DNA of 64,000 bases from Naegleria gruberi. Lineage: Eukaryota. Below, piece after piece: positions 1 through 64,000 of the stretch. How positions within the stretch are numbered: the stretch's first letter is position 1; the number at the start of each line of letters is the position of its first letter. Under the pieces are notes generated by a model. It was not told where the DNA came from, made no database searches, and saw nothing but the letters and a program-made list of their open reading frames with translations. The position numbers and the translations under genes are program-made. The DNA lies in the NCBI GenBank assembly GCA_000004985.1, contig GG738856.1, one strand, 5' to 3'.

Positions 1-3000
1 NNNNNNNNNNNNNNNNNNNNNNNNNNNNNNNNNNNNNNNNNNNNNNNNNNNNNNNNNNNNNNNNNNNNNNNNNNNNNNNNNNNNNNNNNNNNNNNNNNNN
101 NNNNNNNNNNNNNNNNNNNNNNNNNNNNNNNNNNNNNNNNNNNNNNNNNNNNNNNNNNNNNNNNNNNNNNNNNNNNNNNNNNNNNNNNNNNNNNNNNNNN
201 NNNNNNNNNNNNNNNNNNNNNNNNNNNNNNNNNNNNNNNNNNNNNNNNNNNNNNNNNNNNNNNNNNNNNNNNNNNNNNNNNNNNNNNNNNNNNNNNNNNN
301 NNNNNNNNNNNNNNNNNNNNNNNNNNNNNNNNNNNNNNNNNNNNNNNNNNNNNNNNNNNNNNNNNNNNNNNNNNNNNNNNNNNNNNNNNNNNNNNNNNNN
401 NNNNNNNNNNNNNNNNNNNNNNNNNNNNNNNNNNNNNNNNNNNNNNNNNNNNNNNNNNNNNNNNNNNNNNNNNNNNNNNNNNNNNNNNNNNNNNNNNNNN
501 NNNNNNNNNNNNNNNNNNNNNNNNNNNNNNNNNNNNNNNNNNNNNNNNNNNNNNNNNNNNNNNNNNNNNNNNNNNNNNNNNNNNNNNNNNNNNNNNNNNN
601 NNNNNNNNNNNNNNNNNNNNNNNNNNNNNNNNNNNNNNNNNNNNNNNNNNNNNNNNNNNNNNNNNNNNNNNNNNNNNNNNNNNNNNNNNNNNNNNNNNNN
701 NNNNNNNNNNNNNNNNNNNNNNNNNNNNNNNNNNNNNNNNNNNNNNNNNNNNNNNNNNNNNNNNNNNNNNNNNNNNNNNNNNNNNNNNNNNNNNNNNNNN
801 NNNNNNNNNNNNNNNNNNNNNNNNNNNNNNNNNNNNNNNNNNNNNNNNNNNNNNNNNNNNNNNNNNNNNNNNNNNNNNNNNNNNNNNNNNNNNNNNNNNN
901 NNNNNNNNNNNNNNNNNNNNNNNNNNNNNNNNNNNNNNNNNNNNNNNNNNNNNNNNNNNNNNNNNNNNNNNNNNNNNNNNNNNNNNNNNNNNNNNNNNNN
1001 NNNNNNNNNNNNNNNNNNNNNNNNNNNNNNNNNNNNNNNNNNNNNNNNNNNNNNNNNNNNNNNNNNNNNNNNNNNNNNNNNNNNNNNNNNNNNNNNNNNN
1101 NNNNNNNNNNNNNNNNNNNNNNNNNNNNNNNNNNNNNNNNNNNNNNNNNNNNNNNNNNNNNNNNNNNNNNNNNNNNNNNNNNNNNNNNNNNNNNNNNNNN
1201 NNNNNNNNNNNNNNNNNNNNNNNNNNNNNNNNNNNNNNNNNNNNNNNNNNNNNNNNNNNNNNNNNNNNNNNNNNNNNNNNNNNNNNNNNNNNNNNNNNNN
1301 NNNNNNNNNNNNNNNNNNNNNNNNNNNNNNNNNNNNNNNNNNNNNNNNNNNNNNNNNNNNNNNNNNNNNNNNNNNNNNNNNNNNNNNNNNNNNNNNNNNN
1401 NNNNNNNNNNNNNNNNNNNNNNNNNNNNNNNNNNNNNNNNNNNNNNNNNNNNNNNNNNNNNNNNNNNNNNNNNNNNNNNNNNNNNNNNNNNNNNNNNNNN
1501 NNNNNNNNNNNNNNNNNNNNNNNNNNNNNNNNNNNNNNNNNNNNNNNNNNNNNNNNNNNNNNNNNNNNNNNNNNNNNNNNNNNNNNNNNNNNNNNNNNNN
1601 NNNNNNNNNNNNNNNNNNNNNNNNNNNNNNNNNNNNNNNNNNNNNNNNNNNNNNNNNNNNNNNNNNNNNNNNNNNNNNNNNNNNNNNNNNNNNNNNNNNN
1701 NNNNNNNNNNNNNNNNNNNNNNNNNNNNNNNNNNNNNNNNNNNNNNNNNNNNNNNNNNNNNNNNNNNNNNNNNNNNNNNNNNNNNNNNNNNNNNNNNNNN
1801 NNNNNNNNNNNNNNNNNNNNNNNNNNNNNNNNNNNNNNNNNNNNNNNNNNNNNNNNNNNNNNNNNNNNNNNNNNNNNNNNNNNNNNNNNNNNNNNNNNNN
1901 NNNNNNNNNNNNNNNNNNNNNNNNNNNNNNNNNNNNNNNNNNNNNNNNNNNNNNNNNNNNNNNNNNNNNNNNNNNNNNNNNNNNNNNNNNNNNNNNNNNN
2001 NNNNNNNNNNNNNNNNNNNNNNNNNNNNNNNNNNNNNNNNNNNNNNNNNNNNNNNNNNNNNNNNNNNNNNNNNNNNNNNNNNNNNNNNNNNNNNNNNNNN
2101 NNNNNNNNNNNNNNNNNNNNNNNNNNNNNNNNNNNNNNNNNNNNNNNNNNNNNNNNNNNNNNNNNNNNNNNNNNNNNNNNNNNNNNNNNNNNNNNNNNNN
2201 NNNNNNNNNNNNNNNNNNNNNNNNNNNNNNNNNNNNNNNNNNNNNNNNNNNNNNNNNNNNNNNNNNNNNNNNNNNNNNNNNNNNNNNNNNNNNNNNNNNN
2301 NNNNNNNNNNNNNNNNNNNNNNNNNNNNNNNNNNNNNNNNNNNNNNNNNNNNNNNNNNNNNNNNNNNNNNNNNNNNNNNNNNNNNNNNNNNNNNNNNNNN
2401 NNNNNNNNNNNNNNNNNNNNNNNNNNNNNNNNNNNNNNNNNNNNNNNNNNNNNNNNNNNNNNNNNNNNNNNNNNNNNNNNNNNNNNNNNNNNNNNNNNNN
2501 NNNNNNNNNNNNNNNNNNNNNNNNNNNNNNNNNNNNNNNNNNNNNNNNNNNNNNNNNNNNNNNNNNNNNNNNNNNNNNNNNNNNNNNNNNNNNNNNNNNN
2601 NNNNNNNNNNNNNNNNNNNNNNNNNNNNNNNNNNNNNNNNNNNNNNNNNNNNNNNNNNNNNNNNNNNNNNNNNNNNNNNNNNNNNNNNNNNNNNNNNNNN
2701 NNNNNNNNNNNNNNNNNNNNNNNNNNNNNNNNNNNNNNNNNNNNNNNNNNNNNNNNNNNNNNNNNNNNNNNNNNNNNNNNNNNNNNNNNNNNNNNNNNNN
2801 NNNNNNNNNNNNNNNNNNNNNNNNNNNNNNNNNNNNNNNNNNNNNNNNNNNNNNNNNNNNNNNNNNNNNNNNNNNNNNNNNNNNNNNNNNNNNNNNNNNN
2901 NNNNNNNNNNNNNNNNNNNNNNNNNNNNNNNNNNNNNNNNNNNNNNNNNNNNNNNNNNNNNNNNNNNNNNNNNNNNNNNNNNNNNNNNNNNNNNNNNNNN

Positions 3001-3600
3001 NNNNNNNNNNNNNNNNNNNNNNNNNNNNNNNNNNNNNNNNNNNNNNNNNNNNNNNNNNNNNNNNNNNNNNNNNNNNNNNNNNNNNNNNNNNNNNNNNNNN
3101 NNNNNNNNNNNNNNNNNNNNNNNNNNNNNNNNNNNNNNNNNNNNNNNNNNNNNNNNNNNNNNNNNNNNNNNNNNNNNNNNNNNNNNNNNNNNNNNNNNNN
3201 NNNNNNNNNNNNNNNNNNNNNNNNNNNNNNNNNNNNNNNNNNNNNNNNNNNNNNNNNNNNNNNNNNNNNNNNNNNNNNNNNNNNNNNNNNNNNNNNNNNN
3301 NNNNNNNNNNNNNNNNNNNNNNNNNNNNNNNNNNNNNNNNNNNNNNNNNNNNNNNNNNNNNNNNNNNNNNNNNNNNNNNNNNNNNNNNNNNNNNNNNNNN
3401 NNNNNNNNNNNNNNNNNNNNNNNNNNNNNNNNNNNNNNNNNNNNNNNNNNNNNNNNNNNNNNNNNNNNNNNNNNNNNNNNNNNNNNNNNNNNNNNNNNNN
3501 NNNNNNNNNNNNNNNNNNNNNNNNNNNNNNNNNNNNNNNNNNNNNNNNNNNNNNNNNNNNNNNNNNNNNNNNNNNNNNNNNNNNNNNNNNNNNNNNNNNN
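1..3600. other. assembly gap (run of N)
   Basis: 3600 consecutive n. It abuts a 99-nt tandem-repeat coding region, so the gap probably reflects unresolved repeat copies. Confidence 0.99.
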
Positions 3601-4230
3601 ATTCATTTGATGCATATACAAGTGCTCTACCATCTTCTCTAACCACTTCCAGCACAACTTGTTTATCATTCTTCCATTCATCAGATGCATGTTCATGTGC
3701 TCTACCATCTTGTTTAACTGCTTCCAGTACTATTTCCATATCATTCTTCAATTCATCTGATGCGTATTCAAGTGCTCGACCATTTTTTTTAACTGCTTCC
3801 AGAACAATTTCATGGTCATTTCTCAATTCATCAGATGCATATCGAAGTGCTGAACCATCTTGTCTAACTACTTCCAGAACAATTTGTTTGTCATTCTTCC
3901 ATTCATCAGATGCATAACCAACTGCCCAACTATCTTGTTTACTAGCCTCCAATACAAATTCCATATCACTCTTCAATTCGTCGGATGCATATCGAAGTGC
4001 ACTACCATTTTTTTTTACAGCCGTTAAAACAATTTGTTTGTCATTTCTCAATTCATTTGATGCGTATTCAAGTGCCTCACCCTCTTGTTTGACAGCTTCC
4101 AGAACAATTTCATGATCATTTCTCAATTCATTTGATGCATATTCAAGTGTTGAACCATCTTGTTTGACAGCTTCCAAAACAACTTCCCTATCATTCTTCA
4201 ATTCATCAGATGCAAAGGTAAGCAAACAGC
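3601..4230. repeat. 99-nt tandem repeat (about 6.4 copies, roughly 80% identity) encoding 33-aa repeats
   Basis: Units of the form ttcatcagatgcat...tcaagtgct...accatcttgtttaactgcttccagaacaatttg recur every 99 nt and continue into the N gap. Confidence 0.85.
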
Positions 4231-4531
4231 CGAGATTTCTAACTACTTCCTTGATGACTTGTTTGTCATTCTTGAATGCATCGGCTACACTCTCGAAATT
4301 GTGAGAGAATTTTTTGAAGTAATCCATCACGAAGGATCTATCGTGCATGAATTCGATTGGAAGAAATCGATCATCCACCCTATCACGATTATCCATCCAT
4401 TTGATCAAATCTGTTTGATAATTGTGGAACTTGTTTAGTAGATTTGAATAACATGTTCCAATTCCGAAATCTATTAACTCAATAATGACAGAACAAGTTT
4501 TGCAGTCATCATTGTGTTGTTGTTGGGACAT
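3601..4531 (-). CDS. DUF4116-like 33-aa tandem-repeat protein, 3'-partial (runs into the gap)
   Basis: Minus-strand translation from the ATG at 4531..4529 gives MSQQQHNDDCKTCSVIIELIDFG..., then at least six 33-aa repeats of the form ALEYASDELKNDxEIVLEAVKQDGR(A). The frame is still open at 3601 where the N run begins. The repeat consensus resembles the DUF4116 family (named from memory, not searched). The plus-strand ORF 4160..4438 in the track is its antisense artefact. Confidence 0.7.
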
Positions 4532-4781
4532 TTTTTCGGATCTTAATTCCAAGTTTCGGCAGGATTACAAAACGAATGAGACCAACGGTCCAGTTCATTA
4601 ACAGGTTTGACTTGTTTGACCATTACATCCACCTTTTCTTGAATCCACCAGACAAGGGAATAAGTTAAATACAAATATTTAAAGTTGGTGCAATTCGAGA
4701 TCTAAAGGAAGTTAATACCGATCAGGTTCCTTTAAATTTTCAAAGTTCAAACTAAACAATTCGAAACTTCACATAAAAAAA

Positions 4782-6263
4782 ATGCCTCATCACAATCCAA
4801 ATAAATACATTAAATTCAACTCTCTAGCAGCCTGCATTCAGGACGACTATTATCCCATTGACGAAAGGGATGCCTATGAAGGATATGAGGACATTGATAG
4901 ATTTCAGGTTTTTAAAAGAATAATTCCTTTCGCCTTGATTCTCTATTCAGAGGAGGAAAAGAAATTTATATTCCAGACAAATTTGAAAGATGTGTGTCCA
5001 CAGAATACATCTCCAAAGTATTTACTTGTTCAACTTCAAGATTATTGCGATTTTAAACTTGCATTGATCAAGTTAGGTCAATTGGGGTTTTTTATGGATC
5101 GATCAAAGTTTATTATTTTGAAATATGTTTCTGAGAGAAGTGGAATATGTAAGAAATTTTATTCTTACCGCTCTTCTTTGCTATCTATTCAGGAATATTC
5201 CAATTCTGGTATTGAGTTATATATTTCTGATTGTGAGAAAATTTCAAAATTGAAAATTGACTTGTGTCAAGAAGATATTCTGAAAACAGAGATCAAATAC
5301 AGCTATTGTATAGGATCATCCTTAATTCCTTATAGACATTGGGCGAGCCATTTCTCATTTGACCACTCTGTTTCATTTTCATCTCAAATTATTAGAAATG
5401 GCCAAAGAGAGAATATTTATTTAGACTTTGATATCTCTCTGTTTCATTACGAAAATGCTACTCAACATATTGAATTTATGTGTGAACACCATTTTGAAAC
5501 CAAATATAGTTTACTAGTCAATCAGGAAAACAATGAAATATTTATAATGAGCTTTCTTCATAATTTCGAATTTCACAAAATGGAATTTTCACCAGATGAT
5601 AATTCATATCAAATGAATCCAGTTCATTTTGAAAGCAATGAGGATTGTAACTTTCGAGATATGTATGCAACCTCGTGTGCCATAACCAATAGCAAGTATT
5701 TGGTTATTATTCATGTGAATAGATGTAACATGAAGAGTGAAACATATCAGGAATTCTTCACTTCTGATGAGGTGAGGTGGATGCTTGTGGATTTGAACTC
5801 ATACAGTGTGAAAAGAGTTTATCCAATTGTTTATAATATTGAAAAGTTAAAGATGCTACAAATTTCCTCTGATGGTTTCCAAAGAGTTGAAAAAAGACCA
5901 CGGACAACCCAACTTTATTTGCAAGATGGTGATTTGAATGGTGGACGTACCGATTCTTCCTTAATTAATCGTACCTCTATTTCTCAAATCCGAATCAATG
6001 ATGGATTTGAACCAGAATTTTCACACCTATTTGCATTCAGACCATTTCAACATAATCCTGAACTATTTCAAGTCCACCTATCAGTTTCCTTAAATACACT
6101 TCATTCCTCATATAGCGACACTAAGATTAATAAGAAAAAGTATGGACACTTCTTTAGATTTTATTTCAAGTTTTCTAATGAAGCCACTTGCATCTTGGAA
6201 AGGTTATTGAAATTTGTAAGAGAAGGTCACTTTTCAGATGTCTCAATATCAATCAAGGAGTGA
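4782..6263 (+). CDS. hypothetical protein (493 aa, single exon, no recognisable domain)
   Basis: A 1.48-kb uninterrupted ORF in AT-rich sequence is statistically unlikely by chance. The start sits in an aaaaaaaATG context and composition is not biased. I could not recognise any motif. Confidence 0.55.
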   Translation: MPHHNPNKYIKFNSLAACIQDDYYPIDERDAYEGYEDIDRFQVFKRIIPFALILYSEEEKKFIFQTNLKDVCPQNTSPKYLLVQLQDYCDFKLALIKLGQLGFFMDRSKFIILKYVSERSGICKKFYSYRSSLLSIQEYSNSGIELYISDCEKISKLKIDLCQEDILKTEIKYSYCIGSSLIPYRHWASHFSFDHSVSFSSQIIRNGQRENIYLDFDISLFHYENATQHIEFMCEHHFETKYSLLVNQENNEIFIMSFLHNFEFHKMEFSPDDNSYQMNPVHFESNEDCNFRDMYATSCAITNSKYLVIIHVNRCNMKSETYQEFFTSDEVRWMLVDLNSYSVKRVYPIVYNIEKLKMLQISSDGFQRVEKRPRTTQLYLQDGDLNGGRTDSSLINRTSISQIRINDGFEPEFSHLFAFRPFQHNPELFQVHLSVSLNTLHSSYSDTKINKKKYGHFFRFYFKFSNEATCILERLLKFVREGHFSDVSISIKE

Positions 6264-6441
6264 TAGACGAGAAAATTCATAATCTATTTCAGGAATGATT
6301 CTTCATCATTACTCTGTGGAGGACTTGATACGAAACAATTCATTTCACTTTTCCTTACCTACACTAATAGATTTTTCATTCAAATTCTTCCTGTTATTAA
6401 TAAATTTGACAGATTTTTATTTTCTTGTTATACCTGCCTTC

Positions 6442-7549
6442 CTAATCTTGAAGTAATCTTCCATAGGTCTTGGCTTGTCTTTGATTGAGGAGTGGGAAAG
6501 CCTCTCTCCACAATCTCATTTGTTCAAAATCAAGTTCAGCAACTAATACGCTAGGTGTATCCCTTGGAGCTTCTTCCAACATCTGAATCATATTTCACAC
6601 ATTCGATTTTAATCATATTTCCAATAATCTATGTTAAACTTACCTTTCCTCCTGGTGCACAAATAAATGAAGACCCATAAAAGAAGAATTCAAATTCTTC
6701 CTTCAATTGAGTATTATTCTTTTCATTATATTCTCTAATTGCCTTGCTGACATTTGGACCAGCACTTTGTTTTCCAACTCTATTAGCAGCAGCAATGAAA
6801 ACTCCATTACAAATAGAATGAGAAACCATCATGGTTTTCCATTGTGGTTGAGTGTCCAAATCTTGATAGAGTGGTTCATTTCCAATACATGTTGGATAGA
6901 GAACCAATTCAGCTCCTTTCAATGCATAAATTCTGGCAAGTTCAGGAAACCACTGATCATAACAAGTTGGCACAGCAATCTTAATTAGACCAGTATCATG
7001 AACTGGATAATCATCATATCCTGCCTCGAAGAAATCAACTTCATTATAAGCAGGTCCTTCAGGAATATGTTGTTTTCTAGTCTTTCCAATCAATTGACCC
7101 TTTTCATTCACAATAATTGAAGTGTTATAATAATTAGTAGTGGAATTGCCTGTTTCATCATTTGTGTGAATAAATTTCTCAAATAAACTTCCAACAATAA
7201 TCACCTTATTGGATATGGCCAATTCACGACAGAATTGCAAAGTTCTCGACAATTGTCCAATCTCTTCATCGTGTCTTGTAGTTACTTGTTCCGAATTTTC
7301 ATTCTTTTCCAAAATAGCAACAGCTTGCATTAAATTCTCAGCTTGATCAAAGGTTTCTGGATTTAATTCCTTGGAGAGATCACCTGGATATCTCATCATG
7401 AACACCTCTTGGAGTAGAATGATTTGTGCATTTGCATTTGCTGCTTGTTTAACTTTATGTGAAATGTCTGATTTCAAGACAGTTAAATCTTCTGTCCAAT
7501 GACATTGAATGACACCTAACTTTACATTGGGACGATTGGAAGCACTCAT
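6442..7549 (-). CDS. carbon-nitrogen hydrolase, N-carbamoylputrescine amidase-like (AguB/NLP1-type), 2 exons
   Basis: Exons 7549..6644 and 6582..6442; intron 6583..6643 (GTAAGT...CAG, 61 nt). The catalytic E-K-C triad contexts are present: LQEVF, TRKQHIPEGPAYNEVDFFEAG, and VPTCYDQWFPELARIYALKGAELVLYPTCIGNEP. FFFYGSSFICAPGGK is also present. The spliced C-terminus VLVAELDFEQMRLWREAF matches the plant/bacterial enzyme tail. Confidence 0.75.
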
Positions 7550-7768
7550 TTCGAAATGAGTTGAGAATTTTTTTATGTTCAGAATTTAGGAGTTTTTATT
7601 GGTGTGGTGAGAATCTTGAGAGATTACAATAAGATATCTGATAGTCGTGGGTAAATTGCTTTATTTGGATTGGTTTCTAATGGAATGGTCACCTCATATA
7701 ATCTTTCTCATTCTATTAAGGATTGGTTCTCAATATAAGTGCAATTTTAAATATTTAATTTGTTGAAT

Positions 7769-8801
7769 TTACTTGGAAATTAGTTCTGAATCGGCTTCTC
7801 TGTTCAATGCTCTCGAAATTTCTATTTGAGAGAGTGAAAAAATATCGGTATCTAGGTGAGGTCGAATGGTTGTCTCTGATTGAGATTTGAAAATGTAAAT
7901 ATTCGTATTATTAAAAACAAAATTGAGAAGGTATTTCTCATGCTCGTCATGTGTTTTCTTTTTGTGGAATACCAATTTGGTTGATGAGCTAGCATCATCT
8001 TGATTCGAAAGAATGATTTGCTTTTTCGAATCGACTGAGTAAGCATCCTTAAGAAGTGCAGTCTTGAGTGGTAATTGATTCGAAAGTAAAACAATATTTT
8101 CCAATTGATCCTTATTTTCCATCAATAAATTGTAATACATTGAAAATGCACAATGTGGCATATAAACAAATGTCTTGTCATTCATTCGTCTCTTACATTC
8201 TTCATTAGTCATAATCCACTCAATCGAATACTTTTCCTTTAGGTAGGTATATAACTTGTTTCTATTTTCCTCATCCATTTTAATTTCAAAAATTGGATCA
8301 TACATGAAACATTGAATATGTTTCTTGTTGATTCATCTTCTCCTTAAGCCTTTCCAATAGAGAAAGTAATACTTTAAATTGTGAAAGTGCAATTTTATCC
8401 GTAACAAAATCTCCAATTCCATAACAAATCACCTGATGAGTAATATATTGATAATTATCATTGATGAAACAATTTAATATAAATTCAGATAATTTCTCTC
8501 TGACTTTTTCCAATTGGCTCTCAAATCGTATTGGATTAAACTCTATTAAATCTATCATCATCTTTCCTCCATGCGTACCCAATGAATTATTTGGATTTTG
8601 TTGTTCTTGTTCTGCTTGAGCCAATACTTTTCGTTTCTTTTTCCATGATGAAGCCATCATGAGAGCTTGTTGAGTATTATTTCCTCTCCTCTGATTGTTA
8701 TTATTATTATTGTTCGATACGATAGTAAATCCTCCATCGAGCATAATTGTCTCATGTGTTGTTGTTGGTTGCTCGGAATTTATGTTTGAATGTTGGCTCA
8801 T
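7769..8801 (-). CDS. SRR1-like protein, reading frame interrupted by an apparent 1-nt frameshift near 8298-8305
   Basis: The upstream ORF carries ICYGIGDF. The downstream ORF carries YDPIF...TFVYMPHCAFSMYYNLLMEN, which are the SRR1-domain motifs in correct order. The two ORFs overlap by 8 nt (atgtatga) in different frames, and no GT..AG intron can join them in frame. Confidence 0.55.
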
Positions 8802-9008
8802 TTTTCTTTCTTTTATATTATTGAATTGTTATTATTTAATAATTCATTCTTTGATCAATTTGAAAGTTGTTATTAAAAGAGACGGAAATTCACAGTTAGC
8901 TAACTGGTGGCTGAACATGTTTTTCTTTTGTAAAATACATTGTCAATATACTATTGAACACTGGAACTCATTCACTTGTTTAAAAATAAACTAAAAAAAC
9001 GAGCAAAA

Positions 9009-9320
9009 ATGAGCCACGCACCAGAAGTTGATATGATGGAAGGTAAGTGATCAAAGCCAAGATTGATGGCAAACTCACACAATCATAATGATCAGATTCT
9101 GACTTTGATCCAGAAATGTTGGATCAAGACGAATTTATTGATCTTGTTGGAGGAGAATCAGGTGAAGCCGGAAAGAACATTCAACAAATTTTGAAGGACT
9201 CTCTAGTGGATAAAGACTTTTATAATGGTATGTACTCGTAATTTGTTAGAGTAGTTATTGACTGTCTTTTCTATTCATCCAGATTTCGATGATGATTTTG
9301 ATGATGAAGACTTGAAATAA
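9009..9320 (+). CDS. small acidic protein (67 aa), 3 exons
   Basis: Exons 9009..9042, 9096..9227 and 9283..9320. Introns 9043..9095 (GTAAGT..CAG) and 9228..9282 (GTATGT..CAG) keep the frame: MSHAPEVDMMED|SDFDPEMLDQDEFIDLVGGESGEAGKNIQQILKDSLVDKDFYN|DFDDDFDDEDLK. No family assignment. Confidence 0.55.
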
Positions 9321-9415
9321 GTCATCAGCAATAGTACTATAACAATTTTTTGTATATAATAATAACAATTTGTACAACATAATACACCACCTAATATTTA
9401 CAAGACTACACGGAT

Positions 9416-10544
9416 CTATTTTTTGGCACCAGGTATGACTGTTCTCTTTGCTTCTGCTCTTCTTTTAGCCTCTGTTGAATAACCATTAGCGAGTTGTTCA
9501 GTCGTTTTCAATTCAATCTTCTGGAGAACCTTCTTTCCTCTAACATTCTCCCAAGGATTCTTTTCCTCTCTTGCAAAATCATCAAGTTCTACTCCTGATT
9601 TTAATTTACTAGTTCATCATGGTCGATCGATTATTATTGTTGGAAAGTGAAAATACTTACATTGCAGCCAATTTGGATGAATTGGAATTTGGTTGAACCA
9701 TCTTGGAATAGTGACCGAATGGTGTAGCATCAAGTTTATCGTATTGTTCTACACCTAGCATGTCTTGTTTTCTCATATTGGATGATACCATCTTGGTTTC
9801 ACCTGGCTTTTTAGTCTTGTATTTAAAGGTATCTTTTGTCAATTCGAAAGGATCGTATTCATCCTCAAGAACAATATCTCTGAATACACCACCATTATTC
9901 TTATGTTTGTGATTGAGCCTATTGAGATATTCTTCAAACTTTAAACGTCTCTTCTTTTTTACTTCTTCAAATGGTAATTTGGCAAGATGTTCATCAATTT
10001 GATTCTGAATTGGATCAAAGACTCTTTCACACCACTCCTCGTAAATTTGTTGTCTCTTTCTCTCATCACCTTCCTCATAGGCAGCTAATTTTTCATTAAT
10101 GTCTTTCAAGAAGGTTTCTCTCTCCTCTAGAATATCATTCCACAACTCTTGAAACTTCTTTTCCGATTCCAGTTGCTTTTTAGACCTGATTTTTGCTGTT
10201 GTATCTTTAATCTTTTGAAAGTAAGCCTCTGTTTGTTGTTTCTTTTCCTCCTTCATAGTTTCCATCCTTGTTGTATTATTCTTGTTGTTTGTGGATGAGG
10301 TACCACTTGATGTTTTCCTTAGGGGAGCACTATTAGTCTTTTCTGGTTTTAATGTTTGGTCCACAGAAGAAGGTTTTTGAGGTGAAGGAATATAAACTTC
10401 TTCATTGGGATCAACATAATCATCAGGATAAACAATTCCATCAATAAGTTCCTTATACAATGTGGCATCATGAACAAAAAGTTGAGGTGATGTTAGTTGT
10501 TGAGGCGAATCGAGGGTTTGTTGTTTCGCCCTTGATGTTTGCAT
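9416..10544 (-). CDS. hypothetical charged coiled-coil protein, 2 exons
   Basis: Exons 10544..9661 and 9608..9416; intron 9609..9660 (GTAAGT...AG, 52 nt). The track ORF stop TAA is actually part of the donor GTAAGT. The spliced tail ...KLAAIKLKSGVELDDFAREEKNPWENVRGKK... stays open to the TAG at 9418..9416. The protein is K/E-rich and predicted coiled-coil. Confidence 0.55.
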
Positions 10545-10706
10545 TTTTATTTGTAGTTGGAATGTCGTTATTAAAGCGCCAAAATCAAAGATTTCAAATT
10601 TTTAAATATATTTATGATTTGGATTTATTGTTCTGTACAGTGAAAATGCTTAGGGGTTTGAAAGATATTTGGGGAGTGAAATTTAAATTGTAAAACCTAG
10701 TTGAAT

Positions 10707-11243
10707 TTAGAATTCTTGAGATGAAGCAGCAGAAGTTTCTTCTGATGACTTCTTACTACTCTTTTTATCACTACCTTTCTTGGCTGTTTGACCAGTTGGC
10801 AACAAGATGCTGTGAATGTTTGGAAGGACACCTCCGGAAGCAATAATAACTTCGGACAAGAGCTTATTCAATTCTTCATCGTTTCTGATAGCCAATTGAA
10901 TGTGTCTTGGGACAATTCTACCCTTCTTGTTATCACGAGCAGCGTTACCTGCAAGTTCGAGAATTTCAGCAGCCAAGTATTCCAAAACAGCAGCCATGTA
11001 AACTGGAGCACCAGCACCAATTCTTTCAGCATATCTACCTTCCTTCAAATATCTAGCCAAACGACCGACTGGGAATTGGAGACCGGCTCTGTTTGATCTA
11101 GATTGTGGCTTGGACTTTGGTCCCTTATGGGCTGGACGAGTACCAATCTTTTTCTTATTCTTCTTGTCCTTTTTGGTAGAAGTCTTGGTTGTGGTTTCTT
11201 CTTGTTCTTCTTCTGGGATGTTCTTTTCTGGTGAGGCTGGCAT
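10707..11243 (-). CDS. H2AX: histone H2A.X variant with an extended N-terminus
   Basis: Canonical H2A core: [77 protein letters not shown]. The C-terminal ...AASSQEF* is the SQ[E/D]-hydrophobic H2A.X motif. About 35 extra N-terminal residues ([32 protein letters not shown]). AATAAA lies about 100 nt downstream and no histone stem-loop was found. Confidence 0.9.
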
Positions 11244-11359
11244 TGTTAATGTTTTAGTTTAATGTTATTTTTTTGTTATTTGATTATTGTCAAGCAAGTG
11301 GAAGCTGATTTAAACGAAGAAAAAACGTAACAATTTTTTTGCGTTGTAATCTCATTTCA

Positions 11360-11369
11360 TTTGGCGCGC
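11360..11369. promoter_or_regulatory. E2F-like site TTTGGCGCGC in the divergent H2A.X/midasin promoter
   Basis: A GC-rich 10-mer in otherwise AT-rich intergenic DNA that matches the TTTSGCGC E2F consensus. It lies about 115 bp upstream of the H2A.X ATG. Confidence 0.4.
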
Positions 11370-12248
11370 ATTAAAAGTGGTTCCAATTAATTTAAATGCA
11401 TTAGTAGAGGATTTGTAACGATATTTTTCGATCCTTCTTGACTGTTACTATTAAGTATGTGAAACAGAAAGTTATTCAACAGCAAGTCAATGAACAAAGA
11501 CAATTTGAAGATAATAACATGTTTATTGGTAATTTCTCATTATTAAATTCCTCTGTTTACCATTGTTGTCAAATTTAATGTATCCGAGGTTGTTGCACCG
11601 TTTGCTCACTCAAAGATTACTTTCAGTGCAAACCTGATTAATTAATTTCAAGATTACTTTCTATCACAGTATCATAGCCACATAACAAAAACATCAATGT
11701 CCTCCAATGAACATTGATAAGATATTATTAATAATACCTCACAGAAAGATGCACACTTCAAGCGCAACACATTTTTGTTGAAGGTGAAAAAGACCAAGAG
11801 AAGATTCGAAAGAGAGAAAAAATAAATCACAGAGAGCCTGGATTTTGCTTCAACCTCTTAACTGAAGAATTATAACAATATTTGAAAGAGACAAAAAAAT
11901 GTTGAAACAATCATCCCTCTCAGCACCGAACCAAGAAAAGACTGCTTTTTCATATAGTCATATCTTGGTTGTGCTCGCTAAAGAATTTCCTTCACTTGAG
12001 AAGGAAGTTACAACATTTCAAAAAAAGGTTTGTTTTTAATGGACAAAGTACATGATGGATAACAAAATGATATTATTGAAAAACAATCATCCGATTATTA
12101 AAATTAGATATCTAACTCTTCCGATACTGACCAATATATTATAAAGGGTATTCAAACATATTTAATATCTTTATTTATTAAACAAGAATATACATACACT
12201 ATTGCTAGAATTTGTAAACCTATTTTACCACTTCTAGTTGCACAAGTA

Positions 12249-15200
12249 ATGGATAAACTGAACAATAACAACAATACAACGGATAGTAATTATGATACTA
12301 TTAATGCCATTACTAAAATTTTACCTTTATATCCTCAATTCAAAACATTCATCAAACAATATTTTAAGGATAGACCATCACTCATAGAATCTATTGTTAA
12401 TAACCATCAAGAAGACAAAATTGATCAAAAACAACTCATAACATTGTTGGAAATTACTTTACGATTATTAATTTTTGCACCATCTGATTTTTGTAAAATG
12501 TGGAATTGGTCACCATTCTTCTCGCTTTTAAAACACAAAAATAAGGATATCAAATCACTAACATCAAAATGTGTTTCAATTATATTGAAATTAGATGACC
12601 AATTTTTCAATTCAAAGATTGATAATTTAAAGACATATGTTTTGGAAGAAATTGAAAGTGAAGAATTAGTCCATTTGGAAAATACTCTTTCTTTCTATGA
12701 TGATACAGAGACTTCAAATATGGAAACAACAACAGAAGAAACAAGAGATAAACTCATCATTTCACACAAATCTGATTCTATGGTAAATGTTTGTGGTGTT
12801 TGGTTACACAAAAATCTTCGTGAAATTAAATCTTCCCAACAAAATATTTCAGCTGATAAGACTAAATTGATTTTCACAAAGACATCACTCGAAAATATGC
12901 GTTCATTGGCATTGGGAGTTGCACAAGAAAATCCTATTATTTTGGAAGGTATTATTGGTTCTGGTAAGACAGCCTACGTAGAAGAATTAGCAAGAATTAC
13001 AGGAAACACAGATCTTATCAAAGTCAATTTGGATGAATCTTTTGATAGTAAGGATTTATTAGGTACATATGTTTGTACTGATGTTCCAGGTGAATTCAGA
13101 TGGCAACCAGGTGCATTGACAAAGGCTGTCATGGAAGGAAGATGGATTCTTATTGAAGATCTTGATTTGGCTCCATTTGATATCATTTCATCGATTATTC
13201 CACTCGTAGAGTCAGGTAATCTTTTCCTTCCATCTAGAGATGAAATTATTCCAGCTTCAACTGGTTTCCAATTGTTTGCAACTCAAAGTCTTGTAGAATC
13301 ACTCAATGGAACAACAACAAGACAACGAGTTCTTCCAATGTCTAACTTGTGGACTAAGGTTAGGGTAAACAAATTACCATCTAAGGAGATTGAACATATT
13401 CTGAAAGTTAAATTCGAATCAATTCAACAATTAATTCCAAAGTTTATTGAAACATATGACGCTTTGAGAAGTGGTCATATTTCGGATGATTCTGAAAAAT
13501 CCGAGAAACAATCATCTGAATCAACACAGTTAAAGAGCTTTGGAAGACTTTTCTCATTCAGAGATTTACTCAAATGGTGCGAGAGAGTTCAACGATTTTA
13601 TGGACAAAAGATTCAAAAGAATCAAAACTATGTTTTAAGTCAAATTAAGAGAGACATTTTCCATGAAGCTATTGATGTATTTTGTGGTATGATTGCCAAA
13701 CATGACATTTATGATTCTGTTGTTGGAACACTTGCTCTTGTGTGGGAAATTTATAATTATGAAGAATATTTAAAGACTTATAAACCACAATTACATGAAG
13801 AAAAGGGAGTGATAACAGTCGGTAGAATTTCCCTAGAAAGAGATGAGAAGAATCTTGGAGAACTTCTTAACAAAAATAGTAACTTTGCTCACACCAAGCA
13901 AAGTTTAAGAATGATGGAAAGAGTTGGTGCCTGTATAAAGATGAACGAACCAATTTTATTGAACGGTGAAACTGGTGTTGGTAAAACTACTGCTGTTCAA
14001 TATTTGGCCAACTTGATGGGTAAAAAACTCCTTGTACATAACTTGAATCAACAAACAGACTCTGCAGATTTTATTGGTGGTTATAAACCAGTTGATTTGA
14101 AAATACTTGCAGCTTCTGTAAAGAGCAATTTTGAACAATTATTTTCAGTTACTTTCCCTTCAAAGGAAAACGAAGTAACATTGAAAAAAGTCAGAGATTT
14201 ATACACAAAGAAGAGCTGGGCTCAATTCATCATGATGTTGAATAAGATAATTGATCTTGCTGATCAAAAACTTTCAAAAGTTGATGAAGTAGTTGATGAA
14301 AAGTTAGAAGAAGTAGATTCAAAGAAGAGAAAGAAGACTCAAGGTTCTTCTTCTGGAACAAAGAAGCAAAAGACTTCTGATAAGACATCAACACTCAAAC
14401 AATATTGGACTAAATTCAAAGAAAGTGTTGACAAATTTAATCAACAACAAATACTTGTACAAAATAGCTTTGCTTTCTCTTTCGTAGAAGGTACCTTGGT
14501 TAAGGCTCTTAAGGAAGGTCATTGGATCTTACTCGACGAAATTAACTTGGCCTCTACAGAAACACTTGAAAGATTGAGCTCTTTATTAGAAGGTGAAGAA
14601 GGAACCTTATTCATTACTGAAAAAGGTGATACTGAACCAATTAAGAGACATCCAAACTTTAGAATTTTTGCTTGTATGAATCCTCCAACTGATATTGGTA
14701 AAAAGAATTTGCCACCTGGTTTGAGAAATAGATTTTCCGAGTTTTATGTTCACGAATTAACTGACAAGGACGACTTGAAGATTGTTGTTTCTAGATATTT
14801 GTCAACTGTACCACATCCACCAGTTGATGATATTGTTAATTTTTATTTGGACGTAAAGAAAAAGTCAGAAGCTGAACTTTCTGATGGTGCTTCCCAAAGA
14901 CCTCATTACAGTTTACGTACCTTGACAAGAAGTTTGGACTATGCCGTTTTTGTTATGAAGGACTATGGTATGGAAAGATCTCTCTATGAAGGTTTCTCTA
15001 TGGGTTTCTTAACCTTATTGAGTTCTGCTTGTTCATCCACAGTTGAAAAGATGATTAGAACTTGTTTCTTCAAACAAAAGAATGTTGATAATTCTCTTAA
15101 GCAAGCTCCAAGTCAACCAGCTAGTGGTGATTTTGTTTTGTTTAAACACTTTTGGTTGCCACAAGGTCAATTCGCACCAGAGCAACCAGCTGATTTTATT

Positions 15201-18200
15201 ATTACTGATACAGTAGAAGAAAACTTGAAGAATCTTGCTAGAGCTATCAAGACTAACAAGTACCCTGTATTACTTCAAGGTCCAACTTCTGCTGGTAAGA
15301 CTAGTATGGTTCAATATCTTGCTAAAATGACTGGTCACAAATTTGTAAGAATTAACAATCACGAAAGTACTGATCTTCAAGAATATTTTGGTTCTTATAT
15401 TACCAACTCTCAAGGAAAACTTGTCTTCCAAGAAGGTATCCTTGTTGAAGCTGTTAGAAATGGATATTGGTTAGTTTTGGACGAATTGAACTTGGCTCCA
15501 TCTGATATTTTAGAAGCTCTTAACAGATTGCTTGACGATAATAGAGAATTGTTCATCCCAGAAACTCAAGAAACTGTCAAACCACATCCACATTTCCAAC
15601 TCTTTGCCACTCAAAACCCTCCAGGTCTTTATGGTGGTAGAAAGGTTTTATCTCGTGCTTTCAGAAACAGATTTTTGGAACTTCACATTGATGAAATTCC
15701 AAGAGGTGAATTAGTGACTATTCTTCACAGAAGATGTCAAATTTCTAACCAACATGCTGAAAAGCTTGTTTCTGTTATGAGAGAACTTCAACAAAGAAGA
15801 CAAAGTAGTAAGATTTTTGCTGGTAAGAGTAATATTACACCAAGAGATTTGTTCAGATGGGCTGAACGTATGAAGGGTGCTGATGAAAAGATTAACTATA
15901 ACCAAAATGCTGCTGAAGAAGGTTTTATGCTTTTGGCAGAAAGACTTCGTAGAGATGAAGAAAAGGATATTGTTAAAGAAATTTTGGAAAAGGTTTTCAA
16001 GACTAAACTTGATCTCGAAAGAATGTACAATCCAAAAGAGCTTGATAACTTACAAGTTGCTGGTAGTACTATTGTTTGGACAAAGACAATGAAGAGAATG
16101 TACGTCCTTGTTGGTAAATGTCTTCAATTCAGTGAGCCTGCATTGCTTGTTGGTGATACTGGTACCGGTAAAACAACTGTTTGTCAAGTTTATGCTGATA
16201 TTTATGAACAACATTTGAGAATTCTCAATTGTCACCAACATACCGAAACAAGCGATATCTTGGGTTCTCTTCGTCCTGTAAGAGGTAGAGAAAAGTTAAA
16301 GATAGAATTAGAAGAATTAATAGAAGAATTTATTACCACAGCTAATACTAAATACTCACTCGATATTAATTTTGGTAACGAAACAAGTATTGGTAAGAAA
16401 GTCAAGAGATTGGAAGATATTTGCAAAAAGCTTGCTAAGGAAAGAAAATTAGCAGAACCTCAAAAGAAAAAGCAAAAGAATGAATTTAAGGAAAAGGAAC
16501 TATTGGAAAAACAATTGATTATAAGAGATATCTATCAAAAATGGAAGGCTCTTTTCACTTGGTATGATGGACCTCTTGTTCAATCAATGAAGAGTGGTGA
16601 AATTTTCCTTATTGACGAAATTTCTTTGGCTGAAGATGCTGTTCTTGAACGTTTGAACAGTGTATTGGAACCTTCAAGAGAATTAACTCTCCCAGAAAGA
16701 GGATCTGAAAAGATCGAAAGTATTGTTGCTCATGATAAGTTTAGAATTTTGGCAACAATGAACCCTGGAGGTGACTTTGGTAAGAGAGAACTTTCTCCTG
16801 CTTTGAGAAATCGTTTCACTGAAATTTATGTTCCAAGTTTGTCTGTTTCTGAAGACTTGGCTATTATTGTTGCAAGCAAATTAGATCAATCAATCAAGAG
16901 TTTTAATACTAGAATGGTTGAATTTGTTCAATTCTTCAAGTCTAAGAGAACTAAGAGATTGTTGAGTGTAAGAGATGTCATTTCATGGGTTCAGTTTATG
17001 AATATGGCTGTTGCTAAACTTGACATGGATGCATATGGTGCCTTTTTACACGGTGTTGACACAGTTATCTTGGAAAGTATTGGTGTAGGTACTGACTCTT
17101 CTGCCAAGAACAGATTATTGCTCAGAAAGGAATGCTTTACTTTCTTACTTGATAAGATTGCTCAAGAAAATGTTTTGAGCACTGAACAACTCGAATATTA
17201 TAGAGATGTTTTCCTCAATGAAAACTACACTGCCATTAGAAGTAACAAGACCAAAGAATCCTCAGAATACTTTGGATATCATCCATTCTATGTTAAATGT
17301 GGTGAAAGTAGTGAAAGAAAGATTGTTTATGCTTTGGATGCTCCAACTACTGGCAGAAATGTCATGAAGGTCCTCAGAGCTATGCAACTCAGAAAGCCAT
17401 TACTTCTCGAAGGTAGTCCTGGTGTAGGAAAAACATCTTTGATTTCTGCTATTGCTAAAGCATCTGGTCACAATATTGTTAGAATTAACTTGAGTGAACA
17501 AACAGATATGATGGACTTGTTAGGTACTGATTTGCCTGTTGAAGGAAGTTCTGGAGGTCAATTCAGATGGTGTGATGGTATCTTCTTGAGAGCTTTACGT
17601 AATGGTGATTGGGTTTTGTTGGATGAATTGAATCTTGCATCTCAATCAGTTCTTGAAGGTTTGAACTCTGTTTTGGATCACCGTGCTGAAATTTATATTC
17701 CTGAAATTAACGAAACTGTTAAATGCCCAGAAGGTTTCCGTATCTTTGCATGCCAAAATCCTTTACAACAAGGTGGTGGTAGAAAGGGTTTACCAAAGTC
17801 ATTCCTCAATCGTTTCACTCAAGTCTATGTTGATGAATTGAGACCAGAAGATTTGACTTTCATCCTTAATTCTATTCATGGTGATATTGGAGAAGAAAAC
17901 ATCAAGTTGATGATTGACTTTAACAGAAAAATGCACAAAGAAACCATGGAGCTCTATCGTTTTGGTAGAAAGGGAAGCCCTTGGGAATTCAACTTGAGAG
18001 ATGTTTTCAGATGGTGTGAATTATTGAAGAAGGAAAGAGAATTGAACAAGGACTGTACCAAACCAATTGATCCAATGAGAATGATCGATTGTATGTACAA
18101 GCAAAGAATGAGAACAGTAGAAGATCGTAAACATGTGGAAAGAGTTTACAAGGAATTGACTGGAAAGGATTTCCCTTGTGAAACTAATCCAACATATACC

Positions 18201-21200
18201 ATCACTCCTGGTGCTGTTCAAATTGGATCTTCTATTTTGTTAAAGAATAGTTCATTTGACGATTCTGATAAGGATAACCATGCCCCAAGTACATCATCAC
18301 AAGATTTGATCTTGTTGCAATCCTTCTTGAACCCACTCGAAAATATTATGAAATGTATTGAAATGAACTATTTGACTATTGTCAATGGTCCATCTGCTTG
18401 TGGTAAAACTTCTATTGTTAGATTGATTGCTCAAATGACAGGAAATATGTTAAGTGAATTCTCTATGAGTAGTTCCACTGATACTGTCGAACTTTTGGGT
18501 GGTTTTGAACAAGTAGATCCTATTCAAAAAGTTAGAAAGATTGCCAGTTTTATTAAGATTAAGATTGATGAACTCGCCAGAATTGCATTCTTAAATGATG
18601 AAAATCTTAGATTCGATGCTCTTAAGTTGTTGTATAACCAATGGACAACTTATGATGCAACTGCTAAGAAGGATGCTTCATTCTCTGGTATTGAACAATT
18701 GAAGAGTATGTGTGAAACTCTATTCGATAACTTGGAATATCAAAGTGATGAAAAGCAAGCTATTATTCAACAATTGGATAATTTAAGTAAGCTTTTGGAA
18801 ATGGGTGTTAAAGGAAGATTTGAATGGAACGATGGTGTTTTGATTCGTTCTTTGGAAGCTGGTAACTGGATTCTCATTGACAATGTTAACTTCTGTAATC
18901 CAACCGTCCTTGACAGATTGAATTCTCTCTTGGAACCTGAAGGTGTTTTGGTTGTGAATGAAAGAGGTTTGGTTGATGGAGAAATCCGTATTGTTAAACC
19001 ACATCCACACTTTAGAATTTTCATGGTTATGGATCCAAAATATGGTGAAATTTCTAGAGCTATGAGAAACAGAGGTATTGAAATCTCAATGTTCCCAATT
19101 ACTATTCCTTCACAAGATGCTTTTACTCTCTTGGCTAATAATGGTGTACCATCTGCACATTTGTGTAATGTTCTCATGGACTATCACGCTAAATTCACTC
19201 AAAAGATCTTTTTACCAGAAGAAGATCGTCCAACTATTCGTGACTTGTTGAGATGTGCTGAAGTATTCAACTCTGAAGTTAAGCAAGGTTTGAACATTAC
19301 AAATGCTTTCAAGGCTGCTATTTCTTGTGTTTACATTAGAAGTAGATGTTCTTCAAAGTCAGCTGTCGATATTGCTGAAAGTGAATTAGAGGAATGTGCC
19401 AAGCAATTACCAAGAAATGATCATGGATTCCCATCAACATTTGTTGCTGCTAATGCATTCAAGTGCGACAAATCTTTGTTCAGAACAGTTTTTAGACAAT
19501 CTGCCAGATTGTATGATATTATCAGAAATTATCTTAGTCTCAAAGTTGCTGAATCAAATGATCATAATGATAGCACAAAGAAACTTCTTGATTCACTTAA
19601 ATGGAAGATTCTTGTTACTGATTTACCACCTCATTTCTTGCAAACAAATGATGTAGAAAAAACTATCATTTCAGCTGATGTTATGGATACATCTTCAACA
19701 TCAAACTTGATTAATGATATGCAATATGCTTTGGAATACTTTATTGATGTTTCCTCATTCAAAGATATTGATATTAGAGTAATTTGGTTGCAAAGATTAC
19801 TTACTCTTTGTAAATCTGATAAGATTCTTGAAGAATTGTTAACAAAGGGTATTGAATTGTTGAATACGAGAAAGGGTTGTGAAGTTTCAAAGAAAATTCA
19901 AAAGATATTCAAGAATATGCAACAAACAGTCACTCAAAGATTCTCTGAGATTATTGCTTCTCAACCAATGAACTTGAAATATAGCGAGCAATTGTTTGCT
20001 AGACTCCAATATTTGGGATTGATTAACGAACAGGATAATTATGTTTTTGATGCTGCAACTATTTTAACATCTCAACAAAAACGTAAATACGAAGAACAAC
20101 AAAGTATTGCTGTTGAATTCCAAGGTACTATTGTTGAAAATAAGTCTTCATTGCTTCATCAATCATATTATTACCATCTCAATCCAAAACACAGAAGTAC
20201 AGCACCAAACAGAGTTGTTGTACATCTTTATACTTTATTTGTTCAAATTGATGAGCTTGTTGATGCCATTATGAATTCTAAAGTTGACGAATCTGTTTGT
20301 AGTTTGGATGATATTAGTGGCATGTTGAGATGTAGAGACAAGTTGTGGTTCTATTTATCTCATACTGCTGAGCTTTCTGAAGAGTTCTTTATTTATTGGA
20401 ACTGGTTAGCCAAAGAATTCTTAAAGGTTAAAGTCAAGAAGCCTGCCACTTCTGGAAAGAAGAAGAATATTTCTGAAACACCATATGGACTCTATGAACA
20501 ATTATGCACATTCATGGGTGAAATTGATGGTTTGGTTATTAGCAACTTTAACAGTGTTGGAAAGAAGAATACTTTATACAAGAATTGTGGTAAACCTACC
20601 ATTTCTCTTTCAGTTGAATTGAAGGAAATCGAAGATACTATTACTAATTATCTTTCAGTTAATACCTCTTCAAATACTGAATCTAAGGAATTGAAGCAGT
20701 TGGTTTATAATGCTATGAGTACTGTCAAGTTACTTCAACAAGAACCTAATCATCCAGACCAAGAAAAGCTTCTTCAATATGTTAGAACTGTTCCAGAGCT
20801 CTTAGAAAAGGCTAAACCAAAGGAGCAAGAAATTTCTGAAGACGTTTACACACCATACAAGGAATTGGCTACCAAGTCAGAACAAGAACTTGTTATGGAT
20901 AAGATCTTCCGTGATATTGCTGAATTTACTGCTCCTGACAAGAAGCACATCAATGCTGCTTCTTTGCACTCCACACAAGCAATTTCTCCATTGTTTGACT
21001 ATAAGAGTATGCATCATGAAATGAATGTAGTAACTTTGCTTTCAAAGATTGGCTACATTCTTAAACGTCTTGATGCTTCTTCAGATGTTAAGGAAATTAA
21101 GCGTTTATTGTCAACAGCTGTTGCAAAGGGAAGACATTTGATTGACTTTATCTTGCAAAACTGTTCTCGTGGTCCACTTGATCTCGTTCCATATCAATTA

Positions 21201-24200
21201 TTGTTATGGAGAATTTCTAACTTGGAAACAAACTCTGCTGATGAAATTAAGAAGATTGCCTTAGGCATTCCTTCATTGCTTCACTTTGTATGGATTTACT
21301 GGAATGAAAGAGTTTGGGAAAATACCTACAATACATCCATGTTTGAAAATTCTGATTCTACTGAAACTCCAGTTTCGAGAGATGATCTTGCTGGTCCAAA
21401 CAGATTATTCCAAGATGTTAACTCTGTGCACATTTTGAAATTGTTGAGTGGTTGGGAAAATATTCCTATTCGTTCAAGACATATCAAGATTGACCAACTT
21501 AAGAAGGTCGTACAATTCATTTGTACAAATGTTGATAATGTACAATCTGAAGAAGTAGATTGGAATAATCTTGTTTATTTGTATTGTGATACTTTGTTGA
21601 GTTTCAAGAAGAGCTTCCCAGAAGCATCTTTCCAACTCTTGTTAGATATTACTGATTCTTTGTGTGCAACTAAACAAGCTTCCGTCCAAGATCTTACTAA
21701 GATTATTGAATCATCAAATGATGGAAGATTGAAGGCTAAGAAAAATGATATCATTTCTGTTTGCAATCTCATTTGCACAAGAGATGAAGATAAGAATAAG
21801 GATTTGATGAATCGTGGTTTGGCTTGGTTAAAGTTGGGTGAAACTAGAATGAATTTGTTCATTCCAGCCAATTCTTTGGATCCAACTTTGAAGTATGCAA
21901 TTTATGATAAGCATCTCAAGGAAGATATTCAAGTTCTTCAAGGAAAACTTGAAATTATGACTTCTATTGAGCGTTTCATTAGCGGAAGTGGTAGAAATAT
22001 CATTTCTGACAAGATTGAAAAGGATATTACAAATATTCAATCAATTGTTGATAAGATAACTCCAAAGGTTATTAACAGACCAACTAATATTTCATTCATT
22101 GATATGTATCGTGAAATGAAGAGTTTGGCTGACCAACATGAAGTTATCAAGAACTTGTCTAATAGTTTGATAAAGTTCTTTGAAAGTGATAATGATGACA
22201 AGCAAGATATGGTTGCTGAACTTATCAATAAGGAAGAATCCTATCAAGCAAACAGCCACTCTCACATTAAATCAAAGATCTTGAAGAATTCGTTTGGTTT
22301 TGAAGATTTGGCATTGCCATTTGCTTCATCTGCTTATCATATCAAGTACGGTTTGAGATTATTATGTTATGGTTCACTTGCTAAGAAGGATGAGTCTGAA
22401 CAAAATACTGTCAATCAAATTTTGAACCATCTTCTCTCCTTCCCATCTTGTAACTCGGTTCAAACTATTGAAGATGATTTGGCTATCGTTCAACAATGGC
22501 TCAAGTCTATTGAAAACTCTGCCAATACACAATCCAAGTGTAAGCAATATGAAACAGCTACCAAGGTTTTGCGTGTCTTGATGTCCAGATGTTTGTTGAT
22601 TACAGTTTCTCAAACTTCCAGCCAAGACAATACAATCCATAACCTCCAATTATTGAACCAAGTTTTCGTAATGTACTCTAACTTGTTCGAATCTGTTGAA
22701 GATGAACTTGAAAAGAAGAAGGCTGAAGAAGACAACTTCTACAAGTACAAGGAAAGAAAGACAACAATCGAAACTGAAGAAGAAATTTTGGAAGAAGAAA
22801 TGGAAACCATGTTCCCAACTTATAGCGAAGATTATTCTCAATTCAATGCACCAACCGAGGAAAAGAATATTATGAATTTGTCAGAGAAGAAGGAATCCTT
22901 GATATCTGAAAAGTCACTCTTGGAAAGAGTTAACAAGGTTATTCATGATGAAAGAGAAATTGACTACTTGGTTCGTACTCACAAGGATATCTTCTCCTTC
23001 ATCTCTTCCTCTAGTCAACTTAGACCTGTTGATACTATTGACACTATTAGAAATAAGATGTTTGACGAATCCTTTAATGTAGCTGTTCATATCATTAACA
23101 CACTCAACGGAAAATACCAAATTGATATGACTTCTTCAGGATATCTTCCACTTGTTCTTTTCGGAAGTAGAGCATTGAATAATCTCTGGGTTAAGGTTGA
23201 TAATTCAAAGGAAGCTAAACTCAAGGCATACAGTGAAGTTTACACTGAACCAAATATTCCAGAAATTACTCTTGCTTTCAGCACTCTCTTCAGTATGCTT
23301 CAAAGATTGAACTTCTTGATCAAGAAGTACAGTACTGAAGAACAAAAGGGTCACCCAATCCTTGTAGAAATGGTCAAGATTATTGAACATATTCTCAATC
23401 AACCAATTACTAGTCCAATCATTAAGATTCTTACTGGTCTTGAATTAGTATTAATCAAAGCTGGTGAATGGGAAGAATATCTTACAGCTCATGTAAATTC
23501 TTTGAAGGATGAAATTAGAAAATTATCTGGTCTCATTATTAGATGGAGAAGAATGGAATTAGAAAACTGGAAGGGTATTTATGATTTGAAGAATAGAGAA
23601 TACAAGAACAAATCTATTAATTGGTGGTTCAGATTCTACAATATGATTTGTAATAGTAGTTTCAAGATGGAAGAACTCACCAAGATCATTGAAGACTTCT
23701 TTGGTATTTGTGATGACTTTATCAGAACATCAACCATTGGTGACTTTGAATATCGTCTTGGATTGTTGAATAACTTCTATCAACATTTAGCTGCAGAAAT
23801 TGAAAGAAAGTATTCTGATGATGTAGAAGTTAGAACTAAGATTAGAGATATTATTTTCAATTTGCACAAGTATTATTCTCAATTCTCCGGTAAGCTTGAA
23901 GAAAGACTTGACCAAGAAAAGCAACCTTTGGAAACTAAACTCAGAGACTTTATCACTCTCACTAAATGGGAAGATGTAAATATTGATGCCATCAGATTCA
24001 CAACTAAGAAGTCTAGAAGAGCCCTTGCTAAATTCTCTAAAGGTTTTGGTGAAGTTCTCGTCAAACCAGCTAGAGATTTGTGGGACAAGTATGATGAACT
24101 TGCTGCTGCTTCTGAAATTATCCAAGAATCTGAGAAGAAGCCTAAGAGAAAGAGCAAGAATAAGAAGATCAAGAAGAGAAAGAATAAGAAGTTTATTGCT

Positions 24201-27200
24201 GATGAACCAGACGACATTATTCAACAAACTATGAACAGAGGCAAGAATCTTATCAAGAGCCACGAATTTAAGAATTGTCTTTCATATACCAAAAAGGAAA
24301 AGGAATTGCTTTCTGTTATTGAAAAGGAATTTATGGAAGATTCCAAGAATGTTGTAGATAGACTTCCAGTTATTTATGAATTGGTTGGAAAGAACTTTGA
24401 AAACTTGATCATCAAGAGTGCTGTTCCAAAGGAATTTGATGCTGTAACAAGCAATATTGAAGATTTTAGTGTTGAAATTATTGAACAAACCCAACTTCTC
24501 AACAAGGAAAATTCTCCAAAGAGTATGAAATTGAGAGCTCTCGTTACTTTGTTGACAGAACTTAAGGAAATGGGCATTTCCTACTTGAAGAAGAGTGTTG
24601 GATCTGAAACTGCTATTGACAAGATTTTCCAAATTCCAGATGTTGGATTCTCATTGAATAACCTCACTTCAAATGATGTTCAAGAAGTTTTCAAGAAGGC
24701 TGATGACTATTACTTTAAGAACATTTTCAGTGTTCAAAACTTTAAACTCACCTTTGAAGGCGAAGTTTCTGGTGATATCAAGTCTCAACAAACCAAGATG
24801 AGAGGTTATCCAGACAATTTGTTCTTCCTCACAATGAAACACAGAAGAATCTTGGGTACTATTGAAGCAAGCCAAAAAGCTAATAAGTCTTTCCTTTCAA
24901 CCTTGAAACATTTGAAGCAAAGCTTTGAAAATGAAAAGGATGAAGGTGTTATCATTTCACAAAGCAAGGCTAGAGAATTGTTGAATGTACAATCAGGATA
25001 TGTCTTTAGACTCTATGAATTGGTTGCCCAAATCACTTCTCTATACACAGCTCTCTCAAAGCATGATAGTGCTTATGATAAACCTTTGAAGACTATTGAA
25101 GATGCCAAGAGTATCATTGATAGAAGCGTCGATCTTTTAGAAAGAATTATGAATAGAACTCAACTCTTCAGTACTAAGGATTTGAAGGAGCTTTCCGAAA
25201 ATCTCGAGACTTTGCAAAACGCTAGAGGTATTCTCAACAAGTTTGTTTCTGAAACCTCTGATCTTCCAAAATCAAAGGAATTGATTAGTCTTGTTGAAGA
25301 GTTTGATCAAGTCAAAACTACCTATGAATCAATTGTTGCAGAAGAAGCCAGTAATAACAAGTTTGATTTGGCTTCTATTTCATCATTTGCCAAGCTTTAC
25401 AAGCATGCTGTCAAGTCTATTCAATTGACTATCCAAGATTTGGTAAAGGCTTGCTCTGAAGAACAAGTTCAATATGAAGAAACTATGAAATCAGCCTCTG
25501 AAGAACTCAAGAATAGAAAGAAGGAAGATGATGAAGAAGATGACACTTACTCTGCTTCTTACTTGAGCAAGAATAACTCCATTCAAAGACTTGAAGAATT
25601 TATTGATAGATGTCATGGAGTTATCACTACTGGTTTGGCCAAGATTAACAAGGACATTTCTGGAATGATTGAATTCATCGTTGACAATAGTAAGAATTCT
25701 CAAAACATTACAAACAGTCTTACAGAATTGTTGAGTAACTTAGCTCCATTATTGCAAAGATTGGATGGTGTTGTTGATACCCTCAAGATTCCTCTTGTTT
25801 ATTATCACAAGAGTATTTCCAAACTCACTTATGTTCTCCTCAATATCTTCTCAACTTTGTGCAAGCAAGGTTTCTGTGGTAAGGATGACGAAGAACAAGG
25901 TGAAGGAGAAAGTGATGGTGTTGACTTTAGTTCTGGTACTGGTATGGACGATGGTGAAGGTATCAATGATATTGGTGATCAAATTGACAATGAAGATCAA
26001 TTATTGAACGAAAAGGATAAGCAACAACAAGAAGGTAATAAGGACCTTGAAAAGAACGATAATGCTATCGAAATGGACGGAGACTTTGAAGCTGAAAAGC
26101 AAGAAGTTGACGAACAAGAGGATGATGAGGAACAAGATCAAGATGAAGAACAAGATGAAAATAAGGAAATGGGTGAAATAGATGAAGATGATCCAAATAA
26201 GGAACAACTTGATGAAAAACTCTGGGACGAAAATGAAAATGACAGAGATGACAAGACTGAAGAAGGTTCCGATAAGAATGACAATCCTCAACAACAAGAT
26301 AGCGAACTTCAAGCGCAAGAAAATGAAAATGATGATCATCAACAAGATAATAGAAAGGACAAGCAAAAGAAGGATGACAAGCCAATGGAATACGAAGAAG
26401 ATGAAGAAGCTGTTGAACAAGAAGAATTCGAAGATAATATGGATGATAAATTCAATGATGAATTCCAAGACCAAGATAAGGATGGTGAAGATCAAGATGG
26501 AAAAGACAATGATCAACAAATGGATGATTTGGAAATTTCTGAAGATGAACAAGAAGGCGATGAAGAAAATCAAAATGAACAAGAAGGTGATGAAGAAAAC
26601 AAGGATGGTGAAGATAAGGAAGAAGGAGACAATGAAGATGCTGACGGTGATGAAGACTTGAAGAAGAAGAAGGATGAAGAAATTGATGAACAAGTTGACA
26701 CCGAAGATATCGCTCCAGAAGACCAAAATATTAGTGGACAAGATGAAGACAATCAAGATGCTATCGATCCAAACTTGGAATCTGAAAACAAACAAGAAAA
26801 GGACGAAGATGGCAATGATGACGAAGATGGTGAAAAGGAAAATGAACAAGAAGAGGAAGAAAAGGCCCATACTGCAGAGGAAGAAGCTGATTCTAAGGAT
26901 CTCAAAGAAACTCCATTTGGTGTTAAACAAACTGCTGGTAAAGCTTCTGATATTAAGGAAGATTCAGCTGAAAATGAACAAAGACAAGAAAAGAAGAATA
27001 ACAATGCTGAAGAAAGTGGTAAAGACACCAATAAGAATGAAATGGGTGAAAGTATGGATCAAGGTACTGATAATAATGCTGACCAAGAGCCAGAATCCGG
27101 CCAAATGCAAATGGATCCAAATCCTCTCAGAAGCTTGGGTGATGCCATGAAGAATTGGAAGAAGAAGCTCAACCTCGTCGAGAGAAACAAACAAGAAAAT

Positions 27201-28598
27201 GAAAAGAACAAGCAAGATGAAGGTGAAAAGAGCGAAGCTTTTGAGTTTGTTGAAGAAAATGATGCCGATAAGGACCAACAAGAAAATCAAATCTTGTCTA
27301 ATGCCACCGAAGAACAATCTAAGGAGTTCCCAGCAATGGAAGATGGCGAAGAGGATGATGAAGATGAAGAAATGACTGAAGAAAAGAAGAAGGATGAATT
27401 TGGTGAGGAAAAGAAGAAGGACGAAAAGGAAGGTAATAATGCCGACTCAAAGCCAAGTATTTCATCCAAGTTGGATAAGAAATTAGAACAAGACGAAGAC
27501 GAGGATGAAGATATGGAAGATATTCAATTTGAACCTTCAAATAAGAAGGTAGATTTTGTCCAAACCAACTTTGAAAGTACTATCCACACCAAGACTGAAG
27601 CTTTAGAAGAAGAAATTGAGACTGAAGAACCAGAAATTAAACCATTAAGTATGGATGACATTAAGATGATGAGAGAAGAGCTTGAATCATCTCTCAACGA
27701 ATGGAGAAATAATGAAGAAAATGTAAACAATAGTAAGGAAATTTGGAAGAAGTTTGATATTTTGACATCAAGCTTGTCTCAAGAATTGTGCGAACAATTA
27801 AGATTGATTCTTGAACCAACTTTGGCTACTAAACTCAAGGGTGACTACAAGACTGGTAAAAGAATTAACATGAAGAAGATTATTCCTTATATTGCCAGTC
27901 AATTTAGAAAGGATAAGATTTGGCTTAGAAGAACAAAACCAAATAAGAGAGATTACCAAATTCTTTTGGCTATCGATGATTCCAAGTCTATGAATGATAA
28001 CCATGCTGGTCAAATGGCTTGTGAAGCTTTAACATTGATTTCTAGAGCCATGTCACAACTTGAAGTAGGTCAATTAGGTGTTGTTAGCTTTGGTGAAAAG
28101 ATGAAATTGTTACATCCTTTCGAGAAACCATTCACTGATGAAACCGGTGCTGAAATCCTCTCTCAATTCACATTCAAACAAAATCAAACTCAAATTGTTA
28201 ACTTCCTGTCAGATACCATTCAACTTATGGAAAATTACAAGTCTATGGAATTCTCTAACAATAGCGAACAATATCAATTGGCATTTATTATTTCAGATGG
28301 TAGAATGTTAGAAAGAGATAGAATTGTTAAATTGGTCAGAGAAGGACAGGAAAAGAAGATTCTTTTCGTTTTCATTTTGATTGATAATCCAAATCCAAAG
28401 GATTCTATTCTCAATGTAAAGAGTATCAACTCTACTTCAGATCCAAAACAACCATTAACATTTAGTTATTATATTGAAAAGTTCCCATTCCCATTCTACA
28501 TAATTTTGAGAGACATTCAAACTTTACCTGAAGTCTTGGCCGATGCTCTTCGTCAATACTTTGAATTAATCAATCTCACTGCTAATGAACAAGTTTAA
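12249..28598 (+). CDS. MDN1: midasin (MDN1/Rea1), 5449 aa, single 16.35-kb exon
   Basis: Six AAA P-loops in order: GIIGSGKT (12948..12971), GETGVGKT (13965..13988), GPTSAGKT (15279..15302), GDTGTGKT (16152..16175), GSPGVGKT (17412..17435), GPSACGKT (18387..18410). About 560 aa of D/E-rich linker follow. The C-terminal VWA/MIDAS domain has LLAIDDSKSM (DxSxS at 27975..27989), and the tail EFPFPFYIILRDIQTLPEVLADALRQYFEL matches the conserved midasin C-terminus. A short upstream exon is possible (see findings). Confidence 0.95.
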   Translation: MDKLNNNNNTTDSNYDTINAITKILPLYPQFKTFIKQYFKDRPSLIESIVNNHQEDKIDQKQLITLLEITLRLLIFAPSDFCKMWNWSPFFSLLKHKNKDIKSLTSKCVSIILKLDDQFFNSKIDNLKTYVLEEIESEELVHLENTLSFYDDTETSNMETTTEETRDKLIISHKSDSMVNVCGVWLHKNLREIKSSQQNISADKTKLIFTKTSLENMRSLALGVAQENPIILEGIIGSGKTAYVEELARITGNTDLIKVNLDESFDSKDLLGTYVCTDVPGEFRWQPGALTKAVMEGRWILIEDLDLAPFDIISSIIPLVESGNLFLPSRDEIIPASTGFQLFATQSLVESLNGTTTRQRVLPMSNLWTKVRVNKLPSKEIEHILKVKFESIQQLIPKFIETYDALRSGHISDDSEKSEKQSSESTQLKSFGRLFSFRDLLKWCERVQRFYGQKIQKNQNYVLSQIKRDIFHEAIDVFCGMIAKHDIYDSVVGTLALVWEIYNYEEYLKTYKPQLHEEKGVITVGRISLERDEKNLGELLNKNSNFAHTKQSLRMMERVGACIKMNEPILLNGETGVGKTTAVQYLANLMGKKLLVHNLNQQTDSADFIGGYKPVDLKILAASVKSNFEQLFSVTFPSKENEVTLKKVRDLYTKKSWAQFIMMLNKIIDLADQKLSKVDEVVDEKLEEVDSKKRKKTQGSSSGTKKQKTSDKTSTLKQYWTKFKESVDKFNQQQILVQNSFAFSFVEGTLVKALKEGHWILLDEINLASTETLERLSSLLEGEEGTLFITEKGDTEPIKRHPNFRIFACMNPPTDIGKKNLPPGLRNRFSEFYVHELTDKDDLKIVVSRYLSTVPHPPVDDIVNFYLDVKKKSEAELSDGASQRPHYSLRTLTRSLDYAVFVMKDYGMERSLYEGFSMGFLTLLSSACSSTVEKMIRTCFFKQKNVDNSLKQAPSQPASGDFVLFKHFWLPQGQFAPEQPADFIITDTVEENLKNLARAIKTNKYPVLLQGPTSAGKTSMVQYLAKMTGHKFVRINNHESTDLQEYFGSYITNSQGKLVFQEGILVEAVRNGYWLVLDELNLAPSDILEALNRLLDDNRELFIPETQETVKPHPHFQLFATQNPPGLYGGRKVLSRAFRNRFLELHIDEIPRGELVTILHRRCQISNQHAEKLVSVMRELQQRRQSSKIFAGKSNITPRDLFRWAERMKGADEKINYNQNAAEEGFMLLAERLRRDEEKDIVKEILEKVFKTKLDLERMYNPKELDNLQVAGSTIVWTKTMKRMYVLVGKCLQFSEPALLVGDTGTGKTTVCQVYADIYEQHLRILNCHQHTETSDILGSLRPVRGREKLKIELEELIEEFITTANTKYSLDINFGNETSIGKKVKRLEDICKKLAKERKLAEPQKKKQKNEFKEKELLEKQLIIRDIYQKWKALFTWYDGPLVQSMKSGEIFLIDEISLAEDAVLERLNSVLEPSRELTLPERGSEKIESIVAHDKFRILATMNPGGDFGKRELSPALRNRFTEIYVPSLSVSEDLAIIVASKLDQSIKSFNTRMVEFVQFFKSKRTKRLLSVRDVISWVQFMNMAVAKLDMDAYGAFLHGVDTVILESIGVGTDSSAKNRLLLRKECFTFLLDKIAQENVLSTEQLEYYRDVFLNENYTAIRSNKTKESSEYFGYHPFYVKCGESSERKIVYALDAPTTGRNVMKVLRAMQLRKPLLLEGSPGVGKTSLISAIAKASGHNIVRINLSEQTDMMDLLGTDLPVEGSSGGQFRWCDGIFLRALRNGDWVLLDELNLASQSVLEGLNSVLDHRAEIYIPEINETVKCPEGFRIFACQNPLQQGGGRKGLPKSFLNRFTQVYVDELRPEDLTFILNSIHGDIGEENIKLMIDFNRKMHKETMELYRFGRKGSPWEFNLRDVFRWCELLKKERELNKDCTKPIDPMRMIDCMYKQRMRTVEDRKHVERVYKELTGKDFPCETNPTYTITPGAVQIGSSILLKNSSFDDSDKDNHAPSTSSQDLILLQSFLNPLENIMKCIEMNYLTIVNGPSACGKTSIVRLIAQMTGNMLSEFSMSSSTDTVELLGGFEQVDPIQKVRKIASFIKIKIDELARIAFLNDENLRFDALKLLYNQWTTYDATAKKDASFSGIEQLKSMCETLFDNLEYQSDEKQAIIQQLDNLSKLLEMGVKGRFEWNDGVLIRSLEAGNWILIDNVNFCNPTVLDRLNSLLEPEGVLVVNERGLVDGEIRIVKPHPHFRIFMVMDPKYGEISRAMRNRGIEISMFPITIPSQDAFTLLANNGVPSAHLCNVLMDYHAKFTQKIFLPEEDRPTIRDLLRCAEVFNSEVKQGLNITNAFKAAISCVYIRSRCSSKSAVDIAESELEECAKQLPRNDHGFPSTFVAANAFKCDKSLFRTVFRQSARLYDIIRNYLSLKVAESNDHNDSTKKLLDSLKWKILVTDLPPHFLQTNDVEKTIISADVMDTSSTSNLINDMQYALEYFIDVSSFKDIDIRVIWLQRLLTLCKSDKILEELLTKGIELLNTRKGCEVSKKIQKIFKNMQQTVTQRFSEIIASQPMNLKYSEQLFARLQYLGLINEQDNYVFDAATILTSQQKRKYEEQQSIAVEFQGTIVENKSSLLHQSYYYHLNPKHRSTAPNRVVVHLYTLFVQIDELVDAIMNSKVDESVCSLDDISGMLRCRDKLWFYLSHTAELSEEFFIYWNWLAKEFLKVKVKKPATSGKKKNISETPYGLYEQLCTFMGEIDGLVISNFNSVGKKNTLYKNCGKPTISLSVELKEIEDTITNYLSVNTSSNTESKELKQLVYNAMSTVKLLQQEPNHPDQEKLLQYVRTVPELLEKAKPKEQEISEDVYTPYKELATKSEQELVMDKIFRDIAEFTAPDKKHINAASLHSTQAISPLFDYKSMHHEMNVVTLLSKIGYILKRLDASSDVKEIKRLLSTAVAKGRHLIDFILQNCSRGPLDLVPYQLLLWRISNLETNSADEIKKIALGIPSLLHFVWIYWNERVWENTYNTSMFENSDSTETPVSRDDLAGPNRLFQDVNSVHILKLLSGWENIPIRSRHIKIDQLKKVVQFICTNVDNVQSEEVDWNNLVYLYCDTLLSFKKSFPEASFQLLLDITDSLCATKQASVQDLTKIIESSNDGRLKAKKNDIISVCNLICTRDEDKNKDLMNRGLAWLKLGETRMNLFIPANSLDPTLKYAIYDKHLKEDIQVLQGKLEIMTSIERFISGSGRNIISDKIEKDITNIQSIVDKITPKVINRPTNISFIDMYREMKSLADQHEVIKNLSNSLIKFFESDNDDKQDMVAELINKEESYQANSHSHIKSKILKNSFGFEDLALPFASSAYHIKYGLRLLCYGSLAKKDESEQNTVNQILNHLLSFPSCNSVQTIEDDLAIVQQWLKSIENSANTQSKCKQYETATKVLRVLMSRCLLITVSQTSSQDNTIHNLQLLNQVFVMYSNLFESVEDELEKKKAEEDNFYKYKERKTTIETEEEILEEEMETMFPTYSEDYSQFNAPTEEKNIMNLSEKKESLISEKSLLERVNKVIHDEREIDYLVRTHKDIFSFISSSSQLRPVDTIDTIRNKMFDESFNVAVHIINTLNGKYQIDMTSSGYLPLVLFGSRALNNLWVKVDNSKEAKLKAYSEVYTEPNIPEITLAFSTLFSMLQRLNFLIKKYSTEEQKGHPILVEMVKIIEHILNQPITSPIIKILTGLELVLIKAGEWEEYLTAHVNSLKDEIRKLSGLIIRWRRMELENWKGIYDLKNREYKNKSINWWFRFYNMICNSSFKMEELTKIIEDFFGICDDFIRTSTIGDFEYRLGLLNNFYQHLAAEIERKYSDDVEVRTKIRDIIFNLHKYYSQFSGKLEERLDQEKQPLETKLRDFITLTKWEDVNIDAIRFTTKKSRRALAKFSKGFGEVLVKPARDLWDKYDELAAASEIIQESEKKPKRKSKNKKIKKRKNKKFIADEPDDIIQQTMNRGKNLIKSHEFKNCLSYTKKEKELLSVIEKEFMEDSKNVVDRLPVIYELVGKNFENLIIKSAVPKEFDAVTSNIEDFSVEIIEQTQLLNKENSPKSMKLRALVTLLTELKEMGISYLKKSVGSETAIDKIFQIPDVGFSLNNLTSNDVQEVFKKADDYYFKNIFSVQNFKLTFEGEVSGDIKSQQTKMRGYPDNLFFLTMKHRRILGTIEASQKANKSFLSTLKHLKQSFENEKDEGVIISQSKARELLNVQSGYVFRLYELVAQITSLYTALSKHDSAYDKPLKTIEDAKSIIDRSVDLLERIMNRTQLFSTKDLKELSENLETLQNARGILNKFVSETSDLPKSKELISLVEEFDQVKTTYESIVAEEASNNKFDLASISSFAKLYKHAVKSIQLTIQDLVKACSEEQVQYEETMKSASEELKNRKKEDDEEDDTYSASYLSKNNSIQRLEEFIDRCHGVITTGLAKINKDISGMIEFIVDNSKNSQNITNSLTELLSNLAPLLQRLDGVVDTLKIPLVYYHKSISKLTYVLLNIFSTLCKQGFCGKDDEEQGEGESDGVDFSSGTGMDDGEGINDIGDQIDNEDQLLNEKDKQQQEGNKDLEKNDNAIEMDGDFEAEKQEVDEQEDDEEQDQDEEQDENKEMGEIDEDDPNKEQLDEKLWDENENDRDDKTEEGSDKNDNPQQQDSELQAQENENDDHQQDNRKDKQKKDDKPMEYEEDEEAVEQEEFEDNMDDKFNDEFQDQDKDGEDQDGKDNDQQMDDLEISEDEQEGDEENQNEQEGDEENKDGEDKEEGDNEDADGDEDLKKKKDEEIDEQVDTEDIAPEDQNISGQDEDNQDAIDPNLESENKQEKDEDGNDDEDGEKENEQEEEEKAHTAEEEADSKDLKETPFGVKQTAGKASDIKEDSAENEQRQEKKNNNAEESGKDTNKNEMGESMDQGTDNNADQEPESGQMQMDPNPLRSLGDAMKNWKKKLNLVERNKQENEKNKQDEGEKSEAFEFVEENDADKDQQENQILSNATEEQSKEFPAMEDGEEDDEDEEMTEEKKKDEFGEEKKKDEKEGNNADSKPSISSKLDKKLEQDEDEDEDMEDIQFEPSNKKVDFVQTNFESTIHTKTEALEEEIETEEPEIKPLSMDDIKMMREELESSLNEWRNNEENVNNSKEIWKKFDILTSSLSQELCEQLRLILEPTLATKLKGDYKTGKRINMKKIIPYIASQFRKDKIWLRRTKPNKRDYQILLAIDDSKSMNDNHAGQMACEALTLISRAMSQLEVGQLGVVSFGEKMKLLHPFEKPFTDETGAEILSQFTFKQNQTQIVNFLSDTIQLMENYKSMEFSNNSEQYQLAFIISDGRMLERDRIVKLVREGQEKKILFVFILIDNPNPKDSILNVKSINSTSDPKQPLTFSYYIEKFPFPFYIILRDIQTLPEVLADALRQYFELINLTANEQV
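25870..27540 (+). repeat. low-complexity D/E/K-rich linker inside the midasin CDS
   Basis: GAA/GAT/AAG-dominated sequence. It generates the long F/I/L-rich and S-rich antisense ORFs in the six-frame track (for example 26001..26930 minus). Confidence 0.9.
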
Positions 28599-28603
28599 AT
28601 AAA

Positions 28604-29599
28604 TCACTCGTTATCAGATAAAAGATCATCTTCATAAAAGCATCCTCGTTCTCTTATTTCATCCACTTTGAGATTTGGAAGAGAATTTCTCAAATATGTG
28701 GCAACATTATGATCAATATTGTTAATGCAAATAGATTGTAACAGCTGTAGTGATACTAATTGTCTTGCAGCACCATCACCAATGTCGGATGCCCAAACAG
28801 AGAGACAGGTTAGTTGTGTCATCGCTTGACTAATATACTCTGCTCCTAGATCTCCAATACTATTACAGTCCATATTTAATGATTTCAAACCAGTCAATTT
28901 ACAAATAAGTTTTGTTCCTTCAGAGTCAATGTGGTTTGTTCCAATATTTAATTCTGTCAATTGAGTTAATTTACAAATTGCTTCACAATCTTTATCATTC
29001 AAATCATTTTCTTCAACAATCAATGTCCTTAACTTGTCCAAAGTAACAAGGTGTTCCAAATCTGGAGAATTGTTTCTTTTCTTTCTAGAATAAAATTTAA
29101 AAACTGAAGAAATGTTCAACGTTTGAAGGTTTTTCAAAGAACCTATCAAATAAAATCCATTTTCTTGAACAAATCTCGTATTACCACTCACATCTAGATA
29201 GGTCAATTGATTGTGAATTACCTTACATAGATACTTCATTCCTGGATCGCTTGAAATATCAATTGTTCTATGCAAAGAAATTCCCTTAATATTCGAAACA
29301 TAGGTAGAACTTCTATTATCATCCTTCAAAACTTGTAAAAATTTCAACCATGATGATTTTGTATTAAATTTAACATCAAAACTAAATAAACTATTTCCAA
29401 TTTTAAAAAATCTTTTCGAAATTAAAAAACAATTTTGGATAATCATTTTACTCTCTAAAAAAGTCAAAACTTCAAAGCAAATATCCTTTGAAAACTTAAA
29501 AGAGTGATTAGTTGTTATATTGCTGATCGGAATCTGTTTGAATTTTTTATCTGGAATTTCGTCAAGATCAGAATGATCATCTGTTTCCTTTCGTTTCAT
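28604..29599 (-). CDS. F-box-like / RNI-type leucine-rich-repeat protein
   Basis: N-terminal ICFEVLTFLESKMIIQNCFLISKRFFKIG is F-box-like. Multiple LRRs follow, such as LTQLTELNIGTNHIDSEGTKLICKLTGLKSLNMDCNSIGDLGAEYISQAMTQLTCLSVWASDIGDGAARQL. Its stop codon lies 5 bp from the midasin stop (convergent). Confidence 0.65.
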   Translation of the reverse strand: MKRKETDDHSDLDEIPDKKFKQIPISNITTNHSFKFSKDICFEVLTFLESKMIIQNCFLISKRFFKIGNSLFSFDVKFNTKSSWLKFLQVLKDDNRSSTYVSNIKGISLHRTIDISSDPGMKYLCKVIHNQLTYLDVSGNTRFVQENGFYLIGSLKNLQTLNISSVFKFYSRKKRNNSPDLEHLVTLDKLRTLIVEENDLNDKDCEAICKLTQLTELNIGTNHIDSEGTKLICKLTGLKSLNMDCNSIGDLGAEYISQAMTQLTCLSVWASDIGDGAARQLVSLQLLQSICINNIDHNVATYLRNSLPNLKVDEIRERGCFYEDDLLSDNE

Positions 29600-29813
29600 T
29601 TTTTCTGTTTCGTTTGAAGTTGGTGAAGAAAAGCATTCACAAACACAAATTAATCAACCATCTTCGAAGAGAGAAGAGAGGCTATGTATGTGATATCAAT
29701 ATCTGACTTTCTGATGTTATTAAGAGATAGGCATATTAGTATTTTACAATTTCTAGTTCTTGAAAGAATGGAGGAGGAGCTTACATTAAAATACACAATT
29801 GGTTTATGAGGAA

Positions 29814-30560
29814 CTATTTTTCTTCCCTTGGTGGTCTTTCAACTACCTTAATCTTTGTAATGAGAATTTCCTCATTTACTGGATAAATATTTTCACACTG
29901 TTGACAAATTTCCTTACTCATTCCACCTTTTACAGCCATTCTTTCCACAAAGTCGTGAATCTTCATCTTTTTAATGTGTTTTTCCACTGTTTGGTGCATG
30001 ACAGTTCGAATCTTTTTGATTTGTGACTTGTTGGCATAGGATGTCTTTTTCAATTGAAGAGTTCGTGCTCTTGTTGTTGCACTCATGAAAATTCTCACTT
30101 GATATCCATCTAAACTCTTATAAACTTGATTGAGTGTAATGAGTGTGTGAAATTTGTGTGGAATTGAAGCTAATTTTTCTTTGGTCAATCGAAACCCATT
30201 AAAATCAGCTTCAGCATGTCCTCTTTCCGAAATTGTGTAAATTTTCAAATTAATTACATTGTAATCAAGATCAGACTTGACTGACATGATATCTGGGGCA
30301 AAAGTTTCAATCGAACGATTCAAAACCTTTTCATGAGTTGGTAATTTTGAGGCAGTTTTACCTATTGCTCTGGTGACTGGTGTGAATATTAGAGGAAAAT
30401 CCAGAGTTGAGTTTGGTAATTTAGGTGTTGAAATTGATGCATATTCATCATGTTTCGTCTTGGAATATTCGAAATAGGGAGATTTGACAAGGAATGTAGT
30501 TTTGAAATAGAATGGGTCGATACAACGACGACGTTTTTGTTTGCTTTTACCTACTACCAT
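29814..30560 (-). CDS. ribosomal protein eS1 (S3a)-like, divergent
   Basis: Start MVVGKSKQKRRRCIDPFYFK resembles MAVGKNKR...VVDPFSKK. ...KKTSYANKSQIKKIRTVMHQTV resembles KTSYAQ..Q.RQIRKKM. ...CQQCENIYPVNEEILITKIKVV resembles CQSIYPL.DVFVRKVKML. The track ORF begins 26 codons upstream; the ATG at 30560 matches the eS1 N-terminus. The central region is far more divergent than is usual for eS1. Confidence 0.6.
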   Translation of the reverse strand: MVVGKSKQKRRRCIDPFYFKTTFLVKSPYFEYSKTKHDEYASISTPKLPNSTLDFPLIFTPVTRAIGKTASKLPTHEKVLNRSIETFAPDIMSVKSDLDYNVINLKIYTISERGHAEADFNGFRLTKEKLASIPHKFHTLITLNQVYKSLDGYQVRIFMSATTRARTLQLKKTSYANKSQIKKIRTVMHQTVEKHIKKMKIHDFVERMAVKGGMSKEICQQCENIYPVNEEILITKIKVVERPPREEK

Positions 30561-30739
30561 ATTTTTTTTTCTTTTGTTTGAAATTAAGAAATTGAAAGTT
30601 ATTTTTGTAATGTTGAATTCAATTCCATAATTTACCACTTCAAAAACCTAACTTCCAATGTTTACTACCATGCTAGTTTCCTCCTGTCCTGATGTGGCCA
30701 AGGTTATGAAATATAAAGCAATTGGAAATGCTTTCTGAA

Positions 30740-31867
30740 TTATTTATTCAAATACTTAACTTCCTGAGTCAATTTACAAGTGTAATGATGAGCAGATTGA
30801 TAAGACTCATATTTAGTCCACCCACTCAATTTAAACTTGTAATATCCAACATCTATCACACCCGTGTAATTACATCCGTAAACACTTGAGGTTTCTGCCA
30901 AAATCTGAATCCCATAATTGCCATATTTGCTGTTTGATCCTACCAGTCCAATTAAAGAGCTATCTGTTGCTATCGTATGGTTATTGTAATACCACCTACA
31001 GCGATATCTATCGGATAAGGTATCAGCTCTAAAGAATATTCCAAATCCAACCCTTCTAACACTTTTATCCGAATTTGTTGAGTTTCCAGATTTAAGATTT
31101 TCAAAATGTTTGGCCAAATCTGAAGGCATGCACAGTTTGTAAATATGTTTCAAATTCTTTGGAATAACTCCACAACTCTCTGCAAAATGGCTCACATCAA
31201 ATATAAAGGCATGTTCACTATTATCCATTTTTCCAATTACAATATATCTATCAAGTGATTCCTTTTCCTCATTGAAATAATTAGTTTTCAGCTTGAAGTA
31301 AACTTGATGATTATCATGATCGATAATCGTTATAAGAGAATTGATAATTTCCTCTTCATTCTTCAATGCATAATTTGTGAATTTGCTCAGCTCTGAAATT
31401 GAATTACTATAATTGAAACAAATCTCAATTCTTAAAGTATCAATAGGCATGCATTTCTCTGGAAACAATACCTTGTCCTTCTCGACAGAACAAGGTCTTG
31501 CTACTTGACCAACCACCAATGGTTGCGAATCTTGACACGTGAAGGTCACATTAAACATGGCATTTTCTCCTGTATTAATTTCCTTGCACATATCCATCAC
31601 ATTCTTTACTCGATCATAAATATCACTTGATCTAGTAGGCATTCCAATGTTTTCTCGTGAATTTTTCTTTTTAAATTGCATGGTAGGAATGTCAAGTTTC
31701 AATTTAATTAAATCTTTCAACATGGATGTGAATGATTCCGAATGTTGATATGAATTTTCCACTTTTCTTGATGATGGTCTTGNNNNNNNNNNNNNNNNNN
31801 NNNNNNNNNNNNNNNNNNNNNNNNNNNNNNNNTTGGATGATACTTTGGAGTTAAATAGAACTCTCAT
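30740..31867 (-). CDS. hypothetical protein (contains an assembly gap; N-terminus uncertain)
   Basis: A 375-codon ORF spans the 50-N gap at 31783..31832. No recognisable motif. Confidence 0.4.
   Translation of the reverse strand: MRVLFNSKVSSXXXXXXXXXXXXXXXXXXRPSSRKVENSYQHSESFTSMLKDLIKLKLDIPTMQFKKKNSRENIGMPTRSSDIYDRVKNVMDMCKEINTGENAMFNVTFTCQDSQPLVVGQVARPCSVEKDKVLFPEKCMPIDTLRIEICFNYSNSISELSKFTNYALKNEEEIINSLITIIDHDNHQVYFKLKTNYFNEEKESLDRYIVIGKMDNSEHAFIFDVSHFAESCGVIPKNLKHIYKLCMPSDLAKHFENLKSGNSTNSDKSVRRVGFGIFFRADTLSDRYRCRWYYNNHTIATDSSLIGLVGSNSKYGNYGIQILAETSSVYGCNYTGVIDVGYYKFKLSGWTKYESYQSAHHYTCKLTQEVKYLNK
31783..31832. other. assembly gap (50 N) plus a single n at 31891
   Basis: A 50-N run is the usual placeholder for a gap of unknown size. 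Confidence 0.95.
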
Positions 31868-32164
31868 GAATTCGCTCAGCGAAAGATATTNGTGTGTACC
31901 CTTTTTTCAAAATTAATACATGATAAATTATCTTTCAACCATGTATTACATGAACTATAGTTTCAATATTGTAATATTTATTATTTTTTAATTTAATAAA
32001 ATATTTAATGGTTTCACAATTTTGTAAACTCTCTTCCATTTTCTAAAACAGTTCGAACTGTTATGGAACAGTTTACAATGTGCTTCAAATGAAATGAAAT
32101 CAGACAGAGAAATTGGCAGCTGTAAGAAAGGATGGTGAATGATCCATTAATTTTATTAAATAGT

Positions 32165-35100
32165 TCATATCCAACTTTCATTAAGAGAATATCTTCCAAG
32201 AGTTGAATAATTATCAGATATTGAATCAGTAATAGTTGATGATGTGAATTTAGATGTATCAAAAGGTCCAAGCGTATCACTGTAGCTTGATGTAGAGCTG
32301 TTCAAATAGTCATCACTATCCTCATATCTCTTCTGAACATACGAGAATCCATTACTTGAATCTGATGTGTAAAAAGTGGACATGCTTTGTTCAGATGATA
32401 GAAAGCTATCTTCGCTATCTGTTCCATCTGAAGACATGGACATTTTAAATGAAACCACTTTGCCAGTTATTGACCTTTTTAGCATTTCAAGTTTCAACAT
32501 TTTTTCAATGTCGTTTTCATTAAGTGTTGCAAACACTTTATCTCTCTTCAATTCAACATAATCATACTTTTGTTCAGGTTGAACTGGTTCGTAAATAATC
32601 TCTTCCTCTTCATAGAAGGATGATTGAGAATCTGAATATGTAACAGCTTCTGATGAAGAATAGTTAGAATTGGTCAAAGTAGATTTCTTAGGATTGGTAG
32701 TAGAAGTAGTGGTTGTAAAACTAGTTTGAATATTCTGTGATTGGGTTTGCTTTGGTAATTGTGGAGCAATATGAAAGAAACTGGAAGGATTATACTGTAC
32801 AAATAAATTCTTTGAATTTGTTTCGGTTGTTGTTGAAATGGTTATTGGTGGTGGTTCAGTTTGTACACCAGAAATGGATTTAGTAAATTCATTTGTTTGA
32901 ACTGAGCTAGATTCTACTTTTGGAATTTCATTGAAAGTTTGTGTTGTAATGTTATATTGTTGAGCTTTTGTCTCTGTTGTTATTGAAATTGGAGTTATAG
33001 CCTCTGACATATTATCAGAGAGAATAAAGAACGTGGAATGGGGTAATCCCAGTTTTGGTTGAAAATCTTCAATGATAGGAGTTGTGGGTATTTTATCCAA
33101 ATGCTCCTCCTCTGTTTGTGTTTCAGTGGTTCCAAGTGAAGTAATTTTAGCAGTTTCCACAATTTTCAATTCCTTTTCCTTTGGTAAAATAATTTCCTTG
33201 TCTTTGGAAATATTGGCTTTGTGAGGAATAAACTCAATTTCTTTACATCCGTCATCAATAATTCTGTTTTTCACTAATGATCGATCATTCAATAAGAGTC
33301 TAAACACAAGTTCATAAATTTTCTCCAAATCAAATTCATCATAATCAATCTCAGTAAGTTCACGCACTGAATTGTGTAAGTCAAATATTGGTTGCTTTGA
33401 TTTGATATATTCAATTAAAAGGTCCTCTGTTATATTGTATATAATTTCATCATCACAGGATAAATCATTATTATAGCAAAATGAAAATAGTTCTGCACAC
33501 AATGCCCCTCCTTTAATGGACATAAACCTTTCATCATTTGTTACATGTAAATCTTCTCCTGAATCTTGTTGGCCTAATGAACTGTTCAAATAATCTCCAA
33601 TAATGTTCATGGAAATATGCTTAATTACTCTTTCTATCAAACAATTAGCATATTCTTCAAAGATTAAATCCATATTCTTTTGCTTTTTAACATAATTTGA
33701 CAAATAATGTTGACTTTTTTCATCTGTTTTGATTAATCTGTTAGAATAATGAGATGTAAAACAAATACCATCAAAATCTTCGCACTCATTAAGTTTTGGA
33801 ATTTGATGAGAAGATTTCTTTGGAAGCATTTCTCTAATTAATCTTTCCTTTTCAAACCTAGATAGTTCTTTTTCAACTTTCACATCAATACCATTTTGAA
33901 AGGACATTGCTGAACTGTCCTTTGTTGTCCAGCTCGCATTGTAACTTTCAATCTTTTCCTCCAATGAAATTTGAGCGTTGGAAGGTGGTACACTTATTGT
34001 GGAATTATCAGTAGAAGGTAATTCCGTTTGTATTTCAACCTCGTGAAGAGAAACATCTTTAGGAACTTCCGTTTGAACAGATTGGGCCTCCATTTTTGGC
34101 GTAGGTGCTGTAGGCTCAGCGGTTTGCTCATGAATTCTTGTTTCTGGTGTCATCTCCTTTAAGTTTTGGGGTTTTACAGTCTTTTTGTTCATTACTGAGA
34201 ATTTTAGTAAACTCTCAGAAAATCCTGGATACAACTTTAAAATTTCTTTGCTTGATAGATCAGTTTTTGATAGCACAATTGGTTTTGGTGGAAGGTTTTC
34301 AATTTTAACCTTTTCATCTATTGAAATTGAAAATTTTGGTTGCTCAATTAAAACAGTGTCGAGATTCAAGTTCTTCGAGAAATCTATAGATTTTCCAACT
34401 AGTTCATCAATTAAATATTTTTGCTCGTTTTGGTAAAAGTCTAAATTATCCATTGGCGAGCTATCATCCCACTTTTTAAAAATCATATATCAAAATTCAA
34501 ATAAATACTTACAGATGGATATTTGAAAATGGATGGATGTTTTTTTGACACTTCATTATGGATATCATCTATTGTTAGCTCAGCTGTTTTGGAATCTAAA
34601 TCAAACAAGGGTCTTCTTGTTTGTCTGTGGGTTCTCGAAGTACCTGTAAAAACCTTAAAATCCCTTTTAGAGTCATTTTTAAGTTGTGAAGTCTTCTTTT
34701 CAATCATTTCAAGCTTTTTACCTAGATCTTCAATTTGTTTCATTTGCTTGGACATGAGCGTTTGAGATTTCTTTTGATCTTCACTTAACTGTTTCCCAAA
34801 TCTAGAAGTAATATCCGATGTGACCTTCTGCAATTTGTCAAATTGTTTGTAAAATGTTTTTAAATCTAATCCCATCCGTGTCATTGAATTGTTTACAGTG
34901 TTAGTGACTTGACTAGCAGTTTTTACAAGAATATTGTCATACTCCTTTTCTTTTTGTTGTAACAGTTTTTCCAACATTTTTTGGAATGAGGAGAGTTTCA
35001 ACTCACTCTCCTTAACTGCATTTTCAATTTCATTTCTGAATGAAGAAATTCGTTCAATATTTTTTTCAGTAATTCTATTCTCTTTATCGAGTGGTCTATT

Positions 35101-35973
35101 CTCTTCAATCTTGACAGCGTATTCCCTTAGAGGCTCTTGAATTTCTTCTTGCTTTTTTAAATTTACATTATTATCCAATCTTCTTCCAACCACTTTTGAT
35201 TTTTCGGGTAGATCTTCTCTTTTTCTTTGTTTGTTTTGATTGATTTCTTGTTTCGGAAATTTGATATTCCTTTGTGAGTCTTTTTTTGGAGGTTCTTGCT
35301 CAATATCCTTTTTTTGAGGAGAGGCTTTGGCCATATAAGTATAAAGGGCTTCTGGTATCTTTAAATCCTTTTTTTCCTCTTCAACTTTTTTTGATTTTGG
35401 TAAATCGCTTATCATTCCATAATCTCTTTTCCTATGAAATTTCATATATTCCGTAAAATCCATATGAGTGGTTACTTTTGGAGGTGCAATTTCATATCCT
35501 CTTAAATTTTGAGAAATTGCTAAATTTTGTACTCCAGATTTTGCTAATGAATATAGATCTGGTCCGATAACAGGAACAAGATCATCCGTAACCTTAGTTG
35601 TTTCATCCTCTTGCTCAAATTTGACTTTGGGATGTGATGGAAGAGGAATAATATTTTGTGGTGGTGTGTTTTTGATTATTTGTACATCAGAAACAGTTGG
35701 TTTCTCTGTATCATTAGGGACATTATTTTCTACATTTTGGATAGGGTTGGCTGCCGTATATCCTCCACTAGTTCTCTTTAGGAATGGTTTGATTGGTTTT
35801 TGAAATTCGTCATTATCCGACTGTGAATCTATTGAAGAAATTGGTGAATAAATAGGTTTTTGGATTTTTTGTCTCTTATCAATAACGTTGATAGAATTTC
35901 TTAAGGAACCTCCTCCATGGGATGATGAAAGATCCGATATGGTCCAAGTATCGGAATCATCAAGAGAAGCCAT
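32165..35973 (-). CDS. hypothetical large protein: N-terminal coiled-coil, long S/T/P-rich low-complexity region, 2 exons
   Basis: Exons 35973..34513 and 34471..32165; intron 34472..34512 (GTAAGT...AAAAAG, 41 nt). The join is in frame: ...SIFKYPS|WDDSSPMDNLDFYQ... The two track ORFs 34483..35973 and 32165..34486 are the two exons. The middle is mucin-like, T/S-rich. Confidence 0.5.
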
Positions 35974-36405
35974 TTTTTTTTGATTCTAAAAAACTGTAAT
36001 ACAAAGTTATAAATAGTACTTCCTTAATAATTAGATTTTTTGACATGATAACAACTACTTTTGATCAGCTGTTAAAATTCAGCTGAATGGGATCTTTCAT
36101 TGAGGAACGAACTCTAGAATGTATCCACTAAATAATTACAAAATGATGAGTCACTGCAGGTTCAAAAAGAAATATTTCATCAACTACTACTAATATATCA
36201 GTACTAATATAAAAACTAAATTCACCAACTAAACTGAAGTAACAGATGAATCAAATGATAAAAATTAACACAAATATGTCAATATATTTAATTCTGAAAA
36301 AGGAAAAGATTATAATGGTAATTTCAGGAAATACTGTAAGCTAATAGAGTGAGACATTATCAAAAATCTCTTTATTCTAGCATGCTAGAATGGAAAAATT
36401 ACAAA

Positions 36406-37952
36406 TTAATCTCGCAAATTTAATGTTACATCTCTTCCTTGAACGAAAACTTTAGAAATATTTCTGTCATCTCCATTGAAAATAAATCTGCTAAAGTTTT
36501 CTTTAAGTTTCTTCTCTTCCATTTCATGGGCAGGAACACTTGTAAAAACATCACTGTACAAATCATTGAATGAATCGATACTTCCTTCTTTAACATCGAC
36601 ATCAATGATTAAGGCATCAAAGCTTTTACCTTCTACAAAGTTACCGACCTTGCTTTCGATATTCAAAGCTTCAGCACCTCCAACTGTGGCAATGTAGAAT
36701 GCTTCATCAATAGTAATTGGTACTGTATCTTCGGTTGCGTCTGTTTCATTTCTGATATGGTCAGTACTGGCAGAGGCAGTAGCAATAAGAGTATTTCTAA
36801 TAGAATTGAACATGGATGAAGAATATCCTCCAGAAATATCAGTACCCATACTAACTTTAACACCTCTATTAATTAATTTTCTGACATTCAACACACCGCT
36901 GCACAATGAAAAGTTGCTGAGTGGACAGTGGGCAATAGTCGATCTTCTTTCTTTGATCAATTCGATTTCTGAATCAGTCAAATAAACACCATGAGCCAAA
37001 ATTGTCTTTTCATTTAACAATCCAACCTTATCATAAACCTCTGCATAACTAGTATTGGAAGGGAAGAGTTCTGAAACCAATTTAACTTCTCCAGTATTTT
37101 CTGAAATGTGTGATTGAATTGGTACATCATTATATTCATTGTAAATTTCAGCCAAACCCTTCATCATTTCCTCAGAGCATGAAACTGCAAACTGTTCAAT
37201 AACAATCAATAATTTTCAGCTTGAATTCAAAATAACAATAACTTACTCTTGGTGTAAGAATTGGTTTGACCATATTGAAGTGTTTCATTTGTTCCATGAA
37301 TTTTCTCACATCATCAATACCTTGATGTGTTTCTTCACAATAATATTCAGGAGCAAATCTATCCATACTCACTTTTCCTACATCTATTAGTAGTAAATAA
37401 TATGCACATAAAAATCAACATGTGTTGATACTCCTTTAAATAACTGCTACTGATTAGATACTTACAAGCTCTCTGACCAATTTCTTCAATGATTTTAGCT
37501 AACAAAATTGTTGCGTCATTGTGAATTGTGCCAAAATAAACACTTGTTGTTGTTCCGTTCATCAAGGAACGACGAACGCATGAAGTGTAAACACGAATAG
37601 CAATTTGCAAATCTTTAAATTTACTTTCAACAGGGAATGTGTATGTATTTAACCATTCAAGGAGTGGCATATCTAGTCCGAGACCACAATTGAAATATTG
37701 TGGAGCATGAGCGTGAGTATCAATCATACCTGGAATAACAATTTGAGAAGGTTTCAAGGTAATTCTGTCATATTCCTTCCATTGCGTTTCCAACAATGCG
37801 GAGTCATCATTTTGCTTCATATCCAACACTCTTTCAATTGTACCATCATTTCCAACAATAATTGCTCCTTTTGAACAATAACGCAAGCATTTTGCTGAAA
37901 GCTTGTCCAATGCATGAACAAATGGTCCAATCACAATCAATCCTTTTTTCAT
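36406..37952 (-). CDS. guanine deaminase (amidohydrolase superfamily), 3 exons
   Basis: Exons 37952..37466, 37383..37247 and 37191..36406; introns 37384..37465 (82 nt) and 37192..37246 (55 nt), both GTAAGT..AG. Motifs: PGMIDTHAHAPQYF...PLLEWLNTYTFPVE...NGTTTSVYFGTIH...GQRA|YVGKVSMDR...ILTPR|FAVSCSEEMM...HISENTGEV...AHCPLSNFSLCSGVLNV...SMGTDISGG. These are collinear with animal/bacterial guanine deaminases. Confidence 0.85.
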
Positions 37953-38128
37953 TTTTTTCTATTATTCTAAAACTTTGCCACTGCCATTCTGGGGTCGCGT
38001 ATTTTCTTCAAGCAGGAGAGATCTGTAAATTTGCGCCACATCATTTGTGGAGTTGGGGAAAAGGTCCATGAGGTAAATTGTATTAGCTGTTTCTTCTTGT
38101 ATGTGTGGTGTTGTTTTCTCTTAATGAT

Positions 38129-38791
38129 TTAAAAATCATAATTGTGGTGGTCTTCGTTGTGGTTTTCCTTGGAGAGTTGAATATAGGTTCTCTCAGCAAG
38201 CTCAGTAGCATCAGTATAGTGTTTGTAAGGTTCCAAATCACTTACTACGGAAATTGAATCACCTGACCATTTGCCAACCTTGTCTTGAATGCAGGAAATC
38301 ATGGCATTGAGGGCTCCTGGAAGTGGTGCACGGAATTTGGATCTAGAAATGTACTGCTTTTTGGTGTGATTGAGCAAGTACTTTCCTTCATCAAAGTAAA
38401 TAGCAGGTGCGTGCACTTTAATGCCCTTCATTCTCTTCTTTAAAAACTCGAATGGAGAACCGTCTTCCTTCAACAAACTTTTCAACTCTTGTTCTACCTT
38501 GCCAGCTTCCTTCTCCAATTCTACAGGATCGAGAGGTGTTGTAGCTGCTCTCTTCTTTCCAGACTTGAAACTTTGAACAAGACCAGGAATAACTAACTTT
38601 CCAGCGATATCATCATCAGCATATTCTCCAACAATTGCCAAACGATCACCCTTCCAATCACCTCCATTTTCTAACAATTCCATAATATCACTCACGTGCA
38701 TACCTTGATAAGAGATTGGATCCACAGATCTTCCTAAAGTTTTACAGCACAAGCCCTTTGAAAAGTTGACAAAAACAAAATGTTGAACCAT
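38129..38791 (-). CDS. hypothetical protein (220 aa)
   Basis: Uninterrupted ORF with no recognisable motif. Confidence 0.4.
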   Translation of the reverse strand: MVQHFVFVNFSKGLCCKTLGRSVDPISYQGMHVSDIMELLENGGDWKGDRLAIVGEYADDDIAGKLVIPGLVQSFKSGKKRAATTPLDPVELEKEAGKVEQELKSLLKEDGSPFEFLKKRMKGIKVHAPAIYFDEGKYLLNHTKKQYISRSKFRAPLPGALNAMISCIQDKVGKWSGDSISVVSDLEPYKHYTDATELAERTYIQLSKENHNEDHHNYDF

Positions 38792-39786
38792 CTTGGATAA
38801 TTTCTAATTATTTGCTTCTTGAATAGTGTAATAACGTTATTAAATATTACTTGTATACAATGTGATCAATCGGAATGAATATTCTTCCTTCAATAAATTT
38901 CTTCTTCTTCGGTAATTAATAGTGATACAATTCAACAATTTTTCTACCGAATATTCTTCAGTACTGTTGTTTTGAAATAAAGTAGTTTAAATGGACTCTA
39001 GTACTCTATTGATGCTCTCGAATCACACAATAAGAAGGATAAATTTATACCAAATGTATTGTTGTTGTGTATTGGCTCAAGTTTTCAGTAAACTTTTTTT
39101 TAAATGGAAATTTCGCTGAGTTTTATTGAGGTTGGTACCAATACGCCAAATTGTTCACTCCTTCAAACAAAATAAGTCTTTTCGATTGTCTATCTCCCGC
39201 CCAACAACAGAATTGTTTACCTTCATTCAACATTGTGTTGGTTTTGCCTTGGTGCCACAATGCATAGTGAACCGAAAGTGTTTTGCCCAAAAACGCACCA
39301 TATTTTGGATTTGGCTGTAATGAAACTTGTGGACTGTGAAGGTACGGGTTGAATACTTAATGTGCATAGGAGTTGGAGATTACAATGAAAAATACTACCT
39401 CGTGAAATTAGCGCAGTGAGTGGAAGTGCACGGACTTGAAAACACAGGATAATTAGAAGGATAATAAGTCAATCAAAACTTGCTTAAATGTCCACTGTAG
39501 AATGTAATAGAAAGATGCTAAGGAATTAAGATGGTCATTGTCTAAATTTATCAAAATTTAAGCAATTTTTTGATTCAATATTGAATATTTAGAGTAAATC
39601 AACACACTTCTTCGCGTTTTATTGGAAATGAAACATTTTTGAGCTAATTGCAACTTTACAGCTTTTAACCCAGTGTGAGATATAATATCTACCTTTGAGA
39701 GATATTAATCTCTACTACCTTCACGTCGCAAGAACTTCAAAGTATTTCTAATCAAAAAAAACAAATCACCTTATCAACACCAAGCA

Positions 39787-40227
39787 ATGTACTCTGAAGA
39801 ATCACTCGATAGGAATACACCTCTAGCAGCTTGTTCTCTTGCCTTTAAGGTACAATTTAATCTGCAGAAAGATAAAGGTGTGGAGAATATTATTCGTCTC
39901 TCCACAAGAGGTCCTTCCACCATTAAGGTTGTTAAAGATTTACAAATAGAAATTGTTTCGGAGGAAATTGAGAGAGCCCTGAGAAAGCTATGTTATGAAG
40001 CTACTATTAGTATTCATCATCGTGGTGTCATTGAAGAGTTGGAGAGAAATGAGAATGGAAAGGTGAAAAGATTTAAAGCTGTGATGAGCACATTCACTTT
40101 GGGAGGTGGTTTTGTTGAGGTTGATTTGGAGAAGGGAAGTGTTTTGGTGACTGTGAATGGATTATTGAGTGATAGATCTGTATTTGAAGTGATTGAAGGT
40201 GAAATTATTGAAACATTGTGTTGTTGA
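39787..40227 (+). CDS. hypothetical small protein ending in -LCC
   Basis: A 146-aa ORF. The C-terminal CC could be a prenylation-type motif. The second half has a loose beta-alpha-beta pattern. No confident family. Confidence 0.35.
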   Translation: MYSEESLDRNTPLAACSLAFKVQFNLQKDKGVENIIRLSTRGPSTIKVVKDLQIEIVSEEIERALRKLCYEATISIHHRGVIEELERNENGKVKRFKAVMSTFTLGGGFVEVDLEKGSVLVTVNGLLSDRSVFEVIEGEIIETLCC

Positions 40228-40316
40228 GAAATAATACCAACCCAAACTCAAACTCATTTAATAATATAAAACATTGATGATCCAAATTTAGTTCCTTAGA
40301 AATTGTAAACTTGACT

Positions 40317-41063
40317 TTAATAACTCCATTTGAAATATCCTCCAAAATATTTAGCAATAGATTTCATCAATTGGTGATACTTTTCATCAAATCTCTTCAA
40401 AAATAAAATTGTATTCACAACAGGAGATTCTTTTGGATTAAAAGCTGGTAAAATCTCAATAACATGTTCTCTATTTTCAACTCCATCAGTCATGAGATAG
40501 ATGGCAGTTTCATTTCTTGGATTTGATTTAAATAGAGTCAATGCGCTTCTCAATCCAAATTTAATATCAGTATGTCCATCAATACTTTTCCAGCCAGTGT
40601 GTTGTTTCAACCAATTAATTGCTGAGAGAGCTCCTTTACTTTTTCCATCAGTTACAATTGGTCCAAATGTTGAAACGATTGGTCTGACTTTGTCACTAAA
40701 CAATTGAATGTAAATCACTTGATTAGTTTTAAATTGATCCATTTCTAATAATGCATTTTCAATTGTACGAATCACCAAATCGATTCTTCTTGTTGGTGGA
40801 CTAAAGAATACTAATTCATTCATGGATGCAGAAATATCAATGGAAAAGAGGACATTCTTAGCAGTGGGATGACAAAGTGATTTTTCGTATCTTTCTTCAA
40901 ATAAACATCCTGGATTTGGAGAATCAGATAATTGTTCAAATGTTTCGATGGAAAGTTTATCTGCCAAATCGTCAAATAAATCGTATTTTTCAATACTTCT
41001 TGATGAGCAGGTGATGAAGGCGGTGAGGAGAAGCACCACGAGAATGGTGGTAAATTGACGCAT
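40317..41063 (-). CDS. secreted von Willebrand factor A (VWA) domain protein
   Basis: N-terminal signal peptide MRQFTTILVVLLLTAFITCSS. MIDAS DxSxS in VLFSIDISASM. VWA-typical IYLMTDG. Confidence 0.65.
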   Translation of the reverse strand: MRQFTTILVVLLLTAFITCSSRSIEKYDLFDDLADKLSIETFEQLSDSPNPGCLFEERYEKSLCHPTAKNVLFSIDISASMNELVFFSPPTRRIDLVIRTIENALLEMDQFKTNQVIYIQLFSDKVRPIVSTFGPIVTDGKSKGALSAINWLKQHTGWKSIDGHTDIKFGLRSALTLFKSNPRNETAIYLMTDGVENREHVIEILPAFNPKESPVVNTILFLKRFDEKYHQLMKSIAKYFGGYFKWSY

Positions 41064-41303
41064 TTTTTTTGTATTGGAAAGAACTTGAATAACAAGTTTA
41101 AACTAGAAGTATCATTACAACACATATTGCATCTCGATTGACTTGAAACTCTTATAAAAAGCTATTGAATAACATGTAAACTTTAAATGATTTGTTTTTT
41201 AAATATTAAAATGAAACAAATTGGTAGCCCGTCGGAAATTTGTGATCTTGAGCCTCAATTAAAAAAAAAGAAAATTGAAAGGCTTGATGATGAATGAGTT
41301 CGG

Positions 41304-42908
41304 TTGGTGTTTCTTGATGGCTTGGAAAAACATTACACTCATTCATTACTTCGGAATAAACTTTGTACTCCAACAGCACTTTGTTTAAAAGGAGCAAAGC
41401 TGCTCTGTCTGAGGGAGTATGAATTGGAGCATGGTATTGGTAGGAATGTCGAAATTTATCACAAAAAACGATGGATTATTTCATATTTTGATAGGGAATT
41501 CCGAGTTTTTGATCTTGATACTGGAAAATGTCTTTACAGGATTGCCTGTACTGGAGTTTGCACATGTATGTGTATTGTTGAGAGTGAGGATAATTCAAAG
41601 GATGTAATGTATTTGTTTCACTCTAACAATTGTCACTTACTGAAAGTTGAGCTCGATGCCGACAATAATTTTCCAATTTTACAGGAAACAGAAACGAAAA
41701 TTATTTTTGGAATTACATTCAACAAATCTAAAAACGAGGTTATAGTTTTAGGACAAGATAGAGTTGTAGTGTATGATGGAGACAACTTGCTTTTCAAATA
41801 TGAACAATTATACATGGAACCAACCTTGGCCATTCATTATGATCACAGTACTGACGAATTATGTACCTTTTCATTTGAAAGCAATAATTATTACTTGAGG
41901 AAGTATTATGGAAACTCACTTGGGTTTTCCAAATGTCATGAAATTGTTTCTTTTGAAATTGGTGATGTAGAACCAATATTTGGCTGGAAACCCCATAATT
42001 TCTTGGTTTTTTACAGTAATACCGACCATGAGTTACTATTGTGTGATAGCTCAAATTTCTCATTGGTAGCAAAAGTAGATGGATATAAATTGGATAGCTT
42101 AGCTTTTGACAGAGTAACAAATACTATATTTTCATTCAGTCATAACAAAGTTTCTCAATTAGAACTGCTACTAGAAACCTTCGTATATGATATGCCTTTG
42201 AGTAGAGAAATTTATGGAAATCTATTTTGTCTTCAATCAAAGTTCCCAAAAACATTCTTTATTTCAAATGATGTTCCCTTGGTAGTGAGTTATCTCAGGA
42301 ATATCAGATTGCCAAGGTTACACAAATTTAAACATAAGGAATTTAGGGACGAGTCAGTAATTTCTGAGATTTATGATATGAACACTGAAGAGGTTATTAA
42401 AATAAGAGCGGATTCGAGTGTATATGACTTGGTTAAGTTTTCACCTTTCGAATTTAGAAGCAAAAATCTACATTACAAATACTTTAAAAGGTTTCCTAAT
42501 GACAAGATGTTTGTGATAGGGACTAACTTTGATGATACCTTTTACATCGCTGTTTTACTTTCAGAATTGAAAGAGTATGGGCAGTGGCTTGACGATTTTC
42601 CGATCCATATTGTTTCACGTAAGGACGAATCAGTTGTAAAATGCAAGCTTTCTGATTTTATTAAAACTTTAAAAACAGAGATCTATGTCATGCTCCATTA
42701 TCCAGACAGAGACGAAGGATCAACAGGGTACGAGTTCAAGATCAACACAGAAAAGCTTTATTTCAAACTGGGTAAAGAGGGTTGCATGGACCCAGAGACT
42801 GGAAAGCTTAATTCTAACATGTTATCAGAAAGCTATCGCAATATAGTTATTCATTCAGGCTTTGAAACCATACTGAGGATTGCTAAAATTCATTTAAAAG
42901 ACCAATGA
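41304..42908 (+). CDS. hypothetical protein (about 530 aa); true start unresolved
   Basis: The track start at 41304 is a TTG, not an ATG, and no in-frame ATG lies upstream. The first in-frame ATGs are about 90 codons in, so there is either an upstream exon or an internal start. No domain recognised. Confidence 0.45.
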   Translation: MVFLDGLEKHYTHSLLRNKLCTPTALCLKGAKLLCLREYELEHGIGRNVEIYHKKRWIISYFDREFRVFDLDTGKCLYRIACTGVCTCMCIVESEDNSKDVMYLFHSNNCHLLKVELDADNNFPILQETETKIIFGITFNKSKNEVIVLGQDRVVVYDGDNLLFKYEQLYMEPTLAIHYDHSTDELCTFSFESNNYYLRKYYGNSLGFSKCHEIVSFEIGDVEPIFGWKPHNFLVFYSNTDHELLLCDSSNFSLVAKVDGYKLDSLAFDRVTNTIFSFSHNKVSQLELLLETFVYDMPLSREIYGNLFCLQSKFPKTFFISNDVPLVVSYLRNIRLPRLHKFKHKEFRDESVISEIYDMNTEEVIKIRADSSVYDLVKFSPFEFRSKNLHYKYFKRFPNDKMFVIGTNFDDTFYIAVLLSELKEYGQWLDDFPIHIVSRKDESVVKCKLSDFIKTLKTEIYVMLHYPDRDEGSTGYEFKINTEKLYFKLGKEGCMDPETGKLNSNMLSESYRNIVIHSGFETILRIAKIHLKDQ

Positions 42909-43251
42909 TCCATATTCATGGTTACAATTATTTATTGGCTGATCTGGTGACGCTTGCCTTTGGCAGACAGTTGTTTAGTTTTACTGATGAAGATTTTGAT
43001 TATGGAGATAGTATTTTTGAATGTTAATGCTTTGACTTATGAACAAAATGAGCTATGTGAAAACCTTACATCCTATTAATTCTTTCTTTGAATTTTTCAT
43101 ATTCAGACCCAATCTTTCTTTGGGTGTTTCAATGTTAATTGTTCTCTAAATTCAAACAATGGAAGATGATTCAATACATGATTGAAGACATTTAATAGTA
43201 AAAAGGTGTGACTGTGAACTCAATTTTTGACTCAACTTTGAGAAAACTATT

Positions 43252-44572
43252 TCAGTTGTGGAAAGAAGAGTAACATTCAATTGTTGTTGCGAGTTGCTCT
43301 CTGGCTTCGTAGAACCCATCTTCTTCAAAACCACCATCTCCCACAATCCAGTGAACGAAAGCTCTCTTACTATACATCAAATCAAATTGTTTCAGAAGGT
43401 TTTCAAGATAGCTTGTGATAGAGGTAGTATTGTTGGCAATGTGCATTACATTTGAAAAGTTGAAAGACTCTGGGTAGACATTCTCTGGCCCCTTGTTTGA
43501 TATTTGATATTGGGCTTTTTCTGTCTCATTTGAAAATTTCCAATCAGTTTTGAGTTTTTCTGAAAGTAAGCTTGTGTGATTCTTTGAAAAATCGCCTCTC
43601 ATTGCTATATTCATTGCTATGGTAACACCATTATTGGCCATATTCATTGAGGTATTTCTTGAAAAGATATCCTTTATGCTCAATTCAGTCATGGATGTAT
43701 CTTGCAAGTTTACAAAACTATTGCATATTATGTTGGCATTATATGAAATAGGAAGAGTTTCACACACATCACGTAAACTTCCTTCATTTGAATCTAATCT
43801 GAGATGTTAATGTTGAAATGTTTTGTGAAATCAGATGGTTCATTTCCTTAAAGTTTGGATTCTTTATACCACTCTCCACGCACGCATTTGATAGAGCATA
43901 ATTATCATACGAAAATATAGATTGTACATTATCATGAATATAATGCAAGGCAATAACTGCATTGTATGGCTCCAATATTGATGTAGAATAGGTTTCCGTT
44001 GGAAAAATTGAAAAGCATGACTTGATCATAGTGTCAACAATATCGTGCCCATATTTACTTACCATTGGAAGTTGAAATTCATGGGCCAAATCATAGATAA
44101 GAGAAGAGGTCGATCCAGATCCAGTTCCTCCACCAAGAGAATGAGTAACCAGTACAGTCCCCATCGAATCACAATTTTCCACCATTTTCCTCACTCTCTC
44201 CTTAACATAGTCCCACATTTCTCCACTCATGATGTGATATCCTTTTCCAAAATTTGATGAAGCATCATAATCTGCATAATCAATAGGGGAAACTATATTT
44301 TCTTCCTTAAATTGAGATTGAGATCTTGATGATGCCTTGGTCAGTCTCTGTATTTGTGAGTCTGTATCAAAGAATAAACATCGAGCATGATAAACATTCT
44401 CCATTCTGATAGACTCATCATATAAACATGATAGATTATTAATGCTATTGTTTTGTTGGCCAGGGTCAAGGGAACAAGAAGGTAATTTGTGTTCTTTGGC
44501 AAATAAATTCCAAAGATCAATTCCGATCTCACACCCACAATTGCCAAAATGAAGAAAGATCAATTCTTTCAT
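43252..44572 (-). CDS. divergent tubulin-superfamily protein, frame interrupted by an apparent 1-nt indel near 43787-43789
   Basis: N-terminus MKELIFLHFGNCGCEIGIDLWNLFAKEH is tubulin-like. Signature VTHSLGGGTGSGSTSSLIYDL. C-terminus ...QFDLMYSKRAFVHWIVGDGGFEEDGFYEAREQ. Far more divergent than alpha, beta or gamma tubulins (possibly a delta/epsilon/zeta-type). The two track ORFs 43784..44572 and 43252..43767 join as ...TSQIRF|(N)EGSLRDVCETLP (compare tubulin SLRFDGALNVDL) only if one nucleotide in the run ttcaaatg is skipped. Confidence 0.65.
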
Positions 44573-44632
44573 TTTTTTTAATATAATTGATAATTCAATT
44601 TTAATACTACTATTATGTTAACATTTACAATT

Positions 44633-46444
44633 TTACTTTTTTTGTGTTCTAAACAACTCTCTGTACGATAAAATCTTTTTCTTTGAGAAATTTCTAATGC
44701 CAAAACTCTTCTTGATGAGTTGACGACAATCAAACATCTTTTGTGAACTATCTTTGAGAAGCATAAAAGCTGCTTGGAAGTCATTACACTTCATTAGTTC
44801 CTTTTCGAGCAGTGTAAGATAGGTCATACCAATACGATATAAAATCTTGTACTTTTCATGAATAAAGCAATCCCAAATTCTCAATGCCGTTTCTACTGGG
44901 AATGATGTCAAATAGAGGCAGAGGAACCAATTTGGAGAAACCATAATAAATAAATTAGACTCCAGTTTCACCAGATGGTTTGTTACCTTGGGTATTCTAT
45001 CTAAACAAAGATGTTGCAAAACAAATGATTCAGAATAAACACCTTCCATACTTGAATCATACAAATCTGGTGGCATGTAACGATCTATAATTCTATCAAG
45101 TGTGAAAAATGCTTGTTGCACATTCATTCCTACCACTAACATTATACCAGCCAGGAAGTTCATTGATTGACAATATCCAACCTTTGGATTATGTAATGAG
45201 TACAAATAGAGAACATTTCTCAAAGCAATTTGATTGTGTGGATCTTTAAAGAATGGATGAGTTGGGAATGTTCTATCAACATCCTTACAAATGCAAACGA
45301 AATTCTTATCCTTTTCTCTTTCATCAATAGGAATAGCGAGTGCCTTTTCTTTCAAGTTATCAAAAATATCTTTGTGTGTTAAATATTGATAGTTTGCTCC
45401 ACTAAATAATTAATATCCACTACTACTGATCATCAATAACACACTTACCTAATAATATACCACATTACTGCTCTGTATTCCATAGGAATTCCCTTTCTTA
45501 CTAATTTTTTAAAATCATTGGATTCTTCAATAAAGTGGAAAATACGTTGTTGTTCATATTCCTCTAAGGTTGTAAATCCCTTAGCTCCGATATTGTGCTT
45601 TTGAATAAATTCTTGCCATCTCTTTCTTTGACTTTCAATTTTCTTTGCATTAAAATCCTTATGTTTTTCAAATAATTCCTTCATATCTCTGACATTTCCA
45701 TCATCATCAGAGAGATCAAATCCATAATTTTCAAGATACTTTTTACTAACATCAACAGGTTTTGCTTCCATAATTTCCAAATCTAATGTTTTTGTAGCAA
45801 TACCAATTGTTCCTGAAGAATCTTTACGAACAAAATCAACCTGTTCAACATCAACTTGTATCTGAGCAACAGCAACAGCAGAAGTAACACCTACATTACC
45901 AGCAGCAACACCATCACCTACAGAAGAAGAAGAAGTCGATGGTGCATTGTTTGTTGTTTCATCCATTTTTTCAAGGCTTTTTTCGTTCTTTCCGTTGCTA
46001 CTGTTGATGTTATTAGCTGTTGATGAACTATGATTGTTATTGTCCTTGTTGGTATCATCCTCTTCATCATCATCAGAGGAGGAGGAGGACATGAGATGGA
46101 ATGGATCATCGTCCTCTTCATCCAATTTAAAGGTTCCATCAATGATATTTTGTTTGTACTTTTCAAAATCCTTGTCGGTGATGAGATTTTGTTTGTGATA
46201 GTTGGAGAGGAGATCTAATTGTTCCTTTTGCTCTTTGGATAGTCCTATTGTTGTTATTGTTATTGTTGTTATTTGTTGATGTTATGATTGTTATTGTTGT
46301 TCATCAATGTTGAAATGAAAAAATTGGTTAATAATTGTTGTTGATTGGTGACTTACCAAAGTGCTCTACTGGGTTGGGCTAGGTAACAATGTTAGTTGTG
46401 ATGATTTTTCTCATGTAATCACTTACCACGTCAGATGAAATCAT
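44633..46444 (-). CDS. TBC-domain Rab GTPase-activating protein, 4 exons
   Basis: Exons 46444..46427, 46378..46357, 46244..45449 and 45401..44633. Introns 46379..46426, 46245..46356 and 45402..45448 are all GTAAGT..AG. The two 5' micro-exons are inferred only from canonical splice signals plus frame. TBC motifs: RKGIPMEYRAVMWYII|SGA (RxxxW), IPIDEREKDKNFVCICKDVDRTFP (IxxDxxR arginine finger) and VGYCQSMNFLAG (YxQ glutamine finger). The track ORF 45445..46125 begins at a TTG. Confidence 0.7.
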
Positions 46445-46673
46445 TTTTTTCACAATAAATTTTCAATCACTTGACAGATAACGTTTGGTTGACAAATAAT
46501 ACCGCAGACAGAAGAATGAACAAAATAAAACCATGATTATTAAGAAGTACTCGACAAATAAGATATCAAACGGTTGCATCGCGATTTTTGGCTCTTGTTT
46601 AAGAAAGTCCTCGAAAAAAGTTGTCAATTACTACTAGAAACTTGTAAGTTGTAAACTCAATTATTGTTAAATT

Positions 46674-48050
46674 TTAATGGAGAATCAACATGCTGGCAAC
46701 AAATACTGCCAAAGCAATTGCTGAAATGAAATTGAAGGAGCCAGAATTTACAGAGCTTGCTGGTTGAATTGGAGTCAATTGAACTTGTTCAACATATGGA
46801 ACAATGTCAACATCCATATCTAAACCTTGGAAAGAAGAAGTGACAACATAGTTGGCATCTGCAAAGTTTTGGTTCATGCATTTGTAGTATTGAGCGAGTT
46901 GTCTTGCACATTTTCCTTTGAAAAGAGTTGATTCAGTATCAATGAAAGTTCTCTTATCATTGGTCAACTTGAATGGCCTTACAAGTCCATATTGATTCCA
47001 CAAACAAGCATCAAAATTGATTCTGAAACCTTCACAAGTAGTCTTCATGCAGGATCCTGATGAAGTGGAGGTAATATTAGATCCTGGGCATAGGCAATAG
47101 TCAACTTCAAGTGACATTTCATTAACAGTGTTATATGAAGGAACACAATCTGTAGAAACTTTACAAGATTTTGAAATCGATGCACAAACGGTATTATTAC
47201 AATAACCACTGAAGCATTCATCATTGGCAGAACATGTCTTTCCATTTAGGACGCTATTTCTTCTGACACATTGATTATTTCTGCACATCATGAGCTTAAC
47301 TCCACTTGGTCCACATTCATTATCACTGACACAATACTCACCTGCAGCTGCAAGCTTGGATTGACAAGTGGATGCTACAGCAGAGGCTGAGGTTTTTCTA
47401 CAGATGCCAACACATGTTTTGTCGCTAGTACATGTCTCACCAATATTCAATGTGGCCACACATTGGTTTGTACTACAAATCAATCCACTTCCACAGACAG
47501 ATAATTTTCCATCCTCAATCATTGAACAATTTGCACCAACAGCAGTCTTGGTGTTTGTGGCCATACAAACAGAATTGTAACAGGTTGAATCAGCTACACA
47601 AGTTGAAATTGTGTAATTGTTAGTTTGCTTAAAGCATACTCCACCAACTGGGAGAGTTTGTTCAACAGTCATAACTCTACACTTTCCAGCATAACAAACT
47701 GAAGGCATGGATCCAGTTAAAACACACTCCGAGTCAGAAATACAATTATCGCCTGTATATCTAGCTTCGGATACACAAATTCCATTTCTACAAGCCATTA
47801 CACTCAAGATGCAGTCAGAGCTCTTAGAACATTGTGTTCCTCTCTTTTGTGTAAAGATATCCGAAATTTTCTTACAAGAGTTGGAATTGAAAACACTTCC
47901 TATTAAACACTTATTACCAGTCTTTCCGTAGAGTGCAATATTATCATCAGAGGCAAAGAATGAGGTACAGCTTTGAGCATTAAGGAAACCCACAAGAGCC
48001 AATGAGCAAATCAACAATAATAAGGTGGCACCAGAAGAGATGTTTTGCAT
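46674..48050 (-). CDS. secreted cysteine-rich repeat protein with a GPI-anchor-like C-terminus
   Basis: Signal peptide MQNISSGATLLLLICSLALVGFLNA. About 60 Cys arranged in repeated C-x(2-4)-D/N-x-EC...C...GKC modules. C-terminal S/N-rich omega region followed by a hydrophobic tail, SGSFNFISAIALAVFVASMLILH. Confidence 0.6.
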   Translation of the reverse strand: MQNISSGATLLLLICSLALVGFLNAQSCTSFFASDDNIALYGKTGNKCLIGSVFNSNSCKKISDIFTQKRGTQCSKSSDCILSVMACRNGICVSEARYTGDNCISDSECVLTGSMPSVCYAGKCRVMTVEQTLPVGGVCFKQTNNYTISTCVADSTCYNSVCMATNTKTAVGANCSMIEDGKLSVCGSGLICSTNQCVATLNIGETCTSDKTCVGICRKTSASAVASTCQSKLAAAGEYCVSDNECGPSGVKLMMCRNNQCVRRNSVLNGKTCSANDECFSGYCNNTVCASISKSCKVSTDCVPSYNTVNEMSLEVDYCLCPGSNITSTSSGSCMKTTCEGFRINFDACLWNQYGLVRPFKLTNDKRTFIDTESTLFKGKCARQLAQYYKCMNQNFADANYVVTSSFQGLDMDVDIVPYVEQVQLTPIQPASSVNSGSFNFISAIALAVFVASMLILH

Positions 48051-48310
48051 TTTTTATAAACAGAAAGCACATCCATGTTGAGTTTTGCTTGTCTATTAAG
48101 GATGAATCCTTTTAGCACACACTTTTGGATACACCTATATTAGTTGACCAAATGTAACTATTGAAGGGAGTGAAAGATAGTTTATCAAATCTCCAATAAT
48201 AAACCTCGTATGTTTGGTTGATGAACTTTTATCAGCCATTTATTGGTTCATAGAACAGTAAACAATTTCTTTCAATTCAATCAAAACACTTTTTAAAAAA
48301 AACATACAAG

Positions 48311-49468
48311 ATGCCAAGAGAAGTTTATGAAGGAGAAGGTGGTGCCTCATTCGGTGGAGATGAAGCTGATACAGGAGATTTTGATAAGGGAAGATGGCTG
48401 GATAGTGTATTATTTGATATGAACATTGATCCAATGATTGAATTGGGAGAGAGTGAACATCCGAATACAAGCTTATTTGATGATCATTCTGATATTTTGG
48501 AAAAGATCAAGGATCAAAACGCCTTTAGAGTTGCTCCATACTCTGGAACACCAATGCCAAAGGTTAATCCTGAGAGTGGTGTGTTACTCTCTGGAAAATA
48601 TGCTGAAGAAGACTTGAAGGTTTCCTTCAATCCAAGTTTGTTTGATATTTGCAAATTTACATTCTTCCTTAGAGTATTTGTTGATGCTGAATCAGAAAAC
48701 GTTGTAACCTTTGGAGAATCATACAGATGGTTGGGTTTATTCAAGAATAGACTTACTTTCAATAATCAAGATCAAGCTGTGCAAATCAATGCCATTATGG
48801 ATAATGCATGGAATGAAGTCATGTTGAGCTTTTCTTATGATCAGGATTCAAACTCGGGAAATTGTTTATTGATTGTAAATGGAAAGGAATATGATGCTCC
48901 TTTGAAAGAACCTCTTAGTATTCTCAGTGCAGGAGAAAGAACAATTAGCTTTGATAGTGGATTCTCCTTTGTAAATTATTCAAATGCAAGATGTTTTAAG
49001 GGAATTGTTGGAAGTGCAATCATGCTCAACCAACCATGTACAAGCTTCTCAGAATTGAAGCAAGTTGGTGACTTCTTGCTCGCCAATCACAAGAAGCCAG
49101 TAGATTCTTATGCATCAGCAAAGGATGTCAAGATTGATGTTGCAGAACCTGTTCACATTGAATCTGAAGACGAGTATAATAAGATTGTGAAAAAGAATAG
49201 ATTGCTTGTTCTTGACTTTTTTGCTACATGGTGTTGCCCTTGTACATCAATTGCTCCTAAATTTACTCAATTGGCAAACAAGTATAAGGATGCTGTTTTT
49301 GTAAAAGTTGATGTTGACCAACAACCTTCAATCATGTCAAGATATGAAGTGAACTGTATGCCAACATTCGTCTTTATTAAAGATGGAGCAGTAATAGATA
49401 GATTGGAAGGTGCTGACTCCAAGACTCTTGAATCCAAAGTTAAATCATTGGTAGAGCTTTTACAATAA
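48311..49468 (+). CDS. thioredoxin-domain protein with an N-terminal 270-aa domain of unknown type
   Basis: C-terminal 105 aa is a thioredoxin fold: LLVLDFFATWCCPCTSIAPKF...VFVKVDVDQQP...CMPTFVFIKDGAV. The active site reads WCCPC rather than WCGPC. The N-terminal domain is unrecognised. Confidence 0.65.
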   Translation: MPREVYEGEGGASFGGDEADTGDFDKGRWLDSVLFDMNIDPMIELGESEHPNTSLFDDHSDILEKIKDQNAFRVAPYSGTPMPKVNPESGVLLSGKYAEEDLKVSFNPSLFDICKFTFFLRVFVDAESENVVTFGESYRWLGLFKNRLTFNNQDQAVQINAIMDNAWNEVMLSFSYDQDSNSGNCLLIVNGKEYDAPLKEPLSILSAGERTISFDSGFSFVNYSNARCFKGIVGSAIMLNQPCTSFSELKQVGDFLLANHKKPVDSYASAKDVKIDVAEPVHIESEDEYNKIVKKNRLLVLDFFATWCCPCTSIAPKFTQLANKYKDAVFVKVDVDQQPSIMSRYEVNCMPTFVFIKDGAVIDRLEGADSKTLESKVKSLVELLQ

Positions 49469-49613
49469 ATTAATAACTACTAAATAATTCAACTTCTTTT
49501 ACTATTATGCTTTCTTTAAAAGAAAGTTTTCAAATCGTTTCGATCTTATCAGAAAGAATTTGTCTTTGTCATTTAATTACAAATTTAAGTGTTTATTCAC
49601 TTAAGAATAAACA

Positions 49614-51911
49614 TTAATTTAATTGGAAACTTCTGCTCAATATTTCTTCTTCTCGCAAGTGTTGTTTGAATTCCGCCAGCTTGTTTCTCAAACTTTTGAT
49701 GGCTTGAATCTTTCTAACCAAAATACAATCTAAGCTTGTTACATATTTGTCTATTGTTGATTGAGGTTGATCAACATCGTTCAGTAATTCCATTTCTTGT
49801 TTCATTAATTCCATAATGTCATCAATATGTTCTCTGTGTTGGGCAATAACCTCTTCTTCCTCGTCTAAAATCTTACTGATTAGTTCTTCGTGAGCTCTCT
49901 CAAGTTCTGCCTCTCCTACATCTTGGAAGTGAGGAGGTAAAACAACTTCATTATTTTCTTGCATAATATCGGCATCATCAAAATCTTCATCATCTAAATC
50001 TTCGTCCACAATGTTATCAGAAGTCTCATAGTCTTGTTTATCATAATCCTTAATATCATATTCTTGCTTATCATAGTCATCCATTTGCATATCATCATCT
50101 TCAACTTGATAATTATCAACTTGATAGTTATTATTCACTCTCATTTGGTTATTGATATTTTGATTAATGTTCATATTTTCGAACACTGGTTGTTGGGGTT
50201 GAGGAGTAGGAGTGAGATCTTGCCTTGGTTTAGCGGCAGCTTTACCATTTCCACTTCTGAGTTCTTTAACTCTGTCAGCATATCTCAATGTATTCAAACT
50301 GTGTTCGCACGAATTAGAAGATGGTGAGGCATTAGCAATCATTACAGTCTTGGAGTTTCCTATAAAAGAATCTTTCAATACTTCTGTCAGTTTGCTTCCT
50401 CTGAATGGAACGTGACTCTTACCACGATCCAAAGATCTAATACATTCCTTAAGTGCCAACAAACTCTTATTGATATCAGCACCTTCCAACCTTGTTTGCT
50501 TGTCACTGTTCTTTGTATCAGCACCTCGTTCAGAACCAGCAAGATCTATGAATGAGAATTTACCATATGGCTTATCATTGTACTTTAAAACAATTTGTAA
50601 TATAGCATGGGAACGTGAGGAGTCAGAGTTAGCACCAGTTGAACCAGTAGCTCTGATGGAAAGACCTGTATCTATCATACCCATCAAATCTTCTACACTA
50701 TTTACACTATTTTCTGTCAATCCGCAAATACTGACCATATTCTTAGCATCTTCACGAGCAAATACCTTCTTTCTATTATTCAACAAATCAAATAATTTAC
50801 CACCATAAATTTCATAAAAACTGATCCAAACACTCAATTCTGACGAGAGTCTTTGAAAAATGTCACTAGCAGCAAGTAAATATAAACCCTTTTGTCCATT
50901 TTTACCCATCATGGTAAATGTTTTACCACTTCCTGTTTGTCCATAAGCGAAACAAGTGGCTTTACCCTTATTGAAAATGTGATCAACAAGTGGTCTAGCA
51001 GTCTTATTATAAATTTCAACGTTATCACAATATTCATCAAATATTTCATCAAAACAGAATTGATGTTTTTCTACAAATTTTGTAAGATCGACTTTTTGTT
51101 TAGGTTCGTGTATAATTAACTCGTTATCATTTACAACTTCCAAAATATCAGTTTCACCTCTATTCTTTTCGTTATCATTAAGAGGTCTTTTACGAACAGC
51201 AACTACAATATTTGATCTTTGTCTTTTGCCAGCTGCTGGTGGTTGAGCTTGTTGCTTATTAATGATATTATTATTATTGATAATGTTATTGTTGTTGCTA
51301 ACAACATTAACCATTGGTTTACGAGGTTGTTCTTGTACAACAGGAGTTGATTTCACTGGATTCCTTACTACTTTTGGTTGAGCATTATTTTGTTGCATAA
51401 TTTGTTGGAGTGATTGTACTTTTGGAGCTTGGAATTGAGGTTGAGAAGATGCTGGTCTCTTATTGACCACATTATTATTGTTAACTTGATGGACTTCAAA
51501 GGCATCGAAATTGGTATCGTTATTGTTACCCATATTATTCACGGCAGCATCCCAATCATAGAGTGATTCTTCGGCATTGCCATAATTTTCTTTCTCATCA
51601 TCAACAAATGCCTGTGCTTTAGGATTCAAATCTAAAGCAGGACATCTATTGAGTGCCATTTGTTCATTCTCAAAATTTCCACCTGATGATGAAGATGATA
51701 TATTTTTCTTGGCCACTTGTATTAGTTCAAAGAATTTTCTTCTATCTCCTCCGTTGGATACACCAATTTTATTGGCGACATCTTGTACTGATAGCTGTGC
51801 AATAGCTTCAATACTGGTTACTCCGTTTAATTTTAATTGAGAGTAGTAATGATCGAGTGAAGCCTTCTCGAGATATTTAAACAATACAGAAGAGGCGCTC
51901 TCTGAAGGCAT
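49614..51911 (-). CDS. kinesin-13 with an N-terminal SAM domain (KIF24-like)
   Basis: The central motor has the kinesin-13 KVD loop ([24 protein letters not shown]) and the P-loop [21 protein letters not shown] and [11 protein letters not shown] are present, and the motor is internal, which is typical of kinesin-13. The N-terminal 70 aa ([56 protein letters not shown]) fit a SAM domain, as in centriolar KIF24 (from memory). Confidence 0.8.
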
Positions 51912-51961
51912 AATGATGTTACTTCAATTTTTTTTTAATATTTAGAATTTGGAGGTTTAAA

Positions 51962-51974
51962 TTTTGGCGCCAAC
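51962..51974. promoter_or_regulatory. E2F-like palindromic site TTTTGGCGCCAAC, about 50 bp upstream of the kinesin-13 ATG
   Basis: The same 12-mer TTTTGGCGCCAA recurs at 62922..62933. Its GC-rich palindromic core matches the TTTSSCGCSAAA E2F consensus. Confidence 0.45.
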
Positions 51975-52141
51975 TTGTTTTGTAACGTTGTATTGAATTG
52001 CCCCGCCTAAAATAATTCATTGAGCATCGAAATAGATTCTTCATTATCTGTATTATCTCAGTAGGCCAATTCATGAAATTGGAAGAATTTTTCAATGTGG
52101 TTTTATTTACAGGTGTCCTAGAGGTGTGTTATTCGTTTGAT

Positions 52142-53294
52142 TTACTTTTGCAATTTGCTCAATGCAACACCTACTGTGAAACCACTGGCAAGCATTGATG
52201 CTACACCAATCATTCCACCAAAACTCAAATTAGCCATTTGGGATAAACCTTGTCCAGAAGTGCAACCATGTCCAGCTCTTGCACCAAAGAGTAATAAGAA
52301 ACCAGATGCTATAGCCCAGCACTTTTCCTTATTACTGAGCTTCTTTGGTTCAGCACGAGTACCAGCAAGATAGGAGGAAAAATAACTTCCTCCAACAATG
52401 CTCAAATCAGAAATCAATTGCCACAAATATTTAGCACTCTTTGAGATTGTGAATCTTTCAAAGTACTCTTGCTCAACTGGCAAGTATCTAGTAATAAATG
52501 TTACTGCAGTAACAAATGCGGACGAAGTTCCCAACGTAGTTTTACAAATTAGATTAACTGGTACTTGGAGAGCTCCCAAAGCAAGACCAGAATAAATTGG
52601 GTGCCATTGTCTTCTCTTGAGGAGACACTTTTCAGTACTGATGAGATCAGTCTCTGGAGTTGGAAAGAGCTTTTCCAAAGTACAAGCAATACCAACAAGC
52701 ATTGTACCTACTGGCAATGCAATGCTCCACATTGGTTTACCAAGAAGTCCATGAAGAGTATTGAATGATCCTGGAACTTCTGTGGATTCCAATAAACTGT
52801 TAACAGTAGGATTATTGATCACAATTCCATAGACAGTAGCTCCAATAATACCACCCAACAAAGTATATAAAGAAGATGGTACACCTTCACCAGCTTGGGC
52901 CAAAACTATTAATTTCCAAATCAAAATCAGCATTCCAAAAAAAGAGAACTGTTAAATCACATACTCACAAAAAATAGTAATACTAACCTGTACCAGGACA
53001 TGCACCTCCTAGAGCCATTCCAACACCCATAATAGCACCTCCAGAGATTGTACTTCTGAGATTAATATTAATTGGGGAGAGTGTTGCAACACCCATCAAA
53101 TCCAACAAACCCAAAGAAATTGTACTTGCTCCCGAAGCAGACAAGAAGGTCTTCATCATGGACCAACTTTTTAGAGCCATTTGGTTCTTAATATTTTCAG
53201 GAGAGGACATTCTACTCTTTTGCAAAATTATACCAAAAGCAAGACCTTCTGGAATACCAACACTGATGGCAGCAGTACAACTTGGACTAGACAT
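52142..53294 (-). CDS. YeeE/YedE-family (sulfur-transport domain) membrane protein-like, 2 exons
   Basis: Exons 53294..52988 and 52948..52142; intron 52949..52987 (GTTAGT...CAG, 39 nt). The join is in frame: ...GGACPGTG|VLFFGMLILIW... Polytopic and hydrophobic. Two copies of the family hallmark G-x-x-x-G-x-C-x-x-G, near the end of each half (GMALGGACPGTG and GARAGHGCTSGQG). Confidence 0.55.
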
Positions 53295-53757
53295 TTTTTA
53301 TCTTTTTGCTTAAAATTGTTTTTGTGTGGTTGTTTGAGCATTTATCTGAAAAAGAGACTGTCAAGTTTTCTTTGGTCCGTTTTAAATGTTCGTCGCAAAC
53401 ATGATGTTGATAATGACCATGATTGGCCATGTCCATAGCGGCGAATTAAGGAACACTCGAGAGGACTAGGATTGAAAACACAGTGTAGTAGGTACAACAT
53501 TAGAGGTGAAGTTTAGAGATGTATCTTTTGTTGTATCGATTAAGATTTAAGTTCATTCTCGTTATTAGTTACTAACATACAAGTTAATAAGAAAACAATG
53601 TGAATACACCTTCGGAAGTATCATCACTACAAAATATTTGATTGGATGACAAATGTTGTAGAGAAATGGATGATGCAATCCATACAAGTTGAAAAGAACA
53701 AGTAAATTCAACGGTTTCCTATTTTTTTATTATTTAAATATTTATTATTTAAAAAAA

Positions 53758-56280
53758 ATGAATCAATCGCCTAATCATCTTCTTCAACACTTTAACGATT
53801 TGGATGCCGAATTTCATCAGGCGGATAAAGATAGGGACAATATTTTGATTCCACCTGAAGCTAAGGTTTATTTTGACCAATTTGCTCTTCCTCTTCCTGT
53901 GATGAAATTTATTTGGGGATCTTCAAAAACAACTCCAGCACCTGGCTTGACTCTTGATGAATTTAAACATGCCATGCAAATGATCCGTCAAGAACTTATG
54001 AATCCTGGAAGTCTTCCTATTAATCAAGGTGGACCAAATTTCCAACCACCACAACAACAAGGTTTTGATTACAGTATCAGATCAGAAGATCGCGATACTT
54101 ATGAAACCAATTTTTCCAATTTGGCTAGAGGAAAATATACAATTTCTTATGATGAATGTATGAATTTCTTCTCCAAAGCAGGTCTTCCTAATGATATTGT
54201 AAATACAATTTTCCAATTGGCTGATTTTGAAAAGAACAGAGTTTTGGACAAGGAAGAATTTGTGATTGCTATGCACTTGTTGAGATTAAAGAGAAAGATG
54301 CCAAATATGCCAATTCCTAACCAATTACCACCTGTTTTAATTCCTCCATCTAAAGCTAATGTTACACCAACAAGTTTGTCTGCTAGTCCAAGTTTGAGAC
54401 CAAGAAGTGAATCAACAACTAGCATGGATAGTATTAATGCCCCACCAACACTTGTTTCTTCATCAGGAACTCTTGGATTTAACAACATGTCTGGTGGTTT
54501 AACTCCTTTGAATAATTTTGGAAATAATATGATGATGGGAGGTCCACCACCTTTGAATAATTTTGGAGGTCCAAACATGATGGGAGGAGGTTCAAATCAA
54601 ATCAATGTTGGTCCTGTTAGAGATATGGAAAATCAAATTAACAGAGTTCTCGATGAAACCAGAATGTTAAATCAACAATCCTTCCCACTCAGACAATCTG
54701 TTGAACAAAATGATCTCAGATTAAACGGTCTCCGAGAAAGAAAGGCTGATTTGGAAAATGATTTAAACCAAGTTCGTCAAGAATTTGAAAGTTTAAAGAT
54801 GCAAAATCAAGCTAAGGTTGAAGAAATCAATTCTCTTGAAGCTCAATGCTATACTTTCGAACAAGAAAGAATGGAATTCCAAAACCAAATTCAAAGAGTT
54901 AGACAAGAATCCATGCGTCTCGAACAACTCTTTGAAAGAGCTCAACTCTCTTTCCAAAGTGCAAGTGGTGTTGTTGATGCATTGAAAAGTGAATTGGAAC
55001 AAGGTGTTAACGAACTCATTCACCATAAAGATGAATTATTCAGGTTGAAGAACTCAACAGACCAAGGAGATGAACAAACACACATGATTGAACAAGAAAT
55101 TAATAATGCCAAGAACGAATTAATGATGGTTAAACAACAATTGATGGAAGCTAGACAAGCCAACGAAGAATTACAATTGAAGATCCGTGGTTTGCAAGTT
55201 CAAAAGCAAGATGTTGAACAAACAACTTTCCAAACCAAAACCGAATTGAGCAATCTCGTTTCCCAAAATGATGATCTTAAGAATCAATTGATTAGAGTTC
55301 AAACCGAATTTGAAAGCCAAAAGCAAAAAGGTGTTCCAAGCGCTAAGCTTGTCAAGCTCGCATCTTTTGTTAAACAAATCCAAGAATATATTCAAAGCTT
55401 TGATTCTGCTCTCCAAGAAGAATTCCCAAATGATACACCTTTGCAACTCAAGCAAGTCTCACCTATCAGCACAACAGTACCTATTACAAAGGCCAGTTCT
55501 GGATTTGGAGGTTTTGATAACGACGACTTTGGTTTTGATAACAAAAATGGTAATAAGGGAGGCTTTGGCAATGACGATTTCGGTTTCAATGTTCCACCTC
55601 CAGTTGTCACTGCAAACACTACCAAGGTTCCAACACCATCTTCTAAACCAGTAACTCCAAGCACTGGATTTGTTAATACTGTTCCAACTGTCAAAGCCCA
55701 AAGTCCAAGCTTTGAGCAACCAAAGACCAATACTGGATTTGGAGGTTTTGATAACGACGATTTTGGATTTGACAACAAGTCAGGAAATACTGGGTTTGAT
55801 GCTGATTTCAGTTTTGGTAACGACTTTGGCAAACCTGCTACTACTTCCCAACCACCAAAGGCAAGTTCAGGATTCGTTAATGACGATTTCGGATTTGATG
55901 CCAAGCCAGCCACATCTCAACCACCAAAAGCCAACCCTGGATTTGGAGGTTTTGAAAATGATGACTTTGGTTTCGATAGCAATAATGGTAATAAGGGTAG
56001 TTTTGATACAGATTTCGGATTTGAAGCTGATTTCAACAAGCCAGCCACAACTCAACCAGCCACCACTAAGCCAGCTGCTACTCAACCAGCTCAAGCAACT
56101 GGTTTTGATGATTTTGGTTTTGATAACAATACTAACACAACATCTGGTGGGTTTGATGATTTTGGATTTGACAACAATGCTACTAAATCCACTTCTGATC
56201 CTTGGTCTGATTTCTCAGCATCAAACTCTACAATCACAAAGGAAGCTGCTCAAGATGATTGGGCTTCTAGTGGTTGGTAA
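53758..56280 (+). CDS. EH-domain endocytic scaffold (Eps15/Ede1-like): 2 EH domains, coiled-coil, C-terminal D[DN]FGFD repeat array
   Basis: EH1 is FDQFALPLPVMKFIWGSSKTTPAPGLTLDEFKHAMQMI. EH2 is YETNFSNLARGKYTISYDECMNFFSKAGLPNDIVNTIFQLADFEKNRVLDKEEFVIAMHLL. About 230 aa of Q/E-rich heptad coiled-coil follow, then about 8 DDFGFD-type repeats and a terminal DPWSDF. The real start is probably the ATG at 53758 (aaaaaaaATG); the track ORF starts 23 codons earlier. Confidence 0.75.
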   Translation: MNQSPNHLLQHFNDLDAEFHQADKDRDNILIPPEAKVYFDQFALPLPVMKFIWGSSKTTPAPGLTLDEFKHAMQMIRQELMNPGSLPINQGGPNFQPPQQQGFDYSIRSEDRDTYETNFSNLARGKYTISYDECMNFFSKAGLPNDIVNTIFQLADFEKNRVLDKEEFVIAMHLLRLKRKMPNMPIPNQLPPVLIPPSKANVTPTSLSASPSLRPRSESTTSMDSINAPPTLVSSSGTLGFNNMSGGLTPLNNFGNNMMMGGPPPLNNFGGPNMMGGGSNQINVGPVRDMENQINRVLDETRMLNQQSFPLRQSVEQNDLRLNGLRERKADLENDLNQVRQEFESLKMQNQAKVEEINSLEAQCYTFEQERMEFQNQIQRVRQESMRLEQLFERAQLSFQSASGVVDALKSELEQGVNELIHHKDELFRLKNSTDQGDEQTHMIEQEINNAKNELMMVKQQLMEARQANEELQLKIRGLQVQKQDVEQTTFQTKTELSNLVSQNDDLKNQLIRVQTEFESQKQKGVPSAKLVKLASFVKQIQEYIQSFDSALQEEFPNDTPLQLKQVSPISTTVPITKASSGFGGFDNDDFGFDNKNGNKGGFGNDDFGFNVPPPVVTANTTKVPTPSSKPVTPSTGFVNTVPTVKAQSPSFEQPKTNTGFGGFDNDDFGFDNKSGNTGFDADFSFGNDFGKPATTSQPPKASSGFVNDDFGFDAKPATSQPPKANPGFGGFENDDFGFDSNNGNKGSFDTDFGFEADFNKPATTQPATTKPAATQPAQATGFDDFGFDNNTNTTSGGFDDFGFDNNATKSTSDPWSDFSASNSTITKEAAQDDWASSGW
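55495..56190 (+). repeat. coding tandem array of G-F-G-G-F-D-N-D-D-F-G-F-D-N-K-x-G-N motifs
   Basis: At least eight DDFGFD / FGFD units separated by G/N/T-rich spacers, with nucleotide-level similarity between units. Confidence 0.8.
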
Positions 56281-56314
56281 TTTTCCTAATTTATTGTAAT
56301 TAAAACATGTAATC

Positions 56315-57222
56315 TTAATCAAAAATTTTTGGGTTTTGCAATCTTTTTTTGAGTTGAGGATTTCTTTCAACTAGAGCGCCTAATTTGAAAACCTCTTTTT
56401 GAGCTAGGCTTTGTCCACTTTGATAGAATTCGTCTGGACTGACATGGTTGTGCACAAACCTTCTTTTCTTGTAGCAGTCAATGGATGCCACAGGTGTATT
56501 ACACAATAAACATTTCAGTTCCTTGTCTTGATCGTAAGCCTGATGAGAATACCTCTCAAAACATTCGTGACACATTGCCAAATGCCTTCTCAATGGTGAA
56601 TCATTTGAATTTTTTGAAAAACAACTTACCTGCAAGGATTGAAAATAATATCAGCATCGTCACTAAAGCAAATGCAACAACTTTTCCCATTAGTTATCAC
56701 ATCTGGTTGTTTGTCATTGGAATGATTCGATCCGATCACCATTGAAAGAGTGCTTAAGAACTCATTCACCTTTTTTCGAATAAAACTCAGTTGAGTTTTG
56801 TTATACCTATCCGATAATTGTTTCGGATTATAGTCCAACAATTGGAAATCATTTACATGAATCATATGGATTGATTCTCTCGCACCATTGATATATCCAT
56901 CCTGATAAATTACTTTACTCTTTAAATAATCCTTGTAATAAAACAACAATCTCCGAATCAAAGCACAAACTAAGTATAATACAAAAAATCCCTGATCTCG
57001 CTTATAATAATTTACAATATAATAACAAATGAAAAATCCATCACTCTCGTATAATATTAATCCCCACCACAATAATCTACAAATTATAAAAGGAATACTC
57101 AGAATTTGAAAAAATTCAGGAGTTTTCCCAACAATAAACAATGGAATGAAAGGATGTATCAGTGCCAAATATCCATACGTTTCATAATCGTCTAAGTAAT
57201 TCCCATCTCCAAGTGTAAACAT
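56315..57222 (-). CDS. multi-pass transmembrane RING (C3HC4) E3 ubiquitin ligase, 2 exons
   Basis: Exons 57222..56630 and 56588..56315; intron 56589..56629 (GTAAGT..GAG, 41 nt). The join is in frame: ...CCICFSDDADIIFNPC|RRHLAMCHECFERYSHQAYDQDKELKCLLCNTPV, giving C-x2-C...C-x2-H-x3-C-x2-C...C-x2-C. The N-terminal half has several hydrophobic segments. Confidence 0.65.
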
Positions 57223-57372
57223 TTTTTTGGCTTGCTATTTTGAAGAATTTGATAAAAATAGTTGTGATTTGTTTTACATCAAGACAATTAATGCAAAATT
57301 AATAAACAACCATCAATTCCTGGATTAATTGAACAAGTATTGCCGAGCCAAATAATCTAGTGATGGATGTGT

Positions 57373-57765
57373 TTATTCCATTGTCAAGATGTGTTTATGA
57401 GTACCAGTGGTTGCTTCGGAATCGACAACTACAACATTCAGGACTATACTTTCATTCTTCATGGAACACATTCCCTTATCACTACAAACATACAATCTAC
57501 AATCAATAGTGACAGTAACAGGTGTGGATGATGTCTTGTGTCCATTCAATTGAATATCAATTTTAGTAGCAGCTCCGAGCTTTCCTGTGGCTGGTGATGA
57601 GATGGAAACAATGCTTTCATCACTGGATTTAATATTGAAACTGTTAGGAGCATCCTTATTCAAGTGGATTCCATTTTGTTCCTGGAATGAAATGGTATAC
57701 TTTCCTCCTGCAGAGGCACTGATTTGAAATTCTGATGGGATTTGGATTGTCTTACTTCCGAACAT
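57373..57765 (-). CDS. hypothetical small protein (130 aa), possibly beta-sandwich
   Basis: ORF only. Alternating polar/hydrophobic strands. No family assignment. Confidence 0.35.
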   Translation of the reverse strand: MFGSKTIQIPSEFQISASAGGKYTISFQEQNGIHLNKDAPNSFNIKSSDESIVSISSPATGKLGAATKIDIQLNGHKTSSTPVTVTIDCRLYVCSDKGMCSMKNESIVLNVVVVDSEATTGTHKHILTME

Positions 57766-57910
57766 TTTTTTTGATTGAGTTTTTCATATTTCTATTATAA
57801 TTAATATGTCATTGTAAAGAATATATGAAGAGTTATAAAATTAGGCGAAATTAGTGACCTCTATTTTCTTTTTCTTTTGGTGCGAATATTGTAAATTAGT
57901 GCCATTTCAA

Positions 57911-58657
57911 TTATCGTTTCAATAATTGAAATAACTTTCTCAAAATCCAAAAGATTCCTAATAAGCTAACATATGGAAATATGTATTGCATAAATTCCCT
58001 ACTTATTGCAGTGGAAGAATCTTTTCTCTGTTTTGATTTAGCAAATTGTTTAGTTTTCTCAGATTTTGTTGATGAATTAGTGAAAAAGTAATCAAACATT
58101 TCAGAAAACCACTCATTCAATGAAAATTGCGAAACAAACTTCTTGTAATCAGTCATGAACTGTTTTTCCTTCTGATGAAAAGATTTGTACTCGCTCATTA
58201 ATTTAAGGACTGATTCATGCTCATCCTTTGTCAAATTATTCATTATCCAATCATACAAATGTGGATATCGACTCCAAGAAAAATTAGGAAATGCTCTATA
58301 ATATTCAATTAAATCACCCGATGTAAGAGTTTCATTATTTTCACTTTGTGATTTGATAATTATTAATTCATTTCCAGAAATTAAGAATTGCTTCTTGTTC
58401 GGAAATAAAACTAACTCTCCACTTTTAATGTACTCTATCGGATCGATGCTGTTCTCATAAAAAGGCTTTGTCATCCTCCCTCTCGATAAATCAATCCGAA
58501 TTAAATCGTCATTTGAATAATTAAACGTTCCGAATGTTGTTGTTTGATTTTTCAACTTTTCATCCCTCTCCTCCGAGTTTATTGATTTTATCTTCTCTTC
58601 TTCCTGTGATAATTGATATTGCAACTTGCAGATATCAGCAAGGCTCAGTTGCGTCAT
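57911..58657 (-). CDS. hypothetical tail-anchored membrane protein (248 aa)
   Basis: A single C-terminal hydrophobic segment, YIFPYVSLLGIFWILRKLF, followed by basic residues. No domain recognised. Confidence 0.4.
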   Translation of the reverse strand: MTQLSLADICKLQYQLSQEEEKIKSINSEERDEKLKNQTTTFGTFNYSNDDLIRIDLSRGRMTKPFYENSIDPIEYIKSGELVLFPNKKQFLISGNELIIIKSQSENNETLTSGDLIEYYRAFPNFSWSRYPHLYDWIMNNLTKDEHESVLKLMSEYKSFHQKEKQFMTDYKKFVSQFSLNEWFSEMFDYFFTNSSTKSEKTKQFAKSKQRKDSSTAISREFMQYIFPYVSLLGIFWILRKLFQLLKR

Positions 58658-58993
58658 TTTTTTTACTGTAAATTAATCCTAAAATCATTGATAATTGGCA
58701 TGAAATTCAAAGTCTATTATCACTACTTGTTGGTAAAGCACACAGAAAATATTACTCATGTTCTCTTAATTCAAGATAATACCTCATGATCCTATTGGGA
58801 TCAGCTACACTGAAATAAAATTTTTTACTGTAAATTGAAATATTTTACAAAATAATTGAAAAATCTACTTTACAATATCATTGATCAATCCAAACATCCA
58901 ATCCAATGCCTCAGTCCACGTTTATTCAGGTAAGGAATTTGAGAAAACAATAATCTGTCACTTGTAATTTCCACATGATTATAATTAAAAAAA

Positions 58994-60741
58994 ATGTCAA
59001 CACCTCCACCTTCCTTCCATCACCATACAAGTCGATACGAAGTTGAAGATGGTTATGTAAATGATGGACTAAACTATTATCATAACGATGAGACATCACA
59101 TAACCATGCGGAAAGTGAAGGTGAATTATCATCCAATTTTTCACATCAAAATTTCTTCCAAACTCCAAATCAACCACAATCACAACAACAATCACAACAA
59201 CAAGAGGATTACTTTTATCCACAACAACAATATTATCCACCTTCTTCTCCTTATTCGTATCAGATTAGACATGCCACATCAACGAATTCTTCACAACAGT
59301 CAACCGAGTCTTTTTTTACATTCATTAATAGATATGAAAAAGATGAAGCAAGAGAGGCTGAAGAACAAGAATCGAAGGGAAAATCAGAAAATGTTTCGGA
59401 TAAAAATCAATTAAATTCTGTTTCGGAAACAAAGGATGATATTTCAATATTGTTGAGAATTTATTCGAGGAGATTTACACCAGAATGTGTTGGGCGTATA
59501 GTTTCGTTTCTTCCAGTTTCTGTGTCATCATTAGTCAGTAAATCCTATCAATTGGGTAAGTTTTTAATTATTTCGAATATATTATTAACTGTTTGTTAGT
59601 TTTTGATGTCACCCATTATAAATCCCTCTATCAATTTGGGTACAATCACTATTATTCGAAACAGAGTGAACACATTTACAAACGTGTCAATGCAACATGG
59701 AAAGAAACTCTATTAGAAATGTACAAGATGCAATTCAGAGAAAAGGAACAAATTTTGTCGAGTAAATTTCCTCATCCCTCTGTAAAACTCACTCAAAATT
59801 TTATGGGATTTGTCAACTCTGAAGATTTATTTAATTTAAAGATTAAGAATGATTTTGAAAATAGAAAATTGAGATTTACAATGATCACCTATGAAAAGTA
59901 TAATACATCTGATATGTTCAAGCTCTTTACAAAGAATAATCAGAACAAAATTTTATTGGATGACAATCTCTCTGTAGAATACGAAATGAATGTAAGTTTG
60001 AAATTATAATTTTCAGTTGACCAAGAATGATTTGTTCAGTATGTTGGATATTTATTACCTGGATCACATGATTTTTCCAATTTTGAAAGTGCAGATGCAA
60101 TTATTTTAACATACAGCGTCATTGATTTTAATTTATTTTACACAATGTCATCGTGGATCAATTTATTGGAAACAATAGCTCCAGATGTTCCTGTAATTTT
60201 ACTTGGCACTCATGCTAACTATAGAAAAGATTCCCATATCATGTCAAAATTGAGAAAGAAGGAACGTTATGTCATGAGATTTATGGAATGTATTGAACTT
60301 GCCAAGAGATTTAATATTCTCTCATATTTGGAAATGGATGCCTGTAACTATGTTGGATATGAAAAGGAGATTTCATCTTGTGAAGAGGAAGAAAAGCATC
60401 ATATTGAACCAAATCAATCCAATCATTCAGAAAATATAATCAATGAAGAATCAGTGCCTTCTCAACAATCAACAACTAATAATGAATCTCAAATCTTATA
60501 TGATGATGACGATGTTCCAATAGAGACAATCATTGATATTTCATCAGAACAAGTACTTACTCCATTTATTGAACTACCAGATAACATCTCCAACCAAATT
60601 CATCAAACTCTAATTGCATCTTCCAAGGCAGCCATTCATTTTGCTCATGTAAATAATGAAATTTCTATCAGAAACTTTTGGAAAGGAACAACCTCTTTCT
60701 ACAGTGAATGTATGCCTTCAAGAAAGTGTTCCATCCAATAA
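58994..60741 (+). CDS. Rho-like pseudoGTPase with an N-terminal Q/P/S-rich disordered region, 3 exons
   Basis: Exons 58994..59555, 59600..59991 and 60040..60741; introns 59556..59599 and 59992..60039, both GTAAGT..AG. The three track ORFs are these exons. Exons 2-3 align to the Rho GTPase fold (DAIILTYSVIDFNLFYTMSSWINLLETIAPDVPVILLGTHANYRKDSH versus [49 protein letters not shown]), but the catalytic motifs are degenerate. The P-loop is absent (KLRFTMITYEKYNTS), DTAGQE is replaced by LPGSHD, NKxD by THAN, and SAK by DAC. Confidence 0.6.
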
Positions 60742-60862
60742 AGATTTCAATTTTGCCTTCTCTCAACCTTGCCTCCCAATAATATTGAGGTATTTAAAAA
60801 GGAATTTGTAAAGCCAAAATTCGTTCCGAAAATAATTTTTCTCTTTAAAAAAAAAATTTAAA

Positions 60863-61125
60863 ATGCCAGGTAAAGAAGGTGGTAAAGTCAAACCAGTACG
60901 TATTTTGTAGTTCTTTTTTGAAATGCTCACTAATAACCAACTATAATTTGTATGATGAAAATTATTAAAATAATAACAAATATTGATAACGGAAAATAGT
61001 TGAAGAAGCCAAAGAAGGACGACTCTGTTATGGATGAATCTGATGTTGCTTTCAAGCAAAAGCAAAAGGAAGAAGCCAAGGCTCTCGAAAAGGCTAAACA
61101 AGAATTGGCCAAGAAGAAGAAATAA
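60863..61125 (+). CDS. TMA7: TMA7 (translation machinery-associated protein 7) homolog, 2 exons
   Basis: Exons 60863..60895 and 61000..61125; intron 60896..60999 (GTACGT...AG, 104 nt). The product MPGKEGGKVKP|LKKPKKDDSVMDESDVAFKQKQKEEAKALEKAKQELAKKKK resembles MSGREGGKKKPLKQPKK...AFKQKQKEEQKKLE. The six-frame track missed it because of the intron. Confidence 0.8.
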
Positions 61126-61337
61126 ATTATCTTCCTTTTTGAACACCAACGAAATTATATCTGTGCTGAAACATCATATCTTGGCAATTTCTCTTGCCCT
61201 ACATCATCACAAAATAAATTTTCTAGTAGATAAATTTAAATTTAATTAGTGTTGTAACGTTATTGAAATTTAAAACCGGCTTATACAAAACAAGGGAACA
61301 TGACAACAACTTACACACGCAAGTTCATAACAAAAAA

Positions 61338-62909
61338 ATGTATTATTACTTTGGTGCAATTCCAATTTGCATTGTGAAGGATTTTGAATTGATGAATAAG
61401 AAATTCGTCAATCATGCTAATCATCAACAAGCTGACAAACTGATGAGTCCATTGGTAGCTTGTTGGAAATATCATTCCGCATGTTTTTCCTCTTTAATTA
61501 GCAAGGAATTGGATGCTCAGGGAAGATTAGTTCGAATGTTCTTTTACAATTTGGAGCAACAGATGAATGCAATCTCTTTTCAATTGTGTTTATTGGATGA
61601 AGATGAAAGGCCAGTGAATAGATTTGATTCTTTCTATCTGCCCCAGCTCATAGCAAGAAGTGTCTATTGTATCTGTACTAGACTTCATTCATCATTAACA
61701 GAGTGCAATTTGGAGTCTTCTTTCCAGGATGTTTCAGAACAATTTGGAAAGGTAGTCGAGTTTTTGGTTGGTGGAATGGAACATGTAAGGAGTACGAAGG
61801 GATTTGATGAATGTGTAAGAAGGTTGACAATTCTAATTGTTAGTAATGAGTGTAATGCAGAGTTTAAACAAGCTCTCTTGTTGATTTACTTATCTTGCTT
61901 ATGTGATAGATATGTAGATATTGAGGTGAAGAGTGAATATCCATTAATTACTTACACCAATGAGTTGGCCAGATTGATTTCTTATCCGATTGACTCGAAT
62001 AGAATTGTGGAATTTGTTTCAAATGATTTTTATAAGAATTTTGAAATTACAAAAGATACTCAACTTGAACATATTTTGGATGATTTTGAAAATGAGGAAA
62101 CATTGGAAAATAACCTTATTGCTTTTACACAATATTCATATTTTGAGAAGACTGTTTTTGCTCCTCAATTAAGACAATTGAGTTTTCCATTCTTGAAGCA
62201 GACACCTTTCGGTGATTGCCAAGAGTTGAATCTTTTTGAGATGTTTATCAACAATTTTATATTTAATCATCAAACTAAAAAGTATGATCTTTCATTGCTT
62301 CCAGATAATGTCAATTTCAATAAGGAAATTGAAAGACTTTTATTGGACTATGATTTAGATCCTAAACATGTAAATTGCCTTTCTTTTAGATCCAGATATC
62401 ACACAATTTTACAAGGAAAACCAGAGGTCTTTCAATATGTTAATGCAAGCTTTTTAACTGAACCAGAAAAAGATTACGAAGTGGATGTGTCAGCCTTCAA
62501 TATCCTTGCATATTGTGAGTGGCTATTTGGTATTTCATTAGAAAAGAAGGCTCCACTCAACAAATTCCTCAATTTCGATTCCTATCTCGAATTAAGAAAA
62601 TCAAAACAGGATAATTCCTGTTCCATCTCCTATGAGGATATCACCATATTGAAACAAGCTAGATTGAGATTTTGTTTGGAAAAAGGATTCAAGAAGGAAA
62701 AGAAACAACTTGAATTGGCTTTCAAAGAACTTTCTGCCAAGTTGACCACAAAGGATAGATCAATAGAAATCAAAATGGACAGAACAACAAAACAAAATCA
62801 CAACCTAATCATTGCCAAGTATCATTCTCTCAACAACAATAATTTATCATATGAAATAATAGCAGATCAATATGGAGCTCATGTAGCCACTTACCGAAAT
62901 GCAAAATAA
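61338..62909 (+). CDS. hypothetical protein (about 523 aa)
   Basis: Long ORF. The track start at 61263 is a TTG; the first ATG, in a caaaaaaATG context, is at 61338. No domain recognised. Confidence 0.5.
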   Translation: MYYYFGAIPICIVKDFELMNKKFVNHANHQQADKLMSPLVACWKYHSACFSSLISKELDAQGRLVRMFFYNLEQQMNAISFQLCLLDEDERPVNRFDSFYLPQLIARSVYCICTRLHSSLTECNLESSFQDVSEQFGKVVEFLVGGMEHVRSTKGFDECVRRLTILIVSNECNAEFKQALLLIYLSCLCDRYVDIEVKSEYPLITYTNELARLISYPIDSNRIVEFVSNDFYKNFEITKDTQLEHILDDFENEETLENNLIAFTQYSYFEKTVFAPQLRQLSFPFLKQTPFGDCQELNLFEMFINNFIFNHQTKKYDLSLLPDNVNFNKEIERLLLDYDLDPKHVNCLSFRSRYHTILQGKPEVFQYVNASFLTEPEKDYEVDVSAFNILAYCEWLFGISLEKKAPLNKFLNFDSYLELRKSKQDNSCSISYEDITILKQARLRFCLEKGFKKEKKQLELAFKELSAKLTTKDRSIEIKMDRTTKQNHNLIIAKYHSLNNNNLSYEIIADQYGAHVATYRNAK

Positions 62910-62920
62910 AGTCTTAAAAC

Positions 62921-62939
62921 TTTTTGGCGCCAATTTTGG
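62921..62939. promoter_or_regulatory. E2F-like palindromic site TTTTTGGCGCCAATTTTGG in the 52-bp spacer upstream of the 62962 gene
   Basis: Same core TTTTGGCGCCAA as at 51962..51973. It lies 12 bp after the upstream stop codon and 23 bp before the next ATG. Confidence 0.45.
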
Positions 62940-62961
62940 TGGTTTTTCAACTTTAAAAAAA

Positions 62962-63975
62962 ATGAGCGAAGAACCACAAGAAATCCACGCAGAGAAACGA
63001 TCGAGGAGAGCAAGAAGAGTACCACGGAATAAAACACAACAGGATGCAGCAATAGGTCTTGATGAGTCTGTTATTATTGATGAGACCAATCAATCTATAA
63101 TTGCAACAACTGTAGAATCGGAGAAAGAGGAACAAACAAATAATAATCAATCAATTATTGTACAACAACAAGAAAGTCAAACTAAATCTTCAGAGAATGT
63201 GCTCACCACAACTAAATTATTATCAATAGAGAAGATTTATAAAATAGTTAGGAGCAAGATTGAAAGTTCTAATACATCATCTGATGATAATGATAATTCA
63301 AAGTTTGTTTTGACATTGACTGAGAATCAAATCAAATTACGTCTAAACATTGCAAAGGAGAGGAAATTAGCCTCATTACCAGAGGCTGTTGTCAATAAGA
63401 TTTGTGACATTTTCTCAATTGCTGTTTGTTATTTGTGGAAAGTGGAGGAAAAACAAAACTTTTTACTGAATTGTTTTGGATCTTCATACATGTTGGCTCT
63501 TCGTGAAATATTAATGAAATTTTACATTCCTCTGAAAGATGATCCAATGTCAAATCAAACCCTTCGATTTCTTGTACCTGAGGAAGTGAAAGATTATGAA
63601 AAGCTTGACAAGATCTTGGAAGAGCAAGAAAAAGTTATTTCAGCAATGAATACAAGCAAAACTACTTCTGAAAAGAAAGAGAGTGACGTTGATTCATCTC
63701 TCTATGAGCTCATTCAGAAACACCAAGAAAGATACCAAAACAGGCAGAGTAAATTCCTTACAGGGCTAGCAAACCCAGAAAATTTCCTTAAAGATGCCGA
63801 CCTATTCAGACAACAAAGAATCAAAAAGTCTGAAGCACAGAGAAAGCAAAGAAAAGCTATGCTTGATAGAAAGAAGTTAGCACATTCAAGCACAATCAAA
63901 GCTGAATCACTTCCAGATAATAGATTTACAGCTGGTATTAAGGTTAAGAGCAAGAAAAAGAAAACCAAGAAATAA
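62962..63975 (+). CDS. hypothetical basic/charged protein (337 aa), possibly cell-cycle regulated
   Basis: Starts at aaaaaaaATG 62962; the track ORF begins 21 codons upstream, inside the previous gene. Basic N-terminus (KRSRRARRVPRNK) and a K/R/E-rich C-terminal coiled-coil. No family assignment. Confidence 0.5.
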   Translation: MSEEPQEIHAEKRSRRARRVPRNKTQQDAAIGLDESVIIDETNQSIIATTVESEKEEQTNNNQSIIVQQQESQTKSSENVLTTTKLLSIEKIYKIVRSKIESSNTSSDDNDNSKFVLTLTENQIKLRLNIAKERKLASLPEAVVNKICDIFSIAVCYLWKVEEKQNFLLNCFGSSYMLALREILMKFYIPLKDDPMSNQTLRFLVPEEVKDYEKLDKILEEQEKVISAMNTSKTTSEKKESDVDSSLYELIQKHQERYQNRQSKFLTGLANPENFLKDADLFRQQRIKKSEAQRKQRKAMLDRKKLAHSSTIKAESLPDNRFTAGIKVKSKKKKTKK

Positions 63976-64000
63976 AGATAATTTGTAAATTATTCATTAT

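What the first reader, a model, noticed from the sequence alone, without database searches (positions are those of the whole stretch)
11355..11375. GC-rich E2F-like motif TTTGGCGC(C) recurs in three promoters (H2A.X/midasin, KIF24-like kinesin-13, unknown basic protein)
In a roughly 30% GC window I found only three TTTGGCGC occurrences: 11360-11369 (TTTGGCGCGC), 51962-51974 and 62921-62939. The last two share the 12-mer TTTTGGCGCCAA, which is palindromic around GGCGCC. All three lie in 5' intergenic DNA within about 120 bp of an ATG, and none is in coding sequence. The expected count of this 8-mer by chance is below one, and an exact 12-mer repeat is much less likely still. The sequence fits the TTTSSCGCSAAA E2F/DP consensus, and the linked genes (a histone H2A variant and a mitotic/centriolar kinesin-13) are classic E2F targets. 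The third target (62962..63975), a basic coiled-coil protein, would then be a candidate cell-cycle gene.
Basis: partly seen in the sequence, partly recalled or inferred. Interest (0 to 1): 0.6.

Follow-up and report, generated by a model that had tools for sequence, protein, structure and literature searches.

The report
Conserved E2F-type promoter sites in Naegleria
A short GC-rich sequence that matches the binding site of the cell-cycle transcription factor E2F lies just upstream of four genes in this Naegleria gruberi region and is kept upstream of the same genes in related amoebae, so it is very probably a real regulatory switch of a well-known kind seen here in a little-studied lineage.

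Summary
The window is Naegleria gruberi nuclear DNA. TTTGGCGC occurs four times, not three. The missed site is on the minus strand at 10576-10583. All four lie 29-117 bp upstream of a start codon and none lies in an ORF (expected 0.39; 0 of 100 shuffles reach 4).

The linked genes are an H2A.X histone, a FAM228-like gene, a SAM-domain kinesin-13 and a lineage-restricted orphan gene. Midasin is not a target. An unbiased 8-mer scan of the non-ORF DNA ranks GGCGCCAA first.

The motif recurs upstream of the orthologous genes in N. fowleri, N. lovaniensis, Willaertia magna, Acrasis kona and unnamed heteroloboseans. It is found in 12 of 14 orthologous promoters in the relaxed form TTSSCGS (shuffled mean 1.1; 0 of 1000 shuffles reach 12). 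It is rare in neighbouring promoters and in coding DNA.

N. gruberi encodes E2F, DP, an E2F7/8-like protein and RB. Its E2F and DP recognition helices are almost identical to those of human E2F4 and DP2.

Best reading: these are functional E2F-family binding sites that give cell-cycle-linked transcription. Binding and expression dependence are untested. This is a new member of a known kind and of moderate interest.

The parts
10576..10584 (-). Site A. TTTTGGCGC in gene sense, 32 bp upstream of the ATG (10544) of the FAM228-like gene.
   Evidence: The N. lovaniensis orthologue has TTTCCGCCAAAA (TTTTGGCGG on the other strand) about 27 bp upstream of its ATG.
11360..11369 (+). Site B. TTTGGCGCGC, which reads GCGCGCCAAA in the sense of H2A.X, 117 bp upstream of the H2A.X ATG (11243).
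   Evidence: GCGCCAAA occurs in the same orientation 107 bp upstream of the H2A.X ATG in N. lovaniensis and 159 bp upstream in W. magna. Near-matches occur in A. kona and in a Logan heterolobosean contig.
51962..51973 (.). Site C. TTTTGGCGCCAA, palindromic around GGCGCC, 51 bp upstream of the kinesin-13 ATG (51911).
   Evidence: In N. fowleri, TTTGGCGCC is the only TTTSSCGC hit in a 22-kb locus and lies in the kinesin upstream intergenic region. W. magna has TTGGCGG, A. kona has TTTCCCGC and a JGI metagenome heterolobosean has TTCCCGCCAA.
62921..62933 (.). Site D. TTTTTGGCGCCAA, palindromic core, 29 bp upstream of ATG 62962 of the orphan gene D.
   Evidence: Orthologues: ENA Naegleria sp. TTGGCGCC about 25 bp upstream of the ATG, N. 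fowleri CCCGCCAATTTT about 25 bp upstream, W. magna CCCGCCAAA about 55 bp upstream, N. lovaniensis none.
9657..10544 (-). FAM228-like gene (first exon or ORF, 295 aa), the presumed target of site A.
   Evidence: tblastn gives 66% identity to the N. lovaniensis gene and 44% to the W. magna gene; both carry PF28229 (FAM228). The local Pfam copy gave no hit.
10707..11243 (-). Histone H2A.X gene (178 aa, C-terminus SQEF), the presumed target of site B.
   Evidence: Pfam Histone and Histone_H2A_C. Identical to N. gruberi XP_002679821.1.
49614..51911 (-). Kinesin-13 with an N-terminal SAM domain (KIF2/24-like, 765 aa), the presumed target of site C.
   Evidence: Pfam Kinesin 3e-99 and SAM_2. Orthologues are annotated as kinesin family 2/24.
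62962..63975 (+). Orphan gene D (337 aa, basic ends, helical core), the presumed target of site D.
   Evidence: Only Naegleria and Willaertia homologues were found. No Pfam or PDB sequence match. AlphaFold2 pLDDT 65, with a confident helical core at residues 80-190.
11377..11386 (-). TTGGAACCAC (gene sense), a second conserved block 9 bp upstream of site B in the H2A.X promoter. It may be a partner element.
   Evidence: TTGGATCCAC lies next to the E2F-like site in the N. lovaniensis and W. magna H2A.X promoters.

Best explanation
The four TTTGGCGC elements are binding sites for the Naegleria E2F family. The likely binder is the E2F-DP heterodimer, possibly together with the E2F7/8-like DEL protein. 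The sites sit in the proximal promoters of H2A.X, a FAM228-like gene, a SAM-domain kinesin-13 and a lineage-restricted orphan gene.

Inferred mechanism, by analogy with animals and plants: the RRxYD recognition helices of E2F and DP contact the central GGCG(C/G) core, and the T-run is read on one flank. An RB-family pocket protein holds the promoters off outside the proliferative window, and CDK activity releases it. The four genes would then be transcribed together in a cell-cycle-linked pulse (S phase to mitosis).

Shown here:
- the motif exists;
- it is confined to promoters;
- it is more frequent than chance allows;
- it is conserved in orthologous promoters across Heterolobosea;
- the organism has E2F and DP with recognition helices almost identical to the human ones.

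Inferred, not shown: actual binding, the direction of regulation, and the timing of expression.
For: - Consensus match. All four sites fit TTTSSCGC exactly. Two form the near-perfect palindrome TTTGGCGCCAA.
- Position. All sites are 29-117 bp upstream of an ATG and none is in an ORF.
- Statistics in the window. 4 observed against 0.39 expected, with 0 of 100 shuffles reaching 4. GGCGCCAA is the top word in an unbiased 8-mer scan of non-ORF DNA. No other promoter in the window carries even the relaxed form TTSSCGS.
- Conservation (phylogenetic footprinting). H2A.X promoters of N. lovaniensis and W. magna carry GCGCCAAA in the same orientation at a similar distance. Kinesin-13 promoters of N. 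fowleri, W. magna, A. kona and a metagenomic heterolobosean all carry an E2F-type core. So do 3 of 4 gene D orthologues and 1 of 2 FAM228 orthologues.
- Orthologous promoters with a hit: strict 4 of 14, TTTSSCGS 7 of 14, relaxed 12 of 14. Shuffled means are 0.23, 0.52 and 1.12, and 0 of 1000 shuffles reach the observed count in each case.
- Target against non-target promoters, orthologues only: Fisher p = 0.012 (strict) and 4e-4 (TTTSSCGS).
- Trans factors. N. gruberi E2F, DP, DEL and RB are listed by Medina et al. 2016 (PMC4862756 supplement). The E2F DNA-binding domain matches 1CF7 chain A at E = 7e-25, with [24 protein letters not shown] identical. The DP domain matches 1CF7 chain B at E = 1e-28.
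- Target logic. Human H2AFX, KIF24 and KIF2C are DREAM/E2F targets (PMC5729532). Naegleria kinesin-13 is reported as upregulated during mitotic synchrony and during differentiation (bioRxiv 10.1101/2024.01.08.573270).
Against: - There is no binding or expression evidence for these four genes. The expression tables of the Naegleria RNA-seq study were not available, and I could not confirm that the reported kinesin-13 is this gene.
- No classic replication genes (MCM, PCNA, RNR) lie in the window or in the fetched loci, so the expected core regulon could not be checked.
- Conservation is imperfect. The N. lovaniensis gene D promoter and the W. magna FAM228 promoter lack the motif. The distance to the ATG varies for the kinesin (51 to about 245 bp upstream).
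- The relaxed pattern TTSSCGS was defined after seeing the sites.
- Transcription start sites are unknown, so some sites could lie in 5' UTRs.
- FAM228 and gene D have no known cell-cycle role.
Confidence: 0.75

Rival explanations
1. The element is a real, conserved cis-regulatory site, but a factor other than E2F reads it. Candidates are a CCAAT-box/NF-Y type factor or an unknown heterolobosean GC-box protein. The resemblance to the E2F consensus would then be coincidental.
For: Sites at gene D in N. gruberi and N. fowleri, and at the kinesin of the JGI heterolobosean, contain CCAAT (GCGCCAATT, CCGCCAATT). No binding data exist. A second conserved block, TTGGAWCCAC, lies beside the H2A.X site, so other factors clearly act there.
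Against: CCAAT is absent from sites A, B and C and from most orthologous sites. The part conserved throughout is TTGGCG(C/G), which is the E2F core. The E2F and DP recognition helices are almost identical to the human ones, so the cell contains a factor expected to bind exactly this sequence. NFI-type sites need a 5-bp spacer (TTGGC N5 GCCAA), which is not present here, and NFI is confined to animals (own knowledge).
Confidence: 0.12
2. The element acts at the RNA level, for example as a 5' UTR signal for translation or stability, or as a general core-promoter or start-site element rather than a gene-specific switch.
For: Sites A, C and D lie only 29-51 bp from the ATG and transcription start sites are unknown. 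The orientation is conserved among H2A.X orthologues.
Against: Only 4 of about 35 promoters in the window carry it, so it is not a general core element. Orientation differs between genes, and between orthologues for the FAM228-like gene. The self-complementary 10-mer has no loop and cannot form a hairpin on its own. No Rfam family matches.
Confidence: 0.06
3. Chance recurrence of a rare word, or remnants of a short repeated or mobile element.
For: Only four copies are present. After Bonferroni correction over all 8-mers, the window-only p-value is marginal (about 0.014 for GGCGCCAA and not significant for GCGCCAAA).
Against: 0 of 100 shuffles reach 4. Similarity between sites C and D stops at 12-13 nt, so there is no repeat element. 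Independent recurrence in orthologous promoters of five other taxa excludes chance (0 of 1000 shuffles; Fisher test against neighbouring promoters).
Confidence: 0.03

Closest known systems
E2F/DP-responsive promoter elements (TTTSSCGC) of animal and plant cell-cycle genes, as seen in the E2F4-DP2-DNA structure 1CF7
   Same: Same consensus, including the high-affinity palindromic form TTTGGCGCCAAA. Same proximal promoter position. The trans factors are present with almost identical recognition helices. The linked gene classes (an H2A.X histone and a KIF2/24 kinesin) are E2F/DREAM targets in humans.
   Different: The lineage is Heterolobosea (Discoba), where the held literature describes no E2F site. 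There is a strong preference for GG at the SS positions (TTTGGCG in 15 of the 17 sites I aligned by eye). Binding and cell-cycle dependence are untested. Two of the four targets (FAM228-like and the orphan gene D) have no known counterpart among E2F targets.
DREAM-type CDE/CHR tandem elements of G2/M genes in animals
   Same: A GC-rich E2F/CDE-like core lies upstream of a mitotic kinesin. Human KIF24 and KIF2C are DREAM targets.
   Different: No CHR (TTYGAA) lies at a fixed 4-nt spacing downstream of the core in any of the four sites (read directly). I did not check whether Naegleria has MuvB or LIN54.
Predicted E2F regulon in the ciliate Stentor coeruleus during oral apparatus regeneration (PMC9371601)
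   Same: A protist in which E2F targets were predicted from promoter motifs and are expressed when centriole and basal-body genes are expressed. The Naegleria kinesin-13 is KIF24-like, a centriolar type, and kinesin-13 is reported as upregulated during flagellate differentiation as well as mitosis.
   Different: The Stentor work has RNA-seq and RNAi support. Here the support is comparative sequence only, and the clearest target is a histone rather than a centriole gene.

Membership tests
E2F/DP binding site (E2F-responsive promoter element) | Sequence fits the consensus TTTSSCGC | tested here: met
   All four sites match exactly. Two extend to TTTGGCGCCAA.
E2F/DP binding site (E2F-responsive promoter element) | Lies in non-coding DNA close to the gene start | tested here: met
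   The sites are 29-117 bp upstream of ATGs and none is in an ORF. The conflicting NCBI fusion model for site D is not supported by the orthologues. Transcription start sites are unknown.
E2F/DP binding site (E2F-responsive promoter element) | The organism encodes E2F and DP with an intact RRxYD recognition helix | tested here: met
   N. gruberi E2F, DP and DEL sequences come from the PMC4862756 supplement. They align to 1CF7 chains A and B at E = 7e-25 and 1e-28, with recognition helices almost identical.
E2F/DP binding site (E2F-responsive promoter element) | An RB-family pocket protein is present to confer cell-cycle control | not tested
   The supplement of PMC4862756 lists NgruRB. I did not analyse it.
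E2F/DP binding site (E2F-responsive promoter element) | Enriched in promoters over coding and background DNA | tested here: met
   Met for the window plus about 190 kb of related loci. A genome-wide test is not possible with these tools.
E2F/DP binding site (E2F-responsive promoter element) | Conserved in orthologous promoters | tested here: met
   12 of 14 orthologous promoters carry the relaxed form, 7 of 14 TTTSSCGS and 4 of 14 the strict form. 0 of 1000 shuffles reach these counts.
E2F/DP binding site (E2F-responsive promoter element) | Physically bound by E2F/DP | not testable with these tools
   Needs EMSA, DAP-seq, ChIP or CUT&RUN.
E2F/DP binding site (E2F-responsive promoter element) | Linked genes show site-dependent, cell-cycle-phased expression | not testable with these tools
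   There is only an indirect literature hint: kinesin-13 is upregulated in Naegleria mitotic synchrony. Per-gene tables are not held.
CDE/CHR (DREAM) tandem element | A CHR (TTYGAA) lies 4 nt downstream of the GC-rich CDE | tested here: not met
   Read directly: no TTYGAA at that spacing at any of the four sites.
CCAAT box / NF-Y site | CCAAT pentamer shared by the sites | tested here: not met
   Among the N. gruberi sites only D contains CCAAT. A, B and C do not.
NFI palindromic site | TTGGC N5 GCCAA, with a 5-bp spacer | tested here: not met
   Sites C and D read TTGGCGCCAA with no spacer. A and B have only one half.

The most novel reading that the evidence does not exclude
The sites mark a heterolobosean E2F regulon that reaches beyond DNA replication. 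On this reading it drives Naegleria's transient microtubule programme: the spindle built de novo at each mitosis and the centrioles built de novo during the amoeba-to-flagellate switch. This would parallel E2F4/5 in animal multiciliated cells and E2F in Stentor. The FAM228-like gene and the Naegleria/Willaertia-restricted orphan gene D would then be new components of that programme.
Probability: 0.2. Interest if true: 0.6.

Novelty: new member of a known kind. Interest (0 to 1): 0.4.

Why it matters
The E2F-DP-RB module is inferred to date back to the last eukaryotic common ancestor, mostly from the presence of the proteins. Conserved, promoter-specific E2F-type sites in Heterolobosea would be cis-regulatory evidence that the module is wired to histone and mitotic-motor genes in Discoba as it is in animals and plants.

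In practice this gives a cheap handle for predicting the Naegleria cell-cycle regulon, including that of the pathogen N. fowleri. It flags two uncharacterised genes (FAM228-like and the orphan gene D) as candidates for proliferation-linked functions. It also corrects one fused gene model.

Tried and rejected
- Expression data. The supplementary tables of the Naegleria mitosis and differentiation RNA-seq study are not held. The Current Biology version, the 2010 microarray paper and the genome paper are not held either.
- Midasin as a co-target: rejected on distance and lack of synteny.
- Repeat-element origin: rejected because similarity ends at 12-13 nt.
- Histone 3' stem-loop or other RNA families: no Rfam match and no tRNA genes in the window.
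- FAM228 literature: nothing informative.
- Other top words in the 8-mer scan (CAGATGCA and related) turned out to come from a 75-bp tandem repeat next to the assembly gap and are not regulatory motifs.

Full report
**Origin of the window.** The H2A protein encoded at 10707..11243(-) is identical to Naegleria gruberi XP_002679821.1, which lies on a 602-kb scaffold. Bases 1-3600 are an assembly gap. GC content is about 33-34%. Long ORFs cover about 81% of the non-gap sequence.

**The observation.**
- TTTGGCGC occurs four times on the two strands: 10576-10583(-), 11360-11367(+), 51963-51970(+) and 62923-62930(+). The expectation is 0.39, and 0 of 100 dinucleotide-preserving shuffles reach four.
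- The degenerate E2F consensus TTTSSCGC returns the same four sites and no others.
- The 12-mer TTTTGGCGCCAA is exact at 51962 and at 62922. These are also the only two GGCGCC sites in the window.
In gene sense it reads TTTTGGCGC and lies 32 bp upstream of the ATG of ORF 9657..10544(-).
- The other three sites lie 117 bp upstream of the H2A.X ATG, 51 bp upstream of the kinesin ATG and 29 bp upstream of ATG 62962.
- All four sit in the 19% of the sequence outside long ORFs. The non-ORF DNA is poorer in GC (30.7% against 34.5%).
- In an unbiased scan of all 8-mers in the non-ORF DNA against an order-2 Markov expectation, GGCGCCAA ranks first (p 4e-7) and GCGCCAAA seventh. The remaining top words all come from a 75-bp tandem repeat at 3601-4214.

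**The linked genes.**
- 10707..11243(-) is an H2A with the H2A.X C-terminal motif SQEF.
- 49614..51911(-) has a central kinesin motor and an N-terminal SAM domain. Its relatives are annotated as kinesin family 2/24.
- 9657..10544(-) has no hit in the local Pfam copy. It is 66% identical to an N. lovaniensis gene and 44% identical to a W. magna gene, and both of those carry PF28229 (FAM228).
- 62962..63975(+), called gene D here, has homologues only in Naegleria and Willaertia.
- The NCBI model XP_002679689 (743 aa) joins 61338-62480 to 62887-63972 through an "intron" that is itself in-frame ORF. All orthologues are stand-alone proteins of 355-470 aa whose N-termini align with the ATG at 62962. 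The model is therefore a fusion and site D is intergenic.
- Midasin (12249..28598) starts about 885 bp from site B, with no ORF in between. It is not adjacent to H2A.X in N. lovaniensis. I do not count it as a target.
- None of the other genes in the window is a recognisable cell-cycle gene. None of their promoters carries even the relaxed pattern TTSSCGS.

**Conservation in orthologous promoters.** I fetched orthologous loci from N. fowleri, N. lovaniensis, Willaertia magna, Acrasis kona and three unnamed heterolobosean assemblies. The table gives what lies upstream of each orthologue. Distances are in bp upstream of the ATG, measured to the nearer edge of the motif in the N. gruberi column and for the N. 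lovaniensis and W. magna H2A.X sites; the remaining distances are taken or are approximate.

| Gene | N. gruberi | Orthologues |
|---|---|---|
| H2A.X | GCGCGCCAAA in gene sense, 117 bp | N. lovaniensis GCGCCAAA, same orientation, 107 bp; W. magna GCGCCAAA, 159 bp, plus CCGCCAAAA, 144 bp; A. kona GCGCCAAC, 210 bp; Logan contig CCGCCAAAA, 110 bp |
| Kinesin-13 | TTTTGGCGCCAA, 51 bp | N. fowleri TTTGGCGCC, the only TTTSSCGC hit in 22 kb; W. magna TTGGCGG; A. kona TTTCCCGC; JGI heterolobosean TTCCCGCCAA |
| Gene D | TTTTTGGCGCCAA, 29 bp | Naegleria sp. TTGGCGCC, about 25 bp; N. fowleri CCCGCCAATTTT, about 25 bp; W. magna CCCGCCAAA, about 55 bp; N. lovaniensis none |
| FAM228-like | TTTTGGCGC in gene sense, 32 bp | N. 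lovaniensis TTTCCGCCAAAA, about 27 bp; W. magna no match |

(Sources.)

Counting only the orthologues, so that the discovery set is excluded:
- 4 of 14 promoters carry strict TTTSSCGC, 7 of 14 carry TTTSSCGS and 12 of 14 carry TTSSCGS.
- The shuffled means are 0.23, 0.52 and 1.12, and no shuffle in 1000 reaches the observed value.
- Against the neighbouring non-target promoters in the same loci, 4 of 12 target promoters carry the strict motif against 3 of 60 (Fisher p 0.012). For TTTSSCGS the counts are 6 of 12 against 3 of 60 (p 4e-4). These tests use the 12 orthologous promoters available. One of the three non-target hits is the kinesin site itself, shared with a divergent neighbour.
- About 180 kb of coding sequence holds only three strict hits.
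- The relaxed pattern was chosen after seeing the sites, so its p-value should be discounted. The strict consensus was fixed beforehand.

**The trans factors.**
- The supplement of Medina et al. 2016 (PMC4862756) lists N. gruberi E2F, DP, a two-domain DEL (E2F7/8-like) and RB.
- The E2F DNA-binding domain aligns to chain A of 1CF7 (human E2F4 bound to DNA with DP2) at E = 7e-25. The stretch [24 protein letters not shown] is identical.
- The DP domain aligns to chain B at E = 1e-28. [26 protein letters not shown] is identical apart from two conservative changes.
- It is established knowledge that these helices read the CGCG-type core. I infer that the Naegleria proteins prefer the same sequence.

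**Interpretation.** The simplest account is that these are E2F-family sites giving proliferation-linked transcription.
- Human H2AFX, KIF24 and KIF2C are DREAM/E2F targets (PMC5729532).
- A Naegleria kinesin-13 is reported as upregulated both in mitotic synchrony and in flagellate differentiation (bioRxiv 10.1101/2024.01.08.573270). I could not confirm that it is this gene, because the tables are not held.
- A non-E2F factor remains possible. However, CCAAT occurs in only a minority of sites, the NFI spacing is wrong and no CHR accompanies the core.
- A general core-promoter role is excluded by the rarity of the motif (4 of about 35 promoters).
- Chance and a repeat-element origin are excluded by the orthologue data and by the lack of similarity beyond 12-13 nt.

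**Novelty.** Searches of the held literature for Naegleria with E2F, promoter motifs or kinesin-13 found no description of E2F sites in Naegleria or other Heterolobosea. The nearest protist precedent is the motif-predicted E2F regulon in Stentor (PMC9371601). This is a well-supported new instance of a known regulatory system in a new lineage. It is not a new kind of system.

**Limits.**
- No genome-wide scan was possible.
- There are no binding data and no per-gene expression data.
- Transcription start sites are unknown.
- Gene boundaries in the window are ORF-based.
- The E2F and DP sequences were taken from a paper's supplement and were not re-derived from the genome.

Noticed in passing
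window 11377-11386 (- strand); L003:9867-9876; L004:9847-9856: A second conserved block, TTGGAWCCAC, lies next to the E2F-like site in the H2A.X promoters of N. gruberi, N. lovaniensis and W. magna. In W. magna it is sandwiched between GCGCCAAAA and CCGCCAAAA. Only three other copies occur in about 220 kb, all inside ORFs. It may be a histone-specific partner element.
   Followed up: partly
window 61338-63975: NCBI model XP_002679689 (743 aa) fuses two genes through a predicted intron (62481-62886) that is itself open reading frame. Orthologues of the downstream part are stand-alone proteins of 355-470 aa.
   Followed up: yes
window 3601-4214: A 75-bp tandem repeat, about 8 copies at 76% identity, abuts the 3600-base assembly gap. 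It accounts for several over-represented 8-mers.
   Followed up: partly
window 38030-38037: TTTGCGCC, a near-miss to the E2F consensus, lies 81 bp upstream of the amidohydrolase ORF 37359..37952(-), which is probably split by an intron from 36406..37209.
   Followed up: no
L002:9926-9941 and L010:4791-4807: The W. magna kinesin promoter (TTGGCGGTTTCCCTCC) and the A. kona H2AX promoter (GCGCCAACTTTCCCTCC) share TTTCCCTCC directly after the E2F-like core.
   Followed up: no
window 43252-44572 (-): A tubulin-family gene is split into two ORFs (43784..44572 with the tubulin GTPase domain, and 43252..43767), presumably by a short intron. There is no E2F-like site upstream.
   Followed up: no
window 49614-56280; L001 and L002 7031-12390: In N. 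fowleri and W. magna the kinesin-13 gene is paired head-to-head with an EH-domain gene. In N. gruberi a sulphur-transport gene (52142..53294) lies between them. The N. fowleri site is shared by the divergent pair.
   Followed up: partly
   Followed up: partly
L004:3260 and L007:13025: Two further exact GCGCCAAA/TTTGGCGC sites lie in promoters unrelated to the four targets. One is between RPN7 and an unknown gene in W. magna. The other is 273 bp upstream of a Zn_clus transcription-factor gene in N. lovaniensis. They may be additional regulon members.
   Followed up: no

What the first reader, a model, noticed from the sequence alone, without database searches (positions are those of the whole stretch)
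43252..44572. Highly divergent tubulin-superfamily gene with a single-nucleotide frameshift
The gene carries the tubulin signature GGGTGSG, the N-terminal GxCGxxIG...EH and the C-terminal FDLMYSKRAFVHW, but is otherwise far more diverged than alpha, beta or gamma tubulin. That makes it a candidate delta/epsilon/zeta-type centriolar tubulin. The reading frame breaks in the run ttcaaatg (43787-43789) exactly where the conserved SLRF(D/N)G(A/S)L block continues in the +1 frame. No intron can explain the break, so it is either a homopolymer assembly error or a recent pseudogenisation.
Basis: seen in the sequence. Interest (0 to 1): 0.5.

Follow-up and report, generated by a model that had tools for sequence, protein, structure and literature searches.

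The report
Known Naegleria alpha-like tubulin, frame-broken
This is a catalogued, fast-evolving alpha-tubulin-like gene of the amoeba Naegleria gruberi, not a centriolar delta/epsilon/zeta tubulin, and its single reading-frame break is too recent to tell a draft-assembly error from a very young mutation.

Summary
On the minus strand, 44572..43252 encodes a full-length tubulin with GGGTGSG, and the frame breaks at TTC-AAA-TGA (43792..43784).

The window is Naegleria gruberi. The gene is public as XP_002679827.1/EFC47083.1, named "LOW QUALITY PROTEIN: alpha-tubulin". That model restores the frame by skipping 7 nt (AAATGAA).

The delta/epsilon/zeta idea is not supported.
- phmmer bit scores: alpha 157-171, beta 115, gamma 79, epsilon 65-75, delta 54-55.
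- Neighbour-joining groups it with alpha in 295 of 300 bootstraps.
- The literature already lists it among the "bonus" divergent alpha-tubulins of N. gruberi.

Its closest relative is a 63-66% identical N. gruberi paralogue, which reads AGATTCTCAAATG where this gene reads AGATTC--AAATG. The simplest lesion is therefore a 2-nt loss (TCTC to TC), not a homopolymer insertion.

No intron can repair the break. Both halves show purifying selection (dN/dS 0.42 upstream, 0.33 downstream), so the break has essentially no evolutionary age.

I lean slightly to an assembly or consensus error (about 0.5) over a very young real lesion (about 0.4). A second intron-less frame break sits in an SRR1-domain gene in the same window.

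I also found a probable 42-nt in-frame intron (44062..44021) that the public model translates. Interest is low.

The parts
44063..44572 (-). Exon 1 of the divergent alpha-like tubulin gene. It runs from the ATG at 44572 and includes the T1 loop (GNCG) and the GGGTGSG T4 loop at 44134..44114.
   Evidence: ORF list and translation. Pfam PF00091, E = 3e-32. 100% match to XP_002679827.1.
44021..44062 (-). Probable 42-nt intron (GTAAGT...ATCAAG). It is in frame and has no stop codon, so ORF finders and the public model translate it as VSKYGHDIVDTMIK.
   Evidence: The paralogue has a 47-nt GTAGGT...TTTCGAG segment with stop codons at the same place. Removing both gives colinear LPM|SCFSIFP and LPM|STFTVFP, matching alpha-tubulin's ..EFSIYP... 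Identity to the paralogue is 26/47 here, against 47/60 and 45/60 in the flanking exons. Introns of 41-44 nt with GTAAGT donors occur elsewhere in the window. The translated insert has pLDDT below 50 in the AF2 model. This is an inference; there are no transcript data.
43790..44020 (-). Exon 2, part read in frame 1, up to ...TSQIRF (TTC at 43792..43790).
   Evidence: It aligns with alpha-tubulin helix H7 and the start of the T7 loop.
43784..43792 (-). Frame-break site TTC AAA TGA. Frame 1 hits TGA at 43786..43784 and the coding sequence continues in the +1 frame. The paralogue has TTC TCA AAT GAA here.
   Evidence: The public model skips AAATGAA (43789..43783) to read IRF|GSL.
43252..43789 (-). 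Exon 2, part read in the +1 frame: (S)NEGSLRD...FDLMYSKRAFVHW...ECYSSFHN, with the TGA stop at 43254..43252. There is no acidic C-terminal tail.
   Evidence: dN/dS is 0.33 against the paralogue and differences are enriched at third codon positions.

Best explanation
The locus is the Naegleria gruberi gene already deposited as XP_002679827.1 / EFC47083.1 / D2V7X5. It is one of the lineage-specific, fast-evolving alpha-tubulin-derived paralogues, the 'bonus' alpha-tubulins of the literature.

Probable true structure: exon 1 (44572..44063), a 42-nt intron (44062..44021), and exon 2 (44020..43252). This would encode a tubulin of about 426 aa.

What the protein keeps: most of the GTP pocket, namely GGGTGSG and the residues aligned with alpha-tubulin D69, E183, N206 and N228.

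What it has lost, compared with a canonical alpha-tubulin:
- the T7 loop
- the M-loop
- the K40 loop
- the acidic tail

It is therefore unlikely to be an ordinary lattice subunit. More probably it is an accessory or regulatory tubulin. That functional reading is inference.

The frame break at TTC-AAA-TGA corresponds to a net loss of 2 nt (TCTC to TC) relative to the sister paralogue, and it has no detectable evolutionary age. My preferred reading is that the gene is intact in the organism and the break is an indel or consensus error of the draft Sanger scaffold. The database model papers over it with a 7-nt pseudo-intron.
For: Identity of the gene:
- 100% match to 'alpha-tubulin [Naegleria gruberi]', which RefSeq names 'LOW QUALITY PROTEIN'.

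Alpha affiliation:
- PDB best hits are all alpha.
- The named full-length hits checked from an exhaustive HMMER search of 1.84 billion representatives are alpha; one partial local match was a beta-4B-like fragment.
- phmmer scores are alpha 157-171 bits against 115 or less for the other families.
- NJ groups it with alpha in 295/300 bootstraps.
- The published ML tree appears to place it (inferred from the CDS length of 1314 nt) in an N. gruberi-only clade in the alpha orthogroup.
- The tubulin fold is confirmed: AF2 pTM 0.81 and Foldseek TM 0.81-0.85.

Age of the break:
- It is the only disabling lesion.
- All other indels against the paralogue are multiples of 3.
- dN/dS is 0.42 upstream and 0.33 downstream, both significantly below 1 (p = 8e-6 and 2e-7).
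- Differences downstream are biased to the third codon position (40/32/64).

Artefact leaning:
- The scaffold is draft quality, with N runs at 1-3600, at 31783-31832 and at 31891.
- A second intron-less frame break splits one SRR1 domain (Pfam profile positions 15-49 and 56-171 in different frames) at about 8332..8301 in the same 64 kb.
Against: - A 2-nt loss in a TCTC microrepeat is what replication slippage produces. It is less typical of Sanger base-calling errors, which are mostly single-base.
- The gene belongs to a redundant, rapidly evolving family with at least five related N. gruberi genes. Gene death is common in such families.
- N. gruberi NEG-M is, as I recall from the genome paper (not checked here), heterozygous. 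A real null allele on one haplotype could have been assembled.
- No reads, ESTs or second assembly could be consulted. No copy of this gene from another strain was found.
- The SRR1 break used to calibrate the local error rate is itself unverified.
Confidence: 0.5

Rival explanations
1. The break is real. It would be a very young frameshift mutation, either a null allele on one haplotype or a nascent pseudogene, in a dispensable member of a redundant divergent-tubulin family. The predicted product is a 262-aa truncated N-terminal GTPase domain, or no stable protein.
For: - The lesion maps to a TCTC to TC dinucleotide contraction relative to the paralogue, a typical slippage mutation.
- The family is fast-evolving (dN/dS 0.33-0.42, against near zero expected for canonical tubulins) and multi-copy.
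- The literature doubts that these 'bonus' tubulins assemble into microtubules (PMC9081340).
Against: - There is only one lesion.
- The downstream half is at least as constrained as the upstream half, so the mutation would have to be extremely recent.
- A second frame break in a conserved SRR1-domain gene nearby suggests the scaffold carries indel errors.
Confidence: 0.41
2. Programmed +1 ribosomal frameshifting at AAA-UGA-A. Lys-tRNA in the P site would slip from AAA to AAU while the UGA stop waits in the A site, as at Euplotes AAA-UAA/UAG sites or the antizyme UCC-UGA site. The product would be a full-length protein reading ...IRFK-EGSLR...
For: The sequence at the break is a slippery AAA codon followed directly by a stop codon, and the +1 frame continues the homology immediately. 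The resemblance to known +1 sites is recalled from memory, not tested.
Against: - The sister paralogue is simply in frame at this point, reading TTC TCA AAT GAA. The site is not conserved.
- There is no stable downstream RNA structure (z = -1.13).
- The other frame break in the window (SRR1 gene) does not lie at a stop codon.
- I know of no reported +1 frameshifting in Heterolobosea.
Confidence: 0.03
3. The gene is a delta-, epsilon- or zeta-type centriolar tubulin.
For: The overall divergence is about 30% identity to any canonical tubulin. The local motif RF..EGSL superficially resembles epsilon's RFEGSLN.
Against: - Epsilon scores 65-75 bits and delta 54-55 bits, against alpha 157-171.
- There was 0/300 bootstrap support for grouping with delta or with epsilon.
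- The epsilon and delta family-specific insertions are absent.
- N. gruberi is reported to have its own conserved delta and epsilon genes.
- Zeta was not tested directly, but no named non-alpha full-length sequence outranked alpha among the top hits I checked in the exhaustive search.
Confidence: 0.02
4. A cryptic or non-canonical intron restores the frame.
For: Short introns of 41-44 nt exist in this genome. The public model does use a 7-nt gap.
Against: - All 58 frame-restoring GT..AG candidates of 20-400 nt remove at least 25 residues of sequence. That sequence is colinear with alpha-tubulin and nearly identical at nucleotide level to the paralogue.
- The 7-nt gap AAATGAA has no splice signals and is far below any intron size seen here.
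Confidence: 0.01

Closest known systems
N. gruberi 'bonus' highly divergent alpha-tubulins (Fritz-Laylin et al. 2010 inventory as summarised in Fulton 2022, PMC9081340; tree in Velle et al. 2022, PMC9036621 Data S3)
   Same: It is one of them. The deposited protein XP_002679827.1 is identical apart from the patched junction. It sits in an N. gruberi-only clade with JGI 72133 (XP_002672810.1, 63-66% identical), XP_002672843.1, XP_002678438.1 and JGI 71268. It has no E-hook, as noted for Naegleria alpha-tubulins in PMC4202323.
   Different: Nothing categorical. The papers I searched or read do not mention the frame break, the 2-nt interpretation, or the probable 42-nt intron.
Canonical alpha-tubulin (for example PDB 6e88_A, 1JFF chain A)
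   Same: It is colinear over the full length (E about 1e-43). The GGGTGSG motif, the residues aligned with D69, E183, N206 and N228, and the alpha-type H11-H12 block FDLMY.KRAFVHW.VG.G.EE..F.EARE.LA are kept. It has the same fold.
   Different: - Identity is only 29-31%.
- Pfam Tubulin_C (PF03953) is not detected.
- T1 reads GNCG, not GQAG.
- The T7 loop reads SNEGSLRDVCE, not DGALNVDLTEF. Spacing is altered and the catalytic Glu254 is not clearly placed.
- The M-loop and the H1-S2 (K40) loop are unrecognisable.
- There is no acidic tail.
Naegleria mitotic alpha-tubulins (JGI 55745, 58607)
   Same: They are also divergent, lineage-restricted alpha-tubulin paralogues of the same organism (PMC9036621).
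   Different: [quoted passage not shown] This gene is about 30% identical to alpha. No homologue was found outside the N. gruberi complex, and no expression data were found.
Euplotes AAA-UAA/UAG and antizyme UCC-UGA +1 programmed frameshift sites
   Same: A shift-prone codon is followed immediately by a stop, with the downstream open reading frame in +1.
   Different: The site is not conserved in the paralogue and has no stimulatory structure. There is no precedent in this lineage that I know of.

Membership tests
Tubulin/FtsZ superfamily | GTPase domain (Pfam PF00091) with the G-box GGGTGSG | tested here: met
   PF00091 E = 3.2e-32, 112.8 bits against a cutoff of 33. GGGTGSG lies at 44134..44114.
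Tubulin/FtsZ superfamily | Two-domain tubulin fold | tested here: met
   AF2 model pTM 0.81. Foldseek top PDB hits are all tubulin chains, TM 0.81-0.85, E about 1e-31.
Alpha-tubulin | Closer to alpha than to beta, gamma, delta or epsilon in sequence and in a tree | tested here: met
   phmmer bits: alpha 157-171, beta 115, gamma 79, epsilon 65-75, delta 54-55. NJ bootstrap with alpha is 295/300. Caveats: one beta, one gamma, vertebrate-only delta and epsilon, and NJ only.
Alpha-tubulin | Alpha-type C-terminal helices ([38 protein letters not shown]) | tested here: met
   FDLMYSKRAFVHWIVGDGGFEEDGFYEAREQLATTIECY aligns without gaps apart from one extra residue (GDGG for GEG).
Alpha-tubulin | Canonical T7 loop GxxNxDxxE with catalytic Glu254 | tested here: not met
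   It reads RFSNEGSLRDVCETL against RFDGALNVDLTEFQTNL. There are two extra residues before the Gly, Asn249 is replaced by Arg, and the spacing to Asp/Glu is altered. Residue numbering is from my own knowledge of alpha-tubulin.
Alpha-tubulin | Acidic C-terminal tail (E-hook) and the K40 loop | tested here: not met
   The protein ends ...ECYSSFHN directly after H12. The H1-S2 loop is unalignable and has no K40 equivalent. [quoted passage not shown]
Alpha-tubulin | Pfam Tubulin_C (PF03953) intermediate/C-terminal domain signature | tested here: not met
   It is not reported at E <= 0.01 for the repaired protein, although every canonical alpha hit carries it. The region still aligns with alpha in phmmer.
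Epsilon-tubulin | Epsilon-specific insertion of about 26-30 residues before H8, an RFEGSLN T7 loop, and a KKKAHLHHY C-terminal block | tested here: not met
   The insertion is absent and the C-terminal block is alpha-type. Scores are 65-75 bits. Bootstrap support is 0/300.
Delta-tubulin | Delta-specific insertions and sequence affinity | tested here: not met
   The insertions are absent. Scores are 54-55 bits. Bootstrap support is 0/300.
Zeta-tubulin | Grouping with zeta/eta tubulins | not tested
   No zeta reference sequences were available. Indirectly, the named full-length top hits I checked in an exhaustive search of all family representatives are alpha.
Programmed +1 frameshift site | Shift-prone P-site codon followed by a stop or slow codon, with the ORF continuing in +1 | tested here: met
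   AAA-TGA-A at 43789..43783, with the +1 frame open from 43806.
Programmed +1 frameshift site | Conservation of the shift site in homologues and/or a stimulatory RNA element | tested here: not met
   The paralogue is in frame (TTCTCAAATGAA). The 94 nt downstream fold with z = -1.13.
Old (decayed) pseudogene | Multiple disabling lesions and relaxed constraint (dN/dS near 1) beyond the first lesion | tested here: not met
   There is a single lesion. Downstream dN/dS is 0.33 (p = 2e-7 against neutrality) and all other indels are multiples of 3.

The most novel reading that the evidence does not exclude
The break is genuine and is decoded by +1 ribosomal frameshifting at AAA-UGA. That would make this a Euplotes-like shift site in a heterolobosean tubulin gene, and the first such case outside ciliates, yeast elements and antizyme. 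A milder variant: the N. gruberi-specific clade of E-hook-less, T7-altered alpha-like tubulins has a non-lattice function that has not yet been described.
Probability: 0.03. Interest if true: 0.7.

Novelty: already known. Interest (0 to 1): 0.18.

Why it matters
The main value is annotation hygiene for a model organism used to test the multi-tubulin hypothesis. The public protein for this 'bonus' alpha-tubulin is a patched model: it skips 7 nt at a frame break and probably translates a 42-nt intron. The sister gene's model probably splices out a conserved beta-strand. Anyone counting or modelling Naegleria tubulins should know that this member may be a null allele or may carry an assembly error. 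Its affinities are with alpha, not with the centriolar delta, epsilon or zeta module. Nothing here opens a long-standing question.

Tried and rejected
- Exact-product look-ups of the public model and of the 262-aa N-terminal ORF in assembled public runs found nothing. No independent assembly could be compared.
- A homologue search with the divergent middle and C-terminal part found only the paralogue cluster.
- Two scans of JGI metagenome contigs, one with peptide patterns and one with a 25-nt DNA pattern around the junction, found no relatives.
- Accession searches in the paper library found no paper naming this protein. The supplement of Findeisen et al. 2014 is not held.
- PDB holds no epsilon-tubulin.
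- Synteny between the two paralogues was rejected. The flanking gene on the paralogue contig has no match in the window.
- A first NJ/bootstrap script timed out and was rewritten.
- Intron rescue of the frame was rejected.
- A stimulatory RNA structure was rejected.

Full report
**1. The observation**

The gene lies on the minus strand. An ORF starts at the ATG at 44572 and runs in one frame to a TGA at 43786..43784, ending ...NISTLTSQIRFK*. The +1 frame is open from 43806. It reads ...SNEGSLRDVCETLPISYN... through FDLMYSKRAFVHW to a TGA at 43254..43252.

Joined across the break, the protein matches Pfam Tubulin (PF00091, E = 3e-32). It aligns over its whole length with solved alpha-tubulins (best E = 8.5e-44; the 60 best PDB sequences are all alpha). 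The described feature is therefore real, at the stated coordinates, and far beyond chance.

**2. Source and prior knowledge**

A protein search returned a 100% identical, 437-aa entry, 'alpha-tubulin [Naegleria gruberi]'. Its accessions are EFC47083.1, XP_002679827.1 and UniProt D2V7X5. RefSeq labels it 'LOW QUALITY PROTEIN'. The deposited model reads ...TSQIRF|GSLRDV..., so it simply omits the 7 nt AAATGAA (43789..43783).

[quoted passage not shown] These include seven highly divergent 'bonus' alpha-tubulins judged unlikely to assemble into microtubules. It also has single conserved gamma, delta and epsilon genes (PMC9081340; PMC9036621).

In the published ML tree (Velle et al. 2022, Data S3) one entry is 'Ngru_Contig_6773_length_1314, OG5_126605 alpha'. 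A length of 1314 nt equals 437 codons plus a stop, so I infer that this entry is the gene. It is sister to JGI 72133, inside an N. gruberi-only clade with XP_002672843.1, XP_002678438.1 and JGI 71268. Findeisen et al. 2014 assign Naegleria's divergent tubulins to alpha or beta and note E-hook-less alpha-tubulins in Naegleria.

**3. Which tubulin family**

An exhaustive HMMER search of 1.84 billion cluster representatives gave, after the gene itself, a 66%-identical fragment (P0121). That fragment clusters with the N. gruberi protein XP_002672810.1. Next came sequences of 30-37% identity. The named full-length ones I checked are alpha-tubulins. The one exception, P0123, is a beta-4B-like fragment that matches only locally.

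I took a beta sequence from a PDB alignment and a gamma sequence verified as identical to PDB 7qj0_U.

| Comparison | Identity of repaired protein | phmmer bits |
|---|---|---|
| Paralogue XP_002672810.1 | 63% | 511 |
| XP_002672843.1 | 33% | 154 |
| Alpha | 29-31% | 157-171 |
| Beta | 26% | 115 |
| Gamma | 21% | 79 |
| Epsilon | 21-23% | 65-75 |
| Delta | 18-19% | 54-55 |

The epsilon- and delta-specific insertions are absent. In a neighbour-joining analysis of 422 columns the gene and its paralogue grouped with alpha, to the exclusion of beta, gamma, delta and epsilon, in 295 of 300 bootstraps. They never grouped with delta or epsilon.

Limits of this test: NJ only, one beta, one gamma, vertebrate-only delta and epsilon, and no zeta.

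An AlphaFold2 model (pTM 0.81) matches tubulin chains with TM 0.81-0.85.

The delta/epsilon/zeta suggestion is therefore not supported. This is an alpha-derived, lineage-specific paralogue.

**4. Nature of the break**

The paralogue is available as DNA on an ENA metagenome contig (L001; over 90% identical in protein to XP_002672810.1).

The two genes are 73% identical over 1145 nt. Around the break they are identical for about 48 nt except for two bases:
- This gene: ...CATCTCAGATTAGAT--TCAAATGAAGGAAGTTTA...
- Paralogue: ...CATCTCAGATTAGATTCTCAAATGAAGGAAGTTTA...

The paralogue reads IRF-SNEGSL in frame. The simplest description of the lesion is loss of one TC from TCTC. It is not an extra A in the AAA run. 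The two-event alternative, a codon deletion plus a 1-nt insertion, cannot be excluded.

All 58 GT..AG introns of 20-400 nt that would restore the frame remove at least 25 residues of sequence that is colinear with alpha-tubulin.

**5. Age of the break**

It is the only disabling lesion. Every other indel against the paralogue is a multiple of three.

| Segment | Codons | dN/dS (Nei-Gojobori) | dS | Fisher p vs neutrality |
|---|---|---|---|---|
| Upstream of break | 205 | 0.42 | 0.62 | 8e-6 |
| Downstream of break | 173 | 0.33 | 0.74 | 2e-7 |

Downstream differences fall 40/32/64 on codon positions 1/2/3. The part of the gene that would be untranslated if the break were old is at least as constrained as the part before it. 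The break is therefore evolutionarily instantaneous. It is either not real or very young.

**6. Error or mutation**

I could not reach reads or a second assembly.

Points for an artefact:
- The scaffold is a draft, with N runs at 1-3600, 31783-31832 and 31891.
- The same 64 kb holds a second intron-less frame break. One SRR1 domain is split between two frames, with Pfam profile positions 15-49 in ORF 8801..8298 and 56-171 in ORF 8305..7769.
- In that gene the switch is confined to about 8332..8301. The only GT..AG candidate would delete residues that align to the profile.
- Two such breaks in about 60 kb of coding sequence are easier to explain by consensus indel errors than by two independent recent gene deaths.

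Points for a real lesion:
- A dinucleotide contraction is a classic slippage mutation and is less typical of Sanger miscalls.
- The family is redundant and fast-evolving.
- A null allele on one haplotype could have been assembled.

My estimates are about 0.5 for an artefact, about 0.4 for a young real lesion, and a few per cent for anything else.

**7. Programmed frameshifting**

AAA followed by UGA, with the ORF continuing in +1, resembles known +1 sites (recalled from memory). Three things speak against it. The site is not conserved in the paralogue. The downstream 94 nt fold no better than shuffles (z = -1.13). The SRR1 break is not at a stop codon. I keep it as the most novel reading not excluded, at about 3%.

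**8. A probable unannotated intron**

At 44062..44021 the sequence GTAAGT...ATCAAG (42 nt) is in frame and free of stops. It is translated in the public model as VSKYGHDIVDTMIK, a 13-14-residue insertion relative to alpha-tubulin.

The paralogue has a 47-nt GTAGGT...TTTCGAG segment containing stop codons at the same position. Removing both gives LPM|SCFSIFPTETYSTS and LPM|STFTVFPGATYSTS, colinear with alpha-tubulin ..LEFSIYPAPQVSTA.

Three further observations fit an intron:
- Identity between the paralogues is 26/47 in this segment, against 47/60 and 45/60 in the flanks.
- Introns of 41-44 nt with GTAAGT donors occur at 34512..34472 and 56629..56589 (or ..56586) in the window.
- The translated insert has pLDDT below 50.

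The true product is then probably about 426 aa. By the same argument, the deposited model of the paralogue (LPMV|GATYSTS) probably uses a wrong acceptor and deletes a conserved strand. All of this is inference without transcript data.

**9. How it probably works**

This part is inference from alignment A2, with residue roles taken from my own knowledge of alpha/beta-tubulin structure.

The nucleotide pocket is largely kept: GGGTGSG, and the residues aligned with D69, E183, N206 and N228. Three changes stand out: Q11 to N, N101 to S and E71 to D.

The following are altered or absent:
- the T7 loop, which in alpha-tubulin activates GTP hydrolysis in the neighbouring beta subunit
- the M-loop, which makes lateral contacts
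- the H1-S2 loop
- the acidic tail

Such a protein may still bind GTP and perhaps a partner tubulin. It is unlikely to be a normal lattice subunit or a platform for motors and tail modifications. No expression or localisation data for it were found.

**10. Verdict**

The family assignment is wrong. The gene and its defect are already in the databases, and the cause of the break remains open between artefact and very young lesion. Novelty: already known. Interest is low.

Noticed in passing
window 8828..7769 (minus), switch region about 8332..8301: There is a second frame break without room for an intron. One SRR1 domain (Pfam PF07985) is split between two reading frames, with profile positions 15-49 in ORF 8801..8298 and 56-171 in ORF 8305..7769. 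The only GT..AG candidate (8372..8324) would delete residues that align to the profile.
   Followed up: partly
window 34512..34472 and 56629..56589 (or ..56586), minus strand: Two short introns of 41-44 nt have GTAAGT donors. The first joins ORFs 35985-34483 and 34489-32165. The second splits a RING finger (CCICF...NPC | HLAMCHEC, Pfam zf-C3HC4_3). They show the local intron size class.
   Followed up: partly
L001 431..477 (ENA metagenome contig ERZ929261 k127_75665), paralogue of the gene: A soil or water metagenome contig carries a near-identical copy (over 90% in protein) of the N. gruberi paralogue XP_002672810.1. With a 47-nt intron removed it reads LPM|STFTVFPGATYSTS. The deposited 422-aa model reads LPMV|GATYSTS and so probably uses a wrong acceptor, losing a conserved beta-strand.
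   Followed up: partly
window 49614..51911 (minus): A kinesin motor protein with an N-terminal SAM domain (Pfam Kinesin E = 3e-99, SAM_2 E = 8e-7) lies about 5 kb from the tubulin gene. No functional link was examined.
   Followed up: no
window 12249..28598 (plus): A single 5449-codon ORF encodes a midasin (MDN1/Rea1) homologue, with six AAA_5 modules, midasin AAA lid domains and a C-terminal VWA. The stretch 26001-28000 has strongly skewed composition (GC skew 0.30, AT skew 0.39), probably the acidic D/E-rich linker.
   Followed up: partly
window 46125..44633 (minus): Immediately upstream of the tubulin gene lies a TBC/RabGAP gene in two ORFs (46125..45445 and 45355..44633) separated by about 89 nt, presumably an intron.
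   Followed up: no
window 1..3600, 31783..31832, 31891: Runs of N (a 3.6-kb scaffold gap, a 50-N gap and a single N) mark this as a draft scaffold.
   Followed up: yes
window 43830..43760 compared with L001 680..735: The two paralogues are 73% identical overall but share several perfectly identical blocks of 26-48 nt, including synonymous sites. Examples are the block around the frame break and AATAGTTTTGTAAACTTGCAAGATACATCCA. This could reflect patchy gene conversion or nucleotide-level constraint. It was not analysed.
   Followed up: no

Follow-up and report, generated by a model that had tools for sequence, protein, structure and literature searches.

An intron-containing nuclear gene of Naegleria gruberi for a predicted single-chain, two-cysteine membrane protein of the YeeE/YedE family

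The window analysed in this work is a stretch of 64,000 nt from contig GG738856.1 of the Naegleria gruberi assembly GCA_000004985.1, and it carries on its minus strand a gene for a protein of the YeeE/YedE family, the features of which are collected in Table 1. Judged from its sequence, the locus is the already known and annotated N. gruberi nuclear gene NAEGRDRAFT_64961, consisting of two exons and one predicted intron of 82 nt; the spliced product of 356 aa is letter for letter that of RefSeq XP_002679831.1 (UniProt D2V7Y0). The product of exon 1 is the N-terminal part of the N-half of the protein, as far as the first cysteine loop.

Table 1. Positions of the gene, its exons and intron, and the codons of key residues within the window
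Feature	Position	Strand	Details
YeeE-family gene (NAEGRDRAFT_64961)	53294..52142	minus	ATG at 53294, TAA stop at 52144-52142
Exon 1, 307 nt	52988..53294	minus	codons 1-102 and first base of codon 103; from ORF list and splice enumeration
Predicted spliceosomal intron, 82 nt, phase 1	52906..52987	minus	donor CAG/GTTAGT, acceptor AATAG/TT
Exon 2, 764 nt	52142..52905	minus	remainder of codon 103 to codon 356, and TAA at 52142-52144
First cysteine loop, GGAC99PGT (G96-T102)	52989..53009	minus	C99 codon 52998-53000; phmmer alignment to 6LEO
Second cysteine loop, GHGC317TSGQG (G314-G322)	52247..52273	minus	C317 codon 52262-52264; alignment to 6LEO
Ser30 codon, in L-Q-K-S-R-M-S30	53205..53207	minus	third-cysteine position per alignment to 6LEO

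The single GT-AG intron of the gene lies immediately past the first cysteine motif, and a TAG stands in frame directly after the intron donor. When the donor CAG/GTTAGT was held fixed, enumeration of the possible splices left the 82-nt intron (52987..52906) as the sole GT-AG candidate to bring the exons back into frame, and it was chosen for this reason. The resulting junction, GGACPGT-VLAQAGEG, aligned without gaps to the sequence CPGTVLAQxGxG found in all homologues as well as to YeeE of S. thermophila (StYeeE). An intron of 39 nt, as proposed in the first-pass annotation of this DNA, did not hold: a splice from 52987 to 52949 throws the sequence out of frame, so that a stop is reached after 122 codons, and was discarded on that account, and the AG at 52949 that would act as its acceptor is situated upstream of the T-rich tract of the intron. 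The same annotation had described a duplicated motif, GGACPGTG and GHGCTSGQG. Both cysteine motifs are indeed present, but the last G of GGACPGTG is absent from the mature protein, since its codon arises only when the donor site is read as coding sequence (GGT followed by TAG); the mature residue is Val103.

That the gene is genuinely nuclear, as had been proposed from the outset, was confirmed by the following features: (i) the predicted spliceosomal intron; (ii) a host-like codon usage, with a GC3 of 0.28 versus 0.23-0.32 in the neighbouring ORFs and a correlation of relative synonymous codon usage (RSCU) with the pooled neighbours of 0.94; (iii) eukaryotic genes on either side, encoding a kinesin with a SAM domain and an EH-domain protein, which flank the gene directly, and a thioredoxin-domain protein and midasin; and (iv) orthologues in N. 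fowleri and Willaertia. The alternative that bacterial DNA contaminated the assembly, or that the gene is a pseudogene in decay, would have nothing in its favour beyond the prokaryote-rich name of the family, and its probability is practically negligible in view of the intron, the eukaryotic neighbours on both sides and the host-like composition. The gene is moreover intact in two strains: the contig from the second strain (97.9% identical) carried 8 synonymous changes and a single non-synonymous one within the gene, with indels in the flanks and none in the exons or the intron, and every family-invariant residue is kept.

A search with the Pfam profile Sulf_transp (PF04143; the family is also listed as COG2391 and DUF395) returned a match with a score of 211.9 bits (cut-off 27; E 2e-62); this match is far beyond chance and spans residues 26-344 of the protein and positions 1-308 of the 310 in the profile. 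The AlphaFold2 model (pLDDT 88.5, pTM 0.87) displayed the predicted YeeE hourglass fold, with approximately nine TM helices and short helices past four buried loops, and when this predicted model was submitted to Foldseek, the only significant PDB fold matches were the YeeE entries 6LEO, 6LEP, 8K1R and 8J4C (TM 0.72-0.80, E 1e-10). The full-length profile match and the fold matches of the predicted structure thus bear out the initial assignment to the YeeE/YedE (Pfam Sulf_transp) family. StYeeE (PDB 6LEO/8K1R) and E. coli TsuA share with the Naegleria protein the Pfam family and the predicted hourglass fold (TM 0.73-0.79), the single chain in N-then-C order, an alignment along the whole chain and the equivalents of C91/C293. 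In contrast, sequence identity amounts to ~19-25% (~21% to E. coli TsuA), the scores are below the TsuA cut-offs, Ser30 takes the place of C22/C25, and the gene is eukaryotic, intron-containing and without an adjacent YeeD/TsuB partner.

The alignment to 6LEO equated the first cysteine loop with loop LB and Cys91 of StYeeE, and the second with loop LD and Cys293. Ser30 falls in the column of the third, cytoplasmic-side cysteine (Cys22 in StYeeE, Cys25 in E. coli YeeE), so that the Naegleria protein possesses one conserved cysteine per half, C99 in the N-half and C317 in the C-half, and no third. This pattern is general: in an alignment of 96 sequences the C99 column held Cys in 95, the single exception being an unreadable X, and the C317 column held Cys in all 96, whereas the third-cysteine column held Cys in none of the eukaryotic sequences and in 1 of the 58 prokaryotic split-pair sequences. 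Among the eukaryotic homologues C99, P100 and G101 are invariant, as are G316, C317, T318, S319 and G320 in the homologue alignments.

At the subfamily level, no NCBIfam model claims the Naegleria protein; the TsuA/YeeE models NF041049 and NF052577 gave 60.8 bits against a cut-off of 400 and 39.7 against 645, respectively, which is below equivalog level. Because these scores lie far under the cut-offs and the third cysteine is a serine, the protein is, on sequence grounds, not a TsuA/YeeE or YedE equivalog. We consider it unlikely that it is the functional equivalent of bacterial TsuA/YeeE, importing thiosulfate for sulfur assimilation and passing it on to a TusA-like YeeD/TsuB. The same predicted fold and the retention of both central cysteines would agree with such a role, and in StYeeE, where C91 and C293 are essential, the C22A variant remains active and still complements (PMC7449682). 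Against it stand the low TsuA scores, the low identity to E. coli TsuA, the replacement of the YeeD-contact residue R98 by Gln106, and the result that no TusA-like YeeD/TsuB partner is adjacent to or fused with the gene at this locus. Furthermore, Cys22 lies at the YeeD interface (PMC11073785), and this residue is Ser in Naegleria and absent subfamily-wide. TsuA-type thiosulfate transport is not assured, because the third cysteine of E. coli YeeE is essential and Ser is no substitute for it (PMC7449682). A selenium-related transporter of the YedE/FdhT type is very improbable: weak NCBIfam matches to seleno_YedE and selen_YedE_FdhT were recorded, but these models (TIGR04112, NF033796) reached 29 bits versus 200 and ~24 bits (24.3) versus 350, with only ~130 residues matching, out of register, to the other half of the profiles, a consequence of the internal repeat.

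The best matches to the Naegleria protein are all eukaryotic and single-chain. Homologues were found within Discoba in the form of an N. gruberi paralogue (67% identity) and in N. fowleri, Willaertia, the jakobid Andalucia and the euglenozoan Ploeotia; in Amoebozoa (dictyostelids, Physarum, Phalansterium, Mastigamoeba, Clydonella and Flabellula); in Fungi (chytrids and many Pezizomycotina); in the choanoflagellate Hartaetosiga and the echinoderms Acanthaster and Patiria; and in Rhizaria (Foraminifera and one Cercozoa metagenome-assembled genome). Plants, vertebrates and budding yeasts did not occur among the eukaryotic matches listed. The suggestion of a rare eukaryotic lineage has therefore to be abandoned, the family being broadly eukaryotic, an outcome that had been named beforehand as speaking against it. 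By its alignments, the Naegleria protein is a member of a eukaryote-wide, single-chain, two-cysteine subfamily. A supposedly prokaryote-only family is hence widespread in eukaryotes, and the gene itself had already been deposited with its Pfam assignment. The occurrence of YeeE-like proteins in some eukaryotes is stated in PMC11073785; literature searches combining Naegleria with YeeE, PF04143 or Sulf_transp returned nothing on eukaryotic members.

In prokaryotes, the nearest sequences among the matches listed are 'long' split pairs, in which the two halves of the protein are encoded by separate genes. From the best 80 GTDB loci, whose ORFs were extracted under the guidance of tblastn matches, 73 gave a pair of adjacent ORFs in which a C-like ORF lies upstream of an N-like one, and none gave a single-ORF full-length match. 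The halves correspond to positions 172-309 (C-like) and 1-155 (N-like) of the Pfam profile, and PGAP names the upstream C-half a YeeE/YedE family protein and the downstream N-half a DUF6691 family protein; some long pairs are annotated as YeeE/YedE (thiosulfate transporter) family protein plus DUF6691 family protein. Examples were found in Elioraea tepidiphila, Rhodoplanes, Xanthobacter and on a Cupriavidus plasmid. Identity to the Naegleria protein is 35-47% for the N-half and 30-38% for the C-half, and the pairs share with the eukaryotic proteins the motifs LEKSRVFEP, GACPGTVLAQ, WSPY..G..IGLLQIP and GGCTSGHG as well as the two cysteines without a third. They differ from the one-chain, N-then-C Naegleria protein in consisting of two polypeptides, ~172 and 208 aa long, of which the C-like one is encoded upstream of the N-like one, and are themselves uncharacterised. 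With respect to their neighbours, a Cupriavidus long pair overlaps a rhodanese gene, a Thalassobaculum pair adjoins flavocytochrome c sulfide dehydrogenase, and directly after a Xanthobacter pair lies a Pyr_redox_2 oxidoreductase gene, the start of which overlaps the end of the downstream N-half gene. This sulfur context is anecdotal, since the largest neighbour family shared by the alpha-type pairs occurred in 4 of 39 loci.

To place the eukaryotic sequences, bootstrapped, distance-based neighbour-joining trees were computed on ~330 columns, with a prokaryotic sample that was seeded with motifs from the eukaryotic alignment and drawn from the matches listed. A reduced set of named taxa was used because a 235-taxon tree left the deep eukaryotic nodes with near-zero support and contained one Clydonella transcript as a rogue taxon. 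Among the prokaryotes thus sampled, the sister group of the eukaryotes consisted mostly of alphaproteobacterial long split pairs (94% for eukaryotes plus alpha-type pairs), and the eukaryotes alone were recovered with 80%; in a neighbour-joining tree of the C-half only, the eukaryotic clade was not resolved. The internal groupings of this clade mostly match taxonomy, with bootstrap values of 100% for Heterolobosea, 100% for Dictyostelia, 98% for Pezizomycotina, 78% for Fungi and 56% for Heterolobosea plus Andalucia, and the two N. gruberi copies appeared as sisters (94%).

These results do not bear out the horizontal acquisition, at least as a recent transfer, that the first-pass annotation had put forward. 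The idea that the Naegleria lineage recently acquired a YeeE/YedE gene from bacteria could draw on the numerical dominance of prokaryotes in the Pfam family and on a mean identity to the Naegleria protein that is slightly higher for the alphaproteobacterial pairs (36%) than for the non-heterolobosean eukaryotes (32%); the latter difference fits the alphaproteobacterial branches, which are much shorter than the eukaryotic ones. Such a transfer is extremely improbable, given that the best matches are eukaryotic single chains, that the nearest prokaryotic relatives among the matches listed are split into two genes, that Naegleria groups within Heterolobosea and beside the jakobid inside the eukaryotic clade, that codon usage cannot be told apart from that of the neighbouring genes, and that orthologues and a paralogue exist. 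Taken as a whole, the explanation we favour, and hold with good confidence, is that of an ordinary gene, old in eukaryotes, which was inherited within Heterolobosea, without recent transfer, and duplicated specifically in N. gruberi.

As to how the gene first reached eukaryotes, its patchy distribution could be the trace of multiple separate transfers, either out of alphaproteobacteria or from one eukaryote to another, rather than one acquisition of mitochondrial or pre-LECA age followed by losses. Points in its favour are that monophyly of the eukaryotes reached only 80% neighbour-joining bootstrap and was not resolved by the C-half alone, the near-zero support of the deep nodes in the 235-taxon tree, the absence of plants, vertebrates and budding yeasts among the matches listed, and the placement of Ploeotia, which likewise belongs to Discoba, apart from Naegleria. 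On the other hand, all eukaryotic members have in common the single chain in N-then-C order, whereas the nearest prokaryotes among the matches listed are split and have the reverse gene order, and the groupings from Dictyostelia to Heterolobosea plus Andalucia follow taxonomy; we therefore regard independent transfers as rather unlikely. As a tentative proposal, one possibility among others, the eukaryotic single-chain, two-cysteine YeeE may constitute one ancient clade derived from an alphaproteobacterial split pair (YeeE/YedE plus DUF6691) that became fused with swapped order, a candidate gene of the mitochondrial endosymbiont that would have been present in an early eukaryote, lost many times, and would allow thiosulfate or sulfane sulfur to cross a eukaryotic membrane. 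The sister position of the mostly alphaproteobacterial split pairs and the common fusion turn this into a testable hypothesis on the source of a eukaryotic YeeE-type channel for sulfur species. If true, free-living, sediment- or soil-dwelling eukaryotic lineages would possess an uncharacterised membrane route for thiosulfate or sulfane sulfur, and the further question is raised of whether the channel is involved in the handling of sulfide, thiosulfate or persulfide.

With respect to function, the model predicts a polytopic membrane protein of 356 aa with the YeeE/YedE hourglass fold and re-entrant loop-helix motifs in each homologous half; two of these loops would carry the invariant C99 and C317, the counterparts of the cysteine pair that S. 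thermophila YeeE cannot do without. By analogy, the Naegleria protein likely passes a small inorganic sulfur species, such as thiosulfate, or sulfane/zero-valent sulfur in a form such as polysulfide, across a membrane. The species would presumably be relayed by the two pore cysteines; the third cysteine, by which bacterial TsuA contacts YeeD/TsuB, would have no part in this. The assumed substrate and direction derive from relatives with ~20-40% identity, because all characterised members are non-eukaryotic. Among these, the full-length single-chain alphaproteobacterial proteins SoxT1A and SoxT1B of Hyphomicrobium denitrificans, a YeeE-like sulfur importer and a signal transducer of the same family that we compared by description only, have three conserved cysteines and are encoded in sox/shdr clusters (PMC11582611), unlike the Naegleria protein. 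A two-cysteine logic like that of Naegleria is found, by description, in PmpA/PmpB of Serratia and in YedE1E2 of Cupriavidus pinatubonensis and Sinorhizobium meliloti, where each half has a single essential Cys and a third is absent. PmpB is the counterpart of the N-half and PmpA that of the C-half, and each of the two proteins contains one cysteine (PMC11582611); the split YedE1E2 imports zero-valent sulfur, for which both cysteines are essential (PMC10812762). These systems consist of two polypeptides of ~130-144 aa per half and are without the central helix, as opposed to the single Naegleria chain. The YedE1E2 pair on pSymA of S. meliloti gave no tblastn match to the Naegleria protein at E<=1e-3. 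A short pair from Cupriavidus campinensis matched it weakly, with 29 and 35 bits, compared with 49-72 bits (N-half) and 31-38 bits (C-half) for the long pairs.

On the minus strand, the ATG at 53294 opens a 103-codon ORF that ends in ...GGACPGTG followed by a stop, and a second ORF (52933..52142) carries on in a different frame. The first-pass annotation had called a 39-nt intron at 52987..52949, a misreading: this intron cannot join the ORFs because the spliced frame hits a stop after 122 codons. Enumeration of GT..AG donor/acceptor pairs left, for the strong donor CAG/GTTAGT, an 82-nt intron (52987..52906; acceptor AATAG/TT) as the sole frame-restoring choice. The resulting 1071-nt CDS encodes 356 amino acids, and its junction, GGACPGT-VLAQAGEG, aligns gap-free with CPGTVLAQxGxG in every homologue, and also with YeeE of S. 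thermophila (StYeeE). Of the two cysteine motifs originally described, GHGCTSGQG was correct, while the last G of GGACPGTG came from read-through of the donor site. The product is identical to RefSeq XP_002679831.1 / EFC47087.1 (NAEGRDRAFT_64961, UniProt D2V7Y0; a neighbouring ORF is NAEGRDRAFT_64958), which makes the window a Naegleria gruberi scaffold and shows that the public model already has the 82-nt intron; both the gene and its assignment to the family are likewise in public databases. The single N. gruberi intron lies at codon 103, phase 1, whereas in the N. fowleri orthologue the only intron is 58 nt long and interrupts codon 315 (phase 2), immediately ahead of the second cysteine motif; intron positions are thus not conserved within the genus.

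Its composition, its neighbours and the substitution pattern in a related strain establish this as a real, selected nuclear gene. The GC3 of 0.28 and codon usage (RSCU r = 0.94 against 16 pooled neighbouring ORFs) are host-like, and an EH-domain protein is encoded nearby in addition to the products listed in the table. An environmental metagenome contig (ENA ERZ929261, run ERR1078381, PRJEB11402) matches positions 51147-53710 with 97.9% identity and hence derives from a closely related strain; the CDS differs by eight synonymous substitutions and one non-synonymous, and the exons and intron are indel-free, with indels in both flanks. A prokaryotic gene caller had cut the contig's gene at the intron into two ORFs of 103 and 253 aa. 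Runs of N, i.e., assembly gaps, occupy positions 1-3600 of the window (the first 3.6 kb without sequence), 31783-31832 and 31891.

Coordinates of neighbouring genes in the window and of homologous loci elsewhere
Feature	Sequence	Position	Strand
Midasin (MDN1)-type protein, 5449 aa, uninterrupted ORF; multiple AAA_5, midasin AAA lid and C-terminal VWA domains	window	12249-28598	+
385-aa protein with C-terminal thioredoxin domain; adjoins kinesin gene	window	48311-49468	+
Kinesin motor with N-terminal SAM domain and long Asn/Gln-rich linkers; immediate downstream neighbour	window	49614-51911	-
N. fowleri orthologue	L002	8001-9141	
Example of a prokaryotic split pair	L003	2992-3510 and 3530-4159	
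Cupriavidus plasmid locus	L086	3474-4600	

The proposed YeeE/YedE family assignment was borne out by an end-to-end match to Pfam Sulf_transp (211.9 bits; cut-off 27). In a PDB fold search, the AlphaFold2 model built with 16 homologues (pLDDT 88.5, pTM 0.87) matched only YeeE structures (6LEO, 6LEP, 8K1R and 8J4C; TM 0.72-0.80, E ~1e-10), the next matches having TM <0.2. Residues C99 and C317 align with C91 and C293 of StYeeE, whereas Ser30 stands where TsuA-type proteins have a third cysteine (StYeeE C22, E. coli YeeE C25). Identity to E. coli TsuA is ~21%, and scores fall far below the cut-offs of the NCBIfam equivalog models for TsuA (60.8 vs 400; 39.7 vs 645) and YedE (29 vs 200; 24 vs 350). 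The protein is therefore a YeeE/YedE superfamily member outside both characterised full-length subfamilies.

In StYeeE, four buried loops make a thin central region in which C293, C91 and C22 are aligned in a row; C91A and C293A are inactive and C22A still complements, whereas E. coli YeeE needs all three cysteines (PMC7449682). StYeeE C22 sits on the contact surface with YeeD, a TusA-like partner (PMC11073785). Four motifs of the Naegleria protein match these loops (KSRMS30SPE, GGAC99PGT, LGTSS and GHGC317TSG), and residues conserved across the eukaryotic alignment concentrate in and around them (P32, I35, Q38; C99, P100, G101, Q106; G228, S230; G316-G320, G322). Two cysteines, not three, are found throughout the subfamily, eukaryotic proteins and split gene pairs alike; the split YedE1E2 pair is a zero-valent sulfur importer that requires both of its cysteines (PMC10812762). 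The Naegleria protein is best read as a putative channel or transporter for a small inorganic sulfur species; C317, followed by C99, would lead this species through, with no hand-off cysteine of the YeeD type. No obvious presequence was seen in the sequence or the model, the N-terminus leading directly into the first helix.

The suggestion of a rare eukaryotic lineage did not hold, since the family proved to be broadly eukaryotic. The best matches were a second N. gruberi copy (67% identity), N. fowleri (61%) and Willaertia (47%), followed by dictyostelids, an echinoderm, a chytrid and ascomycetes. A profile search and exhaustive phmmer over 1.84 billion representatives added Discoba (Andalucia, Ploeotia), Amoebozoa (Physarum, Phalansterium, Mastigamoeba, Clydonella, Flabellula, Synstelium), Fungi (many chytrids, very many Pezizomycotina), other opisthokonts (Hartaetosiga, Patiria), Rhizaria (Elphidium, Nonionella, Bolivina, a Cercozoa metagenome-assembled genome) and transcripts in the MMETSP marine-protist collection. 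That some eukaryotes carry YeeE-like proteins is already stated in PMC11073785. Most of the 150 top representatives are single chains of near-full length, and in a tree of 235 taxa those lacking a taxon name joined named eukaryotes, with a single exception. That sequence, P0149, was placed with alphaproteobacterial pairs; it is a transcript-like contig of 41% GC and is probably eukaryotic. Extra modules in some eukaryotic homologues included an N-terminal GNAT acetyltransferase (P0052, Heterostelium album), a cyclic-nucleotide-binding domain by precomputed annotation (P0072, Siphonaria sp.), two Sulf_transp stretches in 689 aa (P0152, Phlyctochytrium planicorne) and a long N-terminal extension (P0148, Elphidium).

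In a scan of GTDB with one genome for each species, the best of the prokaryotic matches listed were mostly from Alphaproteobacteria (Elioraea, Rhodoplanes, Xanthobacter, Thalassobaculum, Bradyrhizobium, Hyphomicrobiaceae, Rhodospirillaceae), with a few others, among them a Parachlamydiales metagenome-assembled genome. Of the 80 best loci listed, none held a full-length match in a single ORF and 73 had two adjacent ORFs, C-half-like upstream and N-half-like downstream. In the closest, mostly alphaproteobacterial loci listed, the upstream gene (~172 aa) matches residues ~198-354 with 30-38% identity and the downstream gene (~208 aa) residues 5-184 with 35-47%. They cover Pfam profile positions 172-309 and 1-155, and in NCBI's PGAP annotation they appear, respectively, as 'YeeE/YedE (thiosulfate transporter) family protein' and as 'DUF6691 family protein'. 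The eukaryotic proteins, in contrast, are one chain, N then C, the reverse of the gene order in the pairs. The correspondence of the paired genes to the two halves agrees with that published for PmpA (C-half) and PmpB (N-half), which have one cysteine each (PMC11582611), although the pairs found here are longer. One Cupriavidus plasmid carries a short pair (144+144 aa) alongside a long one (175+199 aa), and the Naegleria protein is nearer the latter. Some long pairs have sulfur genes beside them: that of the Cupriavidus plasmid overlaps a rhodanese gene, that of Thalassobaculum adjoins flavocytochrome c sulfide dehydrogenase, that of Elioraea an SLAC1/TehA anion channel, and in Xanthobacter the start of a pyridine-nucleotide-disulfide oxidoreductase gene overlaps the end of the downstream (N-half) gene. 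No neighbour conserved across the loci was found.

Bootstrapped neighbour-joining trees, the only kind built, were computed on 330 columns for a set made up of 34 named eukaryotes, 36 alpha-type pairs (their halves joined N then C) and 25 further prokaryotic sequences. Eukaryotes plus alpha-type pairs grouped at 94%, eukaryotes including P0149 at 80% and alpha-type pairs at 75%; P0045, a bacterial single-chain form, fell outside the clade that unites eukaryotes and alpha-type pairs. For these three groupings the N-half alone gave 97%, 76% and 56%, respectively, and the C-half alone did not resolve them. Within the eukaryotes, Heterolobosea, Naegleria and Dictyostelia each received 100%, Pezizomycotina 98%, the sister pairing of the N. 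gruberi copies 94%, Fungi 78% and Heterolobosea plus Andalucia 56%. A horizontal acquisition, as initially proposed, is not supported: these groupings and the single-chain architecture common to eukaryotes rule out a transfer specific to Naegleria, and they favour a single old acquisition followed by vertical descent and many losses, though several older transfers may lie behind the eukaryotic distribution. The protein is 36% identical to alphaproteobacterial sequences vs 32% to other eukaryotes, which fits short bacterial branches. What retains mild interest is an uncharacterised, eukaryote-wide, fused two-cysteine subfamily with apparent alphaproteobacterial affinity. The Parachlamydiales pair (L032, 36% GC), from a group of amoeba-associated bacteria, forms a long branch inside the mostly alphaproteobacterial sister group.

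Follow-up and report, generated by a model that had tools for sequence, protein, structure and literature searches.

What does the long, repetitive C-terminal tail of a Naegleria gruberi EH-domain protein do, and is it a docking array for endocytic adaptors? The gene lies in a 64,000-nucleotide stretch of contig GG738856.1 (hereafter the window; all features described below are on the + strand) as a complete, single-exon coding sequence (53758..56280), with an ATG at 53758, a stop codon at 56278-56280, and a product of 840 residues. This open reading frame is matched at 100% identity and coverage by the NCBI N. gruberi protein P0001, whose annotation reads "EF-hand domain-containing protein" and nothing more. 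The first-pass annotation had proposed an Eps15-type EH scaffold whose tail bears a lineage-specific variant of the motif arrays that recruit AP-2 appendages.

The scaffold assignment is borne out by the predicted domain layout. The clearer of the two N-terminal EH domains is the second (EH2, aa 109-202, 54082..54363), which is recovered by Pfam (E=3.5e-15), has the second EH domain of Eps15 as its best PDB match (1eh2; 3.8e-12 for the single sequence, 1.2e-14 for the profile), and includes a conserved P-x-P-x-x-LPPxLxPPSK extension. The first (EH1, aa 5-81, 53770..54000) is divergent and was missed by Pfam and by the PDB sequence search. It keeps its pocket tryptophan (W53), aligns with EH2 in hhalign (aa 1-87; probability 78%, E=1.9e-5), and is modeled by AF2, at low confidence (pLDDT 52-72), with the four-helix, beta-bridged topology of an EF-hand pair, that is, two helix-loop-helix units as in EH2. 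A Foldseek search with this low-confidence EH1-EH2 model returned EH domains only, at weak E-values that add nothing on EH1, and a profile search with EH1-EH2 yielded six short fragments and no more. With moderate confidence, we regard EH1 as a second N-terminal EH domain.

The EH domains are followed by a linker rich in S, P, G, N, and M with NNFG elements (aa 203-284, 54364..54609), outlined by the ortholog alignment and predicted by AF2 to be disordered (pLDDT ~30, no secondary structure). Next comes a long helical, putatively coiled-coil region of ~270 residues (aa 285-555, 54610..55422), modeled as helices spanning 285-432, 438-523, and 528-555 with pLDDT >90 across most of the region; coiled-coil Pfam matches here are weak. 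The final ~285 residues (aa 556-840, 55423..56277) form the tail, which is disordered as judged from its composition and from AF2 (pLDDT ~30, no secondary structure) and in which Pfam detects no domain. Pfam also gives no UIM or UBA match at E<=1 in the 840-residue protein, which agrees with the report that EH-EH-coiled-coil (EEC) proteins outside opisthokonts are without extra globular domains (PMC4824007). Judged by homology and structure prediction, the gene product is an EEC scaffold of the Eps15/Ede1/AtEH type, a layout shared with plasma membrane endocytic scaffolds (Dergai 2016, PMC4824007). Its motif array sits, as first proposed, in the predicted-disordered segment behind the coiled coil, the position that the DPF array occupies in Eps15.

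The repeat unit itself differs from its original description. The tail contains eight DFGF cores (six DDFGFD, one DDFGFN, and one TDFGFE) plus one DADFSF, and another phenylalanine stands one to four residues before DFGF in 8/8 cores. The true repeat unit is the acidic, tri-phenylalanine sequence F-x(1-4)-D-F-G-F-[DEN]. The initial count of about eight copies holds for the cores and not for the full 13-mer GFGGF[DE]NDDFGFD, of which there are only three, and the consensus D[DN]FGFD has to be dropped, the DNFGFD variant being absent from the protein. From the N-terminal side, the copies are GFGGFDNDDFGFD (aa 582-594, 55501..55539), FGNDDFGFN (aa 603-611, 55564..55590), GFGGFDNDDFGFD once more (aa 660-672, 55735..55773), the degenerate FDADFSF (aa 680-686, 55795..55815), FVNDDFGFD (aa 706-714, 55873..55899), GFGGFENDDFGFD (aa 728-740, 55939..55977), FDTDFGFE (aa 749-756, 56002..56025), and two copies of FDDFGFD that also contain FxDF (copy 8, aa 783-789, 56104..56124; copy 9, aa 799-805, 56152..56172). 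Successive cores lie 15-61 residues apart, with spacers rich in P, T, S, and N.

Composition does not account for this arrangement. F, D, and G each make up 12% of the tail (aa 559-840), Y, H, and C are missing, and there are 37 acidic residues (D+E) to 18 basic ones (K+R). DFGF is found eight times, against a mean of 0.07 when the tail is shuffled (maximum 3 in 20,000 shuffles), and any 4-mer in the shuffled tails reaches at most 4 copies. Elsewhere in the window, ~21,000 aa of open frames hold a single [DE]F[GS]F. Because the motif copies differ in their synonymous codons and Tandem Repeats Finder found no DNA repeat at the array, it does not reflect a recent DNA duplication.

Conservation was assessed across five heterolobosean orthologs: N. 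gruberi P0001, N. lovaniensis, N. fowleri, P0004, and Willaertia. The first-pass annotation had named a lack of conservation among orthologs as the mark of mere low-complexity drift; the repeats are in fact conserved, with 8, 9, 8, 7, and 6 FGF cores in the five tails against <=0.5 expected in each by shuffling, and with FGF triplets at 12-20 times shuffled expectation in 5/5. The residue order F..DFGF is kept exactly in the four Naegleria-group species. At 44% overall identity, the Willaertia ortholog still keeps the FGF cores, although the preceding Asp is not conserved there. Between the motifs, the spacers diverge, and copy number and position vary; the invariant columns of the tail lie mostly in the F/G/F cores and in a terminal DPW.DF / W-A module. 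Were the D/F/G repeats expansion-prone filler with no selected function, the shifting copy number and position would follow readily, as would the independent D/F/G arrays seen in unrelated, including bacterial, proteins. Such an origin does not explain why the motif persists across five species despite the divergent spacers, why FGF is so far above shuffled expectation in every ortholog, or why the copies vary in synonymous codons with no repeat at the DNA level. The observed conservation disfavours neutral drift, which we find barely credible.

The tail has no similar counterpart outside the Naegleria/Willaertia clade in an exhaustive HMMER search of 1.84 billion representatives. That search returned the Naegleria cluster and two spurious matches, both rejected: a repetitive P/T/H-rich ORF without a Pfam domain and a mucin WxxW-repeat protein. 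A word-index search with the tail missed even the query itself, for which phmmer gives a self-match of 559 bits, so such an index is unsuited to low-complexity sequence. Literature searches for the strings DDFGFD, DFGFD, and DDFGF produced nothing relevant; the C-terminus of the plant ribosomal P3 protein (GDFGFDLFG) was rejected as an analog, because it offers the motif just once and in an unrelated setting. Resemblance to FG nucleoporins, which are nuclear pore proteins with FG, FxFG, or GLFG repeats separated by largely uncharged spacers, was likewise given little weight, since the FGF cores here stand in an acidic context within a protein with EH domains and an Eps15-type layout. At the level of the motif, DDFGF[DG] arrays are also present in proteins with no relation to this one, including a eukaryotic SAPS-like ORF, a WD40 gene resembling coatomer-beta', and MMPL transporters of bacteria. 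Such arrays can thus arise and persist without adaptor appendages, and the sequence is by itself not diagnostic of adaptor binding.

Arrays of this kind in proteins with no adaptor context would also fit a sticker-and-spacer role, in which the Phe-rich units act as generic aromatic stickers that, together with the coiled coil, drive condensation at endocytic sites with no dedicated folded receptor. The constant phenylalanine content (12%, with Y, H, and C absent, in 5/5 ortholog tails) and the P/T/S/N spacers common to all five are consistent with this role. The coiled coil and the post-coiled-coil disordered region (IDR3) of plant AtEH1 promote phase separation in vitro (bioRxiv 10.1101/2022.03.17.484738), and Eps15 and Fcho1 form liquid-like assemblies (bioRxiv 10.1101/860684). 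Composition and patterning alone, however, predict neither the fixed F..DFGF order in four Naegleria-group species, nor the 12- to 20-fold excess of FGF in 5/5 orthologs, nor an invariant DPW.DF module, and the AtEH1 study itself ascribes putative linear motifs to IDR3. We consider condensation without a dedicated receptor rather unlikely as the main function of the tail.

The terminal module (DPWSDF...NSTITKEA...DDWASSGW, aa 814-840, 56197..56277), delineated by ortholog alignment, had been described as ending the protein at DPWSDF. DPWSDF in fact occupies aa 814-819, and 21 more residues follow, up to the final ...DDWASSGW. Invariant positions across the five orthologs are DPW[SN]DF, N823, S824, T827, K828, W835, and A836. 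The C-terminus reads W-A-[SD]-F-[GD]-D-x-F in the four orthologs other than N. gruberi, placing a WxxF-x-[DE] motif at the C-terminus in 4/5; N. gruberi lost it and ends in WASSGW, and its WxxF with an acidic neighbor is the WSDF inside DPWSDF. WxxF-x-[DE] is a form of the AP-2 alpha-appendage sandwich-site motif, and DPW and WxxF-acidic are both alpha-appendage-type motifs.

The same residues can be assigned to other receptors. PWxxF is similar to the PWxxW W-box, so that PW[SN]DF might engage the clathrin terminal domain, and the DDW near the C-terminus of N. gruberi and Willaertia might be a Pan1-type acidic motif that binds Arp2/3, in which case the FGF units would serve the clathrin or actin machinery and not adaptors. 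PMC6853982 describes the AtEH/Pan1 proteins as homologous to Pan1p, an activator of Arp2/3. The acidic context of the tryptophan is not conserved, however (EGW and DNW in three orthologs), the protein has neither a WH2-like element nor an extended acidic stretch, and all five orthologs are devoid of clathrin boxes. This assignment therefore strikes us as very improbable.

Strict matches to published adaptor-binding consensus sequences are absent from the N. gruberi protein (FxDxF, DPF, [F/L]xxGFxDF, and [D/E]FxD[F/W], 0 each). For the alpha-appendage platform, the protein has a single DPW that all five orthologs share, and FxDxF occurs 0-2 times among the orthologs. The beta2 side-site patterns (defined after Schmid 2006), [F/L]xxGFxDF and [F/L]xn[F/L]xDF, have no full match in N. 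gruberi; FxDF, the critical element in the human Eps15 peptide SFGDGFADFSTL that binds this site (PMC1540706), occurs twice as FDDF in N. gruberi and 0-5 times among the orthologs. Beyond these two, the adaptor-type match left within the repeat is a loose DxF (DDF).

The gamma-ear motif [D/E]FxD[F/W] (Mills 2003) merits separate consideration, because it would recast the protein as a gamma-synergin-like ligand of the AP-1 gamma-ear or GGA GAE domains at the TGN or endosome, DDFGFD then being a variant of that motif. The motif occurs in epsinR and in gamma-synergin, an EH protein that, like the Naegleria scaffold, carries repeated acidic DF-G/x-type motifs (PMC2172650). DDFGFD is DDFGDF with its last two residues exchanged, and the canonical DFGDF is present once each in N. 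lovaniensis, N. fowleri, and P0004, where DDFGDF aligns with a DDFGFD of N. gruberi (copy 8). N. gruberi and Willaertia, however, contain no [D/E]FxD[F/W], and N. gruberi has 0 matches to [DE]FG.[FWLM] or to an ELM-type GAE pattern. The motif order also differs (DFGFD, not DFxDF), and gamma-synergin has a single EH domain, to which EH2 matches at E=0.79, as compared with 1e-14 for Eps15 EH2. DPW and the acidic WxxF, for their part, are motifs of the alpha-appendage type. Because the two-EH, coiled-coil layout is, moreover, that of plasma membrane endocytic scaffolds (PMC4824007), we regard a gamma-ear ligand as improbable.

Comparison with characterized EH proteins places the tail in a familiar setting. 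Animal Eps15/Eps15R (three EH domains, coiled coil, DPF domain, UIMs) shares with the Naegleria protein N-terminal EH domains, a central coiled coil, and a disordered, multivalent acidic-Phe tail, and F/G/D-rich peptides such as SFGDGFADFSTL occur in Eps15 as well (PMC1540706). The Naegleria protein differs in having two EH domains rather than three, the first highly divergent, in having Phe at the position of the EH2 pocket Trp, and in lacking DPF and any detected UIM or UBA, with F-x(1-4)-DFGF-[DEN] as its motif. The best non-heterolobosean matches are fungal Ede1-like and Pan1-like proteins, which likewise combine EH domains with a coiled coil; they are larger (about 1300-1450 aa), have UBA or WH2 domains, and bear 1-4 scattered motifs in their tails, with DFGF at most once, as opposed to the nine-copy array of Naegleria. 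Sparse DPF and GF[DG]D[DN]F (FxDxF) are seen in Ede1-like tails, DFDFGF turns up now and then, and a DPW lies close to the C-terminus. The plant proteins AtEH1/Pan1 and AtEH2/Pan1, which are associated with TPLATE/TSET, share the EH-EH-coiled-coil-IDR3 order, with putative linear motifs and phase separation reported for IDR3 (bioRxiv 10.1101/2022.03.17.484738); similarity to the EH domains of AtEH1 is weak (6yet, 5e-6; 6yeu, 4e-5), versus 1e-14 for Eps15 EH2. On sequence grounds, the Naegleria tail is a lineage-specific version of this known scaffold design, with acidic F..DFGF motifs where animals have DPF.

Our preferred explanation, to which we give about an even chance, is that selection has maintained the tail as a multivalent array of motifs for docking onto the platform domains of endocytic adaptors. 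The coiled coil would presumably oligomerize the scaffold, whose tails display nine copies of F-x(1-4)-D-F-G-F-[DEN] followed by the terminal DPW[SN]DF, NS[VI]ITKEA, and W-A-x-F-acidic elements. Each motif would, we infer, bind a platform-type domain weakly, the candidate receptors being the alpha and beta2 appendages of AP-2 and/or the mu-homology (muHD) or appendage domains of TSET. With many copies on an oligomer, avidity would be high, so that the array would fill the role of the DPF array in animal Eps15, and the same multivalency could also aid the formation of an initiator condensate.

Candidate partners are known in N. gruberi and elsewhere. All six TSET subunits are present in N. gruberi (PMC4031984), AtEH1 is contacted in plants by the muHD of TML and the appendage of TPLATE (PMC7909872), and the muHDs of FCHo/SGIP bind the DPF arrays of Eps15 (PMC4921775, PMC4731787). 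A narrower possibility, which we regard as a long shot, is that the cognate receptor of F-x(1-4)-DFGF-[DE] belongs to TSET (the muHD of TCUP/TML or the TPLATE appendage) and not to AP-2. If so, Naegleria would have preserved an ancestral link between EH proteins and TSET that is found today in plants and as a remnant in Eps15-FCHo, the repeat would be the first defined TSET-binding peptide motif, and an ancient TSET/EH partnership would become testable in a free-living excavate.

Multivalent arrays of short motifs on Eps15-type scaffolds are central to the initiation of clathrin-coated pits, and nearly all of the motif definitions (DPF, FxDxF, WxxF, and NPF) come from animals and yeast. The conserved array of another motif here, in a discoban lineage with both AP-2 and TSET, indicates that the design, an oligomeric scaffold with a repeated acidic-Phe peptide, was kept while the peptide changed. 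The array further provides a defined peptide with which to probe ligand recognition by non-opisthokont adaptor appendages or by the TSET muHD. The pathogen N. fowleri has an ortholog with the same array; any practical consequence is modest pending a partner.

Of the neighboring genes in the window, one encodes a kinesin, another a sulphur-transport membrane protein, and a third a RING protein; they have no relation to the motif array. A kinesin gene adjoins the Willaertia ortholog too.

The open reading frame at window 53758-56280 (+) is a single uninterrupted exon, and its translation is identical (100%, full length) to an 840-aa N. gruberi protein in NCBI whose sole database name is "EF-hand domain-containing protein" (here, the EH protein). 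A Pfam scan detects a single EH domain at aa 109-202 (E=3.5e-15), referred to as EH2, and a PDB sequence search returns the second EH domain of human Eps15 (1eh2) as its nearest solved structure, with E=3.8e-12 for the single sequence and 1.2e-14 for a five-ortholog profile; this match also covers a P-x-P-x-x-LPPxLxPPSK extension. The first 87 residues (EH1) give no match in Pfam or PDB sequence searches; profile-profile comparison aligns them to EH2 (78% probability, E=1.9e-5), and AlphaFold predicts at low confidence that both domains share a topology of two helix-loop-helix units with short beta bridges. In the full-length AlphaFold model, long helices run across aa 285-555, with pLDDT >90 for most residues, and the linker (aa 184-284) and the tail (aa 556-840) have a pLDDT of ~30 and no secondary structure. 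Pfam and motif scans find no UIM, UBA, NPF, DPF, or clathrin box in the protein. The layout is that of EH-EH-coiled-coil (EEC) proteins, described by Dergai et al. as the pan-eukaryotic core that was the source of Eps15 and intersectin; outside opisthokonts, EEC proteins lack the extra globular domains (PMC4824007). The first-pass assignment to Eps15-type EH scaffolds is thereby borne out by the Pfam match, the nearest PDB entry, and the EEC layout.

Two features lie outside the tail. At aa 151 (window 54208-54210), EH2 carries a Phe (IFQLADFE) in N. gruberi, N. lovaniensis, N. fowleri, and an ENA ortholog (P0004), where Eps15 EH2 has its NPF-pocket Trp (VWELSDID); this Trp is retained in EH2 of Willaertia magna, and N. 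gruberi EH1 also retains a Trp (W53). As read from sequence, NPF binding by Naegleria EH2 may be changed or lost. Between EH2 and the coiled coil, aa 203-284 (window 54364-54609) contain repeated NNFG and PPPL elements, which are conserved among N. gruberi, N. lovaniensis, and N. fowleri but have diverged in both P0004 and Willaertia.

The tail contains eight DFGF cores (six DDFGFD, one DDFGFN, and one TDFGFE) and one DADFSF. The earlier estimate of about eight repeat copies therefore holds for the cores, but the full GFGGF[DE]NDDFGFD occurs in only three, and the DNFGFD variant included in the proposed D[DN]FGFD consensus is absent from this tail. Because every DFGF has a further Phe one to four residues upstream, the real unit is F-x(1-4)-D-F-G-F-[DEN], which accounts for 27 of the 35 tail Phe residues. 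Shuffled versions of the tail contain on average 0.07 DFGF and at most three, versus the eight observed, and only one [DE]F[GS]F turns up across the roughly 20,000 aa encoded by all the window's other open frames of at least 100 aa. Synonymous codons vary between copies (GAC/GAT, TTT/TTC, GGT/GGA), and Tandem Repeats Finder reports no DNA-level repeat over the motif copies; the array is thus maintained as protein sequence, with no fresh DNA duplication.

Four orthologs were compared, from N. lovaniensis (60% identity by BLASTP), N. fowleri (59%), P0004 (55%), and W. magna (44%). The first-pass annotation had named a lack of conservation in orthologs as grounds against its reading; FGF cores are in fact retained at six to nine per tail, and the spacers diverge. 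In the five-ortholog alignment, the invariant tail columns are mostly F-G-F cores, DPW.DF, and a short N-S-x-x-T-K ... W-A block; the number of copies and their placement vary by species. An alignment-free count gives 8, 9, 8, 7, and 6 FGF in the five tails, where shuffling each tail separately yields at most 0.5 expected per tail and 0 of 5000 shuffles attain the observed number. Phe makes up 12% of each of the five tails, and none contains Tyr, His, or Cys. These data give good support for a short-linear-motif array under selection, carried by an oligomeric endocytic scaffold in its disordered tail, and neutral drift is a less likely source. Since FGF in Willaertia follows S, N, E, or D, the wider core is [DENS]-FGF-[DEG], of which D[DN]FGFD is the form refined in the Naegleria group.

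The DPWSDF that had been placed at the very terminus sits at aa 814-819 and is followed by 21 more residues, the protein ending in DDWASSGW. In the other four orthologs, the C-terminus is a WxxF-acidic motif, W-A-[SD]-F-[GD]-D-x-F, and N. gruberi alone has WASSGW in its place. The last ~27 residues (aa 814-840, window 56197-56277), rather than the repeat, are the best-conserved part of the tail; between DPW.DF and the last Trp motif they include an NS[VI][IT]TK(E/S) block.

Published adaptor-binding motif definitions were taken from the literature and applied as regular expressions. Among alpha-appendage-type elements, N. gruberi has one invariant DPW and one WxxF, and neither FxDxF nor DPF; with the terminal WxxF-acidic motif of the other four species, the terminal module therefore resembles classical alpha-appendage ligands. 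Roles of these Trp motifs in Arp2/3 binding or as a clathrin W-box-like element are less likely. The beta2-appendage side site binds Eps15 SFGDGFADFSTL, generalized as [F/L]xxGFxDF or [F/L]xn[F/L]xDF with FxDF critical (PMC1540706); the full patterns have no match in the N. gruberi protein, and FxDF occurs twice, as FDDF in copies 8 and 9 (counted from the N-terminal side). Binding to a gamma-ear, whose motif [D/E]FxD[F/W] is carried by epsinR and the EH protein gamma-synergin (PMC2172650), is also less likely: this pattern has no match in the N. gruberi protein, three orthologs have a single DFGDF aligned to an N. gruberi DDFGFD, and Naegleria EH2 matches the synergin-gamma EH domain at E=0.79 compared to 1e-14 for Eps15 EH2. 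The repeat itself has the same chemistry as the known motifs (acidic, Gly, Phe) in a new sequence, and by consensus it fits none of the defined pockets.

Searching 1.84 billion cluster representatives exhaustively with HMMER for similar tails recovers, apart from the Naegleria cluster, just two low-complexity matches, both spurious. Fungal Ede1-like homologues have sparse DPF, GF[DG]D[DN]F, occasional DFDFGF, and a DPW in the equivalent region, but, unlike the Naegleria tail, no array. At HMMER sensitivity, the array as such is limited to this heterolobosean clade. A back-translated two-copy DNA pattern searched across JGI metagenomes, however, finds DDFGF[DG] arrays in several proteins unrelated to EH scaffolds, so that adaptor binding cannot be diagnosed from the pattern by itself. 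One is a GC-rich (70%) eukaryotic open frame of >1,100 aa (ERZ778022 NODE-10977, including 3149-3220, +), with a weak SAPS (SIT4 phosphatase-associated) match, 13 DDFGF[GD] repeats separated by Ala/Pro-rich spacers, and a C-terminus reading ...ADDWSF...ADDFSW. Another, an AT-rich eukaryotic gene (Ga0307948_1009766, 1098-6173, minus strand), encodes WD40 propeller pieces nearest to coatomer beta'/alpha (PDB, E=2.4e-10; weak Pfam match to the COPA/B second propeller) and an acidic C-terminal tail with four DDDFGFD, DDFNFD, DDFDF, and several [DE]F.[DE]W motifs; its product is possibly protocoatomer-like, of TTRAY/TWD40 type. Three bacterial MMPL/RND-type transporters (L007, L010, and L011) carry D/F/G-rich, DDFGFD-like insertions in a loop N-terminal of the matched MMPL domain (L007 by Pfam scan, L010 and L011 judged alike by eye), which shows that the same low-complexity array also occurs, by convergence, in prokaryotes. 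One more acidic protein with such an array is probably bacterial.

The most likely function, by position and analogy, would be multivalent, low-affinity docking of the tail motifs onto platform-type domains of the adaptor machinery. The proposed adaptor-binding array has partial support: the motif is under selection, as shown above, and its binding to adaptors is putative. Candidate receptors are the AP-2 appendages, favored by the DPW and WxxF module, and TSET, all six subunits of which N. gruberi possesses (PMC4031984). In plants, the contacts of AtEH1 are with the mu-homology domain (muHD) of TML and the appendage of TPLATE (PMC7909872), and the homologous muHD of animal FCHo/SGIP recognizes tandem Eps15 DPF motifs (PMC4921775, PMC4731787). 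The main rival, compatible with docking, is that the Phe units act as generic stickers that drive condensation, an activity shown in AtEH1 for the coiled coil together with IDR3 (bioRxiv 10.1101/2022.03.17.484738); the conserved residue order speaks for a specific receptor, whereas the similar arrays in bacterial proteins urge caution. The family to which the protein belongs, the family's architecture, and the general use of multivalent acidic-Phe arrays are already known; no account of the F..DFGF motif or this tail was found in the searchable literature. A role as TSET ligand, or sharing of the motif by Naegleria coat-associated proteins, would, if true, make it of greater interest.

Elsewhere in the window, 12108-28595 (+) is an uninterrupted 5,496-aa open frame with at least six dynein-type AAA_5 modules, midasin AAA lid domains, and, at the C-terminus, a weak match to VWA slightly below Pfam's cut-off; it is the Naegleria midasin (MDN1/Rea1) gene, apparently intron-free. 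N runs at 1-3600 and 31783-31832 represent assembly gaps or masking, leaving the first 3.6 kb without sequence. Upstream of the EH gene lies a SAM-domain kinesin (49617-51923, -), with a two-exon gene for a sulphur-transport (YeeE/YedE-type) membrane protein between them (52142-53294, -). A kinesin of similar size also lies upstream of the Willaertia EH ortholog (contig L013, 3332-5655, -), which suggests residual synteny.
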